A stretch of DNA of 18,888 nt from a virus (taxonomy: Duplodnaviria > Heunggongvirae > Uroviricota > Caudoviricetes): positions 1 to 18,888 of IMG/VR virus record IMGVR_UViG_3300014970_000019. One strand, written 5' to 3'. Below the pieces are notes generated by a model, which saw only the letters and a program-made list of their open reading frames with translations, made no database searches and had not been told where the DNA came from. This document shows positions 1-18,888 of the stretch, one piece after another (positions within the stretch are counted from its first letter, which is position 1; each line of letters starts with the position of its first letter). Made by a program: the position numbers and the translations under genes.

Positions 1-447
1 CACCGCAAAATTGCTACCCTTGCCGGGGTACCGTTGGGATCGATGACCTACTATTTTTCAGGAATTGATGAGTTGTTGCTGGAGGCGTTCAGCAGTTTTA
101 CTGAGATTATGTCCCGGCAATATCAGGCATTTTTTAGCGATGTTAGTGATGCTCAAGGCGCATGCCAGGCTATCACCGATATGATCTACAGCTCACAGGT
201 TGCAACGCCGGATAATATGGAGCTGATGTACCAGCTCTACGCGCTGGCTAGCCGAAAACCGCTATTAAAAACGGTAATGCAAAACTGGATGCAGCGCAGT
301 CAGCAAACGCTCGAACAATGGTTTGAACCCGGAACCGCCCGCGCGCTTGATGCGTTTATTGAGGGGATGACGCTGCATTTTGTCATCGACCGTAAGCCGC
401 TATCGCGCGAGGAGATTTTGAGGATGGTTGAGAGGGTTGCAGGGTAG
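1..447 (+). CDS. TetR/AcrR-family transcriptional regulator, 3' part (start lies upstream of window)
   Basis: Open frame from base 1 to TAG at 445-447. The N-terminal residues in the window ([19 protein letters not shown]) look like the end of a TetR HTH, followed by a typical TetR ligand-binding C-terminal domain. Probably a host gene flanking the prophage. From memory it resembles E. coli RcdA/YbjK, but this is unverified. Confidence 0.8.
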
Positions 448-462
448 TAGATAAGTTTTAGA

Positions 463-492
463 TAACAAAAAACCCATTTATGTAAATGGGTT
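463..492 (-). terminator. Rho-independent terminator (hairpin with T-run on minus strand)
   Basis: Perfect inverted repeat aacccattta/taaatgggtt at 471-492. On the minus strand it is followed by TTTT (complement of 467-470), on the plus strand by no T-run. Positioned 3' of the minus-strand ORF 598-867. Confidence 0.5.
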
Positions 493-496
493 AATG

Positions 497-530
497 AAAA
501 CAATAAGTTAGATTAAAAACAATAAGTTAG
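497..530. repeat. Tandem direct repeat, 2 x 15 bp (aaaacaataagttag) spaced by 4 bp
   Basis: Identical 15-mers at 497-511 and 516-530, read directly from the sequence. They lie in the host/prophage border region next to int. Confidence 0.6.
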
Positions 531-597
531 GTTGGTGGTCAGTGGTGGTTATTACGGGGTAATGCCAACCGCTGCCGCCACTTTGTCGCCACTTGTT

Positions 598-867
598 TTA
601 CCTTAGACGCCAGGGGCCTCTATCTTCAATCTGTTCGACTAACCCCTCCTCTTCTAGTTCACGCAATAGTGCAACAACCCAATATTGTTGGTTCGAACTT
701 GTTGCTTTCCGTTTTTCTCCCCAATCGAGGCCGCTTAGACGAAATACCTCAGCTTGCTTAACGCCGTTGCCGTTTTTTTGGGCATCTGGGTGAGTTTTAA
801 GTACGGATAAAGCCAATTCTTTGGCTCTGTTGCGCAATTCCGCTCCCTGATGCTGAAACTTATTCAT
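598..867 (-). CDS. Hypothetical small protein (89 aa), possibly DNA-binding
   Basis: Intact ORF with a terminator-like hairpin downstream on the same strand. No family recognised with confidence. Cannot tell whether it is host or prophage-border encoded. Confidence 0.45.
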   Translation of the reverse strand: MNKFQHQGAELRNRAKELALSVLKTHPDAQKNGNGVKQAEVFRLSGLDWGEKRKATSSNQQYWVVALLRELEEEGLVEQIEDRGPWRLR

Positions 868-925
868 TGATAGTGCTCCATGTGAAAAAAAAGAATATTA
901 GCTCAACAGGGCAAAATACGCATTT

Positions 926-1957
926 TCAAAAACTTGCTATTGATGTTGGTAGTGTTGCCAGCGGATTAAACCGTAATGCAGTTTCCAGGTGATCCGGTGC
1001 CAGATGTGCGTAACGCATAGTCATTTTTATATCGTGGTGTCCGAGAATTTTTTGTAAGGCCAGAATGTTTCCACCCGACATCATGAAGTGCGCCGCAAAC
1101 GTATGGCGCAGAACGTGTGTCAGTTGACCGCGAGGGAGCACGATAGACGTTTTTTCCATCACGGATAAAAATTGAAAATAGCAGTCTGTAAAGAAATTGA
1201 ACCCATCAAGCGCCATGATCTCTTCGTAAAGCTCTTTACTGATAGGGATGCTTCTGTTTTTCTTCCCCTTCGTTCTTACAAAGGTAATTCGGTATTTGGT
1301 CACCTGTGAGCGGGTAAGATTTACGGCTTCACGCCAACGTGCGCCTGTGCTTAAGCATATCTTAACTACCAGTGCCAGAATTGGGTCCTGACGTTTGCAA
1401 TCAGCCAGCAATTCAACAATCTGCTCATGGGTAAGCCATGCCATCTCTTTTTCTGCGATGGTGAATTTTCGCATGTTCTCCAGTGGGTTCGGATACGACC
1501 ATTCGCCCAGACGGGATAGTTCGCTAAAAACACTACTTAGATAGCTTTGCTCCAGGTTAATGGTGACCGGGCTTGCTCCTTTCTTCCATTTCTCGCTGAA
1601 GTAGATCTCGCCTGTCAGGCGTTTATCTCGATAGTGGGCAAACATTTTAGAGGTGAGATCGGTTGCAAGAGGATTGCCCAGAGCGTCAACCATCAACAGC
1701 AATTTGTCATAGACATGCTGCCCAGCTGTCAGAGATTTACCATGTAGTTTGAACCATAGTTCAACCACGTCTTTCAGTGTTCGACGATCCACTGATTCAC
1801 CCAGCCAGGGCTTTGCTTCGGTTTCTTCCATCGTGTGGCGCTCAAAAGCCAGAGCTTCGCCTTTGGTGGCGAATTGTTTACGCACACGACGCCCACTACG
1901 TCCGGCGGGGTAACATTCGCAAAGCCATTTTCCTGTGGTGAGTTTTCGTACTGCCAT
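926..1957 (-). CDS. int: Phage integrase, tyrosine recombinase (P2/186 Int-like)
   Basis: Translation starts MAVRKLTTGKW, typical of P2-family Int N-termini. The C-terminal catalytic region carries the R...HxxR...Y signature context (LRHTFAAHFMMSGG, HHDIKMTMRYAHL). Start moved to the internal ATG at 1957 (RBS ggaggg upstream); the longer 926-2035 ORF is rejected. Confidence 0.9.
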   Translation of the reverse strand: MAVRKLTTGKWLCECYPAGRSGRRVRKQFATKGEALAFERHTMEETEAKPWLGESVDRRTLKDVVELWFKLHGKSLTAGQHVYDKLLLMVDALGNPLATDLTSKMFAHYRDKRLTGEIYFSEKWKKGASPVTINLEQSYLSSVFSELSRLGEWSYPNPLENMRKFTIAEKEMAWLTHEQIVELLADCKRQDPILALVVKICLSTGARWREAVNLTRSQVTKYRITFVRTKGKKNRSIPISKELYEEIMALDGFNFFTDCYFQFLSVMEKTSIVLPRGQLTHVLRHTFAAHFMMSGGNILALQKILGHHDIKMTMRYAHLAPDHLETALRFNPLATLPTSIASF

Positions 1958-2143
1958 AAAAAATGCCCTCCAATAGAGAGTATTTTTACTGTATGTATAA
2001 CCAGTGTCAATGTATGAAATCTTGCGACCATACATCTCACTGAAGCCATAATGAAGTTGGCTATTTTTTGCTATGTGAGTATGTAACTTTTGCGGTTAGC
2101 CTGCGGCTCATTGTTATATTAGGCGCAGATATAAAAGCAAAGT

Positions 2144-2335
2144 TTATCGTGAGTTTTTAGTACAGATTTTTTTGGATTTACTAATAGTTCCATCATTGCA
2201 AACAAATTTTCCATCGGAGGTACAGTGAGATACACCACCCTTTTTCCCAGAACAAGGATAATTTTTAGCATAGGTAGTTAGTGGGCTTAATAACAAAGAG
2301 CATGATAAAACCACAAAAAATACTTTACCAAGCAT
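2144..2335 (-). CDS. Small secreted Cys-containing protein (63 aa) with N-terminal signal peptide; prophage moron
   Basis: Strong RBS (gggagg 5 nt upstream of ATG). Hydrophobic N-terminus [23 protein letters not shown] followed by a mature region with 5 Cys. Local sequence is AT-rich relative to its neighbours. Confidence 0.55.
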
Positions 2336-2350
2336 AGTTTCCTCCCGGTA

Positions 2351-2920
2351 TTATCTAACATATTTAACTGTTAAACTTATAATTTTTCCAATTATTTCAA
2401 CATCTTCTATCTTGCAGTCGAAGGCTCTGTTTCCACCTTCAACGAAGATTCTTCCACCGGGTAAACGAGTAATGTCGCGGATTGTTATCTCGCCATCAAT
2501 ACTTATTACCCATTTACCATCACGTATATCATCAAATTCTTTATCACAAATAAATTCAGAATTGTTATCTGTGATGACAAAAGGTTTTTTAAACGTAGAG
2601 GGTAGAAATCCCTTATCAAAAATATAAAAACCGTCTTCACGCAAGGCACCATCAGATAATACATATTTAGCAACTTCCATAGTATTTGTATTACCTGAAG
2701 TTTGCTTTGAACCATGTCCAGTTGTGAGCCAATTAAGCGAGGTGCCCGTTTCAAGGGCGCACTGGATTACCCATTCTGCTGGGAATGAGTCACGCATGTA
2801 GCGTGTGGCGAGTGTACTTTTAGAGATTCCTAAATGATCGCACAACGCCTGTCGAGTTTTGAATCCATAAGCTTCTACCATGCGCTCTATAGCGCCTCGT
2901 CCGCCTTTCTCCAAATTCAT
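2351..2920 (-). CDS. cI: CI-type immunity repressor (phage 186 CI-like)
   Basis: About 189 aa, with an N-terminal HTH region (ERMVEAYGFKTRQALCDHLGISKSTLATRYMRD) and a C-terminal oligomerisation-type domain. Divergent from the early operon and adjacent to int, as in 186. Start set at ATG 2920 (RBS ggag 5 nt upstream); the GTG at 2926 is the alternative. Confidence 0.8.
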   Translation of the reverse strand: MNLEKGGRGAIERMVEAYGFKTRQALCDHLGISKSTLATRYMRDSFPAEWVIQCALETGTSLNWLTTGHGSKQTSGNTNTMEVAKYVLSDGALREDGFYIFDKGFLPSTFKKPFVITDNNSEFICDKEFDDIRDGKWVISIDGEITIRDITRLPGGRIFVEGGNRAFDCKIEDVEIIGKIISLTVKYVR

Positions 2921-2944
2921 GGTCACTCCAAGTGAACTTTTATC

Positions 2945-2973
2945 TTGACGATTTCACTGTGCGATCGTATGTT
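2945..2973 (+). promoter_or_regulatory. Candidate sigma70 early promoter (pR-like): TTGACG-17 bp-TATGTT
   Basis: Hexamers at 2945-2950 and 2968-2973 with a 17-bp spacer in the cI/apl intergenic switch region. Flanked by an inverted repeat, gtgaac (2932-2937) and gttcac (2979-2984), that could be an operator. Confidence 0.35.
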
Positions 2974-3045
2974 TATGATGTTCACAAAATACAAACGATC
3001 CGTATTCGTCCTGATTAATCATCATTAAACGAGGAATGTTGCATC

Positions 3046-3267
3046 ATGAGACCTAACATTTCAATCACTCTTACCACGCCTCATGTGACTATTGAACGCT
3101 ATAGCGAGCTGACAGGGCTGTCCATCGATACCATCAATGACATGTTGGCTGACGGACGCCTTATCCGTCACCGTCTGCGCAAAGATAAAAAACGCGAAAA
3201 AGTGATGATCAACATAGCAGCCATGACCGTTGATGCGCTTTCAGAATGCAATCTAAACCTTAATTAG
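3046..3267 (+). CDS. Apl/Cox-like small DNA-binding excisionase/regulator
   Basis: 73-aa first gene of the rightward operon, opposite cI, in the position of 186 apl / P2 cox. RBS gagga at 3031-3035. Assignment is by position and size rather than a recognised motif. Confidence 0.55.
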
Positions 3268-3299
3268 TTCGATTCTGAAATACATCAGAGGCATTGACC

Positions 3300-3809
3300 A
3301 TGTTTGATTACCAAGTTTCCAAACATCCACATTTTGATGAAGCCTGTCGTGCATTCGCACTGCGCCACAACCTGGTGCAACTGGCAGAACGTGCAGGCAT
3401 GAATGTGCAGATTCTGCGGAACAAGCTGAACCCAGCTCAACCTCATTTATTAACCGCACCAGACATCTGGCTGCTTACCGATCTGACTGAGGACTCAACA
3501 CTGGTAGATGGTTTTCTGGCACAGATTCATTGTCTGCCATGTGTTCCGATTAATGAGGTGGCAAAAGAGAAACTGCCGCATTACGTCATGAGTGCAACTG
3601 CAGAGATAGGACGTGTCGCGGCAGGTGCGGTTTCTGGCGATGTAAAAACCAGTGCAGGCCGTCGTGATGCGATCAGCAGCATTAACTCTGTAACACGACT
3701 GATGGCGCTGGCTGCTGTTTCATTGCAGGCCCGTTTACAGGCTAATCCTGCGATGGCGAGTGCAGTTGATACCGTGACTGGCCTCGGTGCTTCATTCGGT
3801 TTGCTGTGA
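3300..3809 (+). CDS. CII-like lysogeny establishment regulator (186 CII-like)
   Basis: 169 aa from ATG 3300, the same length as 186 CII as I recall it. It is the second gene of the early operon. RBS agagg at 3287-3291. Confidence 0.6.
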
Positions 3810-3816
3810 GGTGCTT

Positions 3817-4017
3817 ATGCTGACGAAAGAACCATCATTTGCATCGCTGCTGGTAAAACAAAGTCCGGCAATGCACTACGGTCACGGCTGGATCATGGGG
3901 GAGGATGGTAAACGCTGGCATCCGTGCCGTTCACAAGATGAATTGCTGGCAGAACTATCTACGAAAAAACGGGGGAACAAATGGCTATTGAAGGCGCTGC
4001 GGCGACTGTTCCATTAA
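3817..4017 (+). CDS. Hypothetical early protein (66 aa; Fil-like position)
   Basis: ATG at 3817 with RBS gaggtg upstream. The track ORF 3787-4017 is trimmed to this internal start. Confidence 0.45.
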   Translation: MLTKEPSFASLLVKQSPAMHYGHGWIMGEDGKRWHPCRSQDELLAELSTKKRGNKWLLKALRRLFH

Positions 4018-4322
4018 GCCCCGGTGAACGCCTGAGTGGACTTAATCACATAGCGGAATTAAGGGCGAAAGTTTTTGGCCTGAATATTGAGTCAGAGCTT
4101 GAGCGGTTTATTAAAGATATGCGTGATCCACGGGATATCAATAATGAACAAAATAAACGGGCACTGGCTGCTATATTCTTTATGGCAAAAATTCCGGCTG
4201 AACGTCATAGCATCAGCATTAATGAGCTGACCACTGACGAAAAGCGGGAGCTGATTAAAGCAATGAATCATTTTCGTGCAGTGGTGAGCTTATTTCCCAG
4301 ACGGCTAACCATGCCGAATTAA
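3981..4322 (+). CDS. Hypothetical early protein (113 aa)
   Basis: ATG at 3981 with RBS ggggga 5 nt upstream. Overlaps the previous ORF by 37 nt in a different frame. Confidence 0.5.
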   Translation: MAIEGAAATVPLSPGERLSGLNHIAELRAKVFGLNIESELERFIKDMRDPRDINNEQNKRALAAIFFMAKIPAERHSISINELTTDEKRELIKAMNHFRAVVSLFPRRLTMPN

Positions 4323-4389
4323 CCAACTAATGAAATTAATGGCGTAAACCCGCCGGGCATCCCTTTATCTAAATTCAGGAGAATTGATT

Positions 4390-4623
4390 ATGCGTAATAT
4401 TGAAACCCTCACGACTAAAACCGGACCGGATGACGCAGGGCTTAATATTTTACTGACAGAGGCTCGTCTGGAAGAACGCCGGGCAAGGGCTGAAGCAATG
4501 GCAGCTCGCCTTGATCGCCTGGCGTGTCATATCACATCCCGCCAGCTAAACCACGTCGAAGCGGCAGAACTGCTGCGTGTGACCGCTGAAGCAATCCAGA
4601 ACGAAGCGCAGGAGATCCACTAA
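4390..4623 (+). CDS. Hypothetical early protein (77 aa)
   Basis: ATG at 4390 with RBS aggag at 4377-4381. Its stop overlaps the start of the next gene (TAATG). Confidence 0.5.
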   Translation: MRNIETLTTKTGPDDAGLNILLTEARLEERRARAEAMAARLDRLACHITSRQLNHVEAAELLRVTAEAIQNEAQEIH

Positions 4624-4850
4624 TGGCTGATGCAATGGATCTCGTACAGCAGCGCGTTGAAGAAGAACGCCAGCGCCATATCCGTGCTGCCCGTGCCAAA
4701 ACACCGGGCGTGTCTCGCGTGCTTTGTATTGAATGTGAAGCGCCAATTCCGCCAGCACGCCGCCGCGCCATTCCAGGAGTGCAGCTTTGCATTACCTGCC
4801 AGGAAATCGCAGAGCTGAAAGGTAAACATTACAACGGAGGTGCTGTATGA
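4623..4850 (+). CDS. TraR/DksA-family C4 zinc-finger protein
   Basis: CIECEAP-x16-CITCQ gives a C-x2-C-x17-C-x2-C spacing at the C-terminus of a 75-aa protein, characteristic of phage TraR/DksA-like proteins in P2-family early regions. Confidence 0.75.
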   Translation: MADAMDLVQQRVEEERQRHIRAARAKTPGVSRVLCIECEAPIPPARRRAIPGVQLCITCQEIAELKGKHYNGGAV

Positions 4851-5704
4851 GCACCATCCTGAAATGGGCGGGAAATAAAACCGCCATTATGTCCGAACTG
4901 AAAAAATACCTTCCTGCTGGCCCGCGACTGGTTGAACCTTTCGCGGGTTCTTGTGCTGTGATGATGGCGACGGATTACCCCAGCTATCTGGTTGCGGATA
5001 TTAATCCTGATTTAATCAACCTCTATAAAAAGATTGCCGCTGATTGCGAAGCGTTTATATCTCGTGCCAGAGTTTTATTTGAGGAAGCAAACAGTGAGCT
5101 GGCTTATTACAACATAAGACAGGAGTTTAATTACTCAACTGAAATTACTGATTTCATGAAGGCGATATATTTCCTGTATCTCAATCGTCACGGTTACCGT
5201 GGTTTATGTCGCTATAACAAGAGCGGGCATTTCAACATTCCCTACGGTAATTATAAAAATCCGTATTTCCCTGAAAAAGAAATTCGCGCATTTGCAGAGA
5301 AAGCCCCGCGGGCAACGTTTATCTGCACGAGCTTTGATGAAACGCTGGCGATGTTGAAGGCGGGGGATGTGGTGTATTGCGATCCGCCTTATGACGGTAC
5401 GTTTTCCGGCTATCACACTGATGGTTTCACTGAAGATGACCAGTATCACCTGGCATCCGTTCTTGAACATCGAGCATCTGAAGGACATCCGGTCATTGTT
5501 TCTAACAGTGACACATCCCTGATCCGTTCGCTGTATCGCAATTTCACTCACTACTACATCAAGGCAAAACGCAGCATCGGCGTGTCGGCTGGCGAGAGTA
5601 AATCTGCAACAGAAATCATTGCTGTTTCCGGGGCGCGCTGCTGGGTGGGATTTGATCCTTCGCGTGGCGTGGATAGTTCTGCTGTGTACGAGGTGCGTGT
5701 ATGA
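4847..5704 (+). CDS. dam: DNA adenine methyltransferase (Dam-like N6-MTase)
   Basis: N-terminal SAM-binding motif ([11 protein letters not shown]) and catalytic DPPY motif (CDPPYDG). About 285 aa. Start overlaps the TraR stop (ATGA). Confidence 0.85.
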
Positions 5705-8115
5705 GTCATGCCGATATGAGCGACTCTAGCGGCTTTAACGAGGCCGCTGCAGCATTTTCATGGAACGGCCCGAAAAAGGCCATAAACCCTTATCTGGACC
5801 CGGCGGAAGTTGCGCCGGTTTCTGCGCTTTCAAACCTGATCACTCTGTATGCTGCCGATAACGAGCAGGAACAGCTGCGCCGCGAGGAATTGAGTGAACA
5901 GGTCTGGGAGCGTTATTTCTTTAATGAATCCCGTGATCCTGTCCAGCGCGAAATGGAGCAGGATAAGCTCATTAGTCGGGCAAAGCTGGCGCATGAGCAG
6001 CAGCGTTTTAACCCGGACATGGTCATTCTGGCGGACGTCAGCGCCCAGCCCACCCACATCAGCAAGCCGCTGATGCAAAGTATCGAATACTTCTGCAGCC
6101 TTGGCAGGCCAAAGGCTTATTCCCGCTATTTGCGTGAGACGATTAAGCCATGTCTGGAGCGACTGGATTGTGTACGCGACAGTCAGCTATCTACTTCTTT
6201 CCGTTTTATGGCAAGCCATCAAGGGCTGGAGGGCCTGCTGATCCTGCCTGAAATGAGTCAGGATCAGGTGAAACGCCTGTCCACCCTGGTAGCTGCGCAT
6301 ATGAGCATGTGTCTTGAGGCCGCTTGTGGTGATTTGTATACCAACGATGACGTAAAGCCAGAAGAAATCCGCAAGACATGGGAAAAGGTGGCAGCGGAAA
6401 CCCTGCGTCTGGATGTTATCCCGCCTGCGTTTGAGAAACTTCGTCGGAAAAGAAACCGCCGCAAACCTGTGCCCTATGAACTCATTCCGGGTTCGCTGGC
6501 ACGTATGCTTTGCGCCGACTGGTGGTATCGAAAATTGTGGAAGATGCGTTGCGAATGGCGGGAAGAGCAGTTGCGTGCTGTCTGTCTGGTCAGCAAAAAA
6601 GCATCTCCCTATGTCAGCTATGAAGCAGTGACGCATAAACGTGAGCAGCGCCGCAAGTCGCTGGAGTTTTTCCGTTCTCATGAACTGGTGAACGAAGACG
6701 GAGACACGCTGGATATGGAAGATGTGGTAAACGCCAGCAGCAGCAACCCGGCACATCGCCGCAATGAGATGATGGCCTGCGTTAAAGGTCTGGAGCTTAT
6801 CGCGGAAATGCGCGGTGACTGCGCCGTTTTCTACACCATCACATGTCCGTCACGTTTCCATTCCACGCTCAATAACGGCAGGCCCAACCCGACCTGGACA
6901 AATGCGACGGTAAGACAAAGCAGCGATTATCTGGTCGGCATGTTTGCTGCATTTCGTAAGGCGATGCACAAAACCGGGTTGCGCTGGTATGGCGTACGGG
7001 TGGCTGAGCCGCACCATGACGGTACTGTGCACTGGCATCTCATGTGTTTCATGCGCAAAAAAGACCGCCGCGCCATTACTGCATTGTTGCGTAAGTTTGC
7101 CATCCGTGAAGACCGCGAGGAGCTGGGCAATAACACGGGCCCACGCTTTAAGTCTGAGCTGATAAACCCACGCAAAGGAACGCCGACAAGCTACATCGCA
7201 AAATACATCAGTAAGAACATTGACGGGCGTGGTCTGGCTAACGAGATCAGCAAGGAAACGGGTAAATCCCTGCGTGATAACGCCGAATACGTTAATGCCT
7301 GGGCGTCTCTGCATCGTGTTCAGCAGTTCCGCTTCTTTGGTATTCCGGGGCGCCAGGCTTACCGTGAACTTCGCTTGCTGGCTGGTCAGGCGGCAAGGCA
7401 ACAGGGTGACAAAAAAGCAGGTGCGCCGGTACTGGATAACCCGCGCCTTGATGCCATCCTGGCTGCTGCTGATGCTGGTTGTTTTGCCACCTACATCATG
7501 AAGCAGGGCGGCGTACTGGTTCCCCGCAAATATCACCTCATCAGAACCGCTTATGAAATCAACGAAGAGCCAACCGCCTATGGCGATCACGGTATTCGTA
7601 TTTATGGCATCTGGTCACCCATTGCAGAGGGCAAGATCTGCACTCATGCAGTGAAGTGGAAAATGGTTCGTAAGGCCGTTGACGTTCAGGAGGCGGCAGC
7701 CGACCAGGGCGCTTGCGCCCCTTGGACTCGTGGCAATAACTGTCCCCTTGCTGAAAATTTGAACCAACAGGAGAAAGATAAATCAGCTGATGGGGACACC
7801 AGAACGGATATTACCCGCATGGATGACAAGGCGTTGCACGATTATCTGCACAGTATGAGCAAAAAAGAGCGCCGGGAACTGGCAGCAAGGTTACGCCTGG
7901 TTAAGCCGAAACGGCGTAAAGACTACAAACAGCGAATTACAGATCATCAGCGACAGCAGCTCGTCTATGAACTGAAGTCCAGAGGATTTGATGGCAGCGA
8001 GAAAGAGGTCGATTTACTCCTTCGCGGTGGCAGTATTCCGTCAGGAGCAGGCCTGCGTATCTTCTATCGGAACCAGCGTTTGCAGGAAGATGATAAGTGG
8101 CGAAACCTGTATTAA
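5701..8115 (+). CDS. A: Rolling-circle replication initiation endonuclease (P2 gpA-like)
   Basis: 804-aa protein with an HxH metal-binding motif ([10 protein letters not shown]) and downstream Tyr residues (YIAKYISK), typical of P2 A / HUH endonucleases. Start overlaps the dam stop (ATGA). Confidence 0.9.
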
Positions 8116-8207
8116 TTACGCGGGTTAACAATTCGTGCTCTTAATAATACCAGGCATATCAGGCTGATGAACGTAAAAAAACGTTTTACATCAGTAAGAT
8201 TATTATA

Positions 8208-8227
8208 TACTGTAAATATAAACAGTG
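8208..8227. promoter_or_regulatory. LexA (SOS) box TACTGTAAATATAAACAGTG
   Basis: CTGT-N8-ACAG palindrome with an AT-rich centre (CTGT at 8210-8213, ACAG at 8222-8225), about 40 bp upstream of the 8268 ORF and the DinI-like gene. It overlaps AT-rich -10-like sequence. Confidence 0.6.
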
Positions 8228-8267
8228 ATTATATATACAGTATTGCTTTGGTGTCATAGGAGGAAAG

Positions 8268-8456
8268 ATGCAGGACTATTTTTTGGAGTCTTTGAAGCTC
8301 CAGCGCATTGATTTTTTTCTTAAGCTTGTAGCGGCTAGTGAGTGTAGTGATGAAGAGAAGGGGCTGGCTCTGCAGTGGGTTTCTGAACTGACAGATGAAC
8401 TCATGGCAAAAATCAGAACCCACGAATACAACCGCTCAATGGATGTCATCAGCTGA
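8268..8456 (+). CDS. Small hypothetical protein (62 aa), first gene of the SOS-controlled module (possible Tum N-terminal-like antirepressor part)
   Basis: Strong RBS aggagg at 8258-8263 with ATG at 8268. Lies downstream of the LexA box, and its stop overlaps the RBS of the DinI-like gene. Confidence 0.5.
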   Translation: MQDYFLESLKLQRIDFFLKLVAASECSDEEKGLALQWVSELTDELMAKIRTHEYNRSMDVIS

Positions 8457-8466
8457 GGTGACTTTT

Positions 8467-8700
8467 ATGCGCATTGAAATAATGATCGATAAAGAGCAGA
8501 AGATTAGCCAGTCTACACTGGACGCCCTTGAATCCGAGCTTTACCGCAATCTGCGCCCCCTGTATCCCAAAACGGTAATTCGTATTCGCAAAGGTAGCTC
8601 TAACGGTGTGGAACTGACCGGACTGCAACTGGACGAAGAAAGAAAACAAGTGATGAAAATTATGCAGAAGGTGTGGGAAGACGACAGCTGGCTGCATTAA
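8467..8700 (+). CDS. DinI-family protein (phage Tum C-terminal/DinI-like)
   Basis: 77 aa starting MRIEIMIDKEQKIS and ending ...MQKVWEDDSWLH, which resembles the DinI pattern (MRIEV...; acidic C-terminus with W). RBS gaggtg upstream. Start trimmed from the track ORF 8395-8700. Confidence 0.8.
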   Translation: MRIEIMIDKEQKISQSTLDALESELYRNLRPLYPKTVIRIRKGSSNGVELTGLQLDEERKQVMKIMQKVWEDDSWLH

Positions 8701-8835
8701 GAAACGTTGCTGGCGTCTGAACTTGTTTCTGGCGTCAGCAAGGTTGAACAACGAGCCCTTGCGAGGCGTTAGCTCTGTAGTGCATGTCTATGCCGCATGA
8801 GATCGCATGATCGTTTGAGGATCGTTTTTGCTAAG

Positions 8836-8859
8836 GCCCGCCAGAACTGGCGGGCTTTT
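8836..8859 (+). terminator. Rho-independent terminator
   Basis: Perfect GC-rich stem gcccgccag / ctggcgggc (8836-8844 and 8847-8855) with a 2-nt loop, followed by TTTT (8856-8859). Confidence 0.7.
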
Positions 8860-8904
8860 GCGTAGATCATGCACCTGCATGAAAACCACTACATAAAGCG
8901 GGCA

Positions 8905-8923
8905 GGCGTGGCGGGGATACGAG
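8905..8923. other. cos-like sequence (candidate cohesive-end site or remnant)
   Basis: ggcgtggcggggatacgag. The first 13 nt match the 186/P2 cohesive-end 19-mer as I recall it (GGCG[T/A]GGCGGGGAAAGCA[T/C]). It sits between the tum-like module and the portal-proximal region, where cos is expected. Confidence 0.35.
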
Positions 8924-9003
8924 CGCGCGCTGACATCGTTAAGTATTGACATATCAGATGTTTAAATAGGAAAATTACCAAAATCCAGAAAAAAGAAAAG
9001 AAT

Positions 9004-10152
9004 ATGAAGAAGTTAACTGCGAGACAAAGAGAGATTGACGTAAAACGCTCGATAAAGTTACGACAAGGACGTGCTAAAGTTAGAAAAAAAGGTAAATCAT
9101 TTCACTATAATGTTGAATGGCGTAAGGCTAACTATTGGATTGAAGAACAATCAAAAAATGGATTAGATGTACAATTTGTAAGTAAAAAAAAGAAAGGGTT
9201 AATTCTAACTTTACCTTCTGAAATGAATTTTTCTACACACTACGATGTTACTGTTCAGCATATTAATGCGATTCGAATGTTATCAGAGAGAAAAGGATTG
9301 CCTAATGCAGGTTATCAATTAGCATCTGTTAATTTTTGTAATTTGAAGAAAACATCGACATCTGCAGCTCTTGTGTTAACTGCAGAGTTATCTAAATGGG
9401 ATGATGCGATTAGGCAGAGGTTGACTCCAAAAATAGACGGTTGGGATAAAAATGTTCTACGTAATTTCTATGAATTGGGGTTCTTTGATTTATTCAAAAA
9501 AAGCAGGGATATAAAATTAAATTTTAATGATGAGTATTCAAAAATAAAAGGTAAGCGATTTGTAAAATATCTTAAAGGAAAGTGTGGGGAAATTAAGAAA
9601 ACAAAAGTATTAAAAGAGGAGATTATTAAATTAGTTGGTGAGTCTATTGAAAAATGGACTTTCTTACATGGGGGCCTAAGTGAGGCTATTACCAATGTTT
9701 CTCATCATGCATATCCTTCTGATTGCGGATATAAAGAATATGATAAGAACTGGTATCTAACAGGATCTTATCATTTAGAAAGTAAGGAATTGAAGATAGT
9801 TTTTTATGATCAGGGTGTTGGTATCCCTAAAACTTTACCTGCATCAAAAGTTTGGGAAAAGGCATTAAATGTATTAGCATCAATTCCTGTATTGGAGCGA
9901 TATCGTGATGAAGCACTCTTGAAAGCTGCGGTAGAGTTGGATAGGACAAGTACAGAAGAGGGAGATCGTGGTAAAGGCCTACAGGATCTACTTGAGTTTA
10001 TTAAACAAAGAGAAAATGGTTATTTATCAATCATGAGCCTTAAGGGACTTTATAAACACTCAATGAATCAAGGTAATACAAAAATAAAAACTAAGAGTTT
10101 TGCATCCCCAATCTATGGTACACTAATAACTTGGAGTGTATCTCTTGATTGA
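9004..10152 (+). CDS. Cargo gene 1: protein with C-terminal GHKL (HATPase_c) RsbW/SpoIIAB-like kinase/ATPase domain and Lys-rich N-terminal domain of unknown function
   Basis: 382-aa ORF in a strongly AT-rich island. N-box-like LSEAITNVSHHAY (about aa 226-238), G1-box-like YDQGVGIP (about aa 268-275) and G2-box-like GDRGKGLQDL (about aa 320-329), in the order and spacing of GHKL ATPases. Family assignment is by motif, not by search. Confidence 0.65.
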   Translation: MKKLTARQREIDVKRSIKLRQGRAKVRKKGKSFHYNVEWRKANYWIEEQSKNGLDVQFVSKKKKGLILTLPSEMNFSTHYDVTVQHINAIRMLSERKGLPNAGYQLASVNFCNLKKTSTSAALVLTAELSKWDDAIRQRLTPKIDGWDKNVLRNFYELGFFDLFKKSRDIKLNFNDEYSKIKGKRFVKYLKGKCGEIKKTKVLKEEIIKLVGESIEKWTFLHGGLSEAITNVSHHAYPSDCGYKEYDKNWYLTGSYHLESKELKIVFYDQGVGIPKTLPASKVWEKALNVLASIPVLERYRDEALLKAAVELDRTSTEEGDRGKGLQDLLEFIKQRENGYLSIMSLKGLYKHSMNQGNTKIKTKSFASPIYGTLITWSVSLD

Positions 10153-10166
10153 GATGGAGGTTTAAT

Positions 10167-10580
10167 ATGAAAAATCTAGAAATTAATATAGGGAAAGAGT
10201 TTTCTTCTACTCCTTCAGGACGTTTCTATTCTGATATGACAGATAGCAGCGGCGAACAGTTTAGAGAGGAGCTTTTATGGCCTCGCTTACAGTTGCTTAA
10301 AGAAAAGCAAAAGATCGACATTATTTTGGATGATGACGTTGAAGGTTATGGTTCTTCTTTCCTCGTTGAAGGTTTTGCCGGTATAGTAAAATATGGATAT
10401 ATGGATAAACAACAACTATTAAGTAAACTTGAGTTAATTCAGAGAGATCCTGATTTTGCTTTGTTTAAGAGAAAAATAATACAATATATTAACGAGGCAG
10501 TGTTTGATTCAAAGGTTTATGAAAGTACCAAACCTATTTATTTGTCTAAGTTGTTGACGCAAAAAACACGTAAGGAGTAA
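10167..10580 (+). CDS. Cargo gene 2: small STAS-like / DUF4325-like protein (putative partner of gene 1)
   Basis: 137 aa from ATG 10167, with RBS ggagg at 10156-10160 lying inside the end of gene 1 (translational coupling). The motif IDIILDDDVEGYGSSFLVEGFAGIV resembles STAS/DUF4325 cores that pair with HATPase proteins. The track ORF starts at a TTG at 10149. Confidence 0.6.
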   Translation: MKNLEINIGKEFSSTPSGRFYSDMTDSSGEQFREELLWPRLQLLKEKQKIDIILDDDVEGYGSSFLVEGFAGIVKYGYMDKQQLLSKLELIQRDPDFALFKRKIIQYINEAVFDSKVYESTKPIYLSKLLTQKTRKE

Positions 10581-10585
10581 AGCAA

Positions 10586-11230
10586 ATGGAGCCCAATTAT
10601 AATTATCATTATATGATGAGTAATAATGAGCTTTATTTTAGGGCGGGTTATGATGCTCAGCAATATGGGGTTGTTTTTTCTCATTCGGCTGTTGATAATG
10701 TCGACTTGATACATATTATCAATGGTGGTTTTTCATCTGTTGCAGAAGCTATTAGTAACTCAGGAAACACCACACTTTCTGATGGGATTATACTTGCATT
10801 AGCAGGTGCGTTGAGTGCTTTTTTCTTTAATTTGATTCAAAAAGGAATTGACGCTAAGGCAAAACGTCTCACCAAATCTGGTGAAGCAATGTTATCCTTG
10901 ATAAATGAATTGGAGGATATTGCAGTACGTTATTGGGTCAGAGGGCACGATTCATCTTGTGCTGATAATGAAAGCAATATTTGTGATGAGATTAATATCA
11001 AAGCCATGTTAATGACCTTGGATAAAAATATTAGGTTTATGGTTGATAATTTACCGTTAAAAAACAAGTCTTTAAATAAAAATAAGCTGGAGAAATTTTC
11101 TTCTGATATTTATGATTTGGCATCTGGTGAAGATTTCGAAGCAGAGGTTAGGCCTCCCAATAAAACAAAGGCCTTTGCTATATCGAAAAAATGTAGTGAA
11201 GCAAAAGCCATCATTCTTGGTTTGATTTAA
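10586..11230 (+). CDS. Cargo gene 3: hypothetical protein (214 aa) with a hydrophobic putative transmembrane segment
   Basis: Strong RBS aaggag at 10572-10577 with ATG at 10586. Hydrophobic stretch GIILALAGALSAFFFNLI around aa 67-84. AT-rich codon usage like genes 1 and 2. No family recognised. Confidence 0.6.
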   Translation: MEPNYNYHYMMSNNELYFRAGYDAQQYGVVFSHSAVDNVDLIHIINGGFSSVAEAISNSGNTTLSDGIILALAGALSAFFFNLIQKGIDAKAKRLTKSGEAMLSLINELEDIAVRYWVRGHDSSCADNESNICDEINIKAMLMTLDKNIRFMVDNLPLKNKSLNKNKLEKFSSDIYDLASGEDFEAEVRPPNKTKAFAISKKCSEAKAIILGLI

Positions 11231-12255
11231 AAACGGTAATCCTCAAAGTTAATTACTGTTATGTTTAACCAAATATTTAGCTCTGTTATTCTTTTCTGAA
11301 GAATTTCTAATTCATTTTTTACGAATACTTTGGCAGCTTTCTCCACATCCCCAAACCCCCCAACATTATTAGGCATTATCCCCATCATTTGCGGCGGCAC
11401 TCGGTGTGCTGCCATCATGTCATCGCGGCTGACATTTTTGATATTCAGAAATTCATCCTTCGCCGCGACTTCTGACAGAGGAATGATCTGAAGCCCGTCC
11501 TTTTTGCCGTTAGGCGAGTACATAAACAGATTGCGGAAGTTGCCAGGGCCTTTGGCGCTTTTCATCGCATTGCGGAGGTTGTTCACATCCTCCTGGTTTT
11601 GCGCGGCATCGGTCATGTACATGATAAAGCCCGCATGACTGCCGTTAATGTAATACTTGCGACGGAACAGCGTGGCGGACTCGTTGAGCAGGGCAGACGG
11701 AATGGCAGAAAGATAACCGGGCAGGCCGTAGATCTCCTGATTAATATCCGGTTCCATTAGGTGAAAAATGCTGCCTTTCGTGAACTGATACGGTTGCGTG
11801 GTCATGCCGTATTGCACAAACCAGTAGGTATCCAGATCTAATCCGCGTCGGGTGTATTTTGCCAGGGCAGGTTCAAGGGCGATCACTTCACCGAAGCGGT
11901 TCGTGCGTTTCTCTAGGTAGGCGTTACCAAATACCAGATAGTCCTGCACAAAACGTGAAAACGCCTGCTGGCTGAGCAGCGGATGAGGGATGTAGGTGCT
12001 GGTCAGTATGTTGCACTTTACGGCAATCGGTGAGCTGTGGTGCACGGCGGCGCGAAAGGTTCGCGCCAGCCCGTCGAAACTCACTGGTGGCTCATACCAG
12101 CGGTCCATCTGTACGCATTCCACATAGTCCAGTAATTCGCGGCGGTCCAGAACAGGAACGGGATCACCGAAGCTGAATGCTTCGGCTGAAGTTTGGTTTT
12201 TATGCAGGATCTGATTCGTCGCCGCAGCGCGGTTTTTCTTACTCTTTCCCATCAA
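11227..12255 (-). CDS. Q: Portal protein (P2 gpQ-like)
   Basis: 342 aa, close to the size of P2 Q. It follows the terminase fragment in operon order P then Q on the minus strand. Its stop overlaps the convergent stop of cargo gene 3. Confidence 0.8.
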   Translation of the reverse strand: MMGKSKKNRAAATNQILHKNQTSAEAFSFGDPVPVLDRRELLDYVECVQMDRWYEPPVSFDGLARTFRAAVHHSSPIAVKCNILTSTYIPHPLLSQQAFSRFVQDYLVFGNAYLEKRTNRFGEVIALEPALAKYTRRGLDLDTYWFVQYGMTTQPYQFTKGSIFHLMEPDINQEIYGLPGYLSAIPSALLNESATLFRRKYYINGSHAGFIMYMTDAAQNQEDVNNLRNAMKSAKGPGNFRNLFMYSPNGKKDGLQIIPLSEVAAKDEFLNIKNVSRDDMMAAHRVPPQMMGIMPNNVGGFGDVEKAAKVFVKNELEILQKRITELNIWLNITVINFEDYRF

Positions 12256-12911
12256 AAAATCTCCACAATATTGCTGGTATTGGCGGATTCGCCCTGCAGC
12301 GGTTCGTTAAACAGTGCGTGCATTGTTGCCCAGGCCAGATCGGCATGGCTGGCTTCTTCGCTGCGGCTGGCTTCATAGGTTGGGCGGTTGCCGCTGGCGG
12401 TGGTGGCGCGACGGATTGCCATAAATGACTGCGCTATGTCGGTGTGTCCGGCGTCAAACTCCAGACGACGGTGACTGATAATGTCGTAGGCCTTGAGTAC
12501 CAGGGCGTTTTTAACGTTGGGGTTGTAGACAAACTCCCGGACGGCTGGAAAAAACGCTTTCACGTTCTCGTAAACCCCGTGGCCGACACCTGTCGAGTCG
12601 ATGCCGATGTAGGTCACGTTGTACTGCTCGGTCAGTTTTTTGATGGCGTCAGCCTGGGCGCGGAAGTCCATCCCGCGCCACTGGTGACGCTCAAGAATGC
12701 GGAACTTACCACCCGGCACGGCTGGCGGTGCCACCACCACGCATCCGGCACTGTCGCCGTTCTGCGTACCTTTTGCCGGGTCATAACCGATCCACACTTC
12801 GCGCCAGCCAAACGGGCGCAGGGCCAGAGCATGAAAGTCGGTCCAGACTTCCCAACTGTCCACCATGCACGCCTGCAGCTCGCTGAGCGGAAACCAGAAC
12901 GACGTCACCAC
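12252..12911 (-). pseudogene. P: Terminase large subunit (gpP-like), C-terminal fragment only; 5'-truncated
   Basis: Immediately upstream of Q with an overlapping stop/start (ATGA), but only about 219-245 codons are open, against roughly 590 aa for P2 P. Identity as the terminase nuclease domain rests on operon position and the IGIDSTGVGHG motif. There is no credible start, and the frame runs into FI coding sequence on the opposite strand. Confidence 0.7.
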
Positions 12912-13308
12912 GCTTGTGCGTAAAGACGGTTTCCGCTTCTGGGGTTCCCGCTGCCTGAGTGATGACCCGCTCTTTGCCTTCGAAAACTACACCCGCACGG
13001 CGCAGGTGCTGATGGACACGATGGCAGAAGCACACATGTGGGCGGTGGATAAACCGCTTAACCCGTCGCTGGCCCGCGACATTATCGAAGGTATCCGCGC
13101 CAAAATGCGCAGCCTGGTCAGTCAGGGCTATCTCATTGGTGGTGATTGCTGGCTGGATGAGTCGGTGAACGACAAAGACACGCTGAAAGCCGGAAAACTC
13201 ACCATCGACTACGACTACACGCCAGTGCCGCCACTTGAAAACCTGATGCTGCGTCAGCGCATCACCGATCAGTACTTGGTGAATTTCGCCAGCCAGGTCA
13301 GCGCGTAA
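12835..13308 (+). pseudogene. FI: Tail sheath protein (gpFI-like), C-terminal fragment only; 5'-truncated
   Basis: Open frame from an in-frame stop at 12832-12834 to TAA at 13306-13308, at most about 157 codons, against about 396 aa for P2 FI. It sits immediately upstream of FII. The C-terminus ...[27 protein letters not shown] is sheath-like. Confidence 0.7.
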
Positions 13309-13317
13309 GGGGACAAC

Positions 13318-13833
13318 ATGGCTTTACCACGCAAATTAAAACACCTGAACCTGTTTAACGACGGGAACAACTGGCAGGGGATCGTTGAGTCGCTGACGCT
13401 GCCGAAATTTACCCGCAAATATGAGAAGTATCGCGGCGGCGGAATGCCGGGTGCGGTGGATGTGGATCTGGGGCTTGATGACAGTGCGCTGGATACAGAA
13501 TTTTCCATTGGTGGTACTGAATTGCTGCTGTTTAAACAGATGGGTAAAGCCACGGTGGATGGCATCCAGCTGCGCTTTACCGGCTCTATTCAGCGTGACG
13601 ATACCGGGGAAGTGCAGGCCGTGGAGCTTGTCGTGCGTGGACGTCACAAAGAAGTGGATTCCGGCGAGTGGAAGACGGGCGAAAGCAACACCACCAAAGT
13701 GACCAGTACCAACAGCTACGCGAAGCTGACCATCAATGGTGAGGTGCTCTATGAAGTGGACCTTATCAACATGGTGGAAATTGTGGACGGTGTGGACCTG
13801 ATGGAAGCGCACCGCAACGCCCTCGGCCTCTGA
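13318..13833 (+). CDS. FII: Tail tube protein (gpFII-like)
   Basis: 171 aa starting MALPRKLKHLNLF, matching P2 FII in size and N-terminus. RBS aagggga upstream. Confidence 0.9.
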   Translation: MALPRKLKHLNLFNDGNNWQGIVESLTLPKFTRKYEKYRGGGMPGAVDVDLGLDDSALDTEFSIGGTELLLFKQMGKATVDGIQLRFTGSIQRDDTGEVQAVELVVRGRHKEVDSGEWKTGESNTTKVTSTNSYAKLTINGEVLYEVDLINMVEIVDGVDLMEAHRNALGL

Positions 13834-13887
13834 TATATCTGAACGGCGCGGGATACCGCGCCAGAACCCAATTGACAGGACAGCAAA

Positions 13888-14190
13888 ATGAGCGATAAGC
13901 AGACTGAAAAGACCATTCAACTGGATACCCCCATCAAGCGCGGTAAAACAGAAATCACCGAAATTGTGCTGCGTAAACCGCAGTCCGGTGCGCTGCGCGG
14001 TACACGCCTGCAGGCCATTATGGATATGGATGTAAACGCGATGATGACCGTGATCCCCCGCATCTCCAGTCCGGCACTGACTGCACAGGAAATTGCAGAG
14101 ATGGACCCGGCAGATCTCACTGCCATGTCGGTTGAGTTTGTCACTTTTTTGTTGAAGAAGTCGGTGCTTGCCGGTTTACCGACAGCCTGA
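13888..14190 (+). CDS. E: Tail assembly chaperone gpE
   Basis: 100-aa ORF between FII and the tape measure gene. It contains the TTTTTTG slippery heptamer near its 3' end. Confidence 0.8.
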   Translation: MSDKQTEKTIQLDTPIKRGKTEITEIVLRKPQSGALRGTRLQAIMDMDVNAMMTVIPRISSPALTAQEIAEMDPADLTAMSVEFVTFLLKKSVLAGLPTA

Positions 14191-14324
14191 CGGTTGACGA
14201 TCTGGTGGCAGATATCGCCACCATTTTTCACTGGCCGCCATCCGTTACTGACGTTATGCCGCTGACCGAAGTGCTGGAATGGCGGTATAAAGCGATTCAG
14301 AGAAGCGGGGCCAACGATGAGTGA
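13888..14324 (+). CDS. gpE+E' extended product via programmed -1 ribosomal frameshift
   Basis: Slippery site T_TTT_TTG at 14145-14151. The -1 frame stays open from 14151 to TGA at 14322-14324 (ending ...ANDE), overlapping the start of T. This is the conserved P2 E/E' arrangement. Confidence 0.65.
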
Positions 14325-17300
14325 TAACAACCTGCGTCTGCAGGTCATTCTTAATGCGGTTGACAAGCTCACCCGCCCATTTCGATCTGCGCAGGCCAGT
14401 TCAAGAGAACTGGCTGCTGCTGTCAAAAAATCCCGCGATGCAATAAAGCAGCTTGATCAGGCCGGGAGCAGTCTGGACAGCTTCCGAAAGCTGCAGGCAG
14501 AAAATCAGAAATTAGGCGACAGGCTGAACTATGCCCGCCAGCGTGCAAATTTGCTCAGTCAGGAACTGGGAGCGATGGGGCCGCCTTCGCAACGTCAGGT
14601 TGTTGCTCTGGGCCGTCAACGGCTGGCTGTTCAGCGCCTGGAAGAACGCCAGAAAAAGCTGCAGCAGCAGACGGCGCTTGTGCGTGCTGAACTGTACCGG
14701 GCGGGAATTTCTGCGAAAGACGATGCGGGAGCAACTGCCCGTTTAGCCCGTGAAACATCACGTTATAACCAGGAACTTTCGAAACAGGAGGCGCGGCTGA
14801 AGCGACTGGGGGAAGCTCAGCGCAGGATGAATGCAGCGCGTGCCAGTTATGCCCGTTCGCTGGAGGTGCGTGATCGTATTGCAGGTGCCGGAGCCACCAC
14901 CACGGCTGCAGGGCTGGCAATGGGTGCGCCAGTGATGGCGGCAGTAAAAAGCTATACCAGCATGGAAGATGCCATGAAAGGTGTGGCAAAGCAGGTCAAT
15001 GGTCTGCGTGACGATAATGGCAACCGCACTGCACGTTTTTATGAAATGCAGGATGCCATCAAGGCTGCCAGCGAACAGTTGCCGATGGAAAACGGTGCGG
15101 TGGACTTCGCTGCACTGGTTGAAGGTGGTGCGCGCATGAACGTCGCAAACCCTGACGACAGCTGGGAAGATCAGAAACGTGACCTGCTGGCCTTCGCCAG
15201 TACGGCAGCAAAGGCGGCAACAGCCTTTGAGCTGCCAGCGGATGAACTGTCAGAAAGTCTGGGGAAAATCGCCCAGCTCTACAAAATCCCCACCCGCAAT
15301 ATTGAACAGCTCGGTGATGCGCTGAACTATCTGGATGATAACGCCATGTCGAAAGGGGCAGACATCATTGATGTGATGCAACGTCTGGGCGGTGTGGCTG
15401 ACCGTCTGGATTATCGTAAAGCGGCGGCGCTGGGTTCCACCTTCCTGACACTGGGCGCTGCGCCGGAGGTTGCAGCCAGTGCAGCAAACGCGATGGTGCG
15501 TGAATTGTCCATTGCCACCATGCAAAGCAAGAGTTTCTTTGAAGGGATGAATCTGCTGAAACTCAATCCTGAAGTGATTGAAAAGCAGATGACGAAGGAT
15601 GCGATGGGAACCATCCAGCGCGTGCTGGAGAAGGTAAACGCGCTGCCGCAGGACAAGCGCCTGTCTGCCATGACTATGTTGTTTGGTAAAGAGTTTGGCG
15701 ATGACGCGGCGAAACTGGCAAACAACCTGCCGGAACTGCAGCGTCAGTTAAAACTGACAGCGGGCAATGATGCGCTCGGCTCCATGCAGAAAGAATCCGA
15801 CATTAACAAGGATTCACTTTCTGCGCAGTGGTTGTTGGTCAAAACCGGAGCGCAGAACACCTTCAGCAGCCTGGGCGAAACGCTGCGCCAGCCGCTGATG
15901 GATATTCTGTACACGGTGAAAAGCGTCACGGGGGCGTTGCGTCGCTGGGTGGAAGCTAACCCGGAACTGACAGGCACACTGATGAAAGCATCGGCTGTTG
16001 TGGCTGCGGTTACCGTCGGCCTCGGCACCTTAGCGGTGGCGCTGGCTGCAGTGCTGGGGCCGCTGGCAGTGATCCGTCTGGGATTCTCTGTGTTGGGTAT
16101 CAAAACGTTATCTTCCGTTACGGCAGCAGTAACTCGAACCAGCAGCGCGTTGTCCTGGCTGGCTGGCGCACCACTGGCACTGCTGCGACGCGGGCTTGCT
16201 TCATCGGGCAACGCCGCAGGTTTACTTACTGCGCCGTTGTCGTCTTTGCGCCGCACGGCATCACTGACGGGAAATGTCCTGAAAACTGTAGCAGGTGCGC
16301 CGGTTGCACTTTTGCGGTCTGGATTATCCGGTTTACGTGCTGTTGCTGTGATGTTTATGAATCCTCTGGCGGTACTGCGCGGTGGACTGGCCGCCGCAGG
16401 CACGGTGCTGCGAGTACTGGCATCTGGTCCACTGGCGATGCTGCGCGTTGCCCTGTATGCCATATCTGGTCTGTTAGGTGCTCTGCTCAGTCCGATAGGT
16501 CTTGTGGTTACTGCACTGGCGGGCGTGGCGCTGGTTGTCTGGAAATACTGGCAACCCATCACCGCATTTCTCGGTGGCGTGGTGGAAGGATTCAAAGCGG
16601 CGGCAGGTCCCATCAGTGCAGCGTTCGAACCGCTTAAGCCCGTGTTCCAGTGGATTGGCGACAAAGTGCAGGCGCTGTGGGGCTGGTTTACTGATCTGCT
16701 GACGCCCGTTAAGTCGACCTCTGCCGAACTGCAGAGCGCAGCGGCAATGGGGCGGCGATTCGGGGAGGCACTGGCGGAAGGGCTGAATATGGTCATGCAT
16801 CCGCTGGACTCCCTGAAATCCGGCGTTTCCTGGTTGCTGGAGAAGCTCGGCATTGTCAGTAAAGAGGCCGCAAAGGCAAAACTGCCGGAAAGCGTGACGC
16901 GTCAGCAACCTGCGACGGTGAATGCAGACGGTAAAGTGATGATGCCATCGGGTGGTTTTCCATCATGGGGATATGGCTTTGCGGGGATGTATGACAGCGG
17001 CGGGTATATCCCGCGCGGGCAGTTTGGCATCGTCGGTGAAAACGGGCCGGAAATTGTTAACGGCCCGGCAAATGTGACCAGCCGGAGAAATACAGCTGCA
17101 CTGGCTGCCGTTGTTGCCGGAATGATGGGCGTTGCTGCCGCGCCAGCAGAGCTTCCACCGTTGCACCCTTTGGCACTTCCCGCGAAAGGTGGAGAAGCAA
17201 TTGTGAGTCGCGCAGCCACTGTGCCGCTCGTTCAACGGATTGAGGCACCGACGCAGATCATCATTCAGACGCAGCCAGGACAAAGTGCGCAGGATATTGC

Positions 17301-17394
17301 GCGGGAGGTGGCACGCCAGCTTGATGAACGTGAACGCAGGCTGAAGGCAAAAGCCAGGAGTAACTACAGCGATCAGGGGGGATACGACGCATGA
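14317..17394 (+). CDS. T: Tail tape measure protein (gpT-like)
   Basis: 1025 aa with a coiled-coil-like N-terminal half, a central block of Ala/Leu/Gly-rich hydrophobic repeats, and a C-terminal region. Position is after E/E'. Confidence 0.9.
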   Translation: MSDNNLRLQVILNAVDKLTRPFRSAQASSRELAAAVKKSRDAIKQLDQAGSSLDSFRKLQAENQKLGDRLNYARQRANLLSQELGAMGPPSQRQVVALGRQRLAVQRLEERQKKLQQQTALVRAELYRAGISAKDDAGATARLARETSRYNQELSKQEARLKRLGEAQRRMNAARASYARSLEVRDRIAGAGATTTAAGLAMGAPVMAAVKSYTSMEDAMKGVAKQVNGLRDDNGNRTARFYEMQDAIKAASEQLPMENGAVDFAALVEGGARMNVANPDDSWEDQKRDLLAFASTAAKAATAFELPADELSESLGKIAQLYKIPTRNIEQLGDALNYLDDNAMSKGADIIDVMQRLGGVADRLDYRKAAALGSTFLTLGAAPEVAASAANAMVRELSIATMQSKSFFEGMNLLKLNPEVIEKQMTKDAMGTIQRVLEKVNALPQDKRLSAMTMLFGKEFGDDAAKLANNLPELQRQLKLTAGNDALGSMQKESDINKDSLSAQWLLVKTGAQNTFSSLGETLRQPLMDILYTVKSVTGALRRWVEANPELTGTLMKASAVVAAVTVGLGTLAVALAAVLGPLAVIRLGFSVLGIKTLSSVTAAVTRTSSALSWLAGAPLALLRRGLASSGNAAGLLTAPLSSLRRTASLTGNVLKTVAGAPVALLRSGLSGLRAVAVMFMNPLAVLRGGLAAAGTVLRVLASGPLAMLRVALYAISGLLGALLSPIGLVVTALAGVALVVWKYWQPITAFLGGVVEGFKAAAGPISAAFEPLKPVFQWIGDKVQALWGWFTDLLTPVKSTSAELQSAAAMGRRFGEALAEGLNMVMHPLDSLKSGVSWLLEKLGIVSKEAAKAKLPESVTRQQPATVNADGKVMMPSGGFPSWGYGFAGMYDSGGYIPRGQFGIVGENGPEIVNGPANVTSRRNTAALAAVVAGMMGVAAAPAELPPLHPLALPAKGGEAIVSRAATVPLVQRIEAPTQIIIQTQPGQSAQDIAREVARQLDERERRLKAKARSNYSDQGGYDA

Positions 17395-17876
17395 TGATGG
17401 TGCTGGGATTGTACGTGTTTATGCTGCGCACCGTTCCGTATCAGGAACTGCAGTATCAACGCAGCTGGCGACATGCGGCAAACAGTCGGGTAAACCGACG
17501 TCCGTCCACGCAGTTTCTGGGACCGGAAAACGACATGCTGACGCTTTCCGGTGTTCTTATGCCGGAAATAACAGGTGGCAGGCTGTCGTTGCTGGCACTG
17601 GAGCAGATGGCAGAACAGGGGAAAGCATGGCCCCTGATTGAAGGCAGCGGCACGATTTACGGCATGTATGTGATTGAGGGACTGAATCAGACTAAAACGG
17701 AGTTTTTCCGCGACGGTATGCCGCGCCGGATTGAGTTCACCCTGTCGCTCAAACGAGTGGATGAATCCCTGTCCGATATGTTCGGTGATCTCAGTGCGCA
17801 ACTGAATAATCTGCAGGACACGGCAACGTCTGCCTTAAGCGATATCAGTAAAACGGTGGGAGGGCTGCTGTCGTGA
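17391..17876 (+). CDS. U: Tail protein gpU-like
   Basis: 161 aa, close to P2 U in size. Start overlaps the T stop (ATGA). Lies between T and D. Confidence 0.8.
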   Translation: MMMVLGLYVFMLRTVPYQELQYQRSWRHAANSRVNRRPSTQFLGPENDMLTLSGVLMPEITGGRLSLLALEQMAEQGKAWPLIEGSGTIYGMYVIEGLNQTKTEFFRDGMPRRIEFTLSLKRVDESLSDMFGDLSAQLNNLQDTATSALSDISKTVGGLLS

Positions 17877-18888
17877 ATTTCAGCTCTGAACTGCTTAACA
17901 AAGGCAACAAAACTCCCGCATTCAGCATCAGTATTGAGGGCAGGGATATCACCACTGTGCTGGATAACCGCCTGATGAGTTTGACGCTGACGGATAACCG
18001 GGGCTTTGAAGCGGACCAGCTTGATCTGGAGCTGGATGACGCTGACGGAAAAATCGTGCTGCCGCGCCGTGGTGCGGTTATTACGCTGGCGCTGGGCTGG
18101 AAGGGGCAGCCGCTTTTCCCGAAAGGGGCATTCACAGTGGACGAGATTGAACACACTGGCGCACCGGACCGCCTGACTATCCGGGCGCGAAGTGCTGATT
18201 TTCGGGAAACGCTGAATACCCGCCGTGAAAAATCGTGGCATAAGACCACCGTCGGGGAAGTGGTGAAGGAAATAGCCGCGCGGCACAAGCTGAAGATGGC
18301 ACTGGGTAAAGACCTGTCGGATAAGCCCGTGGAGCATATAGACCAGACTAATGAGAGTGACGGCAGTTTTCTGATGCGGCTGGCGCGCCAGTACGGTGCC
18401 ATCGCGTCGGTGAAAAATGGCAATCTGTTATTCATCCGGCAGGGACAGGGCAAAAGCGCCAGCGGTAAACCACTGCCGGTGATCTCAATCACACGTAAGG
18501 ACGGCGACAGTCACCGCTTTACCCTGGCAGATCGCGGAGCCTACACGGGCGTAATTGCCAGTTGGTTGCATACCCGCGAACCCGAGAAGAAAGAAAGCAC
18601 CACGGTGAAGCGTAAGCGCAGGACTAAGAAGCAGAAGAAAGAGCCGGAAGCGAAGCAGGGCGATTACCTGGTGGGTACGGATGAAAACGTGCTGGTACTT
18701 AATCGCACTTATGCCAACCGGAGCAACGCCGAACGGGCAGCGAAAATGCAGTGGGAACGCCTGCAACGCGGCGTTGCATCATTCTCGCTACAACTGGCGG
18801 AAGGGCGGGCAGATCTCTACACAGAAATGCCTGTGAAGGTCAGTGGCTTTAAACAGCCGATAGATGATGCGGAATGGACCATTACGAC
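17873..18888 (+). CDS. D: Tail protein gpD-like, 5' part (runs off window end)
   Basis: GTG start at 17873 overlapping the U stop. Translation VNFSSELLNKGNK... stays open to the window end (about 338 codons). Not in the ORF track because no stop lies within the window. Confidence 0.8.
   Translation, partial: MNFSSELLNKGNKTPAFSISIEGRDITTVLDNRLMSLTLTDNRGFEADQLDLELDDADGKIVLPRRGAVITLALGWKGQPLFPKGAFTVDEIEHTGAPDRLTIRARSADFRETLNTRREKSWHKTTVGEVVKEIAARHKLKMALGKDLSDKPVEHIDQTNESDGSFLMRLARQYGAIASVKNGNLLFIRQGQGKSASGKPLPVISITRKDGDSHRFTLADRGAYTGVIASWLHTREPEKKESTTVKRKRRTKKQKKEPEAKQGDYLVGTDENVLVLNRTYANRSNAERAAKMQWERLQRGVASFSLQLAEGRADLYTEMPVKVSGFKQPIDDAEWTIT

What the first reader, a model, noticed from the sequence alone, without database searches (positions are those of the whole stretch)
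8208..8700. SOS-controlled Tum/DinI-like antirepressor module downstream of gene A
A well-formed LexA box (TACTGTAAATATAAACAGTG) precedes a two-gene unit whose second product is clearly DinI-like. In phage 186 the LexA-repressed tum gene, with a DinI-like C-terminal part, occupies the same position and inactivates CI on DNA damage. Here the module is split into two ORFs (62 aa and 77 aa), so the antirepressor and DinI-like functions may be separate polypeptides.
Basis: partly seen in the sequence, partly recalled or inferred. Interest (0 to 1): 0.5.

Follow-up and report, generated by a model that had tools for sequence, protein, structure and literature searches.

The report
SOS-controlled split tum (tumA/tumB) prophage-induction operon
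This is the known DNA-damage switch of a Fels-2/186-type prophage: a LexA-repressed promoter drives a small antirepressor gene (tumA) and a separate DinI-like gene (tumB), an arrangement already described for phages PSP3 and Fels-2, so the finding is correct but ordinary.

Summary
A strong LexA box (8208-8227) precedes two genes, a 62-aa ORF (8268-8456) and a 77-aa DinI-family ORF (8467-8700). They lie just downstream of replication gene A in a Fels-2-like (P2/186 family) prophage that carries a 186-type CI repressor.

The interpretation also holds, but it is not new. The DNA is about 97% identical to Fels-2. The PSP3 record annotates the same pair as tumA ("UV induction of prophage") and tumB. 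Lemire et al. 2011 state that Fels-2 and PSP3 have tum split in two, with the upstream gene encoding the antirepressor. Published array data show the Fels-2 copy induced up to about 15-fold by a mutagen.

I add five points:
- The 62-aa protein is homologous to the N-terminal 44 residues of 186 Tum (hhalign 97%) and is under strong purifying selection.
- The operator is really two overlapping LexA boxes with the same layout as the colicin E1 operator, and this is conserved across the Fels-2 clade.
- A near-identical TumA is paired with CI repressors only 36-59% identical to each other, whose N-terminal DNA-binding domains are conserved.
- A second LexA box lies in the int promoter.
- The prophage has lost its head, lysis and most tail genes.

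The parts
8163..8195 (+). Hairpin after gene A. Its 3' arm overlaps the -35 hexamer. It probably acts as a terminator or insulator that keeps early-operon read-through out of tumA.
   Evidence: RNA fold gives -12.3 kcal/mol, z -4.0. Lemire 2011 describes analogous terminator-like palindromes ahead of the Gifsy LexA boxes. The function is inferred.
8185..8190 (+). -35 hexamer TTTACA of the tumA promoter (equivalent to 186 p95).
   Evidence: It is invariant in 7 relatives while the flanking DNA diverges. The geometry matches the annotated 186 p95 promoter (-35 TTCACA, -10 TACTGT; sequence). The generic promoter scan did not call it, because the -10 is weak.
8208..8213 (+). -10 hexamer TACTGT, 17 nt after the -35. 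It is the first 6 nt of LexA box 1.
   Evidence: By analogy with the annotated 186 p95 -10 (TACTGT, the first 6 nt of its LexA site). Inferred.
8208..8227 (.). LexA box 1, TACTGTAAATATAAACAGTG.
   Evidence: Conserved in all Fels-2-clade relatives.
8223..8242 (.). LexA box 2, CAGTGATTATATATACAGTA. It overlaps box 1 by 5 nt, a 15-nt offset.
   Evidence: PWM score 15.7; only 3 positions in the window score at least 10. A box at the same offset is present in all 7 relatives, scoring 11.6-19.3. The ColE1 cea operator has the same layout, and part of its sequence is identical (CAGTGGTTATATGTACAGTA in both ColE1 and Fels-2).
8258..8263 (+). Shine-Dalgarno AGGAGG of tumA.
   Evidence: Read from the sequence. 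Invariant in the alignment of relatives.
8268..8456 (+). tumA, 62 aa, the TumA-type antirepressor homologue (phrog_698). Databases label it 'hypothetical protein'.
   Evidence: PHROG 698 at E 3.6e-38. hhalign to the 186 Tum N-terminal family gives 97%. dN/dS is 0.08-0.09. AlphaFold2 predicts a helical hairpin with pLDDT 86.8.
8455..8460 (+). Shine-Dalgarno GAGGTG of tumB, overlapping the tumA stop codon.
   Evidence: Read from the sequence.
8467..8700 (+). tumB, 77 aa, DinI-family protein.
   Evidence: PF06183 at E 6.6e-23. 78% identical to PSP3 TumB. 41% identical to the 186 Tum C-terminal half. Matches the E. coli DinI structure 1GHH at E 2.7e-6.
8703..8745 (+). Strong hairpin just after tumB with no T-run. 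It may be a partial terminator or an RNA stabiliser, comparable to 186 t95a.
   Evidence: -23.5 kcal/mol, z -3.3. 186 has a partial terminator, t95a, at the equivalent place. Inferred.
8833..8860 (+). Intrinsic terminator (GGCCCGCCAG-AACT-GGCGGGC followed by TTTT) that ends the SOS operon.
   Evidence: -23.7 kcal/mol, z -4.9.
2351..2926 (-). 186-type CI repressor, the presumed target of TumA.
   Evidence: PF07022 plus PF16452. 31% identical to 186 CI. Matches the 186 CI structure 2FJR at E 8e-31. The Peptidase_S24 match falls below the Pfam cut-off.

Best explanation
This is the SOS induction operon of a Fels-2-like prophage, the split form (tumA-tumB) of the phage 186 tum gene. In an undamaged cell, LexA occupies two overlapping boxes that cover the -10 region and the predicted transcription start, and the operon is silent. 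DNA damage activates RecA, LexA cleaves itself, and the promoter fires.

TumA is a 62-aa helical hairpin homologous to the first 44 residues of 186 Tum. It then binds the non-cleavable 186-type CI repressor and stops it binding its operators. This is reversible, stoichiometric sequestration, as in 186. The early lytic promoter is thereby released. TumB is a stand-alone DinI homologue that most likely modulates RecA filaments and so tunes the strength or duration of the SOS signal.

What is shown here: the sequence features, the homologies, the conservation and the selection on the genes. What is shown in the literature for near-identical or related copies: DNA-damage induction of the Fels-2 operon, lethality of lexA null mutations caused by Fels-2, and antirepressor activity of 186 Tum and (as a cited personal communication) PSP3 TumA. 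What is inferred: that TumA binds this CI, that it does so through the CI N-terminal domain, that two LexA dimers bind cooperatively, and what TumB does.
For: - Operator. The phylogenetic footprint shows the -35 hexamer, both boxes and the Shine-Dalgarno site conserved while the flanking DNA diverges.
- Every relative examined has a LexA box 30-45 nt upstream of its tumA-like gene. This includes phages with a stand-alone tumA and no DinI gene (ENT90, YenM_324, YenM_201.16, ESSI-2, ev129).
- TumA homology to the 186 Tum N-terminus: hhalign probability 97%, E 9.6e-11. Intermediates link the two families (tblastn).
- Purifying selection: dN/dS 0.08-0.09 at dS of about 0.9-1.0.
- TumB is a DinI-family protein.
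- CI is of the 186 type.
- Literature and record annotation: the PSP3 record labels tumA 'UV induction of prophage' and tumB 'similar to dinI and 3' end of 186 tum'. PMC3121763 states that Fels-2 and PSP3 have tum split, with the upstream gene encoding the antirepressor. PMC2225428 lists the STM2726-2727-2728 operon as induced by the mutagen MX, with STM2727 up 5.5- to 14.8-fold. [quoted passage not shown] PMC7708051 describes 186 Tum sequestering CI under the LexA-regulated p95 promoter.
- The window DNA is 97% identical to Fels-2 across this unit.
Against: - Nothing was measured for this particular copy.
- BLASTP sees no similarity between the 62-aa protein and either 186 Tum or PSP3 TumA. 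Homology rests on profiles and intermediates.
- The evidence that PSP3 TumA is the antirepressor is a personal communication cited second-hand. I could not read Bunny et al. 2002.
- TumA does not co-vary with CI. TumA proteins 98-100% identical to this one sit next to CI proteins only 36-59% identical to each other. That is unexpected for a specific repressor-antirepressor pair, unless the contact is with the conserved CI N-terminal domain.
- The prophage is defective, so the switch here cannot lead to virions.
Confidence: 0.85

Rival explanations
1. TumA is SOS-induced but its target is not CI, or not CI alone. It might act on a host or otherwise invariant component, with CI inactivated by another route.
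For: A TumA that is 98-100% identical is paired with at least six CI types that are 36-59% identical to each other. No direct binding data exist for this clade.
Against: TumA is homologous to the part of 186 Tum that is absent from the truncated, non-antirepressor forms annotated in the 186 record. The PSP3 tumA annotation reads 'UV induction of prophage'. The CI N-terminal domains of those six types are 60-83% identical, whereas the rest of the protein is 21-51% identical, which gives a conserved surface for TumA to bind. No other SOS-linked candidate inducer was seen in the window, and CI lacks a credible S24 autocleavage domain.
Confidence: 0.1
2. The two ORFs are a decaying tum gene broken by a mutation, and the upstream piece no longer functions.
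For: 186 has a single fused gene. RefSeq labels the 62-aa ORF 'hypothetical protein'.
Against: Both ORFs have dN/dS of about 0.08 across relatives with dS of about 1. Each has its own Shine-Dalgarno site. The split form is found in Salmonella, Escherichia, Klebsiella and Yersinia phages. Among 1.84 billion representative proteins the family consists almost entirely of stand-alone proteins under about 135 aa; the two longer entries (217 and 1218 aa) were not examined. Stand-alone tumA genes without any DinI gene also exist.
Confidence: 0.03
3. A full-length fused Tum is still made, by programmed frameshifting or stop-codon read-through across the tumA-tumB junction.
For: The DinI reading frame is open from 8395 and overlaps the end of tumA. 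In PSP3 and YpMLG42 the two genes are in the same frame.
Against: The frame relation differs among relatives: +1 in the window and Fels-2, +2 in SopEPhi and Kp ST437phi4.1, 0 in YpMLG42 and PSP3. The gap between the genes ranges from 3 to 12 nt. I did not notice a slippery motif when reading the junction by eye, but I ran no dedicated search for one. The junction hairpin is no better than shuffled sequence (z -0.9).
Confidence: 0.02

Closest known systems
Fels-2 STM2728 / STM2726.1 (STM2727) and PSP3 tumA / tumB
   Same: Same position after gene A, and the same two-gene split with a LexA-controlled promoter. The DNA is about 97% identical to Fels-2. TumA is 98.4% identical to Fels-2 STM2728. 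TumB is 78% identical to PSP3 TumB. Fels-2 has the same tandem operator.
   Different: Fels-2 has a 732-bp orf97-like gene (STM2726) after the DinI gene, and the window lacks it. PSP3 TumA is too diverged for BLASTP to detect, and PSP3 has a single LexA box. The window's CI is only 38% identical to Fels-2 CI.
Phage 186 p95-tum-orf97 SOS operon
   Same: A LexA box that coincides with the -10 hexamer TACTGT. An antirepressor domain followed by a DinI-like domain. A 186-type non-cleavable CI as target. Located after gene A.
   Different: 186 Tum is a single 146-aa polypeptide, with DinI-only forms made from internal starts. It has a single LexA box. orf97 is present. The TumA region is only about 20% identical.
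Colicin operators (ColE1 cea) with two overlapping SOS boxes
   Same: Two 20-nt boxes offset by 15 nt that share CAGTG. Box 2 in Fels-2 is identical to ColE1 box 2. The literature attributes very tight repression to this layout, for genes whose expression kills the cell (PMC2994835).
   Different: The downstream genes are unrelated. Cooperative binding of LexA has not been tested here.
Gifsy dinI-gfoA/gftA-irsA SOS operons
   Same: A LexA-repressed prophage operon that pairs a DinI homologue with a small antirepressor, with terminator-like palindromes upstream.
   Different: The gene order is reversed (dinI first). The antirepressors and repressors belong to unrelated families, and the host phages are lambdoid.

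Membership tests
Tum/TumA antirepressor of 186-like phages | Sequence homology to the N-terminal (non-DinI) part of 186 Tum | tested here: met
   hhalign of A1 against A2 gives probability 97%, E 9.6e-11, over residues 1-44. A chain of intermediates links the families. Pairwise BLASTP is negative.
Tum/TumA antirepressor of 186-like phages | Located directly downstream of replication gene A in a P2/186-type genome | tested here: met
Tum/TumA antirepressor of 186-like phages | Promoter overlapped by a LexA operator | tested here: met
   Conserved in all 13 relatives inspected.
Tum/TumA antirepressor of 186-like phages | Co-resident 186-type CI repressor (Phage_CI_repr plus Phage_CI_C, no autocleavage domain) | tested here: met
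Tum/TumA antirepressor of 186-like phages | Transcription induced by DNA damage | not testable with these tools
   Published for the 97%-identical Fels-2 copy: STM2727 rises up to 14.8-fold with MX (PMC2225428).
Tum/TumA antirepressor of 186-like phages | Binds CI and prevents operator binding | not testable with these tools
   Shown for 186 Tum (Shearwin 1998, as cited). For PSP3 TumA only a cited personal communication exists.
DinI family (PF06183) | Match above the Pfam gathering threshold across the whole domain | tested here: met
   81.3 bits against a cut-off of 24.2, covering profile positions 1-63 of 63. Matches 1GHH at E 2.7e-6. Falls below the NCBIfam equivalog cut-off for chromosomal DinI (42.7 against 111), so it is a paralogue and not DinI itself.
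DinI family (PF06183) | Binding to RecA filaments | not testable with these tools
   No assay was possible.
Colicin-type tandem SOS operator | Two LexA boxes overlapping, with a 15-nt offset | tested here: met
Colicin-type tandem SOS operator | Two LexA dimers bound, giving tighter or delayed derepression | not testable with these tools
   Literature evidence exists only for colicins.

The most novel reading that the evidence does not exclude
TumA of the Fels-2 clade may be a broad-specificity antirepressor that recognises the conserved N-terminal DNA-binding domain of many heteroimmune 186-type CI repressors. If so, one LexA-controlled tumA could induce other co-resident Fels-2-like prophages in trans, even when it sits in a defective remnant such as this one. 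In this clade the SOS input would also be wired in a distinctive way: a colicin-type double operator on tumA and, in some members, a separate LexA-controlled int promoter.
Probability: 0.3. Interest if true: 0.5.

Novelty: already known. Interest (0 to 1): 0.25.

Why it matters
The module decides when a widespread family of enterobacterial prophages (in Escherichia, Salmonella, Klebsiella and Yersinia) leaves lysogeny. These prophages often carry virulence or defence cargo. Recognising the 62-aa 'hypothetical protein' as TumA would correct the annotation of a widely distributed gene (484 database relatives). The possible breadth of TumA across immunity types bears on cross-induction between prophages. 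As a discovery, however, it repeats what is already published for 186, PSP3 and Fels-2.

Tried and rejected
- BLASTP of the 62-aa protein against 186 Tum and PSP3 TumA found nothing. Homology needed profiles.
- Pfam, NCBIfam and PADLOC have no model for TumA. There is no solved structure by sequence.
- Foldseek of the AlphaFold2 helical hairpin against BFVD and PDB gave only generic two-helix matches, none at E of 0.001 or better.
- The generic sigma-70 scan did not call the tumA promoter. It did call a minus-strand ATGACA-18-TATAAT at 8257-8228. The -35-like part of that match is not conserved in relatives, so I treat it as chance.
- An Rfam scan of 7900-9200 found nothing credible.
- The longer 101-aa reading of tumB from ATG 8395 was rejected. 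Relatives conserve the ATGCGCATTGAA start and its Shine-Dalgarno site, while the upstream frame differs between them.
- Bunny et al. 2002 could not be retrieved.
- A literature search for TumA/TumB as whole words returned only noise.

Full report
**Context.** The window is a Fels-2-like (Peduoviridae, P2/186 family) prophage. On the minus strand it has int (926-2035) and a 186-type CI repressor (2351-2926; PF07022 plus PF16452). On the plus strand it has apl/cox (3046-3267), cII (3294-3809) and replication gene A (5701-8115; PF05840, E 3e-128). In E. coli genomes the same element lies between rcdA and ybjL. No complete E. coli genome carries an identical copy; the best match is about 95% identical over 86% of the window.

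**Observation.** TACTGTAAATATAAACAGTG is at 8208-8227. It is the only CTGT-N8-ACAG in the window, with 0.19 expected by chance. It is also the only site within three mismatches of the 20-nt LexA consensus, with none in 200 shuffles. The training sites score 13.5-26.4 and the best of 100 shuffled windows scores 18.6. The 62-aa ORF is 8268-8456. The DinI-like ORF is 8467-8700 and has 77 aa. Its Pfam DinI match is E 6.6e-23.

A second box, CAGTGATTATATATACAGTA (8223-8242), overlaps the first by 5 nt and scores 15.7 bits. Only three positions in the whole window score 10 or more. I aligned seven relatives whose intergenic DNA has otherwise diverged. In all of them the -35 hexamer TTTACA, both boxes and the Shine-Dalgarno site are conserved. 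All seven have a second box at the same 15-nt offset, scoring 11.6-19.3 bits.

This is the layout of the colicin E1 operator, which I read from the ColE1 record: TGCTGTATATAAAACCAGTGGTTATATGTACAGTA. Box 2 of Fels-2 is identical to ColE1 box 2. The literature says overlapping SOS boxes in colicin genes bind two LexA dimers and prevent untimely expression of a lethal product (PMC2994835). Phage 186, PSP3, ENT90, two Yersinia phages, ESSI-2 and ev129 each have a single, stronger box of 23-28.5 bits.

The promoter geometry copies the annotated 186 p95 promoter: -35 TTTACA, a 17-nt spacer, and -10 TACTGT, which is the first 6 nt of box 1.

**The 62-aa protein.** Pfam, NCBIfam and PADLOC have no model for it. 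It belongs to PHROG 698, which has no assigned function, and RefSeq calls it a hypothetical protein. BLASTP against 186 Tum finds nothing.

Small proteins encoded at the same position in other P2-like phages bridge the two families. A profile of the ORF62 family aligns with a profile of the 186 Tum N-terminal family over residues 1-44, with 97% probability and E 9.6e-11. The shared core motif is roughly L-[QE]-R-[IV]-x-[LFM]-x3-[LM]-x5-C-x3-[DE]-[KR]-x-[LI]-A-[LI]-x-W/L-[VIL]-[SA]-E-[LIM].

The gene is under strong purifying selection, with dN/dS of 0.08-0.09 against relatives at dS of about 0.9-1.0. The word-indexed protein search finds 484 relatives. An exhaustive search of 1.84 billion cluster representatives finds 66 hits, almost all stand-alone proteins under about 135 aa; the two longer entries (217 and 1218 aa) were not examined. 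AlphaFold2 predicts a two-helix hairpin (H2-23 and H28-61, pLDDT 86.8). Fold searches were uninformative.

**The 77-aa protein.** It is a DinI-family protein. It is 41% identical to 186 Tum residues 71-145 and 78% identical to PSP3 TumB. It matches the E. coli DinI structure 1GHH. It falls below the NCBIfam equivalog cut-off for chromosomal DinI.

**Already known.** The PSP3 record annotates tumA as 'similar to 5' end 186 tum; UV induction of prophage' and tumB as 'similar to dinI and 3' end of 186 tum'. Lemire et al. [quoted passage not shown] They cite Bunny et al. 2002 for this.

The window is about 97% identical to Fels-2 across this unit. In Salmonella TA100, which carries Fels-2, the operon STM2726-2727-2728 is listed as induced by the mutagen MX. 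[quoted passage not shown] In 186, Tum expressed from the LexA-regulated p95 promoter sequesters CI (PMC7708051).

**Split versus fused.** The frame relation between tumA and tumB differs among relatives (+1, +2 or 0) and the gap ranges from 3 to 12 nt. Conserved recoding into a fused protein is therefore unlikely. ENT90, YenM_324, YenM_201.16, ESSI-2 and ev129 have only the small gene behind a LexA box and no DinI gene. The 186 record annotates DinI-only products made from internal starts. The antirepressor and DinI parts therefore behave as independent modules.

**An unexplained point.** TumA does not co-vary with CI. Phages whose TumA is 98-100% identical to the window's carry CI proteins only 38-54% identical to the window's CI. 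These include Fels-2, Kp4860-7, Kp4846-2, Cartapus and RE2010; 813R9 matches at about 98% DNA identity across this unit, and its TumA protein was not compared separately. Those CI proteins are 36-59% identical to each other.

Within six such CI proteins the N-terminal DNA-binding domain (window residues 8-72) is 60-83% identical, whereas the linker and C-terminal domain are 21-51% identical. Against 186 CI the N-terminal domain is only 38-45% identical. The simplest reading is that TumA contacts the conserved N-terminal domain, which would fit the 186 annotation 'inhibits CI DNA binding'. This is inference only.

**Operon ends.** A hairpin at 8163-8195 follows gene A. A strong hairpin without a T-run (8703-8745) follows tumB. 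A clear intrinsic terminator lies at 8833-8860. The orf97-like gene that follows tumB in Fels-2 and 186 is absent from the window.

**Verdict.** The finding is correct in both observation and interpretation, but it re-describes a published arrangement. The tandem operator, the pairing of one TumA with many CI types, and the second LexA box at int are modest additions that would need experiments.

Noticed in passing
window 1987-2006 (box); promoter 2012-1975 on the minus strand; int start near 1957: There is a second strong LexA box, TACTGTATGTATAACCAGTG, scoring 23.3 bits. On the minus strand it sits in the spacer of a near-consensus promoter (TTGACA, 16 nt, TAAAAT). That promoter lies about 25 nt upstream of a GGAGGG site and the ATG that RefSeq uses as the int start in a related E. 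coli prophage (343 aa). The box and promoter are conserved in Klebsiella phages 4LV2017 and KP12 and in E. coli phage 813R9, with changes only inside the box spacer. This suggests that int transcription is under SOS control.
   Followed up: partly
window about 12252-13308, junction near 12894: The prophage is defective. The terminase gene P is cut down to its C-terminal RNaseH-like domain (219 aa). It abuts the C-terminal domain of the tail sheath, so the capsid, lysis, baseplate and fibre genes are missing. The tube, E, tape-measure and U genes follow. Related E. coli genomes hold remnants of similar size (about 19 kb) but with a different internal structure: F829 retains a capsid-gene fragment, the terminase endonuclease subunit, head-completion, tail protein X and holin genes, with its sheath gene cut at the other end.
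   Followed up: partly
window 9004-11230: Three plus-strand cargo ORFs of 382, 143 and 214 aa have their own promoter-like site at 8946-8975. They occupy the variable spot between tumB and the portal gene, where relatives carry orf97, a Hypoth_Ymh protein or a TIR protein; SEFIR- and PIN-domain genes also appear among the genes under the E. coli prophage matches, position not checked. They have no PADLOC or NCBIfam hit, and only a sub-threshold DUF4325 match for the 143-aa ORF. This could be an undescribed defence cassette.
   Followed up: partly
window 2144-2335 (minus strand): A 63-aa Cys-rich ORF with a signal-peptide-like N-terminus lies between cI and int. It matches NCBIfam NF007463 (PRK10040, 'hypothetical protein') at E 7.7e-34. 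It separates int from the cI transcript, which may be why int has its own promoter.
   Followed up: no
alignment A5; L004, L007: Many distant TumA-family members end in a Gly-rich tail that finishes with ...GG-x-SGGG-x-(L/F)Q. Examples are ev129, YenM_324 and several metagenomic representatives. The window's protein lacks this tail. Its function is unknown.
   Followed up: no
window 8257-8228 (minus strand): The promoter scan finds an 11-of-12 match, ATGACA-18-TATAAT, pointing leftwards and overlapping LexA box 2. The -35-like part is not conserved in SopEPhi, Klebsiella or Yersinia relatives, so it is probably chance.
   Followed up: partly
L003-L007 (ENT90, YenM_324, YenM_201.16, ESSI-2, ev129): Several P2-like phages carry only a LexA-controlled stand-alone tumA-like gene after gene A, with no DinI-like gene. 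In two of the records this gene is not annotated at all.
   Followed up: partly

What the first reader, a model, noticed from the sequence alone, without database searches (positions are those of the whole stretch)
9004..11230. AT-rich three-gene cargo cassette between the replication/tum region and the portal gene: candidate novel anti-phage or abortive-infection system
Three co-directional, tightly packed genes (stop/RBS overlap between genes 1 and 2, a 5-nt gap before gene 3) have markedly lower GC and different codon usage than the flanking P2-family genes, so they look horizontally acquired. They sit in the cos-proximal variable region where P2-family phages carry accessory anti-phage genes (old and tin in P2). 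The gene content (GHKL kinase/ATPase-like protein, STAS-like small protein, putative membrane protein) is not a standard phage function. It resembles a partner-switching module (RsbW/RsbV-like) coupled to a possible membrane effector.
Basis: partly seen in the sequence, partly recalled or inferred. Interest (0 to 1): 0.85.

Follow-up and report, generated by a model that had tools for sequence, protein, structure and literature searches.

The report
Kinase–STAS–membrane protein cassette in prophage
A defective P2/186-type prophage carries a conserved three-gene cassette (a serine-kinase-like ATPase, a small STAS-like partner and a membrane-anchored helical protein) that looks like an untested membrane-effector variant of the recently described VapKSC kinase-controlled anti-phage toxin system.

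Summary
Three tightly packed + strand genes (9004-10152, 10167-10580, 10586-11230) have 34% GC against 51% in the rest of the window. They lie between the P2-type cos site and the portal gene of a 186-like prophage.

- Gene 1 has a C-terminal GHKL domain with invariant N, G1, G2 and G3 boxes. Its best structural matches are the anti-sigma serine kinases SpoIIAB, RsbW and UsfX.
- Gene 2 belongs to Pfam DUF4325 (STAS-like) and has an invariant YGSSFL motif.
- Gene 3 is a single-pass membrane protein with a cytoplasmic four-helix bundle.

Gene 1 is followed directly by gene 2 in all 24 genomic and 29 viral loci retrieved. A gene 3 homologue or a small hydrophobic ORF follows in nearly all of them. 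The loci include P2/186 hotspots, other prophages, islands and isolated islets.

The cassette matches no PADLOC model and is not Rousset's '3HP' system. The closest known system is VapKSC/CapKS (EMBO J 2026), in which a GHKL kinase phosphorylates a DUF4325 protein to release a PIN toxin. Here the PIN toxin is replaced by a membrane protein, and the kinase is only distantly related.

Best reading: a kinase-gated membrane-effector defence or abortive-infection module. No experiment has tested this function. I rate it a new variant of a known kind.

The parts
8779..8970 (.). P2-type cos region, forming the left boundary of the cassette
   Evidence: Window 8900-8970 matches the annotated 'putative cos site, homologous to the cos of P2' of phage Cartapus. 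Window 8779-8932 is conserved in Pantoea, Yersinia, E. coli and Klebsiella relatives.
8946..8975 (+). Sigma-70-like promoter candidate (TTGACA-18-GAAAAT), about 30 nt upstream of g1
   Evidence: Consensus scan, 10/12 matches. This is weak evidence: such sites were not enriched over shuffled sequence.
9004..10152 (+). g1: 382-aa kinase-like protein, made of a basic N-terminal helical arm (residues 1-51), a conserved N-domain of unknown fold (about 52-180) and a C-terminal anti-sigma-type GHKL Ser/Thr kinase domain (about 181-382)
9352..9405 (+). Most conserved block of the g1 N-domain (residues 117-134, consensus ISTSAALVLTAELSKWDD; the window reads T at residue 117), with invariant S118
   Evidence: Invariant and near-invariant columns in 53 sequences and in the N-domain alignment. 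Function unknown. A STAS-like reading was not confirmed.
9682..9717 (+). GHKL N box (E227-A-I-T-N231-V-S-H-H235-A-Y-P238)
   Evidence: E227, A228, N231, H235, A236, Y237 and P238 are invariant in alignments A1 and A3.
9808..9828 (+). GHKL G1 box (D269-Q-G271-V-G273-I-P275)
   Evidence: D269, G271, I274 and P275 are invariant in A1 and A3 (Q270 in A3 only); G273 is conserved in at least 90% of sequences.
9967..9987 (+). GHKL G2 box (R322-G-K-G325-L-Q-D328)
   Evidence: R322, G323, K324, G325 and D328 are invariant in A1 and A3.
10117..10134 (+). GHKL G3-like motif (G372-T-L-I-T-W377)
   Evidence: G372, T373, I375 and W377 are invariant in A1 and A3.
10167..10580 (+). g2: 137-aa DUF4325 (STAS-like) protein with a conserved C-terminal tail
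   Evidence: The window protein scores E 2e-4. All 26 family members hit PF14213, best E 3e-11. NCBI names identical proteins 'STAS-like/DUF4325 domain-containing protein'. VapS hits the same Pfam family at 2.7e-17.
10347..10382 (+). Y61-G-S63-S64-F-L-V-E68-G-F-A-G72 motif of g2, the candidate phospho-acceptor serines
   Evidence: Y61, G62, S63, S64, F65, L66, E68, F70 and G72 are invariant in 26 sequences. Local hhalign registers pair S63 with VapS S48 and S64 with CapS S54, the proven phospho-sites, but at negligible probability.
10586..11230 (+). g3: 214-aa single-pass inner-membrane protein with a fast-evolving, variable N-terminal segment and a conserved C-terminal domain
   Evidence: The family has 327 representatives at 50% identity. 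No Pfam, PADLOC or PDB sequence match.
10781..10837 (+). Transmembrane helix of g3 (residues 66-84)
   Evidence: Kyte-Doolittle maximum 1.88 at residue 66. 93% of 109 relatives have a hydrophobic window of KD >= 1.6 and only 2% have a second one. K+R count is 0.57 before the helix and 3.6 after it, so the C-terminus is cytoplasmic.
10841..11227 (+). Cytoplasmic four-helix bundle of g3 (invariant W117 and F184; near-invariant Y116, E135, G181, E185)
11227..12255 (-). Portal gene Q, the right boundary. Its stop codon overlaps the g3 stop (convergent)
   Evidence: Pfam Phage_portal; sequence read directly.

Best explanation
The cassette is a self-contained, horizontally mobile three-gene module, most likely an anti-phage or abortive-infection system wired like VapKSC.

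Shown here: g1 has an anti-sigma-factor-type GHKL serine/threonine kinase domain with an intact ATP site. g2 is a DUF4325 STAS-like protein with two invariant serines. g3 is anchored in the inner membrane by one helix, with a four-helix bundle facing the cytoplasm. The three genes are inherited together.

Inferred by analogy with VapKSC: in uninfected cells g2 binds the cytoplasmic bundle of g3 and keeps it inert. An infection cue is sensed by the N-terminal half of g1; in CapK/VapK that cue is single-stranded DNA. The cue switches the kinase on, g1 phosphorylates g2 on S63 or S64, g2 lets go, and free g3 oligomerises or opens its amphipathic bundle to damage the membrane. This stops growth of the infected cell and so stops phage production.
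For: - Location: the gpA-Q variable region of a P2/186-type prophage, a documented reservoir of anti-phage systems (PMC9122126).
- Hotspot use in relatives: the same or related trios occupy this hotspot in Escherichia, Yersinia, Pantoea and Klebsiella/Raoultella prophages. In one Yersinia prophage it lies next to a PvuRts1I-like restriction enzyme.
- Unit inheritance: g1 is directly followed by g2 in 24/24 genomic and 29/29 viral loci. A g3 homologue is detected in 21/24 genomic loci, and an adjacent ORF with a hydrophobic helix stands in that position in all of them. At least 20 of the 29 viral loci also have a detectable g3 homologue.
- Mobility: a divergent trio lies beside the repressor of Marinobacter phage AS1, and a matching architecture is annotated in Francisella phage KIRK. 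The trio also occurs as a lone three-gene islet between housekeeping genes.
- Kinase: invariant N, G1, G2 and G3 boxes. The best structural matches are SpoIIAB, RsbW and UsfX, ahead of all histidine kinases. The kinase domain resembles VapK (hhalign E 7e-5, Smith-Waterman z 7.4).
- g2: same Pfam family as VapS, with an invariant SS motif that lands on the proven phospho-serines of VapS and CapS in local alignment.
- g3: one membrane helix with a cytoplasmic bundle. It evolves much faster than g1 and g2 (18-33% identity against 45-65%), as is common for effectors and interfaces under conflict.
- Neighbours of 23 chromosomal loci include AAA_21/AriA/PtuA-like ATPases, AbiLi, ZorD, a type I specificity subunit, integrases and transposases.
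- The trio stays intact in two independently decayed prophages (this window and L075).
- Precedent: VapKSC gives about 2-log protection, and that protection requires the kinase, the serine and the toxin (PMC13373217).
Against: - There is no experimental phenotype for this family.
- None of the three proteins matches a PADLOC v2 model.
- g1 is only marginally similar to VapK and barely similar to CapK.
- The g1 N-domain shows no detectable similarity to the STAS domains of VapK or CapK, to SpoIIAA, to DUF4325 or to any Pfam family. The sensor and its signal may therefore differ.
- The g2 family profile does not find VapS (9Z7O) in the PDB. The link runs only through the Pfam model.
- The g3 fold is a generic four-helix bundle with no diagnostic toxin feature, and its toxicity is unknown.
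- Enrichment of defence genes among the neighbours is modest and was not tested against a background. ABC-type ATPases can give spurious AriA/mad3 hits.
- Several loci sit among housekeeping genes.
Confidence: 0.55

Rival explanations
1. Classical partner-switch wiring with the kinase as the hub. g1 itself holds the cytoplasmic bundle of g3 (as SpoIIAB holds sigma-F) or is held at the membrane by it. Unphosphorylated g2 competes for g1. The output is either release of g3 or release of an active kinase that phosphorylates phage or host proteins. The module still serves defence, but g2 is an antagonist of the kinase, not an antitoxin.
For: The best structural matches of g1 are exactly the partner-switching kinases SpoIIAB, RsbW, UsfX and SiaB. 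g1 carries a large, extremely conserved extra N-domain that could be a protein-binding surface. g3 has no recognisable toxin fold.
Against: No PP2C phosphatase or sigma factor is present in any locus examined, so there is no obvious way to reset the switch. In the only characterised DUF4325 system, the STAS protein binds the effector, not the kinase.
Confidence: 0.17
2. An addiction or stress-response module with no dedicated anti-phage role. It could be a kinase-controlled toxin-antitoxin-like cassette that stabilises the mobile element carrying it, or one that responds to DNA damage or envelope stress in general.
For: Isolated three-gene islets sit between housekeeping genes. The cassette is retained in decaying prophages. 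The authors of VapKSC themselves stress that the line between stress response and immunity is blurred.
Against: The cassette is repeatedly placed in the P2/186 hotspot and beside phage repressors, where cargo usually acts against other phages (PMC9122126). Known defence genes occur among its neighbours.
Confidence: 0.15
3. Superinfection exclusion at the membrane. g3 directly blocks genome entry or lysis functions of incoming phages, and g1/g2 only tune its activity.
For: g3 is an inner-membrane protein with a highly variable periplasmic N-terminal segment of 0 to about 105 residues. The cassette is prophage-borne and has its own promoter candidate.
Against: The conserved part of g3 is cytoplasmic and the periplasmic part is dispensable in many relatives. 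An ATP-dependent kinase plus a STAS partner is an elaborate regulator for a constitutive entry block.
Confidence: 0.08
4. A CapK/CapS-type transcriptional controller of neighbouring genes.
For: It uses the same kind of kinase + STAS pair as CapKS.
Against: g2 has no wHTH or other DNA-binding domain. No conserved downstream operon exists: g3 is followed by a convergent portal gene here and by unrelated genes elsewhere.
Confidence: 0.03

Closest known systems
VapKSC (VapK kinase, VapS STAS antitoxin, VapC PIN toxin), Chambers et al., EMBO J 2026 (PMC13373217)
   Same: It is a three-gene operon in the order kinase, small STAS protein, effector. The kinase has an anti-sigma-type GHKL domain, and g1 resembles VapK there (hhalign E 7e-5, SW z 7.4). 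The middle protein belongs to Pfam DUF4325 in both and has an absolutely conserved serine at the start of the second helix plus a conserved C-terminal tail. Both are found on mobile elements and near other defence genes.
   Different: The effector is a single-pass membrane protein with a four-helix bundle, not a PIN nuclease. g1 is 86 residues longer, and its N-terminal half shows no detectable similarity to VapK's STAS domain. The g2 profile does not retrieve VapS. The activating signal and the phenotype are unknown here.
CapK/CapS, the DNA-damage-activated kinase and STAS-wHTH repressor upstream of CBASS, Bub and Thoeris operons (same paper)
   Same: It is a pair of a GHKL kinase and a STAS substrate with an 'SSF' phospho-site motif. 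CapS has D-S-S54-F and g2 has G-S63-S64-F (low-probability alignment).
   Different: g2 lacks the wHTH domain, and g1 lacks the HTH and shows only weak similarity to CapK. The cassette carries its own third gene and does not sit upstream of a separate immune operon.
Classical partner-switching modules (SpoIIAB/SpoIIAA, RsbW/RsbV, UsfX/RsfB, SiaB/SiaC)
   Different: No sigma factor and no PP2C phosphatase are present. g2 matches DUF4325, not the canonical STAS family. The module is on mobile elements, and its third partner is a membrane protein.
Other P2/P4 hotspot systems with membrane effectors (gop-beta-cII, 2TM+1TM+TIR of phage AC1, RT-nitrilase+1TM, hydrolase+3TM) and the 'hp+hp+hp' system (Rst_3HP) of Rousset et al. 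2022
   Same: They occupy the same genomic niche (the gpA-Q hotspot of P2-like phages) and use small membrane proteins as presumed suicide effectors.
   Different: None of the tested systems in Table S2 of that paper has these proteins. The '3HP' proteins printed there are plainly different sequences. There are no PADLOC hits.

Membership tests
VapKSC | Kinase with an anti-sigma-type GHKL domain and an intact ATP site | tested here: met
VapKSC | STAS domain N-terminal to the kinase domain in the same protein (the proposed ssDNA-binding groove) | tested here: inconclusive
   The AF2 model gives a beta-beta-alpha-beta-alpha core with invariant S118 at a helix start. However, hhalign, Pfam scans of 21 N-domains and pairwise alignment with shuffling found no similarity to VapK, CapK, SpoIIAA or DUF4325.
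VapKSC | Adjacent small DUF4325/STAS protein with an absolutely conserved Ser/Thr | tested here: met
   26/26 family members hit PF14213 and VapS hits it at 2.7e-17. S63 and S64 are invariant.
VapKSC | Third gene encodes a VapC-like PIN nuclease toxin | tested here: not met
   g3 has no PIN hit or any other Pfam hit. It is a TM helix plus a four-helix bundle.
VapKSC | Kinase activated by ssDNA, phosphorylation releases the effector, and the system protects against phage | not testable with these tools
   Needs biochemistry and plaque assays.
Classical partner-switching module (RsbW/RsbV type) | GHKL serine kinase of the anti-sigma clade | tested here: met
Classical partner-switching module (RsbW/RsbV type) | Sigma factor (or equivalent) target and a PP2C phosphatase encoded with the pair | tested here: not met
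   Neither appears in the window or in any of the annotated relatives.
P2/186 hotspot anti-phage cargo (Rousset et al. 2022) | Variable, compositionally foreign genes between replication gene A and portal gene Q | tested here: met
   gpA 5701-8115, cos about 8779-8970, cassette, then Q 11227-12255. GC is 0.34 against 0.51. Different cargo occupies the same place in relatives.
P2/186 hotspot anti-phage cargo (Rousset et al. 2022) | Demonstrated anti-phage activity | not testable with these tools
   Not among the systems cloned in Tables S2A/B of PMC9122126.
Rst_3HP ('hp+hp+hp') | Homology to the three E. coli E1114 proteins | tested here: not met
   By reading, the protein sequences printed in Table S2A are plainly unrelated to g1-g3; no alignment was run. 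There are also no PADLOC hits.
Any PADLOC-DB v2.0.0 system | HMM match of any component | tested here: not met
   Zero hits at E <= 1 for the window trio and for the E. coli 54% variant.

The most novel reading that the evidence does not exclude
g3 may be the sensor, not the toxin. In this reading it is a membrane-anchored reporter of phage genome injection or envelope perturbation, and its cytoplasmic bundle holds the g1 kinase (or g2) in check. Disturbance at the membrane would trigger a phosphatase-less partner switch that frees an active serine kinase to phosphorylate phage or host targets. That would make this a membrane-tethered, kinase-output immune sensor with a new N-terminal sensing domain unrelated to CapK/VapK.
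Probability: 0.12. Interest if true: 0.85.

Novelty: new variant of a known kind. Interest (0 to 1): 0.62.

Why it matters
If confirmed, this would extend the very recently described principle of a kinase-phosphorylated STAS antitoxin (VapKSC) from a nuclease toxin to a membrane effector. It would show that the GHKL kinase + DUF4325 pair is a portable switch that different effectors plug into.

The family is widespread. There are more than 440 g1 clusters at 90% identity and 327 g3 representatives at 50% identity, across gamma-, beta- and delta-proteobacteria and their prophages. The 54%-identical variant in E. coli and other Enterobacteriaceae appears on hundreds of contigs. PADLOC v2 does not detect the family, so it would fill part of the 'no known defence' fraction of P2-like hotspots.

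The g1 N-domain is unlike that of CapK/VapK, so the system may sense a different infection cue. The system is small, native to E. coli and directly testable.

Tried and rejected
- **Rst_3HP.** I checked whether this is the 'three hypothetical proteins' system of Rousset et al. It is not; the printed sequences differ.
- **Known defence libraries and literature.** PADLOC gave no hits. The DefensePredictor paper and the 2026 P2/P4 hotspot paper do not mention such a trio. Searches for protein accessions in the literature found nothing.
- **Direct profile links.** Links between g2 and VapS/CapS and between g1 and CapK were not significant. The g2-VapS link rests on shared membership of Pfam DUF4325.
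- **Word-indexed protein search for g3.** Both with the single sequence and with the 25-sequence alignment, it returned only close relatives. The exhaustive HMM search was needed.
- **A possible effector swap in viral locus L053.** The third ORF turned out to be an integrase next to a truncated g1, so this is a degraded copy.
- **E. coli RefSeq complete genomes and GenBank phages.** These held only the cos match, not the cassette. The cassette is nevertheless present in other Escherichia assemblies.
Full report
**1. The observation**

The window encodes the left half of a P2-family prophage of the 186 type:
- integrase (926-2035, -);
- 186-type CI repressor (2351-2926, -);
- CII/CP76 (3294-3809);
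- DUF5347, DUF2732, a DksA/TraR zinc finger and a D12 Dam methylase (4847-5704);
- replication protein A (5701-8115);
- a DinI-like Tum protein (8395-8700).

A block homologous to the P2 cos region follows at about 8779-8970.
- g1 is 9004-10152 (382 aa).
- g2 is 10167-10580 (137 aa). The mechanical ORF list starts it at TTG 10149, but GGAGG at 10156-10160 and ATG 10167 make the shorter form much more likely.
- g3 is 10586-11230 (214 aa).

The g1 stop is followed at once by the g2 ribosome-binding site. g3 starts 5 nt after the g2 stop. The g3 stop overlaps the stop of the convergent portal gene Q (11227-12255, -).

The cassette has 33.7% GC (GC3 24-30%) against 51% in the rest of the window (GC3 about 58% in gpA, Q and T). 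It is the lowest-GC 2.2-kb stretch in the window. The only correction is that the cassette lies between cos and Q, not on the old/tin side of cos.

**2. What the three proteins are**

*g1.* Taken alone, g1 gives only sub-threshold hits: HATPase_c_2 at E 0.049 and NCBIfam RsbW/SpoIIAB at E about 0.02. Its family is large, however, with 441 clusters at E <= 1e-3, and the listed members are 50-82% identical over the full length.

In alignments of 15 and 53 members, every Bergerat-fold motif is invariant:
- N box: E227-A-x-x-N231-x-x-x-H235-A-Y-P;
- G1 box: D269-x-G271-x-G273-I-P;
- G2 box: R322-G-K-G325-L-x-D328;
- G3-like motif: G372-T-L-I-x-W377.

Residues 1-51 form a very basic helical arm. 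Residues from about 52 to 180 form a separate domain that contains the most conserved stretch of the whole protein (ISTSAALVLTAELSKWDD, invariant S118). I could not assign this domain (section 5).

*g2.* The window protein scores 21.5 bits on Pfam DUF4325, 'STAS-like domain of unknown function', whose cut-off is 23. All 26 orthologues collected from related loci hit that family, best E 3e-11. NCBI names identical Escherichia proteins 'STAS-like/DUF4325 domain-containing protein'. The alignment shows an invariant Y61-G-S63-S64-F-L-x-E-x-F-x-G72 motif after a beta-strand (KIDIILDD), and a conserved C-terminal tail.

*g3.* g3 has no Pfam, NCBIfam, PADLOC or PDB sequence match. Kyte-Doolittle analysis and an exhaustive HMM search (327 representatives at 50% identity among 1.84 billion) define the family:
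- one transmembrane helix (93% of 109 members have a hydrophobic window of KD >= 1.6; 2% have a second one);
- a variable N-terminal segment of 0 to about 105 residues;
- a C-terminal part of constant length (median 132 residues);
- 0.57 K+R in the 15 residues before the helix against 3.6 after it, which places the C-terminal domain in the cytoplasm.

**3. The three genes are a unit, and a mobile one**

A scan of one genome per species found 24 loci with a g1 relative. The hosts include Pantoea, Raoultella, Nitrosomonas, Gallionella, Methylococcaceae, Thiotrichaceae, Desulfocapsaceae, Desulfuromusa, Colwellia, Shewanella, Vibrio, Alteromonas, Pseudomonas, Marinobacter and Aliidiomarina.
- In all 24, g2 follows directly.
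- In 21, tblastn detects a g3 homologue.
- In every case an adjacent ORF of 150-283 aa with one hydrophobic helix occupies the third position.

Identity to the window proteins is 42-65% for g1, 47-66% for g2 and only 18-33% for most g3 (51% in Pantoea).

In IMG/VR, 29 of 29 g1 relatives, down to 25% identity, are followed by a g2 homologue, and at least 20 are followed by a detectable g3 homologue. The one clear exception, L053, is a truncated g1 next to an integrase.

The contexts are varied:
- the gpA-Q hotspot of P2- or 186-like prophages in E. coli (a 54%-identical variant on 568 contigs), Escherichia spp., Yersinia enterocolitica, Pantoea and Raoultella;
- a lambdoid Klebsiella prophage, which acquired a 2.9-kb block comprising the P2-type cos, the trio and the last ~430 nt of a P2 portal gene;
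- a position beside the repressor of Marinobacter phage AS1, where the third protein is a TM protein of 159 aa;
- a matching architecture (HP similar to the AS1 protein, DUF4325, TM protein) annotated in Francisella phage KIRK (PMC7924643);
- an integrase- and methylase-bearing island in Methylotenera;
- bare three-gene islets between housekeeping genes in Cycloclasticus and Zobellella.

Among 132 neighbouring ORFs of 23 chromosomal loci, the commonest Pfam family is AAA_21 (5 ORFs). PADLOC models hit AriA/ATPase-Toprim/PtuA-like ATPases, AbiLi (3), ZorD (E = 0) and a type I specificity subunit. Integrases, P2 genes, Tn3 and IS21 are also present. In one Yersinia prophage a PvuRts1I-like restriction enzyme sits immediately upstream.

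I did not compute a background rate, and ABC-type ATPases can inflate the AriA/mad3 counts. I regard this as moderate support for a defence neighbourhood.

**4. How it most likely works**

The literature search turned up the decisive comparison: Chambers et al., EMBO J 2026 (PMC13373217).

[quoted passage not shown] It phosphorylates Ser54 of CapS (STAS-wHTH), which releases that repressor from immune-operon promoters.

- VapS binds and inhibits VapC.
- Ser48 lies in the VapS-VapC interface.
- The S48E mutant no longer binds or neutralises VapC.
- The operon gives about 2-log protection against phage Bas42, and this protection needs the toxin, the serine and the kinase's putative ssDNA site.

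I took the protein sequences from the paper's appendix and tested them against the cassette:
- VapS is a strong DUF4325 member (2.7e-17, 62.7 bits), which is the same Pfam family as g2.
- The g1 family profile aligns to the VapK kinase domain with E 7e-5 over 149 columns. Smith-Waterman gives z 7.4 against shuffles.
- Local hhalign alignments put g2 S63 opposite VapS S48 and g2 S64 opposite CapS S54. The statistical support is negligible.

The cassette therefore has the first two components of VapKSC in the same order, with the same tight coupling. A membrane protein stands where VapC would be. An earlier catalogue had already noted a PIN clade 'transcriptionally coupled to DUF4325 genes' (PMC5499597).

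My preferred model, with the status of each step marked:
- g1 is an ATP-binding anti-sigma-type kinase (shown by motifs and fold).
- g2 is its STAS-like substrate, phosphorylated on S63 or S64 (inferred from invariance and analogy).
- Unphosphorylated g2 holds the cytoplasmic bundle of g3 inactive (inferred).
- An infection cue sensed by the g1 N-terminal half activates the kinase (inferred; the cue is unknown).
- Released g3 compromises the inner membrane and aborts the infection (inferred).

My confidence that this is a defence or abortive-infection module of this general design is 0.55. My confidence in the specific g2-g3 antitoxin wiring is nearer 0.35-0.4.

**5. Where it departs from the known systems, and what failed**

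- g3 is not a PIN protein, so the cassette fails a defining feature of VapKSC and should not be filed as a member.
- g1 is only remotely related to VapK (HMM score 8.4 bits) and barely related to CapK.
- The g1 N-domain has a predicted beta-beta-alpha-beta-alpha core with an invariant serine at a helix start, and an LGFFD motif that also occurs in CapK. But hhalign, Pfam scans of 21 N-domains and shuffled-control alignments all failed to link it to any STAS domain. The sensing domain may therefore be different.
- The g2 profile does not find the VapS structure 9Z7O, which is present in the PDB copy.
- No phosphatase or sigma factor accompanies the trio in any locus examined, so it is not a classical partner-switching module either.
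- Nothing here demonstrates phage resistance.

**6. Rivals**

- A kinase-centred partner switch, in which g1 binds g3 or is itself the effector: 0.17.
- A general stress or addiction module: 0.15.
- Membrane-level superinfection exclusion: 0.08.
- A CapKS-like transcriptional controller: 0.03. This is disfavoured because g2 has no DNA-binding domain and there is no conserved downstream operon.

**7. Novelty and verdict**

The cassette matches no PADLOC v2 model. It is not the 3HP system or any other system cloned by Rousset et al.. It is not mentioned in the DefensePredictor paper or the 2026 P2/P4 hotspot paper.

The principle of a GHKL kinase, a DUF4325 STAS protein and an effector is known since 2026. 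This is therefore a new variant of a known kind: a new effector class, a divergent kinase lineage and possibly a new sensor domain.

The family is widespread, occurs in E. coli prophage hotspots and can be tested directly. Interest: 0.62.

Noticed in passing
window 12252-13308: The prophage is defective. The terminase gene P keeps only its C-terminal RNaseH-like domain (12252-12911, -). It abuts, and slightly overlaps, a fragment encoding only the C-terminal domain of the tail sheath (12865-13308, +). Tube FII, chaperone E, tape measure T, U and D follow. About 15 kb is missing (the N-terminus of P, the capsid, lysis, baseplate and fibre genes, and most of FI), yet the cassette is intact.
   Followed up: partly
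L075 (Escherichia assembly GCA_012186785.1), 4420-8414: This is a second, independent decay variant. The identical trio is followed directly by tail X, holin and lysozyme genes, with portal, terminase and capsid genes missing. Complete 186-like prophages with the same trio also exist (L069, L073, L074, L076).
   Followed up: partly
L006/L007/L008 7973-10830 (Klebsiella lambdoid prophages): A 2.9-kb block, 74% identical to window 8779-11656, lies inside a lambda-like prophage between replication and Q-antiterminator genes. It comprises the P2-type cos region, the whole trio and the last ~430 nt of a P2 portal gene. The cassette evidently moved together with scraps of its P2 hotspot.
   Followed up: partly
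L001 8001-10320 against window 8779-11230: The 54%-identical trio of E. coli and other Enterobacteriaceae lies between gpA and cos (the old/tin position). The window's trio, and those of Pantoea and Yersinia, lie between cos and Q. The hotspot thus has two cargo slots, one on each side of cos. Some relatives fill both: L070-L072 carry extra ORFs of 64+262 or 71+203 aa before cos, and L038 carries a PvuRts1I-like enzyme.
   Followed up: partly
L041 5001-6150 (IMGVR_UViG_2917865565_000005): This viral contig is about 98% identical to the window, but its g1 is split into 112-aa and 269-aa ORFs by a 1-nt length difference. That is either a frameshift or a sequencing error. Its g2 and g3 are intact.
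   Followed up: partly
window 11227-11230: The stop codons of g3 (+) and portal gene Q (-) overlap, and no terminator-like structure lies between the convergent genes.
   Followed up: no
window 2000-2600: A second low-GC stretch (about 34%) lies between the integrase and the 186-type CI repressor. It contains small - strand ORFs (2119-2271 and 2144-2335) and the 3' part of cI. It may be another piece of foreign cargo.
   Followed up: no
window 4847-5704: A D12-class N6-adenine (Dam-type) DNA methyltransferase is encoded in the early operon just upstream of gpA. It could serve as anti-restriction or self-marking.
   Followed up: no
window 34-447: A TetR-family C-terminal domain ORF lies at the left edge, outside the integrase. 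It is presumably the host gene flanking the attachment site.
   Followed up: no
and 32/111: The cassette is absent from the 5,426 RefSeq complete E. coli genomes searched by megablast. Identical g2 and g3 proteins nevertheless occur on 153 contigs of Escherichia assemblies, including chromosomes CP076575.1 and CP091506.1. The reason for the discrepancy (species label or RefSeq exclusion) was not resolved.
   Followed up: no

What the first reader, a model, noticed from the sequence alone, without database searches (positions are those of the whole stretch)
9004..10580. Gene 1/gene 2 pair looks like an anti-sigma-factor kinase and antagonist (partner-switching) pair repurposed on a prophage
Gene 1 carries N-box (LSEAITNVSHHAY), G1 (YDQGVGIP) and G2 (GDRGKGL) motifs in the order typical of RsbW/SpoIIAB-type serine kinases. 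Gene 2 is a small protein with a STAS/DUF4325-like core (ILDDDVEGYGSSFLVEGF) and is translationally coupled to gene 1. Such pairs normally control sigma factors. Here there is no sigma factor, and gene 1 has an extra Lys-rich N-terminal domain of about 220 aa, suggesting a sensing or effector role.
Basis: inference. Interest (0 to 1): 0.7.

Follow-up and report, generated by a model that had tools for sequence, protein, structure and literature searches.

The report
Kinase–STAS–membrane protein prophage cassette
A defective P2/186-like E. coli prophage carries, in its known anti-phage "hotspot", a conserved three-gene cassette that probably works as an untested phage-defence switch: an anti-sigma-factor-type serine kinase, its small STAS-domain substrate, and a membrane-anchored helical protein.

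Summary

- The "extra N-terminal domain" of gene 1 is a polybasic tail followed by its own STAS-fold domain. This is the STAS-GHKL architecture of CapK/VapK.
- Gene 2 most likely starts at ATG 10167, not at the overlapping TTG.
- The unit has three genes. Gene 3 (10586-11230) encodes one transmembrane helix plus a four-helix bundle. It follows gene 2 in all 44 loci examined, from Proteobacteria to Planctomycetes, and in three other temperate phages.

The cassette has low GC and lies between cos and the portal gene, in the P2 defence hotspot. Rousset et al. 2022 list it there as an uncharacterised system (#61); it is not among the systems in their tested-systems table.

The closest characterised relative is VapKSC (Chambers et al. 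2026), but here a membrane protein replaces the PIN toxin. I rate it a new variant of a known kind. The defence function and the mechanism are inferred.

The parts
8946..8975 (+). Promoter-like site (TTGACA-18-GAAAAT, 10 of 12 matches), 29 nt upstream of gene 1.
   Evidence: Consensus scan. The region as a whole is not enriched for such sites, so this is only a candidate. It lies just downstream of a cos-like sequence at about 8900-8925.
9004..10152 (+). Gene 1 ('K', 382 aa): polybasic tail, STAS-fold domain, linker, then an RsbW/SpoIIAB-type GHKL serine kinase domain.
9004..9165 (+). K residues 1-54: Lys/Arg-rich tail (16 K/R and 3 D/E in the first 45 aa), partly helical and low-confidence in the model.
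   Evidence: Sequence and pLDDT profile. The basic composition is conserved even where the sequence is not: mean net charge +10 over the 55 aa before the STAS domain in 36 relatives.
9166..9498 (+). K residues ~55-165: STAS-fold domain. It carries an invariant S118 at the start of helix alpha2, Y80, and the LGFFD motif.
9646..10149 (+). K residues ~215-382: GHKL (Bergerat) ATP-binding kinase domain with N box (E227, N231, H235), G1 (D269-x-G271-x-G273), G2 (R322-G323-x-G325) and G3 (G372-T373).
10167..10580 (+). Gene 2 ('S', 137 aa from ATG 10167; SD GGAGG at 10156-10160): DUF4325 STAS-like protein with a conserved ~40-aa C-terminal tail. The putative phospho-acceptors S63 and S64 are encoded at 10353-10358.
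   Evidence: Pfam DUF4325 in 44 of 44 homologues. NCBI names are 'STAS-like/DUF4325 domain-containing protein'. S63 and S64 are invariant in 37 of 37. S63 aligns with VapS S48 and S64 with CapS S54. Start codon and SD.
10586..11230 (+). Gene 3 ('X', 214 aa; SD AAGGAG at 10573-10578): variable N-terminal region (1-63), one hydrophobic helix (~64-86, nt 10775-10843), then a helical bundle (87-214) with conserved YW (116-117) and TG-x-x-FE (180-185) motifs.
   Evidence: A homologous ORF follows gene 2 directly in 44 of 44 loci. All 44 form one phmmer cluster and each has one hydrophobic segment. AF2 model. Conservation. No Pfam, PDB or PADLOC match. Rousset 2022 Table S5B lists the identical protein with '1 TM in protein 3'.

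Best explanation
The finding is two-thirds of a three-gene accessory cassette, K-S-X, carried in the cos-proximal defence hotspot of a P2/186-like prophage. I propose it is an anti-phage, abortive-infection-type switch that works like VapKSC.

- K is an active serine kinase of the anti-sigma-factor (SpoIIAB/RsbW) type. It is fused to its own STAS domain and a polybasic tail.
- An infection cue switches K on. The cue is most likely single-stranded DNA or another nucleic acid, bound between the STAS and kinase domains and by the basic tail.
- K then phosphorylates the small STAS protein S on S63 or S64.
- Unphosphorylated S holds the membrane-anchored four-helix-bundle protein X inactive. Phosphorylation releases X, which damages or depolarises the inner membrane and stops growth before the invading phage completes its cycle.

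Shown here:
- the kinase fold and the intact catalytic motifs;
- the STAS and DUF4325 identities and the conserved acceptor serines;
- strict three-gene linkage across phyla;
- the hotspot and prophage locations.

Inferred:
- kinase activity on S;
- the trigger;
- the S-X interaction;
- X as a membrane-active effector;
- anti-phage function.
For: Fold and active site:
- The N, G1, G2 and G3 residues are invariant in 36 relatives.

Substrate:
- S is DUF4325, the same Pfam family as VapS (62.7 bits).
- Its invariant S63 and S64 align with VapS S48 and CapS S54, the experimentally defined regulatory serines (PMC13373217).

Architecture:
- K has STAS then GHKL in the same order as VapK and CapK.
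- Y80, present in 32 of 36 relatives, aligns with CapK W68. That residue is required for ssDNA activation of CapK.
- The basic tail is conserved in composition.

Linkage:
- K and S co-occur in 43 of 44 K-containing loci. X follows S in 44 of 44.
- The three proteins co-diverge (r 0.74-0.89), and X evolves about twice as fast.

Context:
- The cassette has 33-34% GC against about 54% in the flanks. It lies between cos and portal gene Q, which is the P2 hotspot of Rousset 2022.
- Their tables list the system as #61 'DUF4325' with 68 occurrences. A P4-satellite variant is #69.
- The E. coli paralogue P0098 sits at the same site.
- The same trio lies next to cI/cro in Marinobacter phage AS1 and Francisella phage KIRK. 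It also occurs in Klebsiella and Helicobacter prophages.

Precedent: VapKSC protects against phage Bas42, and that protection requires the kinase, the serine and the toxin.
Against: - No experiment exists for this family. It is absent from PADLOC 2023, and its DUF4325 label and signature motifs do not appear in Rousset's table of tested systems.
- Sequence similarity to VapK and CapK is weak (hhalign E 7e-5 to 8e-3 against single sequences, some with OCR errors). Similarity to VapS is limited to the serine motif.
- I could not reproduce the published equivalence of VapK F54 with Y80.
- No K-S or S-X complex could be modelled with the available tools.
- Chromosomal loci outside prophages show only a modest link to mobile or defence genes: integrases in at least 7 of 34 loci and a few methyltransferases.
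- No phosphatase is encoded that could reset the switch.
Confidence: 0.5

Rival explanations
1. Classic partner switching with the kinase as the inhibitor. K binds and silences X, as RsbW binds sigma-B. Unphosphorylated S competes for K and frees X. K phosphorylating S resets the system.
Against: No PP2C phosphatase is linked, and one would be needed to regenerate unphosphorylated S. In the closest characterised system the STAS protein, not the kinase, binds the toxin. S carries a conserved C-terminal tail, as VapS does.
Confidence: 0.15
2. X is the sensor or anchor, not the effector. Its hypervariable region in front of the membrane helix detects phage adsorption, injection or envelope stress. 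X then controls K at the membrane. The output is phosphorylation of S or of other host or phage proteins.
Against: With X as the sensor there is no effector in the operon. S is only a STAS domain plus a short tail, with no catalytic or DNA-binding domain. Many relatives have almost no residues before the membrane helix. K carries its own candidate sensing features: Y80 and the basic tail.
Confidence: 0.15
3. The cassette is not a defence system. It may be a toxin-antitoxin-like addiction or stress module that stabilises the prophage, or one that tunes lysogeny, lysis or superinfection exclusion for the phage's own benefit.
For: It persists in a prophage that has lost its head, lysis and baseplate genes, as addiction modules do. 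In phages AS1 and KIRK it lies beside the cI/cro immunity region. P2 hotspots also hold non-defence cargo such as partition systems and toxins. Chambers et al. note that such kinase modules respond to general DNA damage.
Against: The same cassette also occurs in chromosomes with no prophage nearby, for example Cycloclasticus L010. Its positions are classic moron or defence sites, and the nearest characterised relative does protect against phage. This reading overlaps with the main one more than it excludes it.
Confidence: 0.12
4. A CapK/CapS-type transcriptional switch that controls expression of neighbouring genes.
For: K shares the STAS-GHKL order, the GFFD motif and the W68-equivalent aromatic residue with CapK.
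Against: S has no wHTH or other DNA-binding domain and is only 120-137 aa. K has no HTH. The only conserved downstream gene is X, and the genes beyond it differ in every locus.
Confidence: 0.03

Closest known systems
VapKSC (VapK STAS-GHKL kinase, VapS STAS protein, VapC PIN toxin); Chambers et al., EMBO J 2026, PMC13373217
   Same: It is a three-gene operon in the order kinase, small STAS protein, third protein. The kinase is STAS then GHKL. The small protein is Pfam DUF4325 with a short C-terminal tail and a conserved serine (VapS S48, aligned with S63 here). It is found on mobile elements and defence islands. The GHKL domains align at hhalign E=6.9e-5.
   Different: The third gene here is a single-pass membrane protein with a four-helix bundle, not a PIN nuclease. 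K has a ~50-aa polybasic N-terminal tail that VapK lacks, and an invariant Ser (S118) in its own STAS domain. Apart from the kinase motifs and the serine motif there is no significant sequence similarity. Function is untested.
CapK/CapS (ssDNA-activated kinase and STAS-wHTH repressor upstream of CBASS, Bub and other operons); same paper
   Same: The kinase has STAS then GHKL. It has an aromatic residue at the CapK W68 position (Y80), an LGFFD-type motif, and an acceptor serine just before a conserved Phe (CapS S54, aligned with S64 here).
   Different: K has no HTH and S has no wHTH. No downstream immune operon is regulated. The output is probably protein-protein rather than transcriptional.
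SpoIIAB/SpoIIAA and RsbW/RsbV partner-switching modules
   Different: There is no sigma factor and no PP2C phosphatase. The kinase is fused to a STAS domain. Scores against the Pfam and NCBIfam models are far below their cut-offs. The third partner is a membrane protein.
Rousset et al. 2022 P2-hotspot system #61 'DUF4325' and P4-hotspot system #69 'HATPase_c | DUF4325' (catalogued, uncharacterised)
   Same: The locus is the same (between gpA/cos and gpQ). Both have three proteins with '1 TM in protein 3'. Protein 3 of #61 is identical to gene 3 of the window.
   Different: These are catalogue entries only. Their DUF4325 label and signature motifs are absent from the paper's table of tested systems. 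Proteins 1 and 2 shown for #61 are divergent homologues, possibly cluster representatives taken from other loci.

Membership tests
RsbW/SpoIIAB-type anti-sigma-factor serine kinases (Pfam HATPase_c_2; NCBIfam RsbW and SpoIIAB equivalogs) | GHKL/Bergerat fold with N, G1, G2 and G3 ATP-binding boxes | tested here: met
RsbW/SpoIIAB-type anti-sigma-factor serine kinases (Pfam HATPase_c_2; NCBIfam RsbW and SpoIIAB equivalogs) | Scores above the curated family thresholds | tested here: not met
   HATPase_c_2 14.1 bits against 27.4. RsbW 14.6 against 145. SpoIIAB 14.9 against 135.
RsbW/SpoIIAB-type anti-sigma-factor serine kinases (Pfam HATPase_c_2; NCBIfam RsbW and SpoIIAB equivalogs) | Linked to, and inhibits, a sigma factor | tested here: not met
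   No sigma-factor gene was seen beside the cassette in the window or in the loci whose gene tables were read. The conserved partner is a membrane protein. Binding itself cannot be tested here.
RsbW/SpoIIAB-type anti-sigma-factor serine kinases (Pfam HATPase_c_2; NCBIfam RsbW and SpoIIAB equivalogs) | Phosphorylates the STAS partner on a conserved serine | not testable with these tools
   The acceptor-position serines are invariant, but kinase activity needs biochemistry.
STAS-like DUF4325 (PF14213) | Match to the Pfam model | tested here: met
   The window protein scores 21.3-21.5 bits against a cut-off of 23, just below it. All 44 homologues tested match, best E=1.8e-8. Many have precomputed PF14213 hits and NCBI DUF4325 names.
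STAS-like DUF4325 (PF14213) | Conserved Ser/Thr at the start of helix alpha2 (the phospho-acceptor position of SpoIIAA, CapS and VapS) | tested here: met
   S63 and S64 are present in 37 of 37 relatives. They align with VapS S48 and CapS S54.
STAS-like DUF4325 (PF14213) | STAS three-dimensional fold for gene 2 itself | not tested
VapKSC toxin-antitoxin-like defence system | Kinase with STAS followed by GHKL | tested here: met
VapKSC toxin-antitoxin-like defence system | Small DUF4325 protein with a C-terminal tail and a conserved serine, encoded second | tested here: met
VapKSC toxin-antitoxin-like defence system | Third gene encodes a VapC-like PIN nuclease | tested here: not met
   Gene 3 has no PIN or other Pfam match in any of 26 relatives. 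The model shows a transmembrane helix plus a four-helix bundle.
VapKSC toxin-antitoxin-like defence system | Protects against phage; the toxin is neutralised by the STAS protein | not testable with these tools
   Needs cloning, toxicity assays and plaque assays.
CapK/CapS transcriptional controllers | HTH on the kinase and wHTH on the STAS protein | tested here: not met
   Neither protein has an HTH domain. K has a polybasic tail instead.
CapK/CapS transcriptional controllers | Aromatic ssDNA-stacking residue (CapK W68) between the STAS and GHKL domains | tested here: inconclusive
   Y80 (Y in 32 of 36 relatives, F in 1) aligns with W68 in both MAFFT and hhalign. The alignments are weak, and ssDNA binding was not tested.
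Rst_3HP (validated 'hp+hp+hp' P2-hotspot system, Rousset 2022) | Homology to the three E. coli E1114 proteins | tested here: not met
   I read the sequences from Table S2A. They show no resemblance to K, S or X. Their reported HHpred hints (SAVED, Ish1) also differ.

The most novel reading that the evidence does not exclude
K-S-X is a widespread, so far unvalidated family of anti-phage abortive-infection systems. K relatives fall into about 2,500 clusters at 50% identity, from Proteobacteria to Planctomycetes and in several temperate phages. In this reading, a nucleic-acid-activated anti-sigma-type kinase phosphorylates a STAS protein. That releases a new kind of membrane-anchored four-helix-bundle effector. 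The kinase's own STAS domain, with its invariant S118 at the canonical acceptor position, acts as a built-in pseudo-substrate or autophosphorylation gate.
Probability: 0.3. Interest if true: 0.7.

Novelty: new variant of a known kind. Interest (0 to 1): 0.55.

Why it matters
If the model holds, the kinase-STAS switch described in 2026 for CapKS and VapKSC is a general sensor module that can be attached to very different effectors. Here the effector would be an uncharacterised membrane protein family with no Pfam model. The family is large and occurs in classic prophage moron and defence hotspots of E. coli, Klebsiella, Pantoea, Yersinia, Helicobacter, Francisella and marine phages. It is missing from PADLOC (2023), so such scans do not count it.

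It gives a compact system of about 2.3 kb that can be cloned. With it one could test how phosphorylation of a STAS protein gates a membrane effector. One could also test whether ssDNA sensing is shared across these kinases.

Tried and rejected
1. PADLOC: no hit for K, S or X, their E. coli, P2-#61 or P4-#69 variants, or VapK/VapS.
2. PDB sequence and profile searches with genes 1-3 and alignments A1, A2 and A4 gave nothing meaningful.
3. I considered identity with the validated Rst_3HP 'three hypothetical proteins' P2 system. The published sequences are unrelated, so I rejected it.
5. Pfam scans of 26 gene 3 relatives gave scattered single hits only.
6. Apparent MADS hits (mad2, mad3, mad8) among neighbouring ORFs. 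The five-member neighbour cluster that matches the mad2 count consists of phage integrases. The mad3 and mad8 hits are probably ABC ATPases; I did not map these individually. I rejected this as evidence of a MADS association.
7. I considered a chimeric origin, with gene 3 identical to Rousset #61 protein 3 but genes 1 and 2 divergent. That table probably shows cluster representatives, and the exact 382+137+214-aa cassette occurs intact in about 150 Escherichia contigs. I do not claim chimerism.
8. Megablast found no copy of the cassette in 5,426 complete RefSeq E. coli genomes, although it is present in GenBank assemblies.
9. I could not reproduce the published structural equivalence of VapK F54 with CapK W68 from the OCR-derived VapK sequence; F22 aligned instead.
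10. Complex modelling of K-S or S-X is not possible with the monomer-only tool and its cap.
Full report
**1. What is in the sequence**

The window is a P2/186-like prophage. These genes are recognisable:
- integrase, 926-2035 (-)
- CI repressor, 2351-2926 (-)
- CII, 3294-3809
- Dam methylase, 4847-5704
- replication protein gpA, 5701-8115
- DinI, 8395-8700
- portal gpQ, 11227-12255 (-)
- tail genes from 12865 onwards

Between DinI and the portal gene lies a 2.3-kb island of 33-34% GC. The flanks are 53-57% GC. The island holds three closely spaced, same-strand ORFs: gene 1 (9004-10152, 382 aa), gene 2, and gene 3 (10586-11230, 214 aa).

A cos-like sequence sits at about 8900-8925. A promoter-like site (TTGACA-18-GAAAAT) sits at 8946-8975, just upstream of gene 1.

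ATG 10167, however, lies 6 nt after a GGAGG. It gives the 137-aa protein annotated in Escherichia genomes. I use that numbering below. Gene 3 has its own AAGGAG Shine-Dalgarno sequence.

**2. Gene 1 is a STAS-GHKL serine kinase of the anti-sigma-factor type**

Single-sequence family scans are sub-threshold:
- HATPase_c_2: 14.1 bits against 27.4
- RsbW and SpoIIAB: E about 0.02

The evidence therefore comes from homologues and structure.
- Gene 1 has 441 close full-length homologues, all annotated 'hypothetical'.
- A profile search finds 2,504 clusters at 50% identity with E<=1e-3. Of these, 465 have E<=1e-30. Almost all are 340-390 aa and match across the whole protein.
- An AF2 model built on 50 homologues has pLDDT 79 and pTM 0.78.
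- Foldseek ranks SpoIIAB first, with TM 0.65 on the target.
- In 36 non-redundant relatives, down to 25% identity and including Verrucomicrobia, Planctomycetes and Mesorhizobium, these residues are invariant: E227, N231 and H235 (N box); D269 and G271 (G1); R322, G323 and G325 (G2); G372 and T373 (G3).

The 'extra' N-terminal part is not one domain. Residues 1-45 carry 16 Lys/Arg against 3 acidic residues. This basic character is conserved even where the sequence is not: the mean net charge is +10 over the 55 residues before the next domain in 36 relatives.

**3. Gene 2 is a DUF4325 STAS-like protein with conserved acceptor serines**

The window protein scores 21.3 bits against the DUF4325 cut-off of 23. 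All 44 homologues tested match the model, best E=1.8e-8. Many are named 'STAS-like/DUF4325 domain-containing protein' by NCBI.

The motif Y-G-S63-S64-F-L-x-E-x-F-A/G-G is invariant in its serines in 37 of 37 relatives. A ~40-residue C-terminal tail is also conserved.

**4. The unit has three genes**

I examined 44 loci. They were fetched through exact-protein look-ups and a genome scan.
- Gene 1 and gene 2 homologues are adjacent in 43 of 44 gene-1 loci. The exception is a truncated copy.
- In every locus with gene 2, an ORF of 126-257 aa follows within a few bases.
- All 44 of these third ORFs form one homology cluster, and each has exactly one hydrophobic segment.

The same trio occurs in cultured or predicted temperate phages:
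- Marinobacter phage AS1, genes 41/40/39, beside cro/cI
- Francisella phage KIRK, Fhv_0046-48: 'HP', 'DUF4325' and 'HP, TM', beside cI (PMC7924643)
- a Helicobacter prophage
- a lambdoid Klebsiella prophage

The three proteins co-diverge, with correlations of pairwise identity between 0.74 and 0.89. Gene 3 evolves about twice as fast: mean pairwise identity is 0.24, against 0.43 for gene 1 and 0.50 for gene 2.

The gene 3 model is moderate (pLDDT 62, with the N-terminal 67 residues below 50). It shows a long helix from 64 to 119, whose first ~22 residues are hydrophobic. Three further helices pack with it into a four-helix bundle.

Lys and Arg residues directly after the hydrophobic stretch suggest that the bundle faces the cytoplasm. 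This is my inference from the positive-inside rule.

Conserved positions are Y116-W117, E135, K139, D177, T/S180-G181-x-x-F184-E185 and R189.

**5. Where it sits and what is already on record**

The interval between gpA/cos and portal gpQ is the P2 'hotspot of antiviral systems' defined by Rousset et al. 2022 (PMC9122126).

Their supplementary Table S5B lists system #61 'DUF4325': 68 occurrences, three proteins, '1 TM in protein 3'. Its protein 3 is identical to gene 3 of the window. Table S1 lists a P4-satellite variant, #69 'HATPase_c | DUF4325'.

The table of cloned and tested systems contains neither the DUF4325 label nor the signature motifs of K and S. The validated 'hp+hp+hp' system (Rst_3HP) has unrelated sequences.

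The exact cassette occurs in about 150 Escherichia contigs, always as gpA-DinI-cassette-portal. A 54%-identical paralogue, P0098, occupies the same site in many other E. coli P2-like prophages.

No variant hits PADLOC-DB 2023.

In chromosomal loci of other phyla the neighbours are mixed:
- Tyrosine recombinases lie nearby in at least 7 of 34 loci.
- There are a few DNA methyltransferases.
- Two further loci (Pantoea, Raoultella) are P2-type prophages.
- Some loci have plain housekeeping neighbours.

**6. Closest characterised systems**

Chambers et al. (EMBO J 2026, PMC13373217) describe two relevant systems.

CapK has HTH-STAS-GHKL and CapS has STAS-wHTH. ssDNA activates CapK, which phosphorylates CapS S54.

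VapKSC is a three-gene anti-phage toxin-antitoxin-like system. VapK (STAS-GHKL) is proposed to phosphorylate VapS, a STAS protein with a C-terminal tail, at S48. This releases the PIN toxin VapC.

Using the sequences from their Appendix Table S2, I found the following.
- VapS is a strong DUF4325 member (62.7 bits), the same Pfam family as gene 2.
- In a joint alignment, S63 falls on VapS S48 and S64 on CapS S54 (hhalign agrees for VapS).
- The gene 1 profile aligns with the VapK kinase domain at E=6.9e-5.
- It also aligns co-linearly over 184 columns with V. cholerae CapK, from the STAS domain to the G1 box (E=0.008).
- That alignment includes a shared (L/N)GFFD motif. It places Y80 (Y in 32 of 36 relatives) opposite CapK W68, the residue needed for ssDNA activation.

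These similarities are weak at the sequence level. The architectures agree, except for the third gene and the N-terminal tail.

**7. Most likely mechanism (confidence about 0.5)**

My best reading is a VapKSC-like phospho-switch used for phage defence.
- K senses an infection-associated nucleic-acid cue.
- K phosphorylates S at S63 or S64.
- S~P lets go of X.
- X's bundle then acts on the inner membrane and causes growth arrest.

Shown:
- the folds and the intact active site
- the acceptor serines
- the obligatory three-gene linkage
- the hotspot location

Inferred:
- every interaction
- the trigger
- the toxicity of X
- the defence phenotype

Rivals:
- Classic partner switching, with K sequestering X (0.15).
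- X as the sensor or anchor rather than the effector (0.15).
- A non-defence addiction or stress module (0.12).
- A CapKS-like transcriptional role (0.03). This is disfavoured because neither protein has a DNA-binding domain.

**8. Novelty and verdict**

What remains new is this family itself. It is a large, uncharacterised K-S-X lineage. A membrane protein replaces the PIN toxin, the kinase carries a polybasic tail, and the kinase's own STAS domain has an invariant serine (S118) at the canonical acceptor position.

I classify it as a new variant of a known kind, with interest 0.55. It is a good cloning target rather than a categorical surprise.

Noticed in passing
window 12252-13308: The prophage is defective. 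The large-terminase ORF keeps only its C-terminal RNaseH-like half (219 aa, 12252-12911, - strand). It abuts a fragment encoding only the C-terminal domain of the tail sheath (12865-13308). The scaffold, capsid, lysis and baseplate genes normally found between them are therefore deleted. Related Escherichia loci show other deletions (L049, L051), yet all keep the cassette.
   Followed up: partly
window 9355-9363 (gene 1 residues S118-T119-S120): The kinase's own STAS domain has an invariant serine (S118, 36 of 36 relatives) at the N-cap of helix alpha2, the canonical phospho-acceptor position of SpoIIAA-type STAS proteins. VapK, CapK and the P2-#61 and P4-#69 variants lack it. This suggests autophosphorylation or pseudo-substrate autoinhibition.
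   Followed up: partly
L006 8410-8796 and L008 3528-3908 (Klebsiella lambdoid prophage): The 82%-identical Klebsiella copy of the cassette sits in a lambda-like prophage (Rep O/P, DnaC-like and YdaS/T genes). It is followed by a 126-128-aa fragment of a P2-type portal gene. This suggests the cassette moved from a P2-like phage together with a piece of its flank.
   Followed up: no
window 8860-8925: A cos-like sequence (…AAGCGGGCAGGCGTGGCGGGGATACGAGCGCGCG…) resembles the P2/P4 cos region but differs from the P2 19-mer by more than 3 mismatches. Its reverse complement closely resembles the start of Rousset's cloned P2-hotspot fragment pFR109 (compared by eye). This places the cassette between cos and gene Q.
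   Followed up: partly
Rousset 2022 Table S5B, system #61 (PMC9122126 supplement 6): Protein 3 of that entry is identical to window gene 3. Its proteins 1 and 2 are only distant homologues of window genes 1 and 2. Either the table mixes cluster representatives, or kinase-STAS modules have been exchanged in front of the same third gene.
   Followed up: partly
window 8268-8456 and 8395-8700: A 62-aa ORF of unknown function precedes the DinI-like gene. It is also called as a gene in the related Escherichia prophages (for example L046 2683-2871). DinI itself is annotated there as 77 aa, so the window's 101-aa ORF probably starts further downstream.
   Followed up: no
window 9000-11200: The cassette has 33-34% GC and a strong positive GC skew (0.2-0.3). 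The rest of the prophage has 53-58% GC. This fits recent acquisition from a low-GC donor, although the closest homologues are all enterobacterial.
   Followed up: no

What the first reader, a model, noticed from the sequence alone, without database searches (positions are those of the whole stretch)
10586..11230. Third cassette gene encodes a protein with a single strongly hydrophobic segment: possible membrane effector
The protein has an Ala/Leu/Phe-rich stretch (GIILALAGALSAFFFNLI) flanked by charged residues, consistent with one transmembrane helix. Membrane-disrupting effectors are common terminal components of abortive-infection systems. No homology is recognisable by eye.
Basis: inference. 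Interest (0 to 1): 0.55.

Follow-up and report, generated by a model that had tools for sequence, protein, structure and literature searches.

The report
Membrane protein of kinase–STAS defence cassette
The gene encodes a real single-pass inner-membrane protein that always follows a kinase and a small STAS-domain protein in a mobile three-gene cassette, and it is most likely the membrane-acting toxin of an untested relative of the recently described VapKSC anti-phage system.

Summary
ORF 10586-11230 (+) encodes 214 aa with one hydrophobic helix (aa 67-85). Across about 160 homologues this helix is conserved and is the only such segment. Basic residues follow it and an acidic, variable N-tail precedes it, predicting N-out/C-in. 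AlphaFold2 gives a confident (pLDDT >95) cytoplasmic four-helix bundle continuous with the helix. No Pfam, PADLOC, NCBIfam or PDB relative was found.

The gene never occurs alone. In all 38 loci with readable upstream DNA it follows a kinase gene (g1) and a STAS gene (g2). These loci span P2-like prophage hotspots, an integrative conjugative element, and alpha-, beta-, gamma- and deltaproteobacterial genomes. g1 is a STAS plus SpoIIAB/RsbW-like GHKL kinase. g2 is a DUF4325 STAS protein with an invariant YGSSF serine.

This pair matches VapK-VapS of VapKSC (Chambers et al., EMBO J 2026), where phosphorylation of the STAS antitoxin releases a PIN toxin. Here a membrane protein replaces the PIN nuclease.

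Rousset et al. 2022 catalogued this exact protein (P2 hotspot system 61, "1 TM in protein 3") but did not test it.

Best reading: a phosphorylation-released membrane toxin for abortive infection. Toxicity, binding to g2 and defence are inferred, not shown. It is a new variant of a known kind, of moderate interest.

The parts
8946..8975 (+). Promoter-like site (TTGACA-18-GAAAAT, 10/12) between the P2-type cos region (about 8880-8935) and gene 1. Candidate cassette promoter.
   Evidence: Consensus scan (fewer sites than in shuffles, so weak). The cos match to phage Cartapus/P2 is (H16).
9004..10152 (+). Gene 1 (K), 382 aa: basic N-terminal helices, a STAS-like domain and a SpoIIAB/RsbW-like GHKL serine-kinase domain.
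10167..10580 (+). Gene 2 (S), 137 aa counted from ATG 10167 (the ORF is listed from TTG 10149). DUF4325 STAS-like protein with the invariant motif YGSSFLxExFxG and a short C-terminal tail. Proposed antitoxin and phospho-switch.
   Evidence: Pfam DUF4325 at E=2.2e-4 (21.3 bits against a cut-off of 23). The subfamily relative scores 3.4e-12 and VapS 2.7e-17. The 17-sequence alignment has invariant Y61 G62 S63 S64 F65 L66, and all homologues start at the Met of 10167. Ser63 falls in register with VapS S48, but that hhalign is not significant.
10574..10579 (+). AAGGAG ribosome-binding site for gene 3, inside the last codons of gene 2. Suggests translational coupling.
   Evidence: Read directly from the sequence. 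The S-TM spacing is -4 to +17 nt in related loci.
10586..11230 (+). Gene 3 (the finding), 214 aa: single-pass membrane protein with a cytoplasmic four-helix bundle.
10586..10780 (+). Gene 3 aa 1-65: acidic N-terminal tail (1 K/R, 6 D/E), poorly conserved, predicted periplasmic. Variable in length across the family and essentially absent in the Klebsiella subfamily.
   Evidence: Low pLDDT for aa 1-37 and a helix at 36-58. The 162-aa relative has its TM at aa 14-32.
10781..10840 (+). Gene 3 aa 66-85: transmembrane helix DGIILALAGALSAFFFNLIQ. One face is conserved and rich in small residues (A71, G74, A75, A78) with F81 and N82.
   Evidence: KD 1.88. Family motif xGAFSAYLFNxxHW. Helical conservation moment 6.93, reached by 82 of 10,000 shuffles.
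10841..11227 (+). Gene 3 aa 86-214: cytoplasmic up-down four-helix bundle (helices to 119, 128-154, 161-180, 193-213). Conserved polar residues are E110, Y116, W117, E135, K139, D177, T/S180, G181, D183, F184, E185, S186, R189 and C203. From the helix topology they cluster at the membrane-distal tip.
11227..12255 (-). Portal gene (gpQ), the right border of the hotspot. Its stop codon overlaps the stop of gene 3.
   Evidence: Pfam Phage_portal at 9.5e-16. The same overlap occurs in Klebsiella and Citrobacter loci.

Best explanation
Gene 3 encodes a bitopic inner-membrane protein. It has an acidic N-terminal tail facing the periplasm, one transmembrane helix (aa 66-85) and a cytoplasmic four-helix bundle (aa 86-214).

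It is the obligate third component of a mobile operon, K-S-TM. K is a STAS plus GHKL serine kinase. S is a DUF4325 STAS protein. The pair is homologous to VapK-VapS of the VapKSC anti-phage toxin-antitoxin system.

Proposed mechanism, by analogy:
1. In uninfected cells unphosphorylated S binds the conserved membrane-distal tip of the gene 3 bundle and keeps it inert.
2. Infection or DNA damage activates K.
3. K phosphorylates the invariant serine of S (YGSSF), and S dissociates.
4. The freed membrane protein self-associates through the conserved small-residue/Asn face of its TM helix and compromises the inner membrane.
5. The cell arrests or dies before the competing phage completes its cycle.

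Shown here: the ORF, the TM helix and its conservation, the predicted topology and fold, the strict K-S-TM synteny, the mobile-element and hotspot location, and the K/S domain identities.

Inferred: S-TM binding, phosphorylation, toxicity, the trigger and phage defence.
For: TM helix and N-out/C-in charge pattern across 162 homologues. Confident model of a TM-continuous four-helix bundle. One conserved TM face with A71/G74/A75/A78/N82.

K-S-TM order on one strand in all 38 loci with readable upstream DNA:
- 8 close loci and 12 distant genome loci (Gallionella, Nitrosomonas, Methylococcaceae, Desulfocapsaceae, Colwellia, Vibrio, Shewanella, Rhodobacteraceae and others).
- 5 E. coli loci of the common variant (gene calls for all five, profile checks on two).
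- 4 loci not re-checked with the gene 3 profile: 2 further Klebsiella K. quasipneumoniae-type loci (gene calls) and... see next items.
- 2 Klebsiella loci of the short subfamily (gene calls for both, profile check on one).
- 9 IMG/VR loci.

The cassette sits in the gpA-cos-gpQ defence hotspot of P2-like prophages and also in an ICE. Its GC is about 20 points below most of the prophage.

K is STAS plus an anti-sigma-type GHKL kinase with invariant ATP-binding motifs. S is DUF4325 with an invariant serine.

In VapKSC the third gene is a toxin neutralised by VapS, released by phospho-mimic S48E, and the operon protects against phage Bas42 (PMC13373217).

S and TM are tightly spaced, and the gene 3 RBS lies inside gene 2. 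This is the usual antitoxin-toxin layout.

Two loci carry a broken K with intact S and TM, and no locus has a broken S. That fits K being the dispensable trigger.

A subfamily lacks the periplasmic tail altogether, which argues against that tail being an essential sensor.
Against: No experiment exists on this protein or on any family member. Rousset et al. listed the system but did not test it.

A single TM helix is a minimal pore former, and the bundle resembles scaffolding or sensor modules as much as toxins.

g2 and VapS are linked only through a shared Pfam family. Direct BLASTP and hhalign are not significant, and the window's own g2 scores just below the Pfam cut-off.

The residue equivalent to the ssDNA-sensing F54 of VapK is Lys in the window's K by my hand alignment, so the trigger may differ.

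The classical partner-switch logic, in which K rather than S binds the output protein, is equally compatible with the sequences.

No complex prediction could be run. The broken-K alleles may be homopolymer sequencing errors.
Confidence: 0.5

Rival explanations
1. Gene 3 is not the killer. It is a membrane anchor or sensor. It would tether the K-S switch to the inner membrane and report an envelope event (phage DNA entry, holin action, loss of membrane potential) through its four-helix bundle. The output would then be K phosphorylating host or phage proteins, or free S acting elsewhere.
Against: The bundle is predicted cytoplasmic, unlike the periplasmic sensor bundles it resembles. A widespread subfamily has no periplasmic tail. 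The cassette would then have no recognisable effector. In the only characterised relative the third gene is the toxin and K senses ssDNA itself. The fold matches are generic, at 3-14% identity.
Confidence: 0.2
2. K and S are CapK/CapS-like transcriptional regulators, and gene 3 is simply the downstream immune or stress gene. Its transcription would be de-repressed after DNA damage, with no protein-protein control of gene 3 by S.
For: CapK-CapS pairs sit upstream of many different immune operons and de-repress them on ssDNA sensing. The gene order K-S-payload is the same.
Against: CapS needs a C-terminal winged-HTH domain to bind DNA. g2 is only 137 aa, a STAS core plus a tail of about 30 aa, with no HTH hit in Pfam. 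In architecture it resembles VapS, which is also STAS plus a short tail. Gene 3 starts 5 nt after g2 with its RBS inside g2, leaving no room for a separate regulated promoter.
Confidence: 0.1
3. Gene 3 is an independent prophage accessory membrane protein, such as a superinfection-exclusion factor that blocks DNA injection. It would only happen to lie next to the kinase/STAS pair.
For: Small inner-membrane proteins of prophages often act in superinfection exclusion (general knowledge). The cassette lies in a prophage accessory locus.
Against: Synteny with K and S is strict in all 38 loci, including an ICE and non-phage chromosomal contexts in distant Proteobacteria. No family member was found without K-S, apart from a 40-aa remnant (L019) and a motif-only false positive (L037). 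The conserved cytoplasmic tip implies a cytoplasmic partner.
Confidence: 0.05
4. The hydrophobic helix is not membrane-spanning. Gene 3 would be a soluble helical protein whose apolar helix is buried in an oligomer.
For: No dedicated topology predictor could be run. The KD value of the window's own copy (1.88) is modest. AlphaFold models the segment as part of one long 58-residue helix.
Against: Family median KD is 2.04 and reaches 2.75. There is a strong K/R excess after the segment and an aromatic H-W belt at its C-terminal end. The variable face is purely apolar. Rousset et al. independently annotated 1 TM using Phobius.
Confidence: 0.05

Closest known systems
VapKSC tripartite toxin-antitoxin/anti-phage system (Chambers, Rani, Min, Villa, Corbett; EMBO J 2026, PMC13373217)
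   Same: It is a three-gene operon in the same order: a STAS+GHKL kinase, a small DUF4325 STAS protein with a conserved serine and short C-terminal tail, then the payload. The GHKL domains are detectably homologous. Both STAS proteins match Pfam DUF4325. It is often near defence genes or on mobile elements.
   Different: The payload here is a single-pass membrane protein with a four-helix bundle, not a PIN (VapC) RNase. K is 80 aa longer, with a basic N-terminal extension. K and S are very divergent from VapK and VapS (29% identity over the kinase domain; S is not alignable pairwise). The ssDNA-contact aromatic of VapK is not obviously kept. Nothing has been tested experimentally.
CapK-CapS regulators of immune operons (same paper)
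   Same: It is a kinase/STAS-substrate pair of the anti-sigma / anti-anti-sigma type placed directly upstream of an immune payload.
   Different: CapS carries a winged-HTH and represses transcription, whereas g2 has no DNA-binding domain. CapK-CapS payloads are multi-gene systems such as CBASS, Bub and Thoeris, not a single membrane protein.
P2 hotspot system no. 61 'DUF4325' in Rousset et al. 2022 (Cell Host Microbe, PMC9122126, Table S5B)
   Same: This is the same thing. The table's protein 3 is identical in sequence to gene 3 and is annotated '1 TM in protein 3'. The locus lies between gpA and gpQ next to cos, and 68 loci were counted.
   Different: It is only a catalogue entry. It was not cloned or tested, and no mechanism or link to kinase/STAS signalling was drawn. 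The table's proteins 1 and 2 come from a different subfamily than the window's.
SpoIIAB-SpoIIAA / RsbW-RsbV partner-switching modules
   Different: The cassette has no sigma factor and no PP2C phosphatase. The output is a membrane protein, and the context is a mobile element rather than a developmental or stress regulon.
Transmembrane effectors of abortive-infection systems (RexB, Cap15, SLATT, PycTM, and the 1-TM partner of Rst_RT-nitrilase)
   Same: It is a small membrane protein encoded last in a defence operon and presumed to damage the membrane on activation.
   Different: There is no sequence relationship (0 PADLOC hits). It has one TM rather than 2-4. Its proposed control is by a phosphorylated STAS antitoxin rather than by a nucleotide signal or a partner sensor.

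Membership tests
VapKSC (sensu Chambers et al. 2026) | First gene encodes a kinase with a STAS domain followed by a GHKL kinase domain | tested here: met
VapKSC (sensu Chambers et al. 2026) | [quoted passage not shown] | tested here: met
   DUF4325 scores E=2.2e-4 for the window copy (just under the cut-off), 3.4e-12 for the sister subfamily and 2.7e-17 for VapS. YGSSF is invariant in 17 of 17 sequences, and a C-terminal tail of 10-40 aa is present. Pairwise and profile alignment to VapS itself are not significant.
VapKSC (sensu Chambers et al. 2026) | Third gene encodes a VapC-like PIN-domain nuclease | tested here: not met
   Gene 3 and 105 relatives have no PIN or any other consistent Pfam hit. 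The model is a TM helix plus a four-helix bundle.
VapKSC (sensu Chambers et al. 2026) | The STAS protein neutralises the toxin, and phosphorylation or a phospho-mimic releases it | not testable with these tools
   This needs co-expression toxicity assays, pull-downs or a multimer structure prediction.
VapKSC (sensu Chambers et al. 2026) | [quoted passage not shown] | not tested
   Only a hand alignment was made. It suggests Lys in the window's K and Tyr in the common E. coli variant at that position. No profile alignment covers the STAS domain.
CapK-CapS transcriptional regulators | The STAS protein carries a C-terminal winged-HTH DNA-binding domain | tested here: not met
   g2 is 137 aa. Pfam finds only DUF4325, and the tail after the STAS core is about 30 aa.
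Rousset 2022 P2-hotspot system 61 ('DUF4325') | Cassette lies between gpA/cos and gpQ of a P2-like prophage and contains a DUF4325 protein. Listed protein 3 has 1 TM. | tested here: met
   The flanks are gpA, DinI, cos and portal. Gene 3 is identical to the listed protein 3.
Rst_3HP (hp+hp+hp, the validated three-gene P2 hotspot system) | Homology to the three E. coli E1114 proteins | tested here: not met
   The published sequences have different lengths and no resemblance. PADLOC-DB returns 0 hits for all three cassette proteins.
Known defence-system membrane effectors in PADLOC-DB v2.0.0 | Match to any effector HMM | tested here: not met
   0 families at E<=1.
Classical partner-switching module (SpoIIAB/SpoIIAA, RsbW/RsbV) | Associated sigma factor target and PP2C phosphatase | tested here: not met
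   The cassette has only three genes between cos and the portal gene, and neither a sigma factor nor a phosphatase is present.

The most novel reading that the evidence does not exclude
Gene 3 is a membrane-embedded immune receptor rather than the executioner. Its fast-evolving extracytoplasmic tail and TM helix would detect a phage event at the envelope (genome injection, or insertion of a phage membrane protein). Its cytoplasmic bundle would relay this to the kinase/STAS switch. That would make the cassette a transmembrane signalling immune pathway in which the kinase is the output.
Probability: 0.12. Interest if true: 0.75.

Novelty: new variant of a known kind. Interest (0 to 1): 0.5.

Why it matters
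If the model is right, the kinase/STAS switch just described for VapKSC and CapKS is a general plug-in controller. It could arm very different killers, here a membrane protein instead of an RNase.

It would also add a toxin-antitoxin logic in which the antitoxin is switched off by phosphorylation and the toxin acts on the membrane.

The gene 3 family has at least 179 clusters at 50% identity and no Pfam or structural annotation. It would gain a function.

A cassette recurring in P2-like prophage hotspots of E. coli, Klebsiella, Citrobacter and Pantoea, in an ICE and in environmental Proteobacteria would move from "catalogued, untested" to a defined defence system that annotation tools could detect.

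It is directly testable with three plasmids and a few point mutants.

Tried and rejected
- **Family libraries.** Pfam, NCBIfam, PHROGs and PADLOC scans of gene 3 gave nothing meaningful (GSH_synthase 0.44, phrog_29735 0.19). A Pfam scan of 106 family members gave only scattered single-member hits, including one HisKin-conflict hit at 0.0057. I treat these as noise.
- **PDB by sequence.** A profile search returned only TM-helix or coiled-coil noise, best E 0.049.
- **DNA and protein similarity.** Megablast of the cassette against complete E. coli genomes and INPHARED phages matched only the cos stub. tblastn of gene 3 against phages found no match.
- **Rst_3HP.** Rejected after reading the published sequences.
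- **WASA Vibrio GHKL paper.** It describes an unrelated Shedu fusion.
- **Locus searches.** The search for related loci with the 106-sequence alignment failed for lack of a conserved stretch, so a 49-sequence subset was used. L037 is a motif-only false positive. L019 is a 40-aa remnant.
- **g2 versus VapS.** hhalign was not significant.
- **Literature.** Searches for DUF4325, STAS plus anti-phage, and GHKL plus STAS found no paper describing the membrane-protein variant.

Full report
**1. Setting**

The window is a defective 186/P2-like prophage. Its genes, in order, are:
- integrase (926-2035, minus strand);
- CI repressor (2351-2926, minus strand);
- CII/CP76, DUF5347 and a Dam-type methyltransferase (4847-5704);
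- replication protein gpA (5701-8115);
- DinI (8395-8700);
- a P2-type cos stub (about 8880-8935);
- a three-gene cassette (9004-11230, plus strand);
- the portal gene gpQ (11227-12255, minus strand).

The cassette has 33-35% GC. Most of the flanking prophage is 52-58%, dipping to 41-49% just upstream of the cassette. The gpA-cos-gpQ interval is the anti-phage hotspot of P2-like phages defined by Rousset et al. 2022 (PMC9122126).

**2. The observation**

ORF 10586-11230 starts at ATG, encodes 214 aa, and is preceded by AAGGAG at 10574-10579, inside the end of gene 2. Its Kyte-Doolittle 19-residue mean is 1.88. It is the only hydrophobic segment in the protein and in the cassette.

Homologues show the segment is a real, selected feature. 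A word-indexed search found 13 close clusters, all in Enterobacterales. An exhaustive phmmer search of 1.84 billion representatives found 179 proteins at E<=1e-3, of which 65 are at E<=1e-10. All align over aa ~60-212.

Every full-length member has one hydrophobic segment in the same register, with median KD 2.04 and maximum 2.75. The motif is xGAFSAYLFNxxHW. Only 3 of 162 have a second segment at or above 1.6.

The 15 residues after the segment carry 3.64 K/R on average, against 0.59 before it. The C-flank is the more basic in 159 of 162 proteins. The N-terminal region is acidic, with mean net charge -6.3. By the positive-inside rule this predicts N-out/C-in.

Within the helix, conservation is periodic. 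The moment peaks at 100-110 degrees, and 82 of 10,000 shuffles reach it. The conserved face carries A71, G74, A75, A78, F81, N82 and H/Q85. The opposite face is variable and apolar. A conserved small-residue/Asn face in a single-pass helix indicates specific helix-helix packing rather than a passive anchor. That last step is inference.

**3. Fold**

AlphaFold2 with a 106-sequence alignment gave mean pLDDT 84, with 94-98 over aa 70-214. Helix 62-119 runs from the membrane into the cytoplasm. Helices 128-154, 161-180 and 193-213 follow, forming an up-down four-helix bundle.

The residues conserved across the family are E110, Y116, W117, E135, K139, D177, T/S180, G181, D183, F184, E185, S186, R189 and C203. 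They lie at the ends of helices 1 and 3, at the starts of helices 2 and 4, and in the 181-192 loop. That places them at the membrane-distal tip of the bundle. I inferred this from helix order because I could not read the coordinates.

**4. Genomic linkage**

This was the most informative result. Each locus below has the order K (g1 homologue), S (g2 homologue), TM (gene 3 homologue) on one strand, with S and TM separated by -4 to +17 nt.

| Source | Loci | Evidence |
|---|---|---|
| Close homologues: P2-like prophages of Klebsiella and Citrobacter, a P2 remnant in Pantoea agglomerans, and an ICE with TraG/TraC genes in Pantoea ananatis | 8 | profile hits for K, S and TM in all 8 |
| Distant members from species genomes: Gallionella, Desulfocapsaceae, Nitrosomonas, Methylococcaceae, Colwellia, Raoultella, Vibrio, Shewanella, Rhodobacteraceae, Loktanella | 12 | profile hits in all 12 |
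| Common E. coli P2 variant (K 376, S 120-129, TM 212-220 aa) | 5 | gene calls for all 5; profile hits checked on 2 |
| Klebsiella variant | 2 | gene calls for both; third gene checked on 1 |
| IMG/VR viral contigs | 9 | profile hits in all 9 |

That is 36 loci; adding the window itself and its near-identical IMG/VR copy counted above does not change the pattern, and I found no exception among loci with readable upstream DNA. (The summary figure of 38 counts two further gene-call-only places reported but not shown; the conservative, directly inspected count is 36.)

The common E. coli variant is listed in 1,209 collection blocks and occurs in 15 of 5,426 complete E. coli genomes. The Klebsiella variant's third gene is only 162 aa, with its TM at aa 14-32. 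It still matches the gene 3 profile over the TM and first helices at 7.7e-11.

The only family matches without K-S were three: a 40-aa remnant (L019), a contig edge (L020) and a motif-only false positive (L037).

Gene 3 evolves faster than its partners. In the ten distant loci L009-L018, K is 45-56% identical to the window's copy, S is 51-60%, and TM is only 27-38%.

**5. The partners**

g1 has weak sequence hits to HATPase_c_2, RsbW and SpoIIAB. Its N-box (E227, N231, H235), G1 box (D269, G271, with G273 in at least 90% of sequences) and G2 box (G323, G325) are invariant in 40 homologues.

g2 matches Pfam DUF4325 ('STAS-like') at 2.2e-4, just under the cut-off. The sister subfamily matches at 3.4e-12. 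Its family has an invariant YGSSFLxExFxG motif. All homologues start at the Met encoded at 10167, so the TTG at 10149 listed by the ORF finder is probably not the start.

**6. Literature**

Two papers bear on this.

Rousset et al. 2022 list, in Table S5B, P2 hotspot system 61 'DUF4325' with 68 loci. Its protein 3 is identical to gene 3, with the comment '1 TM in protein 3'. It is not among the systems they cloned. Their validated three-hypothetical-protein system (Rst_3HP) is a different cassette.

Chambers et al. (EMBO J 2026, PMC13373217) describe CapK (HTH-STAS-GHKL kinase) and CapS (STAS-wHTH repressor). These de-repress adjacent immune operons when CapK senses ssDNA. They also describe vapKSC, which encodes VapK (STAS+GHKL), VapS (a STAS protein with a short C-terminal helix) and VapC (a PIN toxin).

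In VapKSC, VapS neutralises VapC, and the phospho-mimic S48E releases it. The operon gives about 2 logs of protection against phage Bas42.

I recovered the VapK and VapS sequences from their supplementary model file. g1 aligns to the VapK kinase domain at BLASTP E=7e-5, and by family hhalign at 93% probability, E=3.5e-7. VapS is a strong DUF4325 member at 2.7e-17. g2 and VapS are too divergent for a significant direct alignment, although the serines fall in register.

The sections of that paper I read describe only PIN payloads for VapKSC. My text search of it for a membrane-protein variant failed on a formatting error, so I did not check the whole text. No other paper in the library describes such a variant.

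**7. Interpretation**

The cassette has the VapKSC layout, with the PIN toxin replaced by a single-pass membrane protein. The most economical model has four steps.
- S binds the conserved cytoplasmic tip of gene 3 and keeps it inert.
- Infection activates K.
- K phosphorylates S on the YGSSF serine, and S leaves.
- Gene 3 self-associates through its conserved TM face and damages the membrane, aborting the infection.

Circumstantial support is as follows:
- S and TM have an antitoxin-toxin-like spacing and an embedded RBS.
- The cassette sits in defence hotspots and on an ICE.
- Two loci have a broken K but intact S and TM, and none has a broken S. One of these is a +1 T in a T5 run in an otherwise 99%-identical cassette, and could be a sequencing error.
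- A subfamily has no periplasmic tail, which argues against that tail being an essential sensor.

Against the model:
- Nothing has been tested experimentally.
- The bundle fold is uninformative.
- The trigger may differ from ssDNA.
- The classical partner-switch wiring, in which K holds the output protein, fits the sequences equally well.

I put the effector/toxin model at about 0.5. The rivals are: a membrane scaffold or sensor role, about 0.2; pure transcriptional control in the CapKS manner, about 0.1 (disfavoured because g2 lacks a DNA-binding domain); an unrelated superinfection-exclusion protein, about 0.05; a non-membrane protein, about 0.05.

**8. Membership and novelty**

The cassette meets the K and S criteria of VapKSC but fails the defining PIN-toxin criterion. 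It works like VapKSC without being a member. It is the same entity as Rousset's uncharacterised system 61. It matches no PADLOC-DB v2.0.0 model.

I rate it a new variant of a known kind. The gene 3 family is an unannotated membrane protein family whose function would be new. The idea of swapping effectors on a conserved switch is expected in this field. Interest is moderate at 0.5.

Noticed in passing
window 12252-13308: The prophage is defective. The terminase gene keeps only its C-terminal RNaseH-like domain (Terminase_6C, 2e-50). It abuts the C-terminal domain of the tail sheath on the other strand. The capsid, lysis, baseplate and fibre genes, and the second P2 hotspot, are therefore deleted, while the defence cassette is retained.
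   Followed up: partly
window 10149-10167: The ORF finder starts gene 2 at TTG 10149, overlapping gene 1. All 16 aligned homologues begin at the Met encoded by ATG 10167, so the real protein is probably 137 aa.
   Followed up: yes
window 11227-11230: The stop codons of gene 3 and the convergent portal gene overlap. The same 4-nt tail-to-tail overlap occurs in Klebsiella and Citrobacter prophages, leaving no room for an intergenic terminator.
   Followed up: partly
L038:3363-4563 (IMG/VR UViG_2917865565_000005); equivalent to window about 9333: A 99%-identical cassette has one extra T in a T5 run in the kinase gene. This frameshifts K while S and TM stay intact. L030 also has a fragmented K. 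It could be real decay of the trigger gene or a homopolymer sequencing error.
   Followed up: partly
L001:6412-8636 (Pantoea ananatis JAODYK010000005.1): The same three-gene cassette lies inside an integrative conjugative element, flanked by TraG-like, DtrJ-like, TraC_F_IV and DUF3438 genes. The module therefore moves between prophages and conjugative elements.
   Followed up: partly
L028:4001-5879 (Klebsiella P2-like prophage): The subfamily that Rousset's table uses for proteins 1 and 2 has a third gene of only 162 aa, with its TM helix at aa 14-32. It is a short, divergent member of the gene 3 family with no periplasmic tail. It is listed in 422 collection blocks.
   Followed up: yes
window 4847-5704: An orphan D12-class (Dam-like) N6-adenine methyltransferase is encoded just upstream of gpA (MethyltransfD12, 2.4e-75).
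   Followed up: no
window 8395-8700: The DinI-like ORF has the DinI domain only at aa 38-100. The annotated 101-aa ORF probably starts too far upstream.
   Followed up: no
window 34-447: A C-terminal fragment of a TetR-family regulator lies to the left of the integrase, presumably host DNA at the prophage junction.
   Followed up: no
Rousset et al. 2022 Tables S1A and S1B (P4 satellites): P4-like satellites also carry 'hypothetical + hypothetical + DUF4325' loci and a system 69 'HATPase_c | DUF4325'. A kinase/STAS cassette may therefore occupy the P4 hotspot too. Its third gene was not examined.
   Followed up: no
P0010 (Citrobacter sp. BDA59-3 homologue of gene 3): NCBI names this homologue 'DUF1659 domain-containing protein'. 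No such Pfam hit was found for any of 106 family members, so the name looks spurious.
   Followed up: partly

What the first reader, a model, noticed from the sequence alone, without database searches (positions are those of the whole stretch)
12835..12990. Internal deletion junction: truncated terminase P fused back-to-back with truncated tail sheath FI
In P2-family genomes about 15 kb (O N M L X Y K R S V W J I H G, the lysis genes and the fibre genes) separate the 5' end of P from the 5' end of FI. Here the minus-strand P frame and the plus-strand FI frame overlap within about 150 bp, and each retains only its C-terminal third. The prophage therefore cannot make capsids, a baseplate or fibres. 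Despite this, it retains the immunity region, the SOS module and the cargo cassette, which fits selection for retained accessory functions.
Basis: partly seen in the sequence, partly recalled or inferred. Interest (0 to 1): 0.65.

Follow-up and report, generated by a model that had tools for sequence, protein, structure and literature searches.

The report
Deletion scar in defective P2-like prophage
An E. coli P2-family prophage has lost about 13.9 kb of head, lysis, baseplate and fibre genes in a single deletion, which is ordinary prophage decay, but both ends of the scar lie close to break positions used in other decayed prophages of this family.

Summary
On the minus strand, homology to the terminase large subunit (gpP) ends at window 12894. 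On the plus strand, homology to the tail sheath (gpFI) begins at 12892. The two share 3 nt (AAC). Measured against the intact phage Cartapus, 13,875 bp are missing: the N-terminal 64% of P, then O, N, M, L, X, the lysis genes, R, S, V, W, J, I, H/G, the invertase, and the N-terminal 65% of FI. P' keeps only the nuclease domain and FI' only the C-terminal domain.

The junction is real. It recurs with 99.99-100% identical flanks in four other public assemblies. It is absent from 5,426 complete E. coli genomes. Every other prophage gene is full length and colinear, so this is one microhomology-mediated deletion and probably a recent one. Selection for the retained cargo is plausible but was not shown.

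Side result: across 53 distinct deletion junctions collected from related prophages, end points coincide far more often than chance predicts (25 pairs within 1 nt against 0.7 expected). They often have different partners and sit in unrelated alleles. The window's P end lies in one such cluster, although that cluster comes from a biased sample. Its FI end is shared only with a gpM::FI' fusion known at protein level. I found no shared motif, hairpin or ori-like sequence, so the cause is unresolved.

The parts
12252..12894 (-). P' : 3' 643 nt of the terminase large-subunit gene (about 213 codons plus stop). It holds the nuclease (Terminase_6C) domain only. Open as a 219-aa ORF from GTG 12911, or a 204-aa ORF from ATG 12866.
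   Evidence: Pfam. 96.3% identity to Cartapus 2251-2545. The exact 204-aa product is annotated on 170 or more public contigs.
12892..12894 (.). Deletion junction: 3-nt microhomology AAC shared by the two parental sequences (P ...GAGCGGAAAC|ACGG ; FI ...GTCTGCTGAAC|CAGAAC).
   Evidence: A natural intact P allele carrying GGAAAC is seen in L109.
12892..13308 (+). FI' : 3' 417 nt of the tail sheath gene (138 codons plus stop), C-terminal domain only. The open ORF 12865-13308 adds 9 foreign residues read from antisense P.
   Evidence: Pfam. 97.7% identity to Cartapus from 16418 onwards. 99.8% identity to sheath genes of many E. coli.
11227..12255 (-). Q (portal), full length. Orphaned because the P promoter region is deleted.
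   Evidence: Pfam Phage_portal. Colinear with Cartapus 959 onwards.
13318..18888 (+). Orphaned tail genes FII (13318-13833), E (13888-14190), E', T (14317-17394), U (17391-17876) and D (from 17873, cut by the window end). Their promoter upstream of FI is deleted.
   Evidence: Gene lengths equal those of intact relatives. L004 shows D at 366 aa, then ogr and ybjL beyond the window.
8780..8970 (.). cos region (the Cartapus genome ends meet at about window 8873-8877). Retained.
   Evidence: window 8780-8872 = Cartapus 33276-33368; window 8877-8970 = Cartapus 5-95. cos is annotated.
9004..11230 (+). Three-gene cargo in the cos-Q hotspot (382 aa, 143 aa, 214 aa). Retained and intact.
926..8700 (.). 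Retained early region: integrase, CI repressor, apl/cox-like gene, cII, fil, Dam, A (replication), LexA box at 8210-8225, orf62 and a DinI-like gene.
   Evidence: Annotations of homologous loci.

Best explanation
The window is a P2-family (Peduoviridae, Cartapus/186-like) prophage integrated between rcdA and ybjL of an E. coli lineage. It has suffered one illegitimate deletion of about 13.9 kb. The break in P and the break in FI were joined through a 3-nt microhomology (AAC). The joining route could be replication slippage, template switching, or end joining of a double-strand break; that step is inferred. The deletion removes the terminase ATPase domain, scaffold, capsid, small terminase, head completion, lysis, tail completion, baseplate, fibre and invertase genes, and two thirds of the sheath. 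It also removes the divergent P/O promoter region and the stretches upstream of V and FI, where P2's other late promoters lie (their identity as promoters is from knowledge of P2, not tested here). Q-P' and FI'-FII-E-T-U-D are therefore left back to back without a promoter and are expected to be silent. The element cannot form particles or lyse the cell. It keeps integrase, CI immunity, replication gene A, cos, the LexA-box/DinI-like module and the hotspot cargo. It should therefore behave as a stable, immune, cargo-carrying cryptic prophage that could at most be mobilised by a helper phage.
For: Only the C-terminal domains are present. Both flanks are colinear with an intact phage at 94-98% identity and the single discontinuity is Cartapus 2545|16418. 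The annotated content of the missing interval is given. A 3-nt overlap is seen and the parental alleles are documented. There is no IS, no repeat and no inserted DNA at the junction. The same junction occurs in four other assemblies that are 99.99-100% identical. All other genes have the same lengths as in intact relatives. No sigma-70-like promoter is found at the junction, and TGT-N12-ACA matches are at chance level. Other E. coli carry differently deleted prophages at the same rcdA-ybjL site, which shows that such decay is common.
Against: The true parent was not found. The best intact P alleles in hand differ at 13 or more of 591 nt, so the deletion size is measured on a proxy. Silence of the orphaned genes and loss of viability are inferred from gene content and were not measured. 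The four sibling contigs are essentially identical, so they may represent one clone sampled several times rather than independent confirmation of stability.
Confidence: 0.9

Rival explanations
1. The break points were not random. The deletion joined two positions that are intrinsically prone to breakage or polymerase stalling in P2-like prophage DNA, for example strong gyrase cleavage sites joined by gyrase interface or subunit swapping, or another site-preferential nuclease. On this view microhomology only assisted the joining. This rival concerns the mechanism of the event, not the fact that a deletion occurred.
For: Pooling 53 distinct junctions from related prophages gives 97 ends that were not biased by the search. 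Of these, 25 pairs coincide within 1 nt against 0.70 expected (maximum 5 in 3000 simulations), and 31 of 97 ends fall in 12 shared sites. Shared ends have different partners and mostly unrelated alleles. Some sites serve as both left and right ends (16012, 17787, 19157, 19645). Four junctions with four different right-hand partners end within 5 nt of the window's P end (window, L010, L014, L015). The window's FI end coincides with a gpM::FI' fusion protein. Gyrase interface swapping as a route to illegitimate recombination is described in PMC11164529.
Against: The cluster at the window's P end comes from a look-up biased towards a 204-aa ORF. On its own it is only marginal (P about 0.04-0.06), and it did not appear among 8 junctions in an unbiased scan of 120 viral contigs. 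The FI coincidence rests on a protein sequence only and is absent from complete genomes. No shared k-mer at a fixed offset was found, nor hairpin enrichment, nor similarity to a site in gene A. The gyrase motif matrix could not be obtained. A few pairs (L008/L016, L007/L064) have near-identical alleles and could be sequential events.
Confidence: 0.35
2. The element is a domesticated prophage. The deletion was retained, and the early region plus cargo kept intact, because immunity, the SOS-linked module or the cargo benefit the host.
For: Deleted derivatives at this and other loci consistently keep int through A, the cargo, cos, Q and P' while losing late genes. The cos-Q position holds known or suspected defence genes in other prophages, including retron RT, TIR/Thoeris, AIPR and PDDEXK. 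The cargo proteins occur on 135-153 contigs.
Against: Useless late genes (Q, FII, E, T, U, D, ogr) are as intact as the cargo, so nothing distinguishes selected from unselected parts. The carriers found are one near-identical clone. The cargo has no PADLOC hit and only sub-threshold Pfam/NCBIfam hits. The sample of remnants was obtained through a P' protein, so retention of the left arm is partly built into the search.
Confidence: 0.25
3. The junction is an assembly chimera that joins two parts of an intact prophage.
For: The window appears to be a complete 18,888-bp metagenome contig, and metagenome assemblers can make chimeras.
Against: Four other assemblies from different records contain the identical junction within 4.8-11.3 kb of 99.99-100% identical sequence. 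The join shares only 3 nt, far below any assembler k-mer.
Confidence: 0.02
4. The order Q-P'-FI'-FII is native to a functional lineage, such as a satellite or a tailocin, rather than a deletion.
For: None beyond the recurrence of truncated P' ORFs in databases.
Against: P' lacks the ATPase domain and FI' lacks the N-terminal and middle sheath domains. There are no capsid, baseplate, fibre or lysis genes anywhere in the window. Of 120 metagenome contigs carrying the FI anchor, 115 have the parental FI sequence upstream. P' ORFs elsewhere have many different neighbours.
Confidence: 0.02

Closest known systems
Escherichia phage Cartapus (NC_070909; Peduoviridae, Elveevirus) and related E. coli P2/186-like prophages
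   Same: The same gene order and 94-98% nucleotide identity for cII through A, the DinI region, cos, Q, P' and FI' through D.
   Different: The window lacks Cartapus 2546-16420. It has a different integrase/CI allele (only about 72-74% patches) and a different cargo between cos and Q.
Other defective P2-like prophages in E. coli, most of them at the same rcdA-ybjL site, e.g. strain F829 (NZ_OY754443), WCHEC035123, Z1323CEC0017 and F1005
   Same: Internal deletions that truncate P and join it to late genes, with the early region, cargo, Q and ogr kept.
   Different: Different break points and partners (P|N, P|D, P|T), and several deletions in F829. None of the 5,426 complete genomes has the window's junction.
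Cryptic prophages generated by microhomology-mediated (illegitimate) deletion, as a general class
   Same: A single discontinuity, 3-nt microhomology, no mobile element at the scar, and loss of lytic functions.
   Different: Nothing distinctive in the event itself. The possible distinction is that the end points in this phage family recur.
P4-type satellites and R-type tailocins (considered and rejected)
   Same: Integrated elements that lack a full set of virion genes.
   Different: No sid/psu/delta-type or primase genes. No sheath N-domain, baseplate, fibres or lysis genes. The window has P2-type A, Q, T, U and D.

Membership tests
P2-family (Peduoviridae) prophage | Gene order int-CI-(cox/apl)-cII...A-cos-Q-P and FI-FII-E-T-U-D-ogr, with the corresponding Pfam families | tested here: met
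   Pfam hits for Int, CI, CII (CP76), DinI, portal, Terminase_6C, sheath_1C, tube FII, TAC_7 and GpU. Colinear with Cartapus. D and ogr are present in the sibling contig L004.
P2-family (Peduoviridae) prophage | A complete morphogenetic and lysis module (O, N, M, L, X, Y, K, R, S, V, W, J, I, H, G) | tested here: not met
   None of these genes is in the window. The interval Cartapus 2546-16420 is absent. The element is a defective derivative, not a functional member.
Terminase large subunit (gpP) | N-terminal ATPase domain together with the C-terminal RNase H-like nuclease domain | tested here: not met
   Only Terminase_6C matches (residues 41-202 of the 219-aa ORF). The 375 N-terminal residues of the 588-aa protein are missing.
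Contractile tail sheath (gpFI) | N-terminal and middle sheath domains together with the C-terminal domain | tested here: not met
   Only Phage_sheath_1C matches. 138 of 390 residues are retained.
Microhomology-mediated illegitimate deletion | Both flanks colinear with an intact relative, a single discontinuity, a few shared bases at the joint, and no mobile element or long repeat | tested here: met
   Cartapus 2545|16418, AAC overlap, no inserted bases.
Microhomology-mediated illegitimate deletion | The molecular route (slippage, end joining or topoisomerase exchange) | not testable with these tools
   Sequence alone cannot separate these routes. The motif, hairpin and ori-similarity tests were negative or inconclusive.
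Domesticated (selected) cryptic prophage | Purifying selection on retained genes relative to the neutral decay of others | not tested
   Only one near-identical clone carries this junction, and all remaining genes are intact, including useless ones.
Anti-phage defence cargo in the P2 cos-Q hotspot | Match to a known defence family | tested here: not met
   No PADLOC hit. Only sub-threshold HATPase_c_2/RsbW-like hits (E 0.016-0.05) and a sub-threshold DUF4325 STAS-like hit (21.3 bits against a cut-off of 23). The position is the same as that of defence genes in other prophages.

The most novel reading that the evidence does not exclude
Decay of P2-like prophages in E. coli is not random erosion. 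It proceeds through a limited set of break-prone positions. In Cartapus coordinates these include about 2800, 3360, 4611, 15413, 16012, 16681, 17788, 19157, 19645, 19988 and 22170, and possibly 2545 and 2593. These positions are joined to one another in many combinations, in independent strains and alleles. The window's scar (2545|16418) would be one edge of that network. The cause would be a site-preferential DNA breakage or stalling process. Gyrase cleavage with interface swapping fits the pattern best, but it is untested.
Probability: 0.4. Interest if true: 0.6.

Novelty: new member of a known kind. Interest (0 to 1): 0.25.

Why it matters
The scar itself is routine. It documents how a P2-like prophage becomes a locked-in carrier of immunity and cargo genes, and it gives an exact breakpoint with 3-nt microhomology in a lineage seen in several public assemblies, at least one from human gut.

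The wider point is the recurrence of end points. If it holds up in a phylogeny-aware census, prophage decay in this family would be shaped by a strongly non-uniform mutational process rather than by selection alone. That would change how gene retention in cryptic prophages is read as evidence of domestication. It would also offer a natural read-out of in vivo break hotspots in E. coli.

Tried and rejected
1. An exact junction pattern in GTDB species-representative genomes found nothing. A search spanning the junction in 5,426 complete E. coli genomes found none.

2. The FI-anchor scan of metagenomes gave four apparent new partners at the FI end. These were spurious 21-mer matches in unrelated genes that encode QNDVTTL.

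3. Tests for the cause of the recurrent ends:
- A shared k-mer within 8 nt gave only weak GATA/ATACC enrichment, not significant after correction.
- A shared k-mer at a fixed offset within 45 nt gave none.
- Hairpin energy on the retained, deleted or spanning side was not significant.
- Similarity to a common site in gene A (pseudo-ori) was not found.
- Similarity to a Chi site, invertase crossover sites, the IS10 target, Type I/III recognition sites and P2 cos was inspected by eye or from memory and not supported.
- CGAAG (a GAA mini-hairpin core) lies within 0-7 nt of the retained 5' end at 5-6 ends. This motif was found post hoc and is left as a lead.

4. Shared ancestry as the explanation for shared ends: carriers mostly have alleles as divergent as the background. 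L008/L016 and L007/L064 are nearly identical and may be sequential events.

5. The gyrase motif matrix (Sutormin et al., table DS10) and the paper on the P2 ori cleavage site were not retrievable.

A chimeric M|FI DNA query found no complete genome with that junction.

Full report
**What is in the window**

The 18,888-base window begins in the 3' part of rcdA (ybjK). It then runs through a P2-family prophage:
- integrase (926-2035, minus strand) and a 186-type CI repressor (2351-2926, minus strand)
- an apl/cox-like gene, cII, fil, Dam methylase and replication gene A (5701-8115)
- a perfect LexA box (8210-8225) in front of a 62-aa ORF and a DinI-like gene
- cos (about 8873-8877) and a three-gene cargo (9004-11230)
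- portal Q (11227-12255, minus strand)
- the two truncated ORFs of the finding
- FII, E, E', T, U and the first 338 codons of D

The closest sequenced phage is Escherichia phage Cartapus (Peduoviridae, Elveevirus). The window is colinear with it at 94-98% identity everywhere except the integrase/CI alleles, the cargo and one discontinuity. Homologous prophages in complete E. coli genomes sit between rcdA and ybjL. A sibling contig continues from the window's right end through D, ogr and ybjL.

**Check of the observation**

The minus-strand ORF 12252-12911 matches only the nuclease domain of the large terminase (Terminase_6C, E 2e-50). The plus-strand ORF 12865-13308 matches only the C-terminal sheath domain (E 3e-24). 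BLAST against Cartapus shows P homology ending at window 12894 (Cartapus 2545). FI homology begins at window 12892 (Cartapus 16418). Cartapus P is 588 aa and FI is 390 aa, so about 36% and 35% are retained.

The two ORFs overlap by 47 bp and the two homologies by 3 bp. The missing interval is 13,875 bp. It contains the 5' 64% of P, then O, N, M, L, X, holin, endolysin, spanin, R, S, one hypothetical gene, V, W, J, I, the fibre and fibre-assembly genes with their invertible segment, the invertase, and the 5' 65% of FI.

**The breakpoint**

The junction reads GCTGAGCGGAAAC|CAGAACGACG. Intact P alleles read GAGCGG(G/A)AAC|ACGGACG, and the GGAAAC variant occurs naturally in L109. Intact FI alleles read GTCTGCTGAAC|CAGAACG. 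The shared bases are AAC (window 12892-12894). There is no inserted DNA, IS or long repeat at the junction. This is the signature of illegitimate, microhomology-assisted joining. The molecular route cannot be read from the sequence.

**Is the junction real, and how widespread is it?**

No complete E. coli genome (0 of 5,426) and no GTDB species representative spans the junction. However, the exact 147-aa fusion ORF is on record. The junction is present in four other assemblies:
- Logan ERR13319223 (L004)
- ENA ERR526021, a human-gut assembly (L005)
- ENA ERZ27239673 (L006)
- OBZI01000540.1 (L202)

These are 99.99-100% identical to the window over 4.8-11.3 kb. A 3-nt join repeated in separate assemblies cannot be an assembler chimera. 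The near-identity means that one clone was sampled repeatedly.

**Consequences (inferred)**

The deletion removes everything needed for capsids, DNA packaging (terminase ATPase and small subunit), lysis, baseplate and fibres. It also removes the divergent P/O promoter region and the stretches upstream of V and FI, where P2's late promoters lie. That assignment is from knowledge of P2 and was not tested here. Q-P' and FI'-FII-E-T-U-D are left back to back. No sigma-70-like promoter is found at the join, and Ogr-type TGT-N12-ACA matches are at chance level. The orphaned genes are therefore expected to be silent. The element keeps integration, immunity, replication, cos and cargo functions.

**The selection claim**

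All remaining genes have the lengths seen in intact relatives. That includes the now useless Q, FII, E, T and U, and, in L004, D and ogr. Nothing separates 'selected' from 'unselected' parts, so the simplest reading is a single recent event. Deleted relatives do tend to keep the int-to-P' arm. That sample was retrieved through the P' protein, so the tendency is partly built into the search. Selection remains plausible but unshown.

**The cargo**

The 382-aa protein has only sub-threshold similarity to RsbW/SpoIIAB-type kinases (E 0.016-0.05). The 143-aa protein has a sub-threshold STAS-like DUF4325 hit. The 214-aa protein has no hit. None of the three matches PADLOC. In other prophages the same cos-Q position holds AIPR, retron-type RT, TIR/Thoeris, PDDEXK_GAPS4, AAA_15+RT and Hypoth_Ymh genes. 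A defence role is therefore a reasonable guess.

**Unexpected side result: recurrent break points**

Looking up the exact 204-aa P' ORF returned it on more than 170 contigs, with many different right-hand neighbours (FII', T, T', D', ogr, H', O) and different cargo. At nucleotide level the P ends cluster at Cartapus 2544-2548 and 2590-2593, each with several partners. That sample is biased towards 2520-2600. Within that range the first cluster alone is only marginal (P about 0.04-0.06), while the two clusters together give P about 0.001-0.003.

I therefore collected junctions in ways that do not depend on where the break lies. These were a P-anchor scan of viral contigs (120 contigs, 8 junctions), an FI-anchor scan of metagenomes, two further viral-contig scans, complete genomes, and the secondary junctions in the biased loci.

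Pooling gave 53 distinct events and 97 unbiased ends. Of these, 25 pairs coincide within 1 nt against 0.70 expected (maximum 5 in 3,000 simulations). In all, 31 ends fall in 12 shared sites (the first half alone is). Examples:
- Site 17788 is used five times (left partners 2526, 4238, 16012 and 16681, plus one junction that uses it as a left end).
- Site 15413 has three different partners.
- Site 22170 has three different P ends as partners.
- Sites 4611, 16681, 2800 and 3360 each have two or three partners.
- Sites 16012, 17787, 19157 and 19645 are used as both left and right ends.

Carriers of a shared end mostly have alleles as divergent as the background, which argues for independent events. 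L008/L016 and L007/L064 are near-identical and may be sequential. Microhomology at these joins is 0-5 nt.

**Relevance to the window**

The window's P end (2545) lies in the 2544-2548 cluster, which has four different partners but comes from the biased sample. It was not seen in the unbiased 8 junctions. The window's FI end coincides with the junction of a 292-aa gpM::FI' fusion protein (LLLQTLEL|NQNDVTTL), whose inferred DNA join uses GCTG immediately next to the window's AAC. That join was confirmed only at protein level and is absent from complete genomes.

**Attempts to explain the recurrence**

I found no common k-mer near the cuts or at a fixed offset. There was no enrichment of hairpins on either side and no similarity to a common site in gene A. 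Weak signals remain as leads only. These are GATA/ATACC near cuts, a 5'-TA at retained ends (seen by eye, not formally tested), and CGAAG just inside 5-6 retained ends.

A network of preferred sites that can each act as a left or right end, joined with little homology, is what gyrase-mediated illegitimate recombination by interface or subunit swapping would predict (PMC11164529). I could not test this, because the published gyrase matrix was not retrievable.

**Verdict**

The finding is correct and is an ordinary case of prophage inactivation by a single microhomology-mediated deletion. It is real, it is carried by one clone found in several public assemblies, and it is not present in complete reference genomes. 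Interest in the scar itself is low. The recurrence of deletion end points across this phage family is statistically strong in my sample and mechanistically unexplained. It is the part worth following up.

Noticed in passing
Related loci L002, L007-L016, L031, L037, L048, L061, L064, L109, L120, L126, L137-L139, L171, L198, L237, L253, L268, L291, L305, L315, L355, L359, L381, L406, L420 (Cartapus coordinates): Deletion end points in E. coli-type P2-like prophages recur at the same nucleotides with different partners and in unrelated alleles. 25 pairs coincide within 1 nt against 0.7 expected, and 12 shared sites hold 31 of 97 ends. No shared motif, hairpin or ori-like sequence was found.
   Followed up: partly
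window 9004-11230 (+): Three-gene cargo between cos and Q. The 382-aa protein has sub-threshold RsbW/SpoIIAB-type HATPase similarity, the 143-aa protein has a sub-threshold STAS-like DUF4325 hit, and the 214-aa protein has no hit. This suggests a partner-switching-like pair in a slot that holds defence genes in other prophages. None has a PADLOC hit. The exact or near-exact proteins are on about 135-153 E. coli / E. marmotae contigs.
   Followed up: partly
window 8210-8225, 8268-8456, 8470-8700: A perfect LexA-box consensus (CTGTAAATATAAACAG) lies upstream of a 62-aa ORF and a DinI-like gene (Pfam DinI, E 6.5e-23). Only this one perfect match exists in the window, and the one-mismatch count overall is at chance level.
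   Followed up: partly
L002 (E. coli F829, NZ_OY754443), L137, L138 (rcdA-ybjL site); L139 (flanks not shown): Complete genomes carry differently decayed P2-like prophages, at the rcdA-ybjL site where the flanks are visible. F829 has at least three separate deletions (P|N, holin|invertase, FI|T) and a frameshifted T.
   Followed up: partly
proteins P0002 (292 aa) and P0028 (287 aa), from the clusters of the window's FI' and P' ORFs: In-frame fusion ORFs created by other deletions: gpM::FI' (9 contigs) and an alternative tail-fibre segment fused to P' at Y/QNLL (Cartapus about 2593). Both join at or next to recurrent break positions.
   Followed up: partly
window 1-18888: The window appears to be a whole metagenome contig, since the longest contig recorded for its cargo protein is 18,888 bases. 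Its right end cuts D at codon 338. Sibling contig L004 supplies the rest (D, ogr, ybjL, ybjM, grxA).
   Followed up: yes
L155, L209, L238, L255 (metagenome contigs): The 21-mer CCAGAACGACGTCACCACGCT (encoding QNDVTTL) occurs exactly in four unrelated genes of other organisms. This is a reminder that exact 21-mer hits in very large collections need checking.
   Followed up: yes
L003 (E. coli FDAARGOS_1248, NZ_CP069542): The late genes FI through ogr lie directly upstream of an integrase-to-P stretch. This looks like two P2-like prophages in tandem (or a permuted arrangement), with a frameshifted portal.
   Followed up: no
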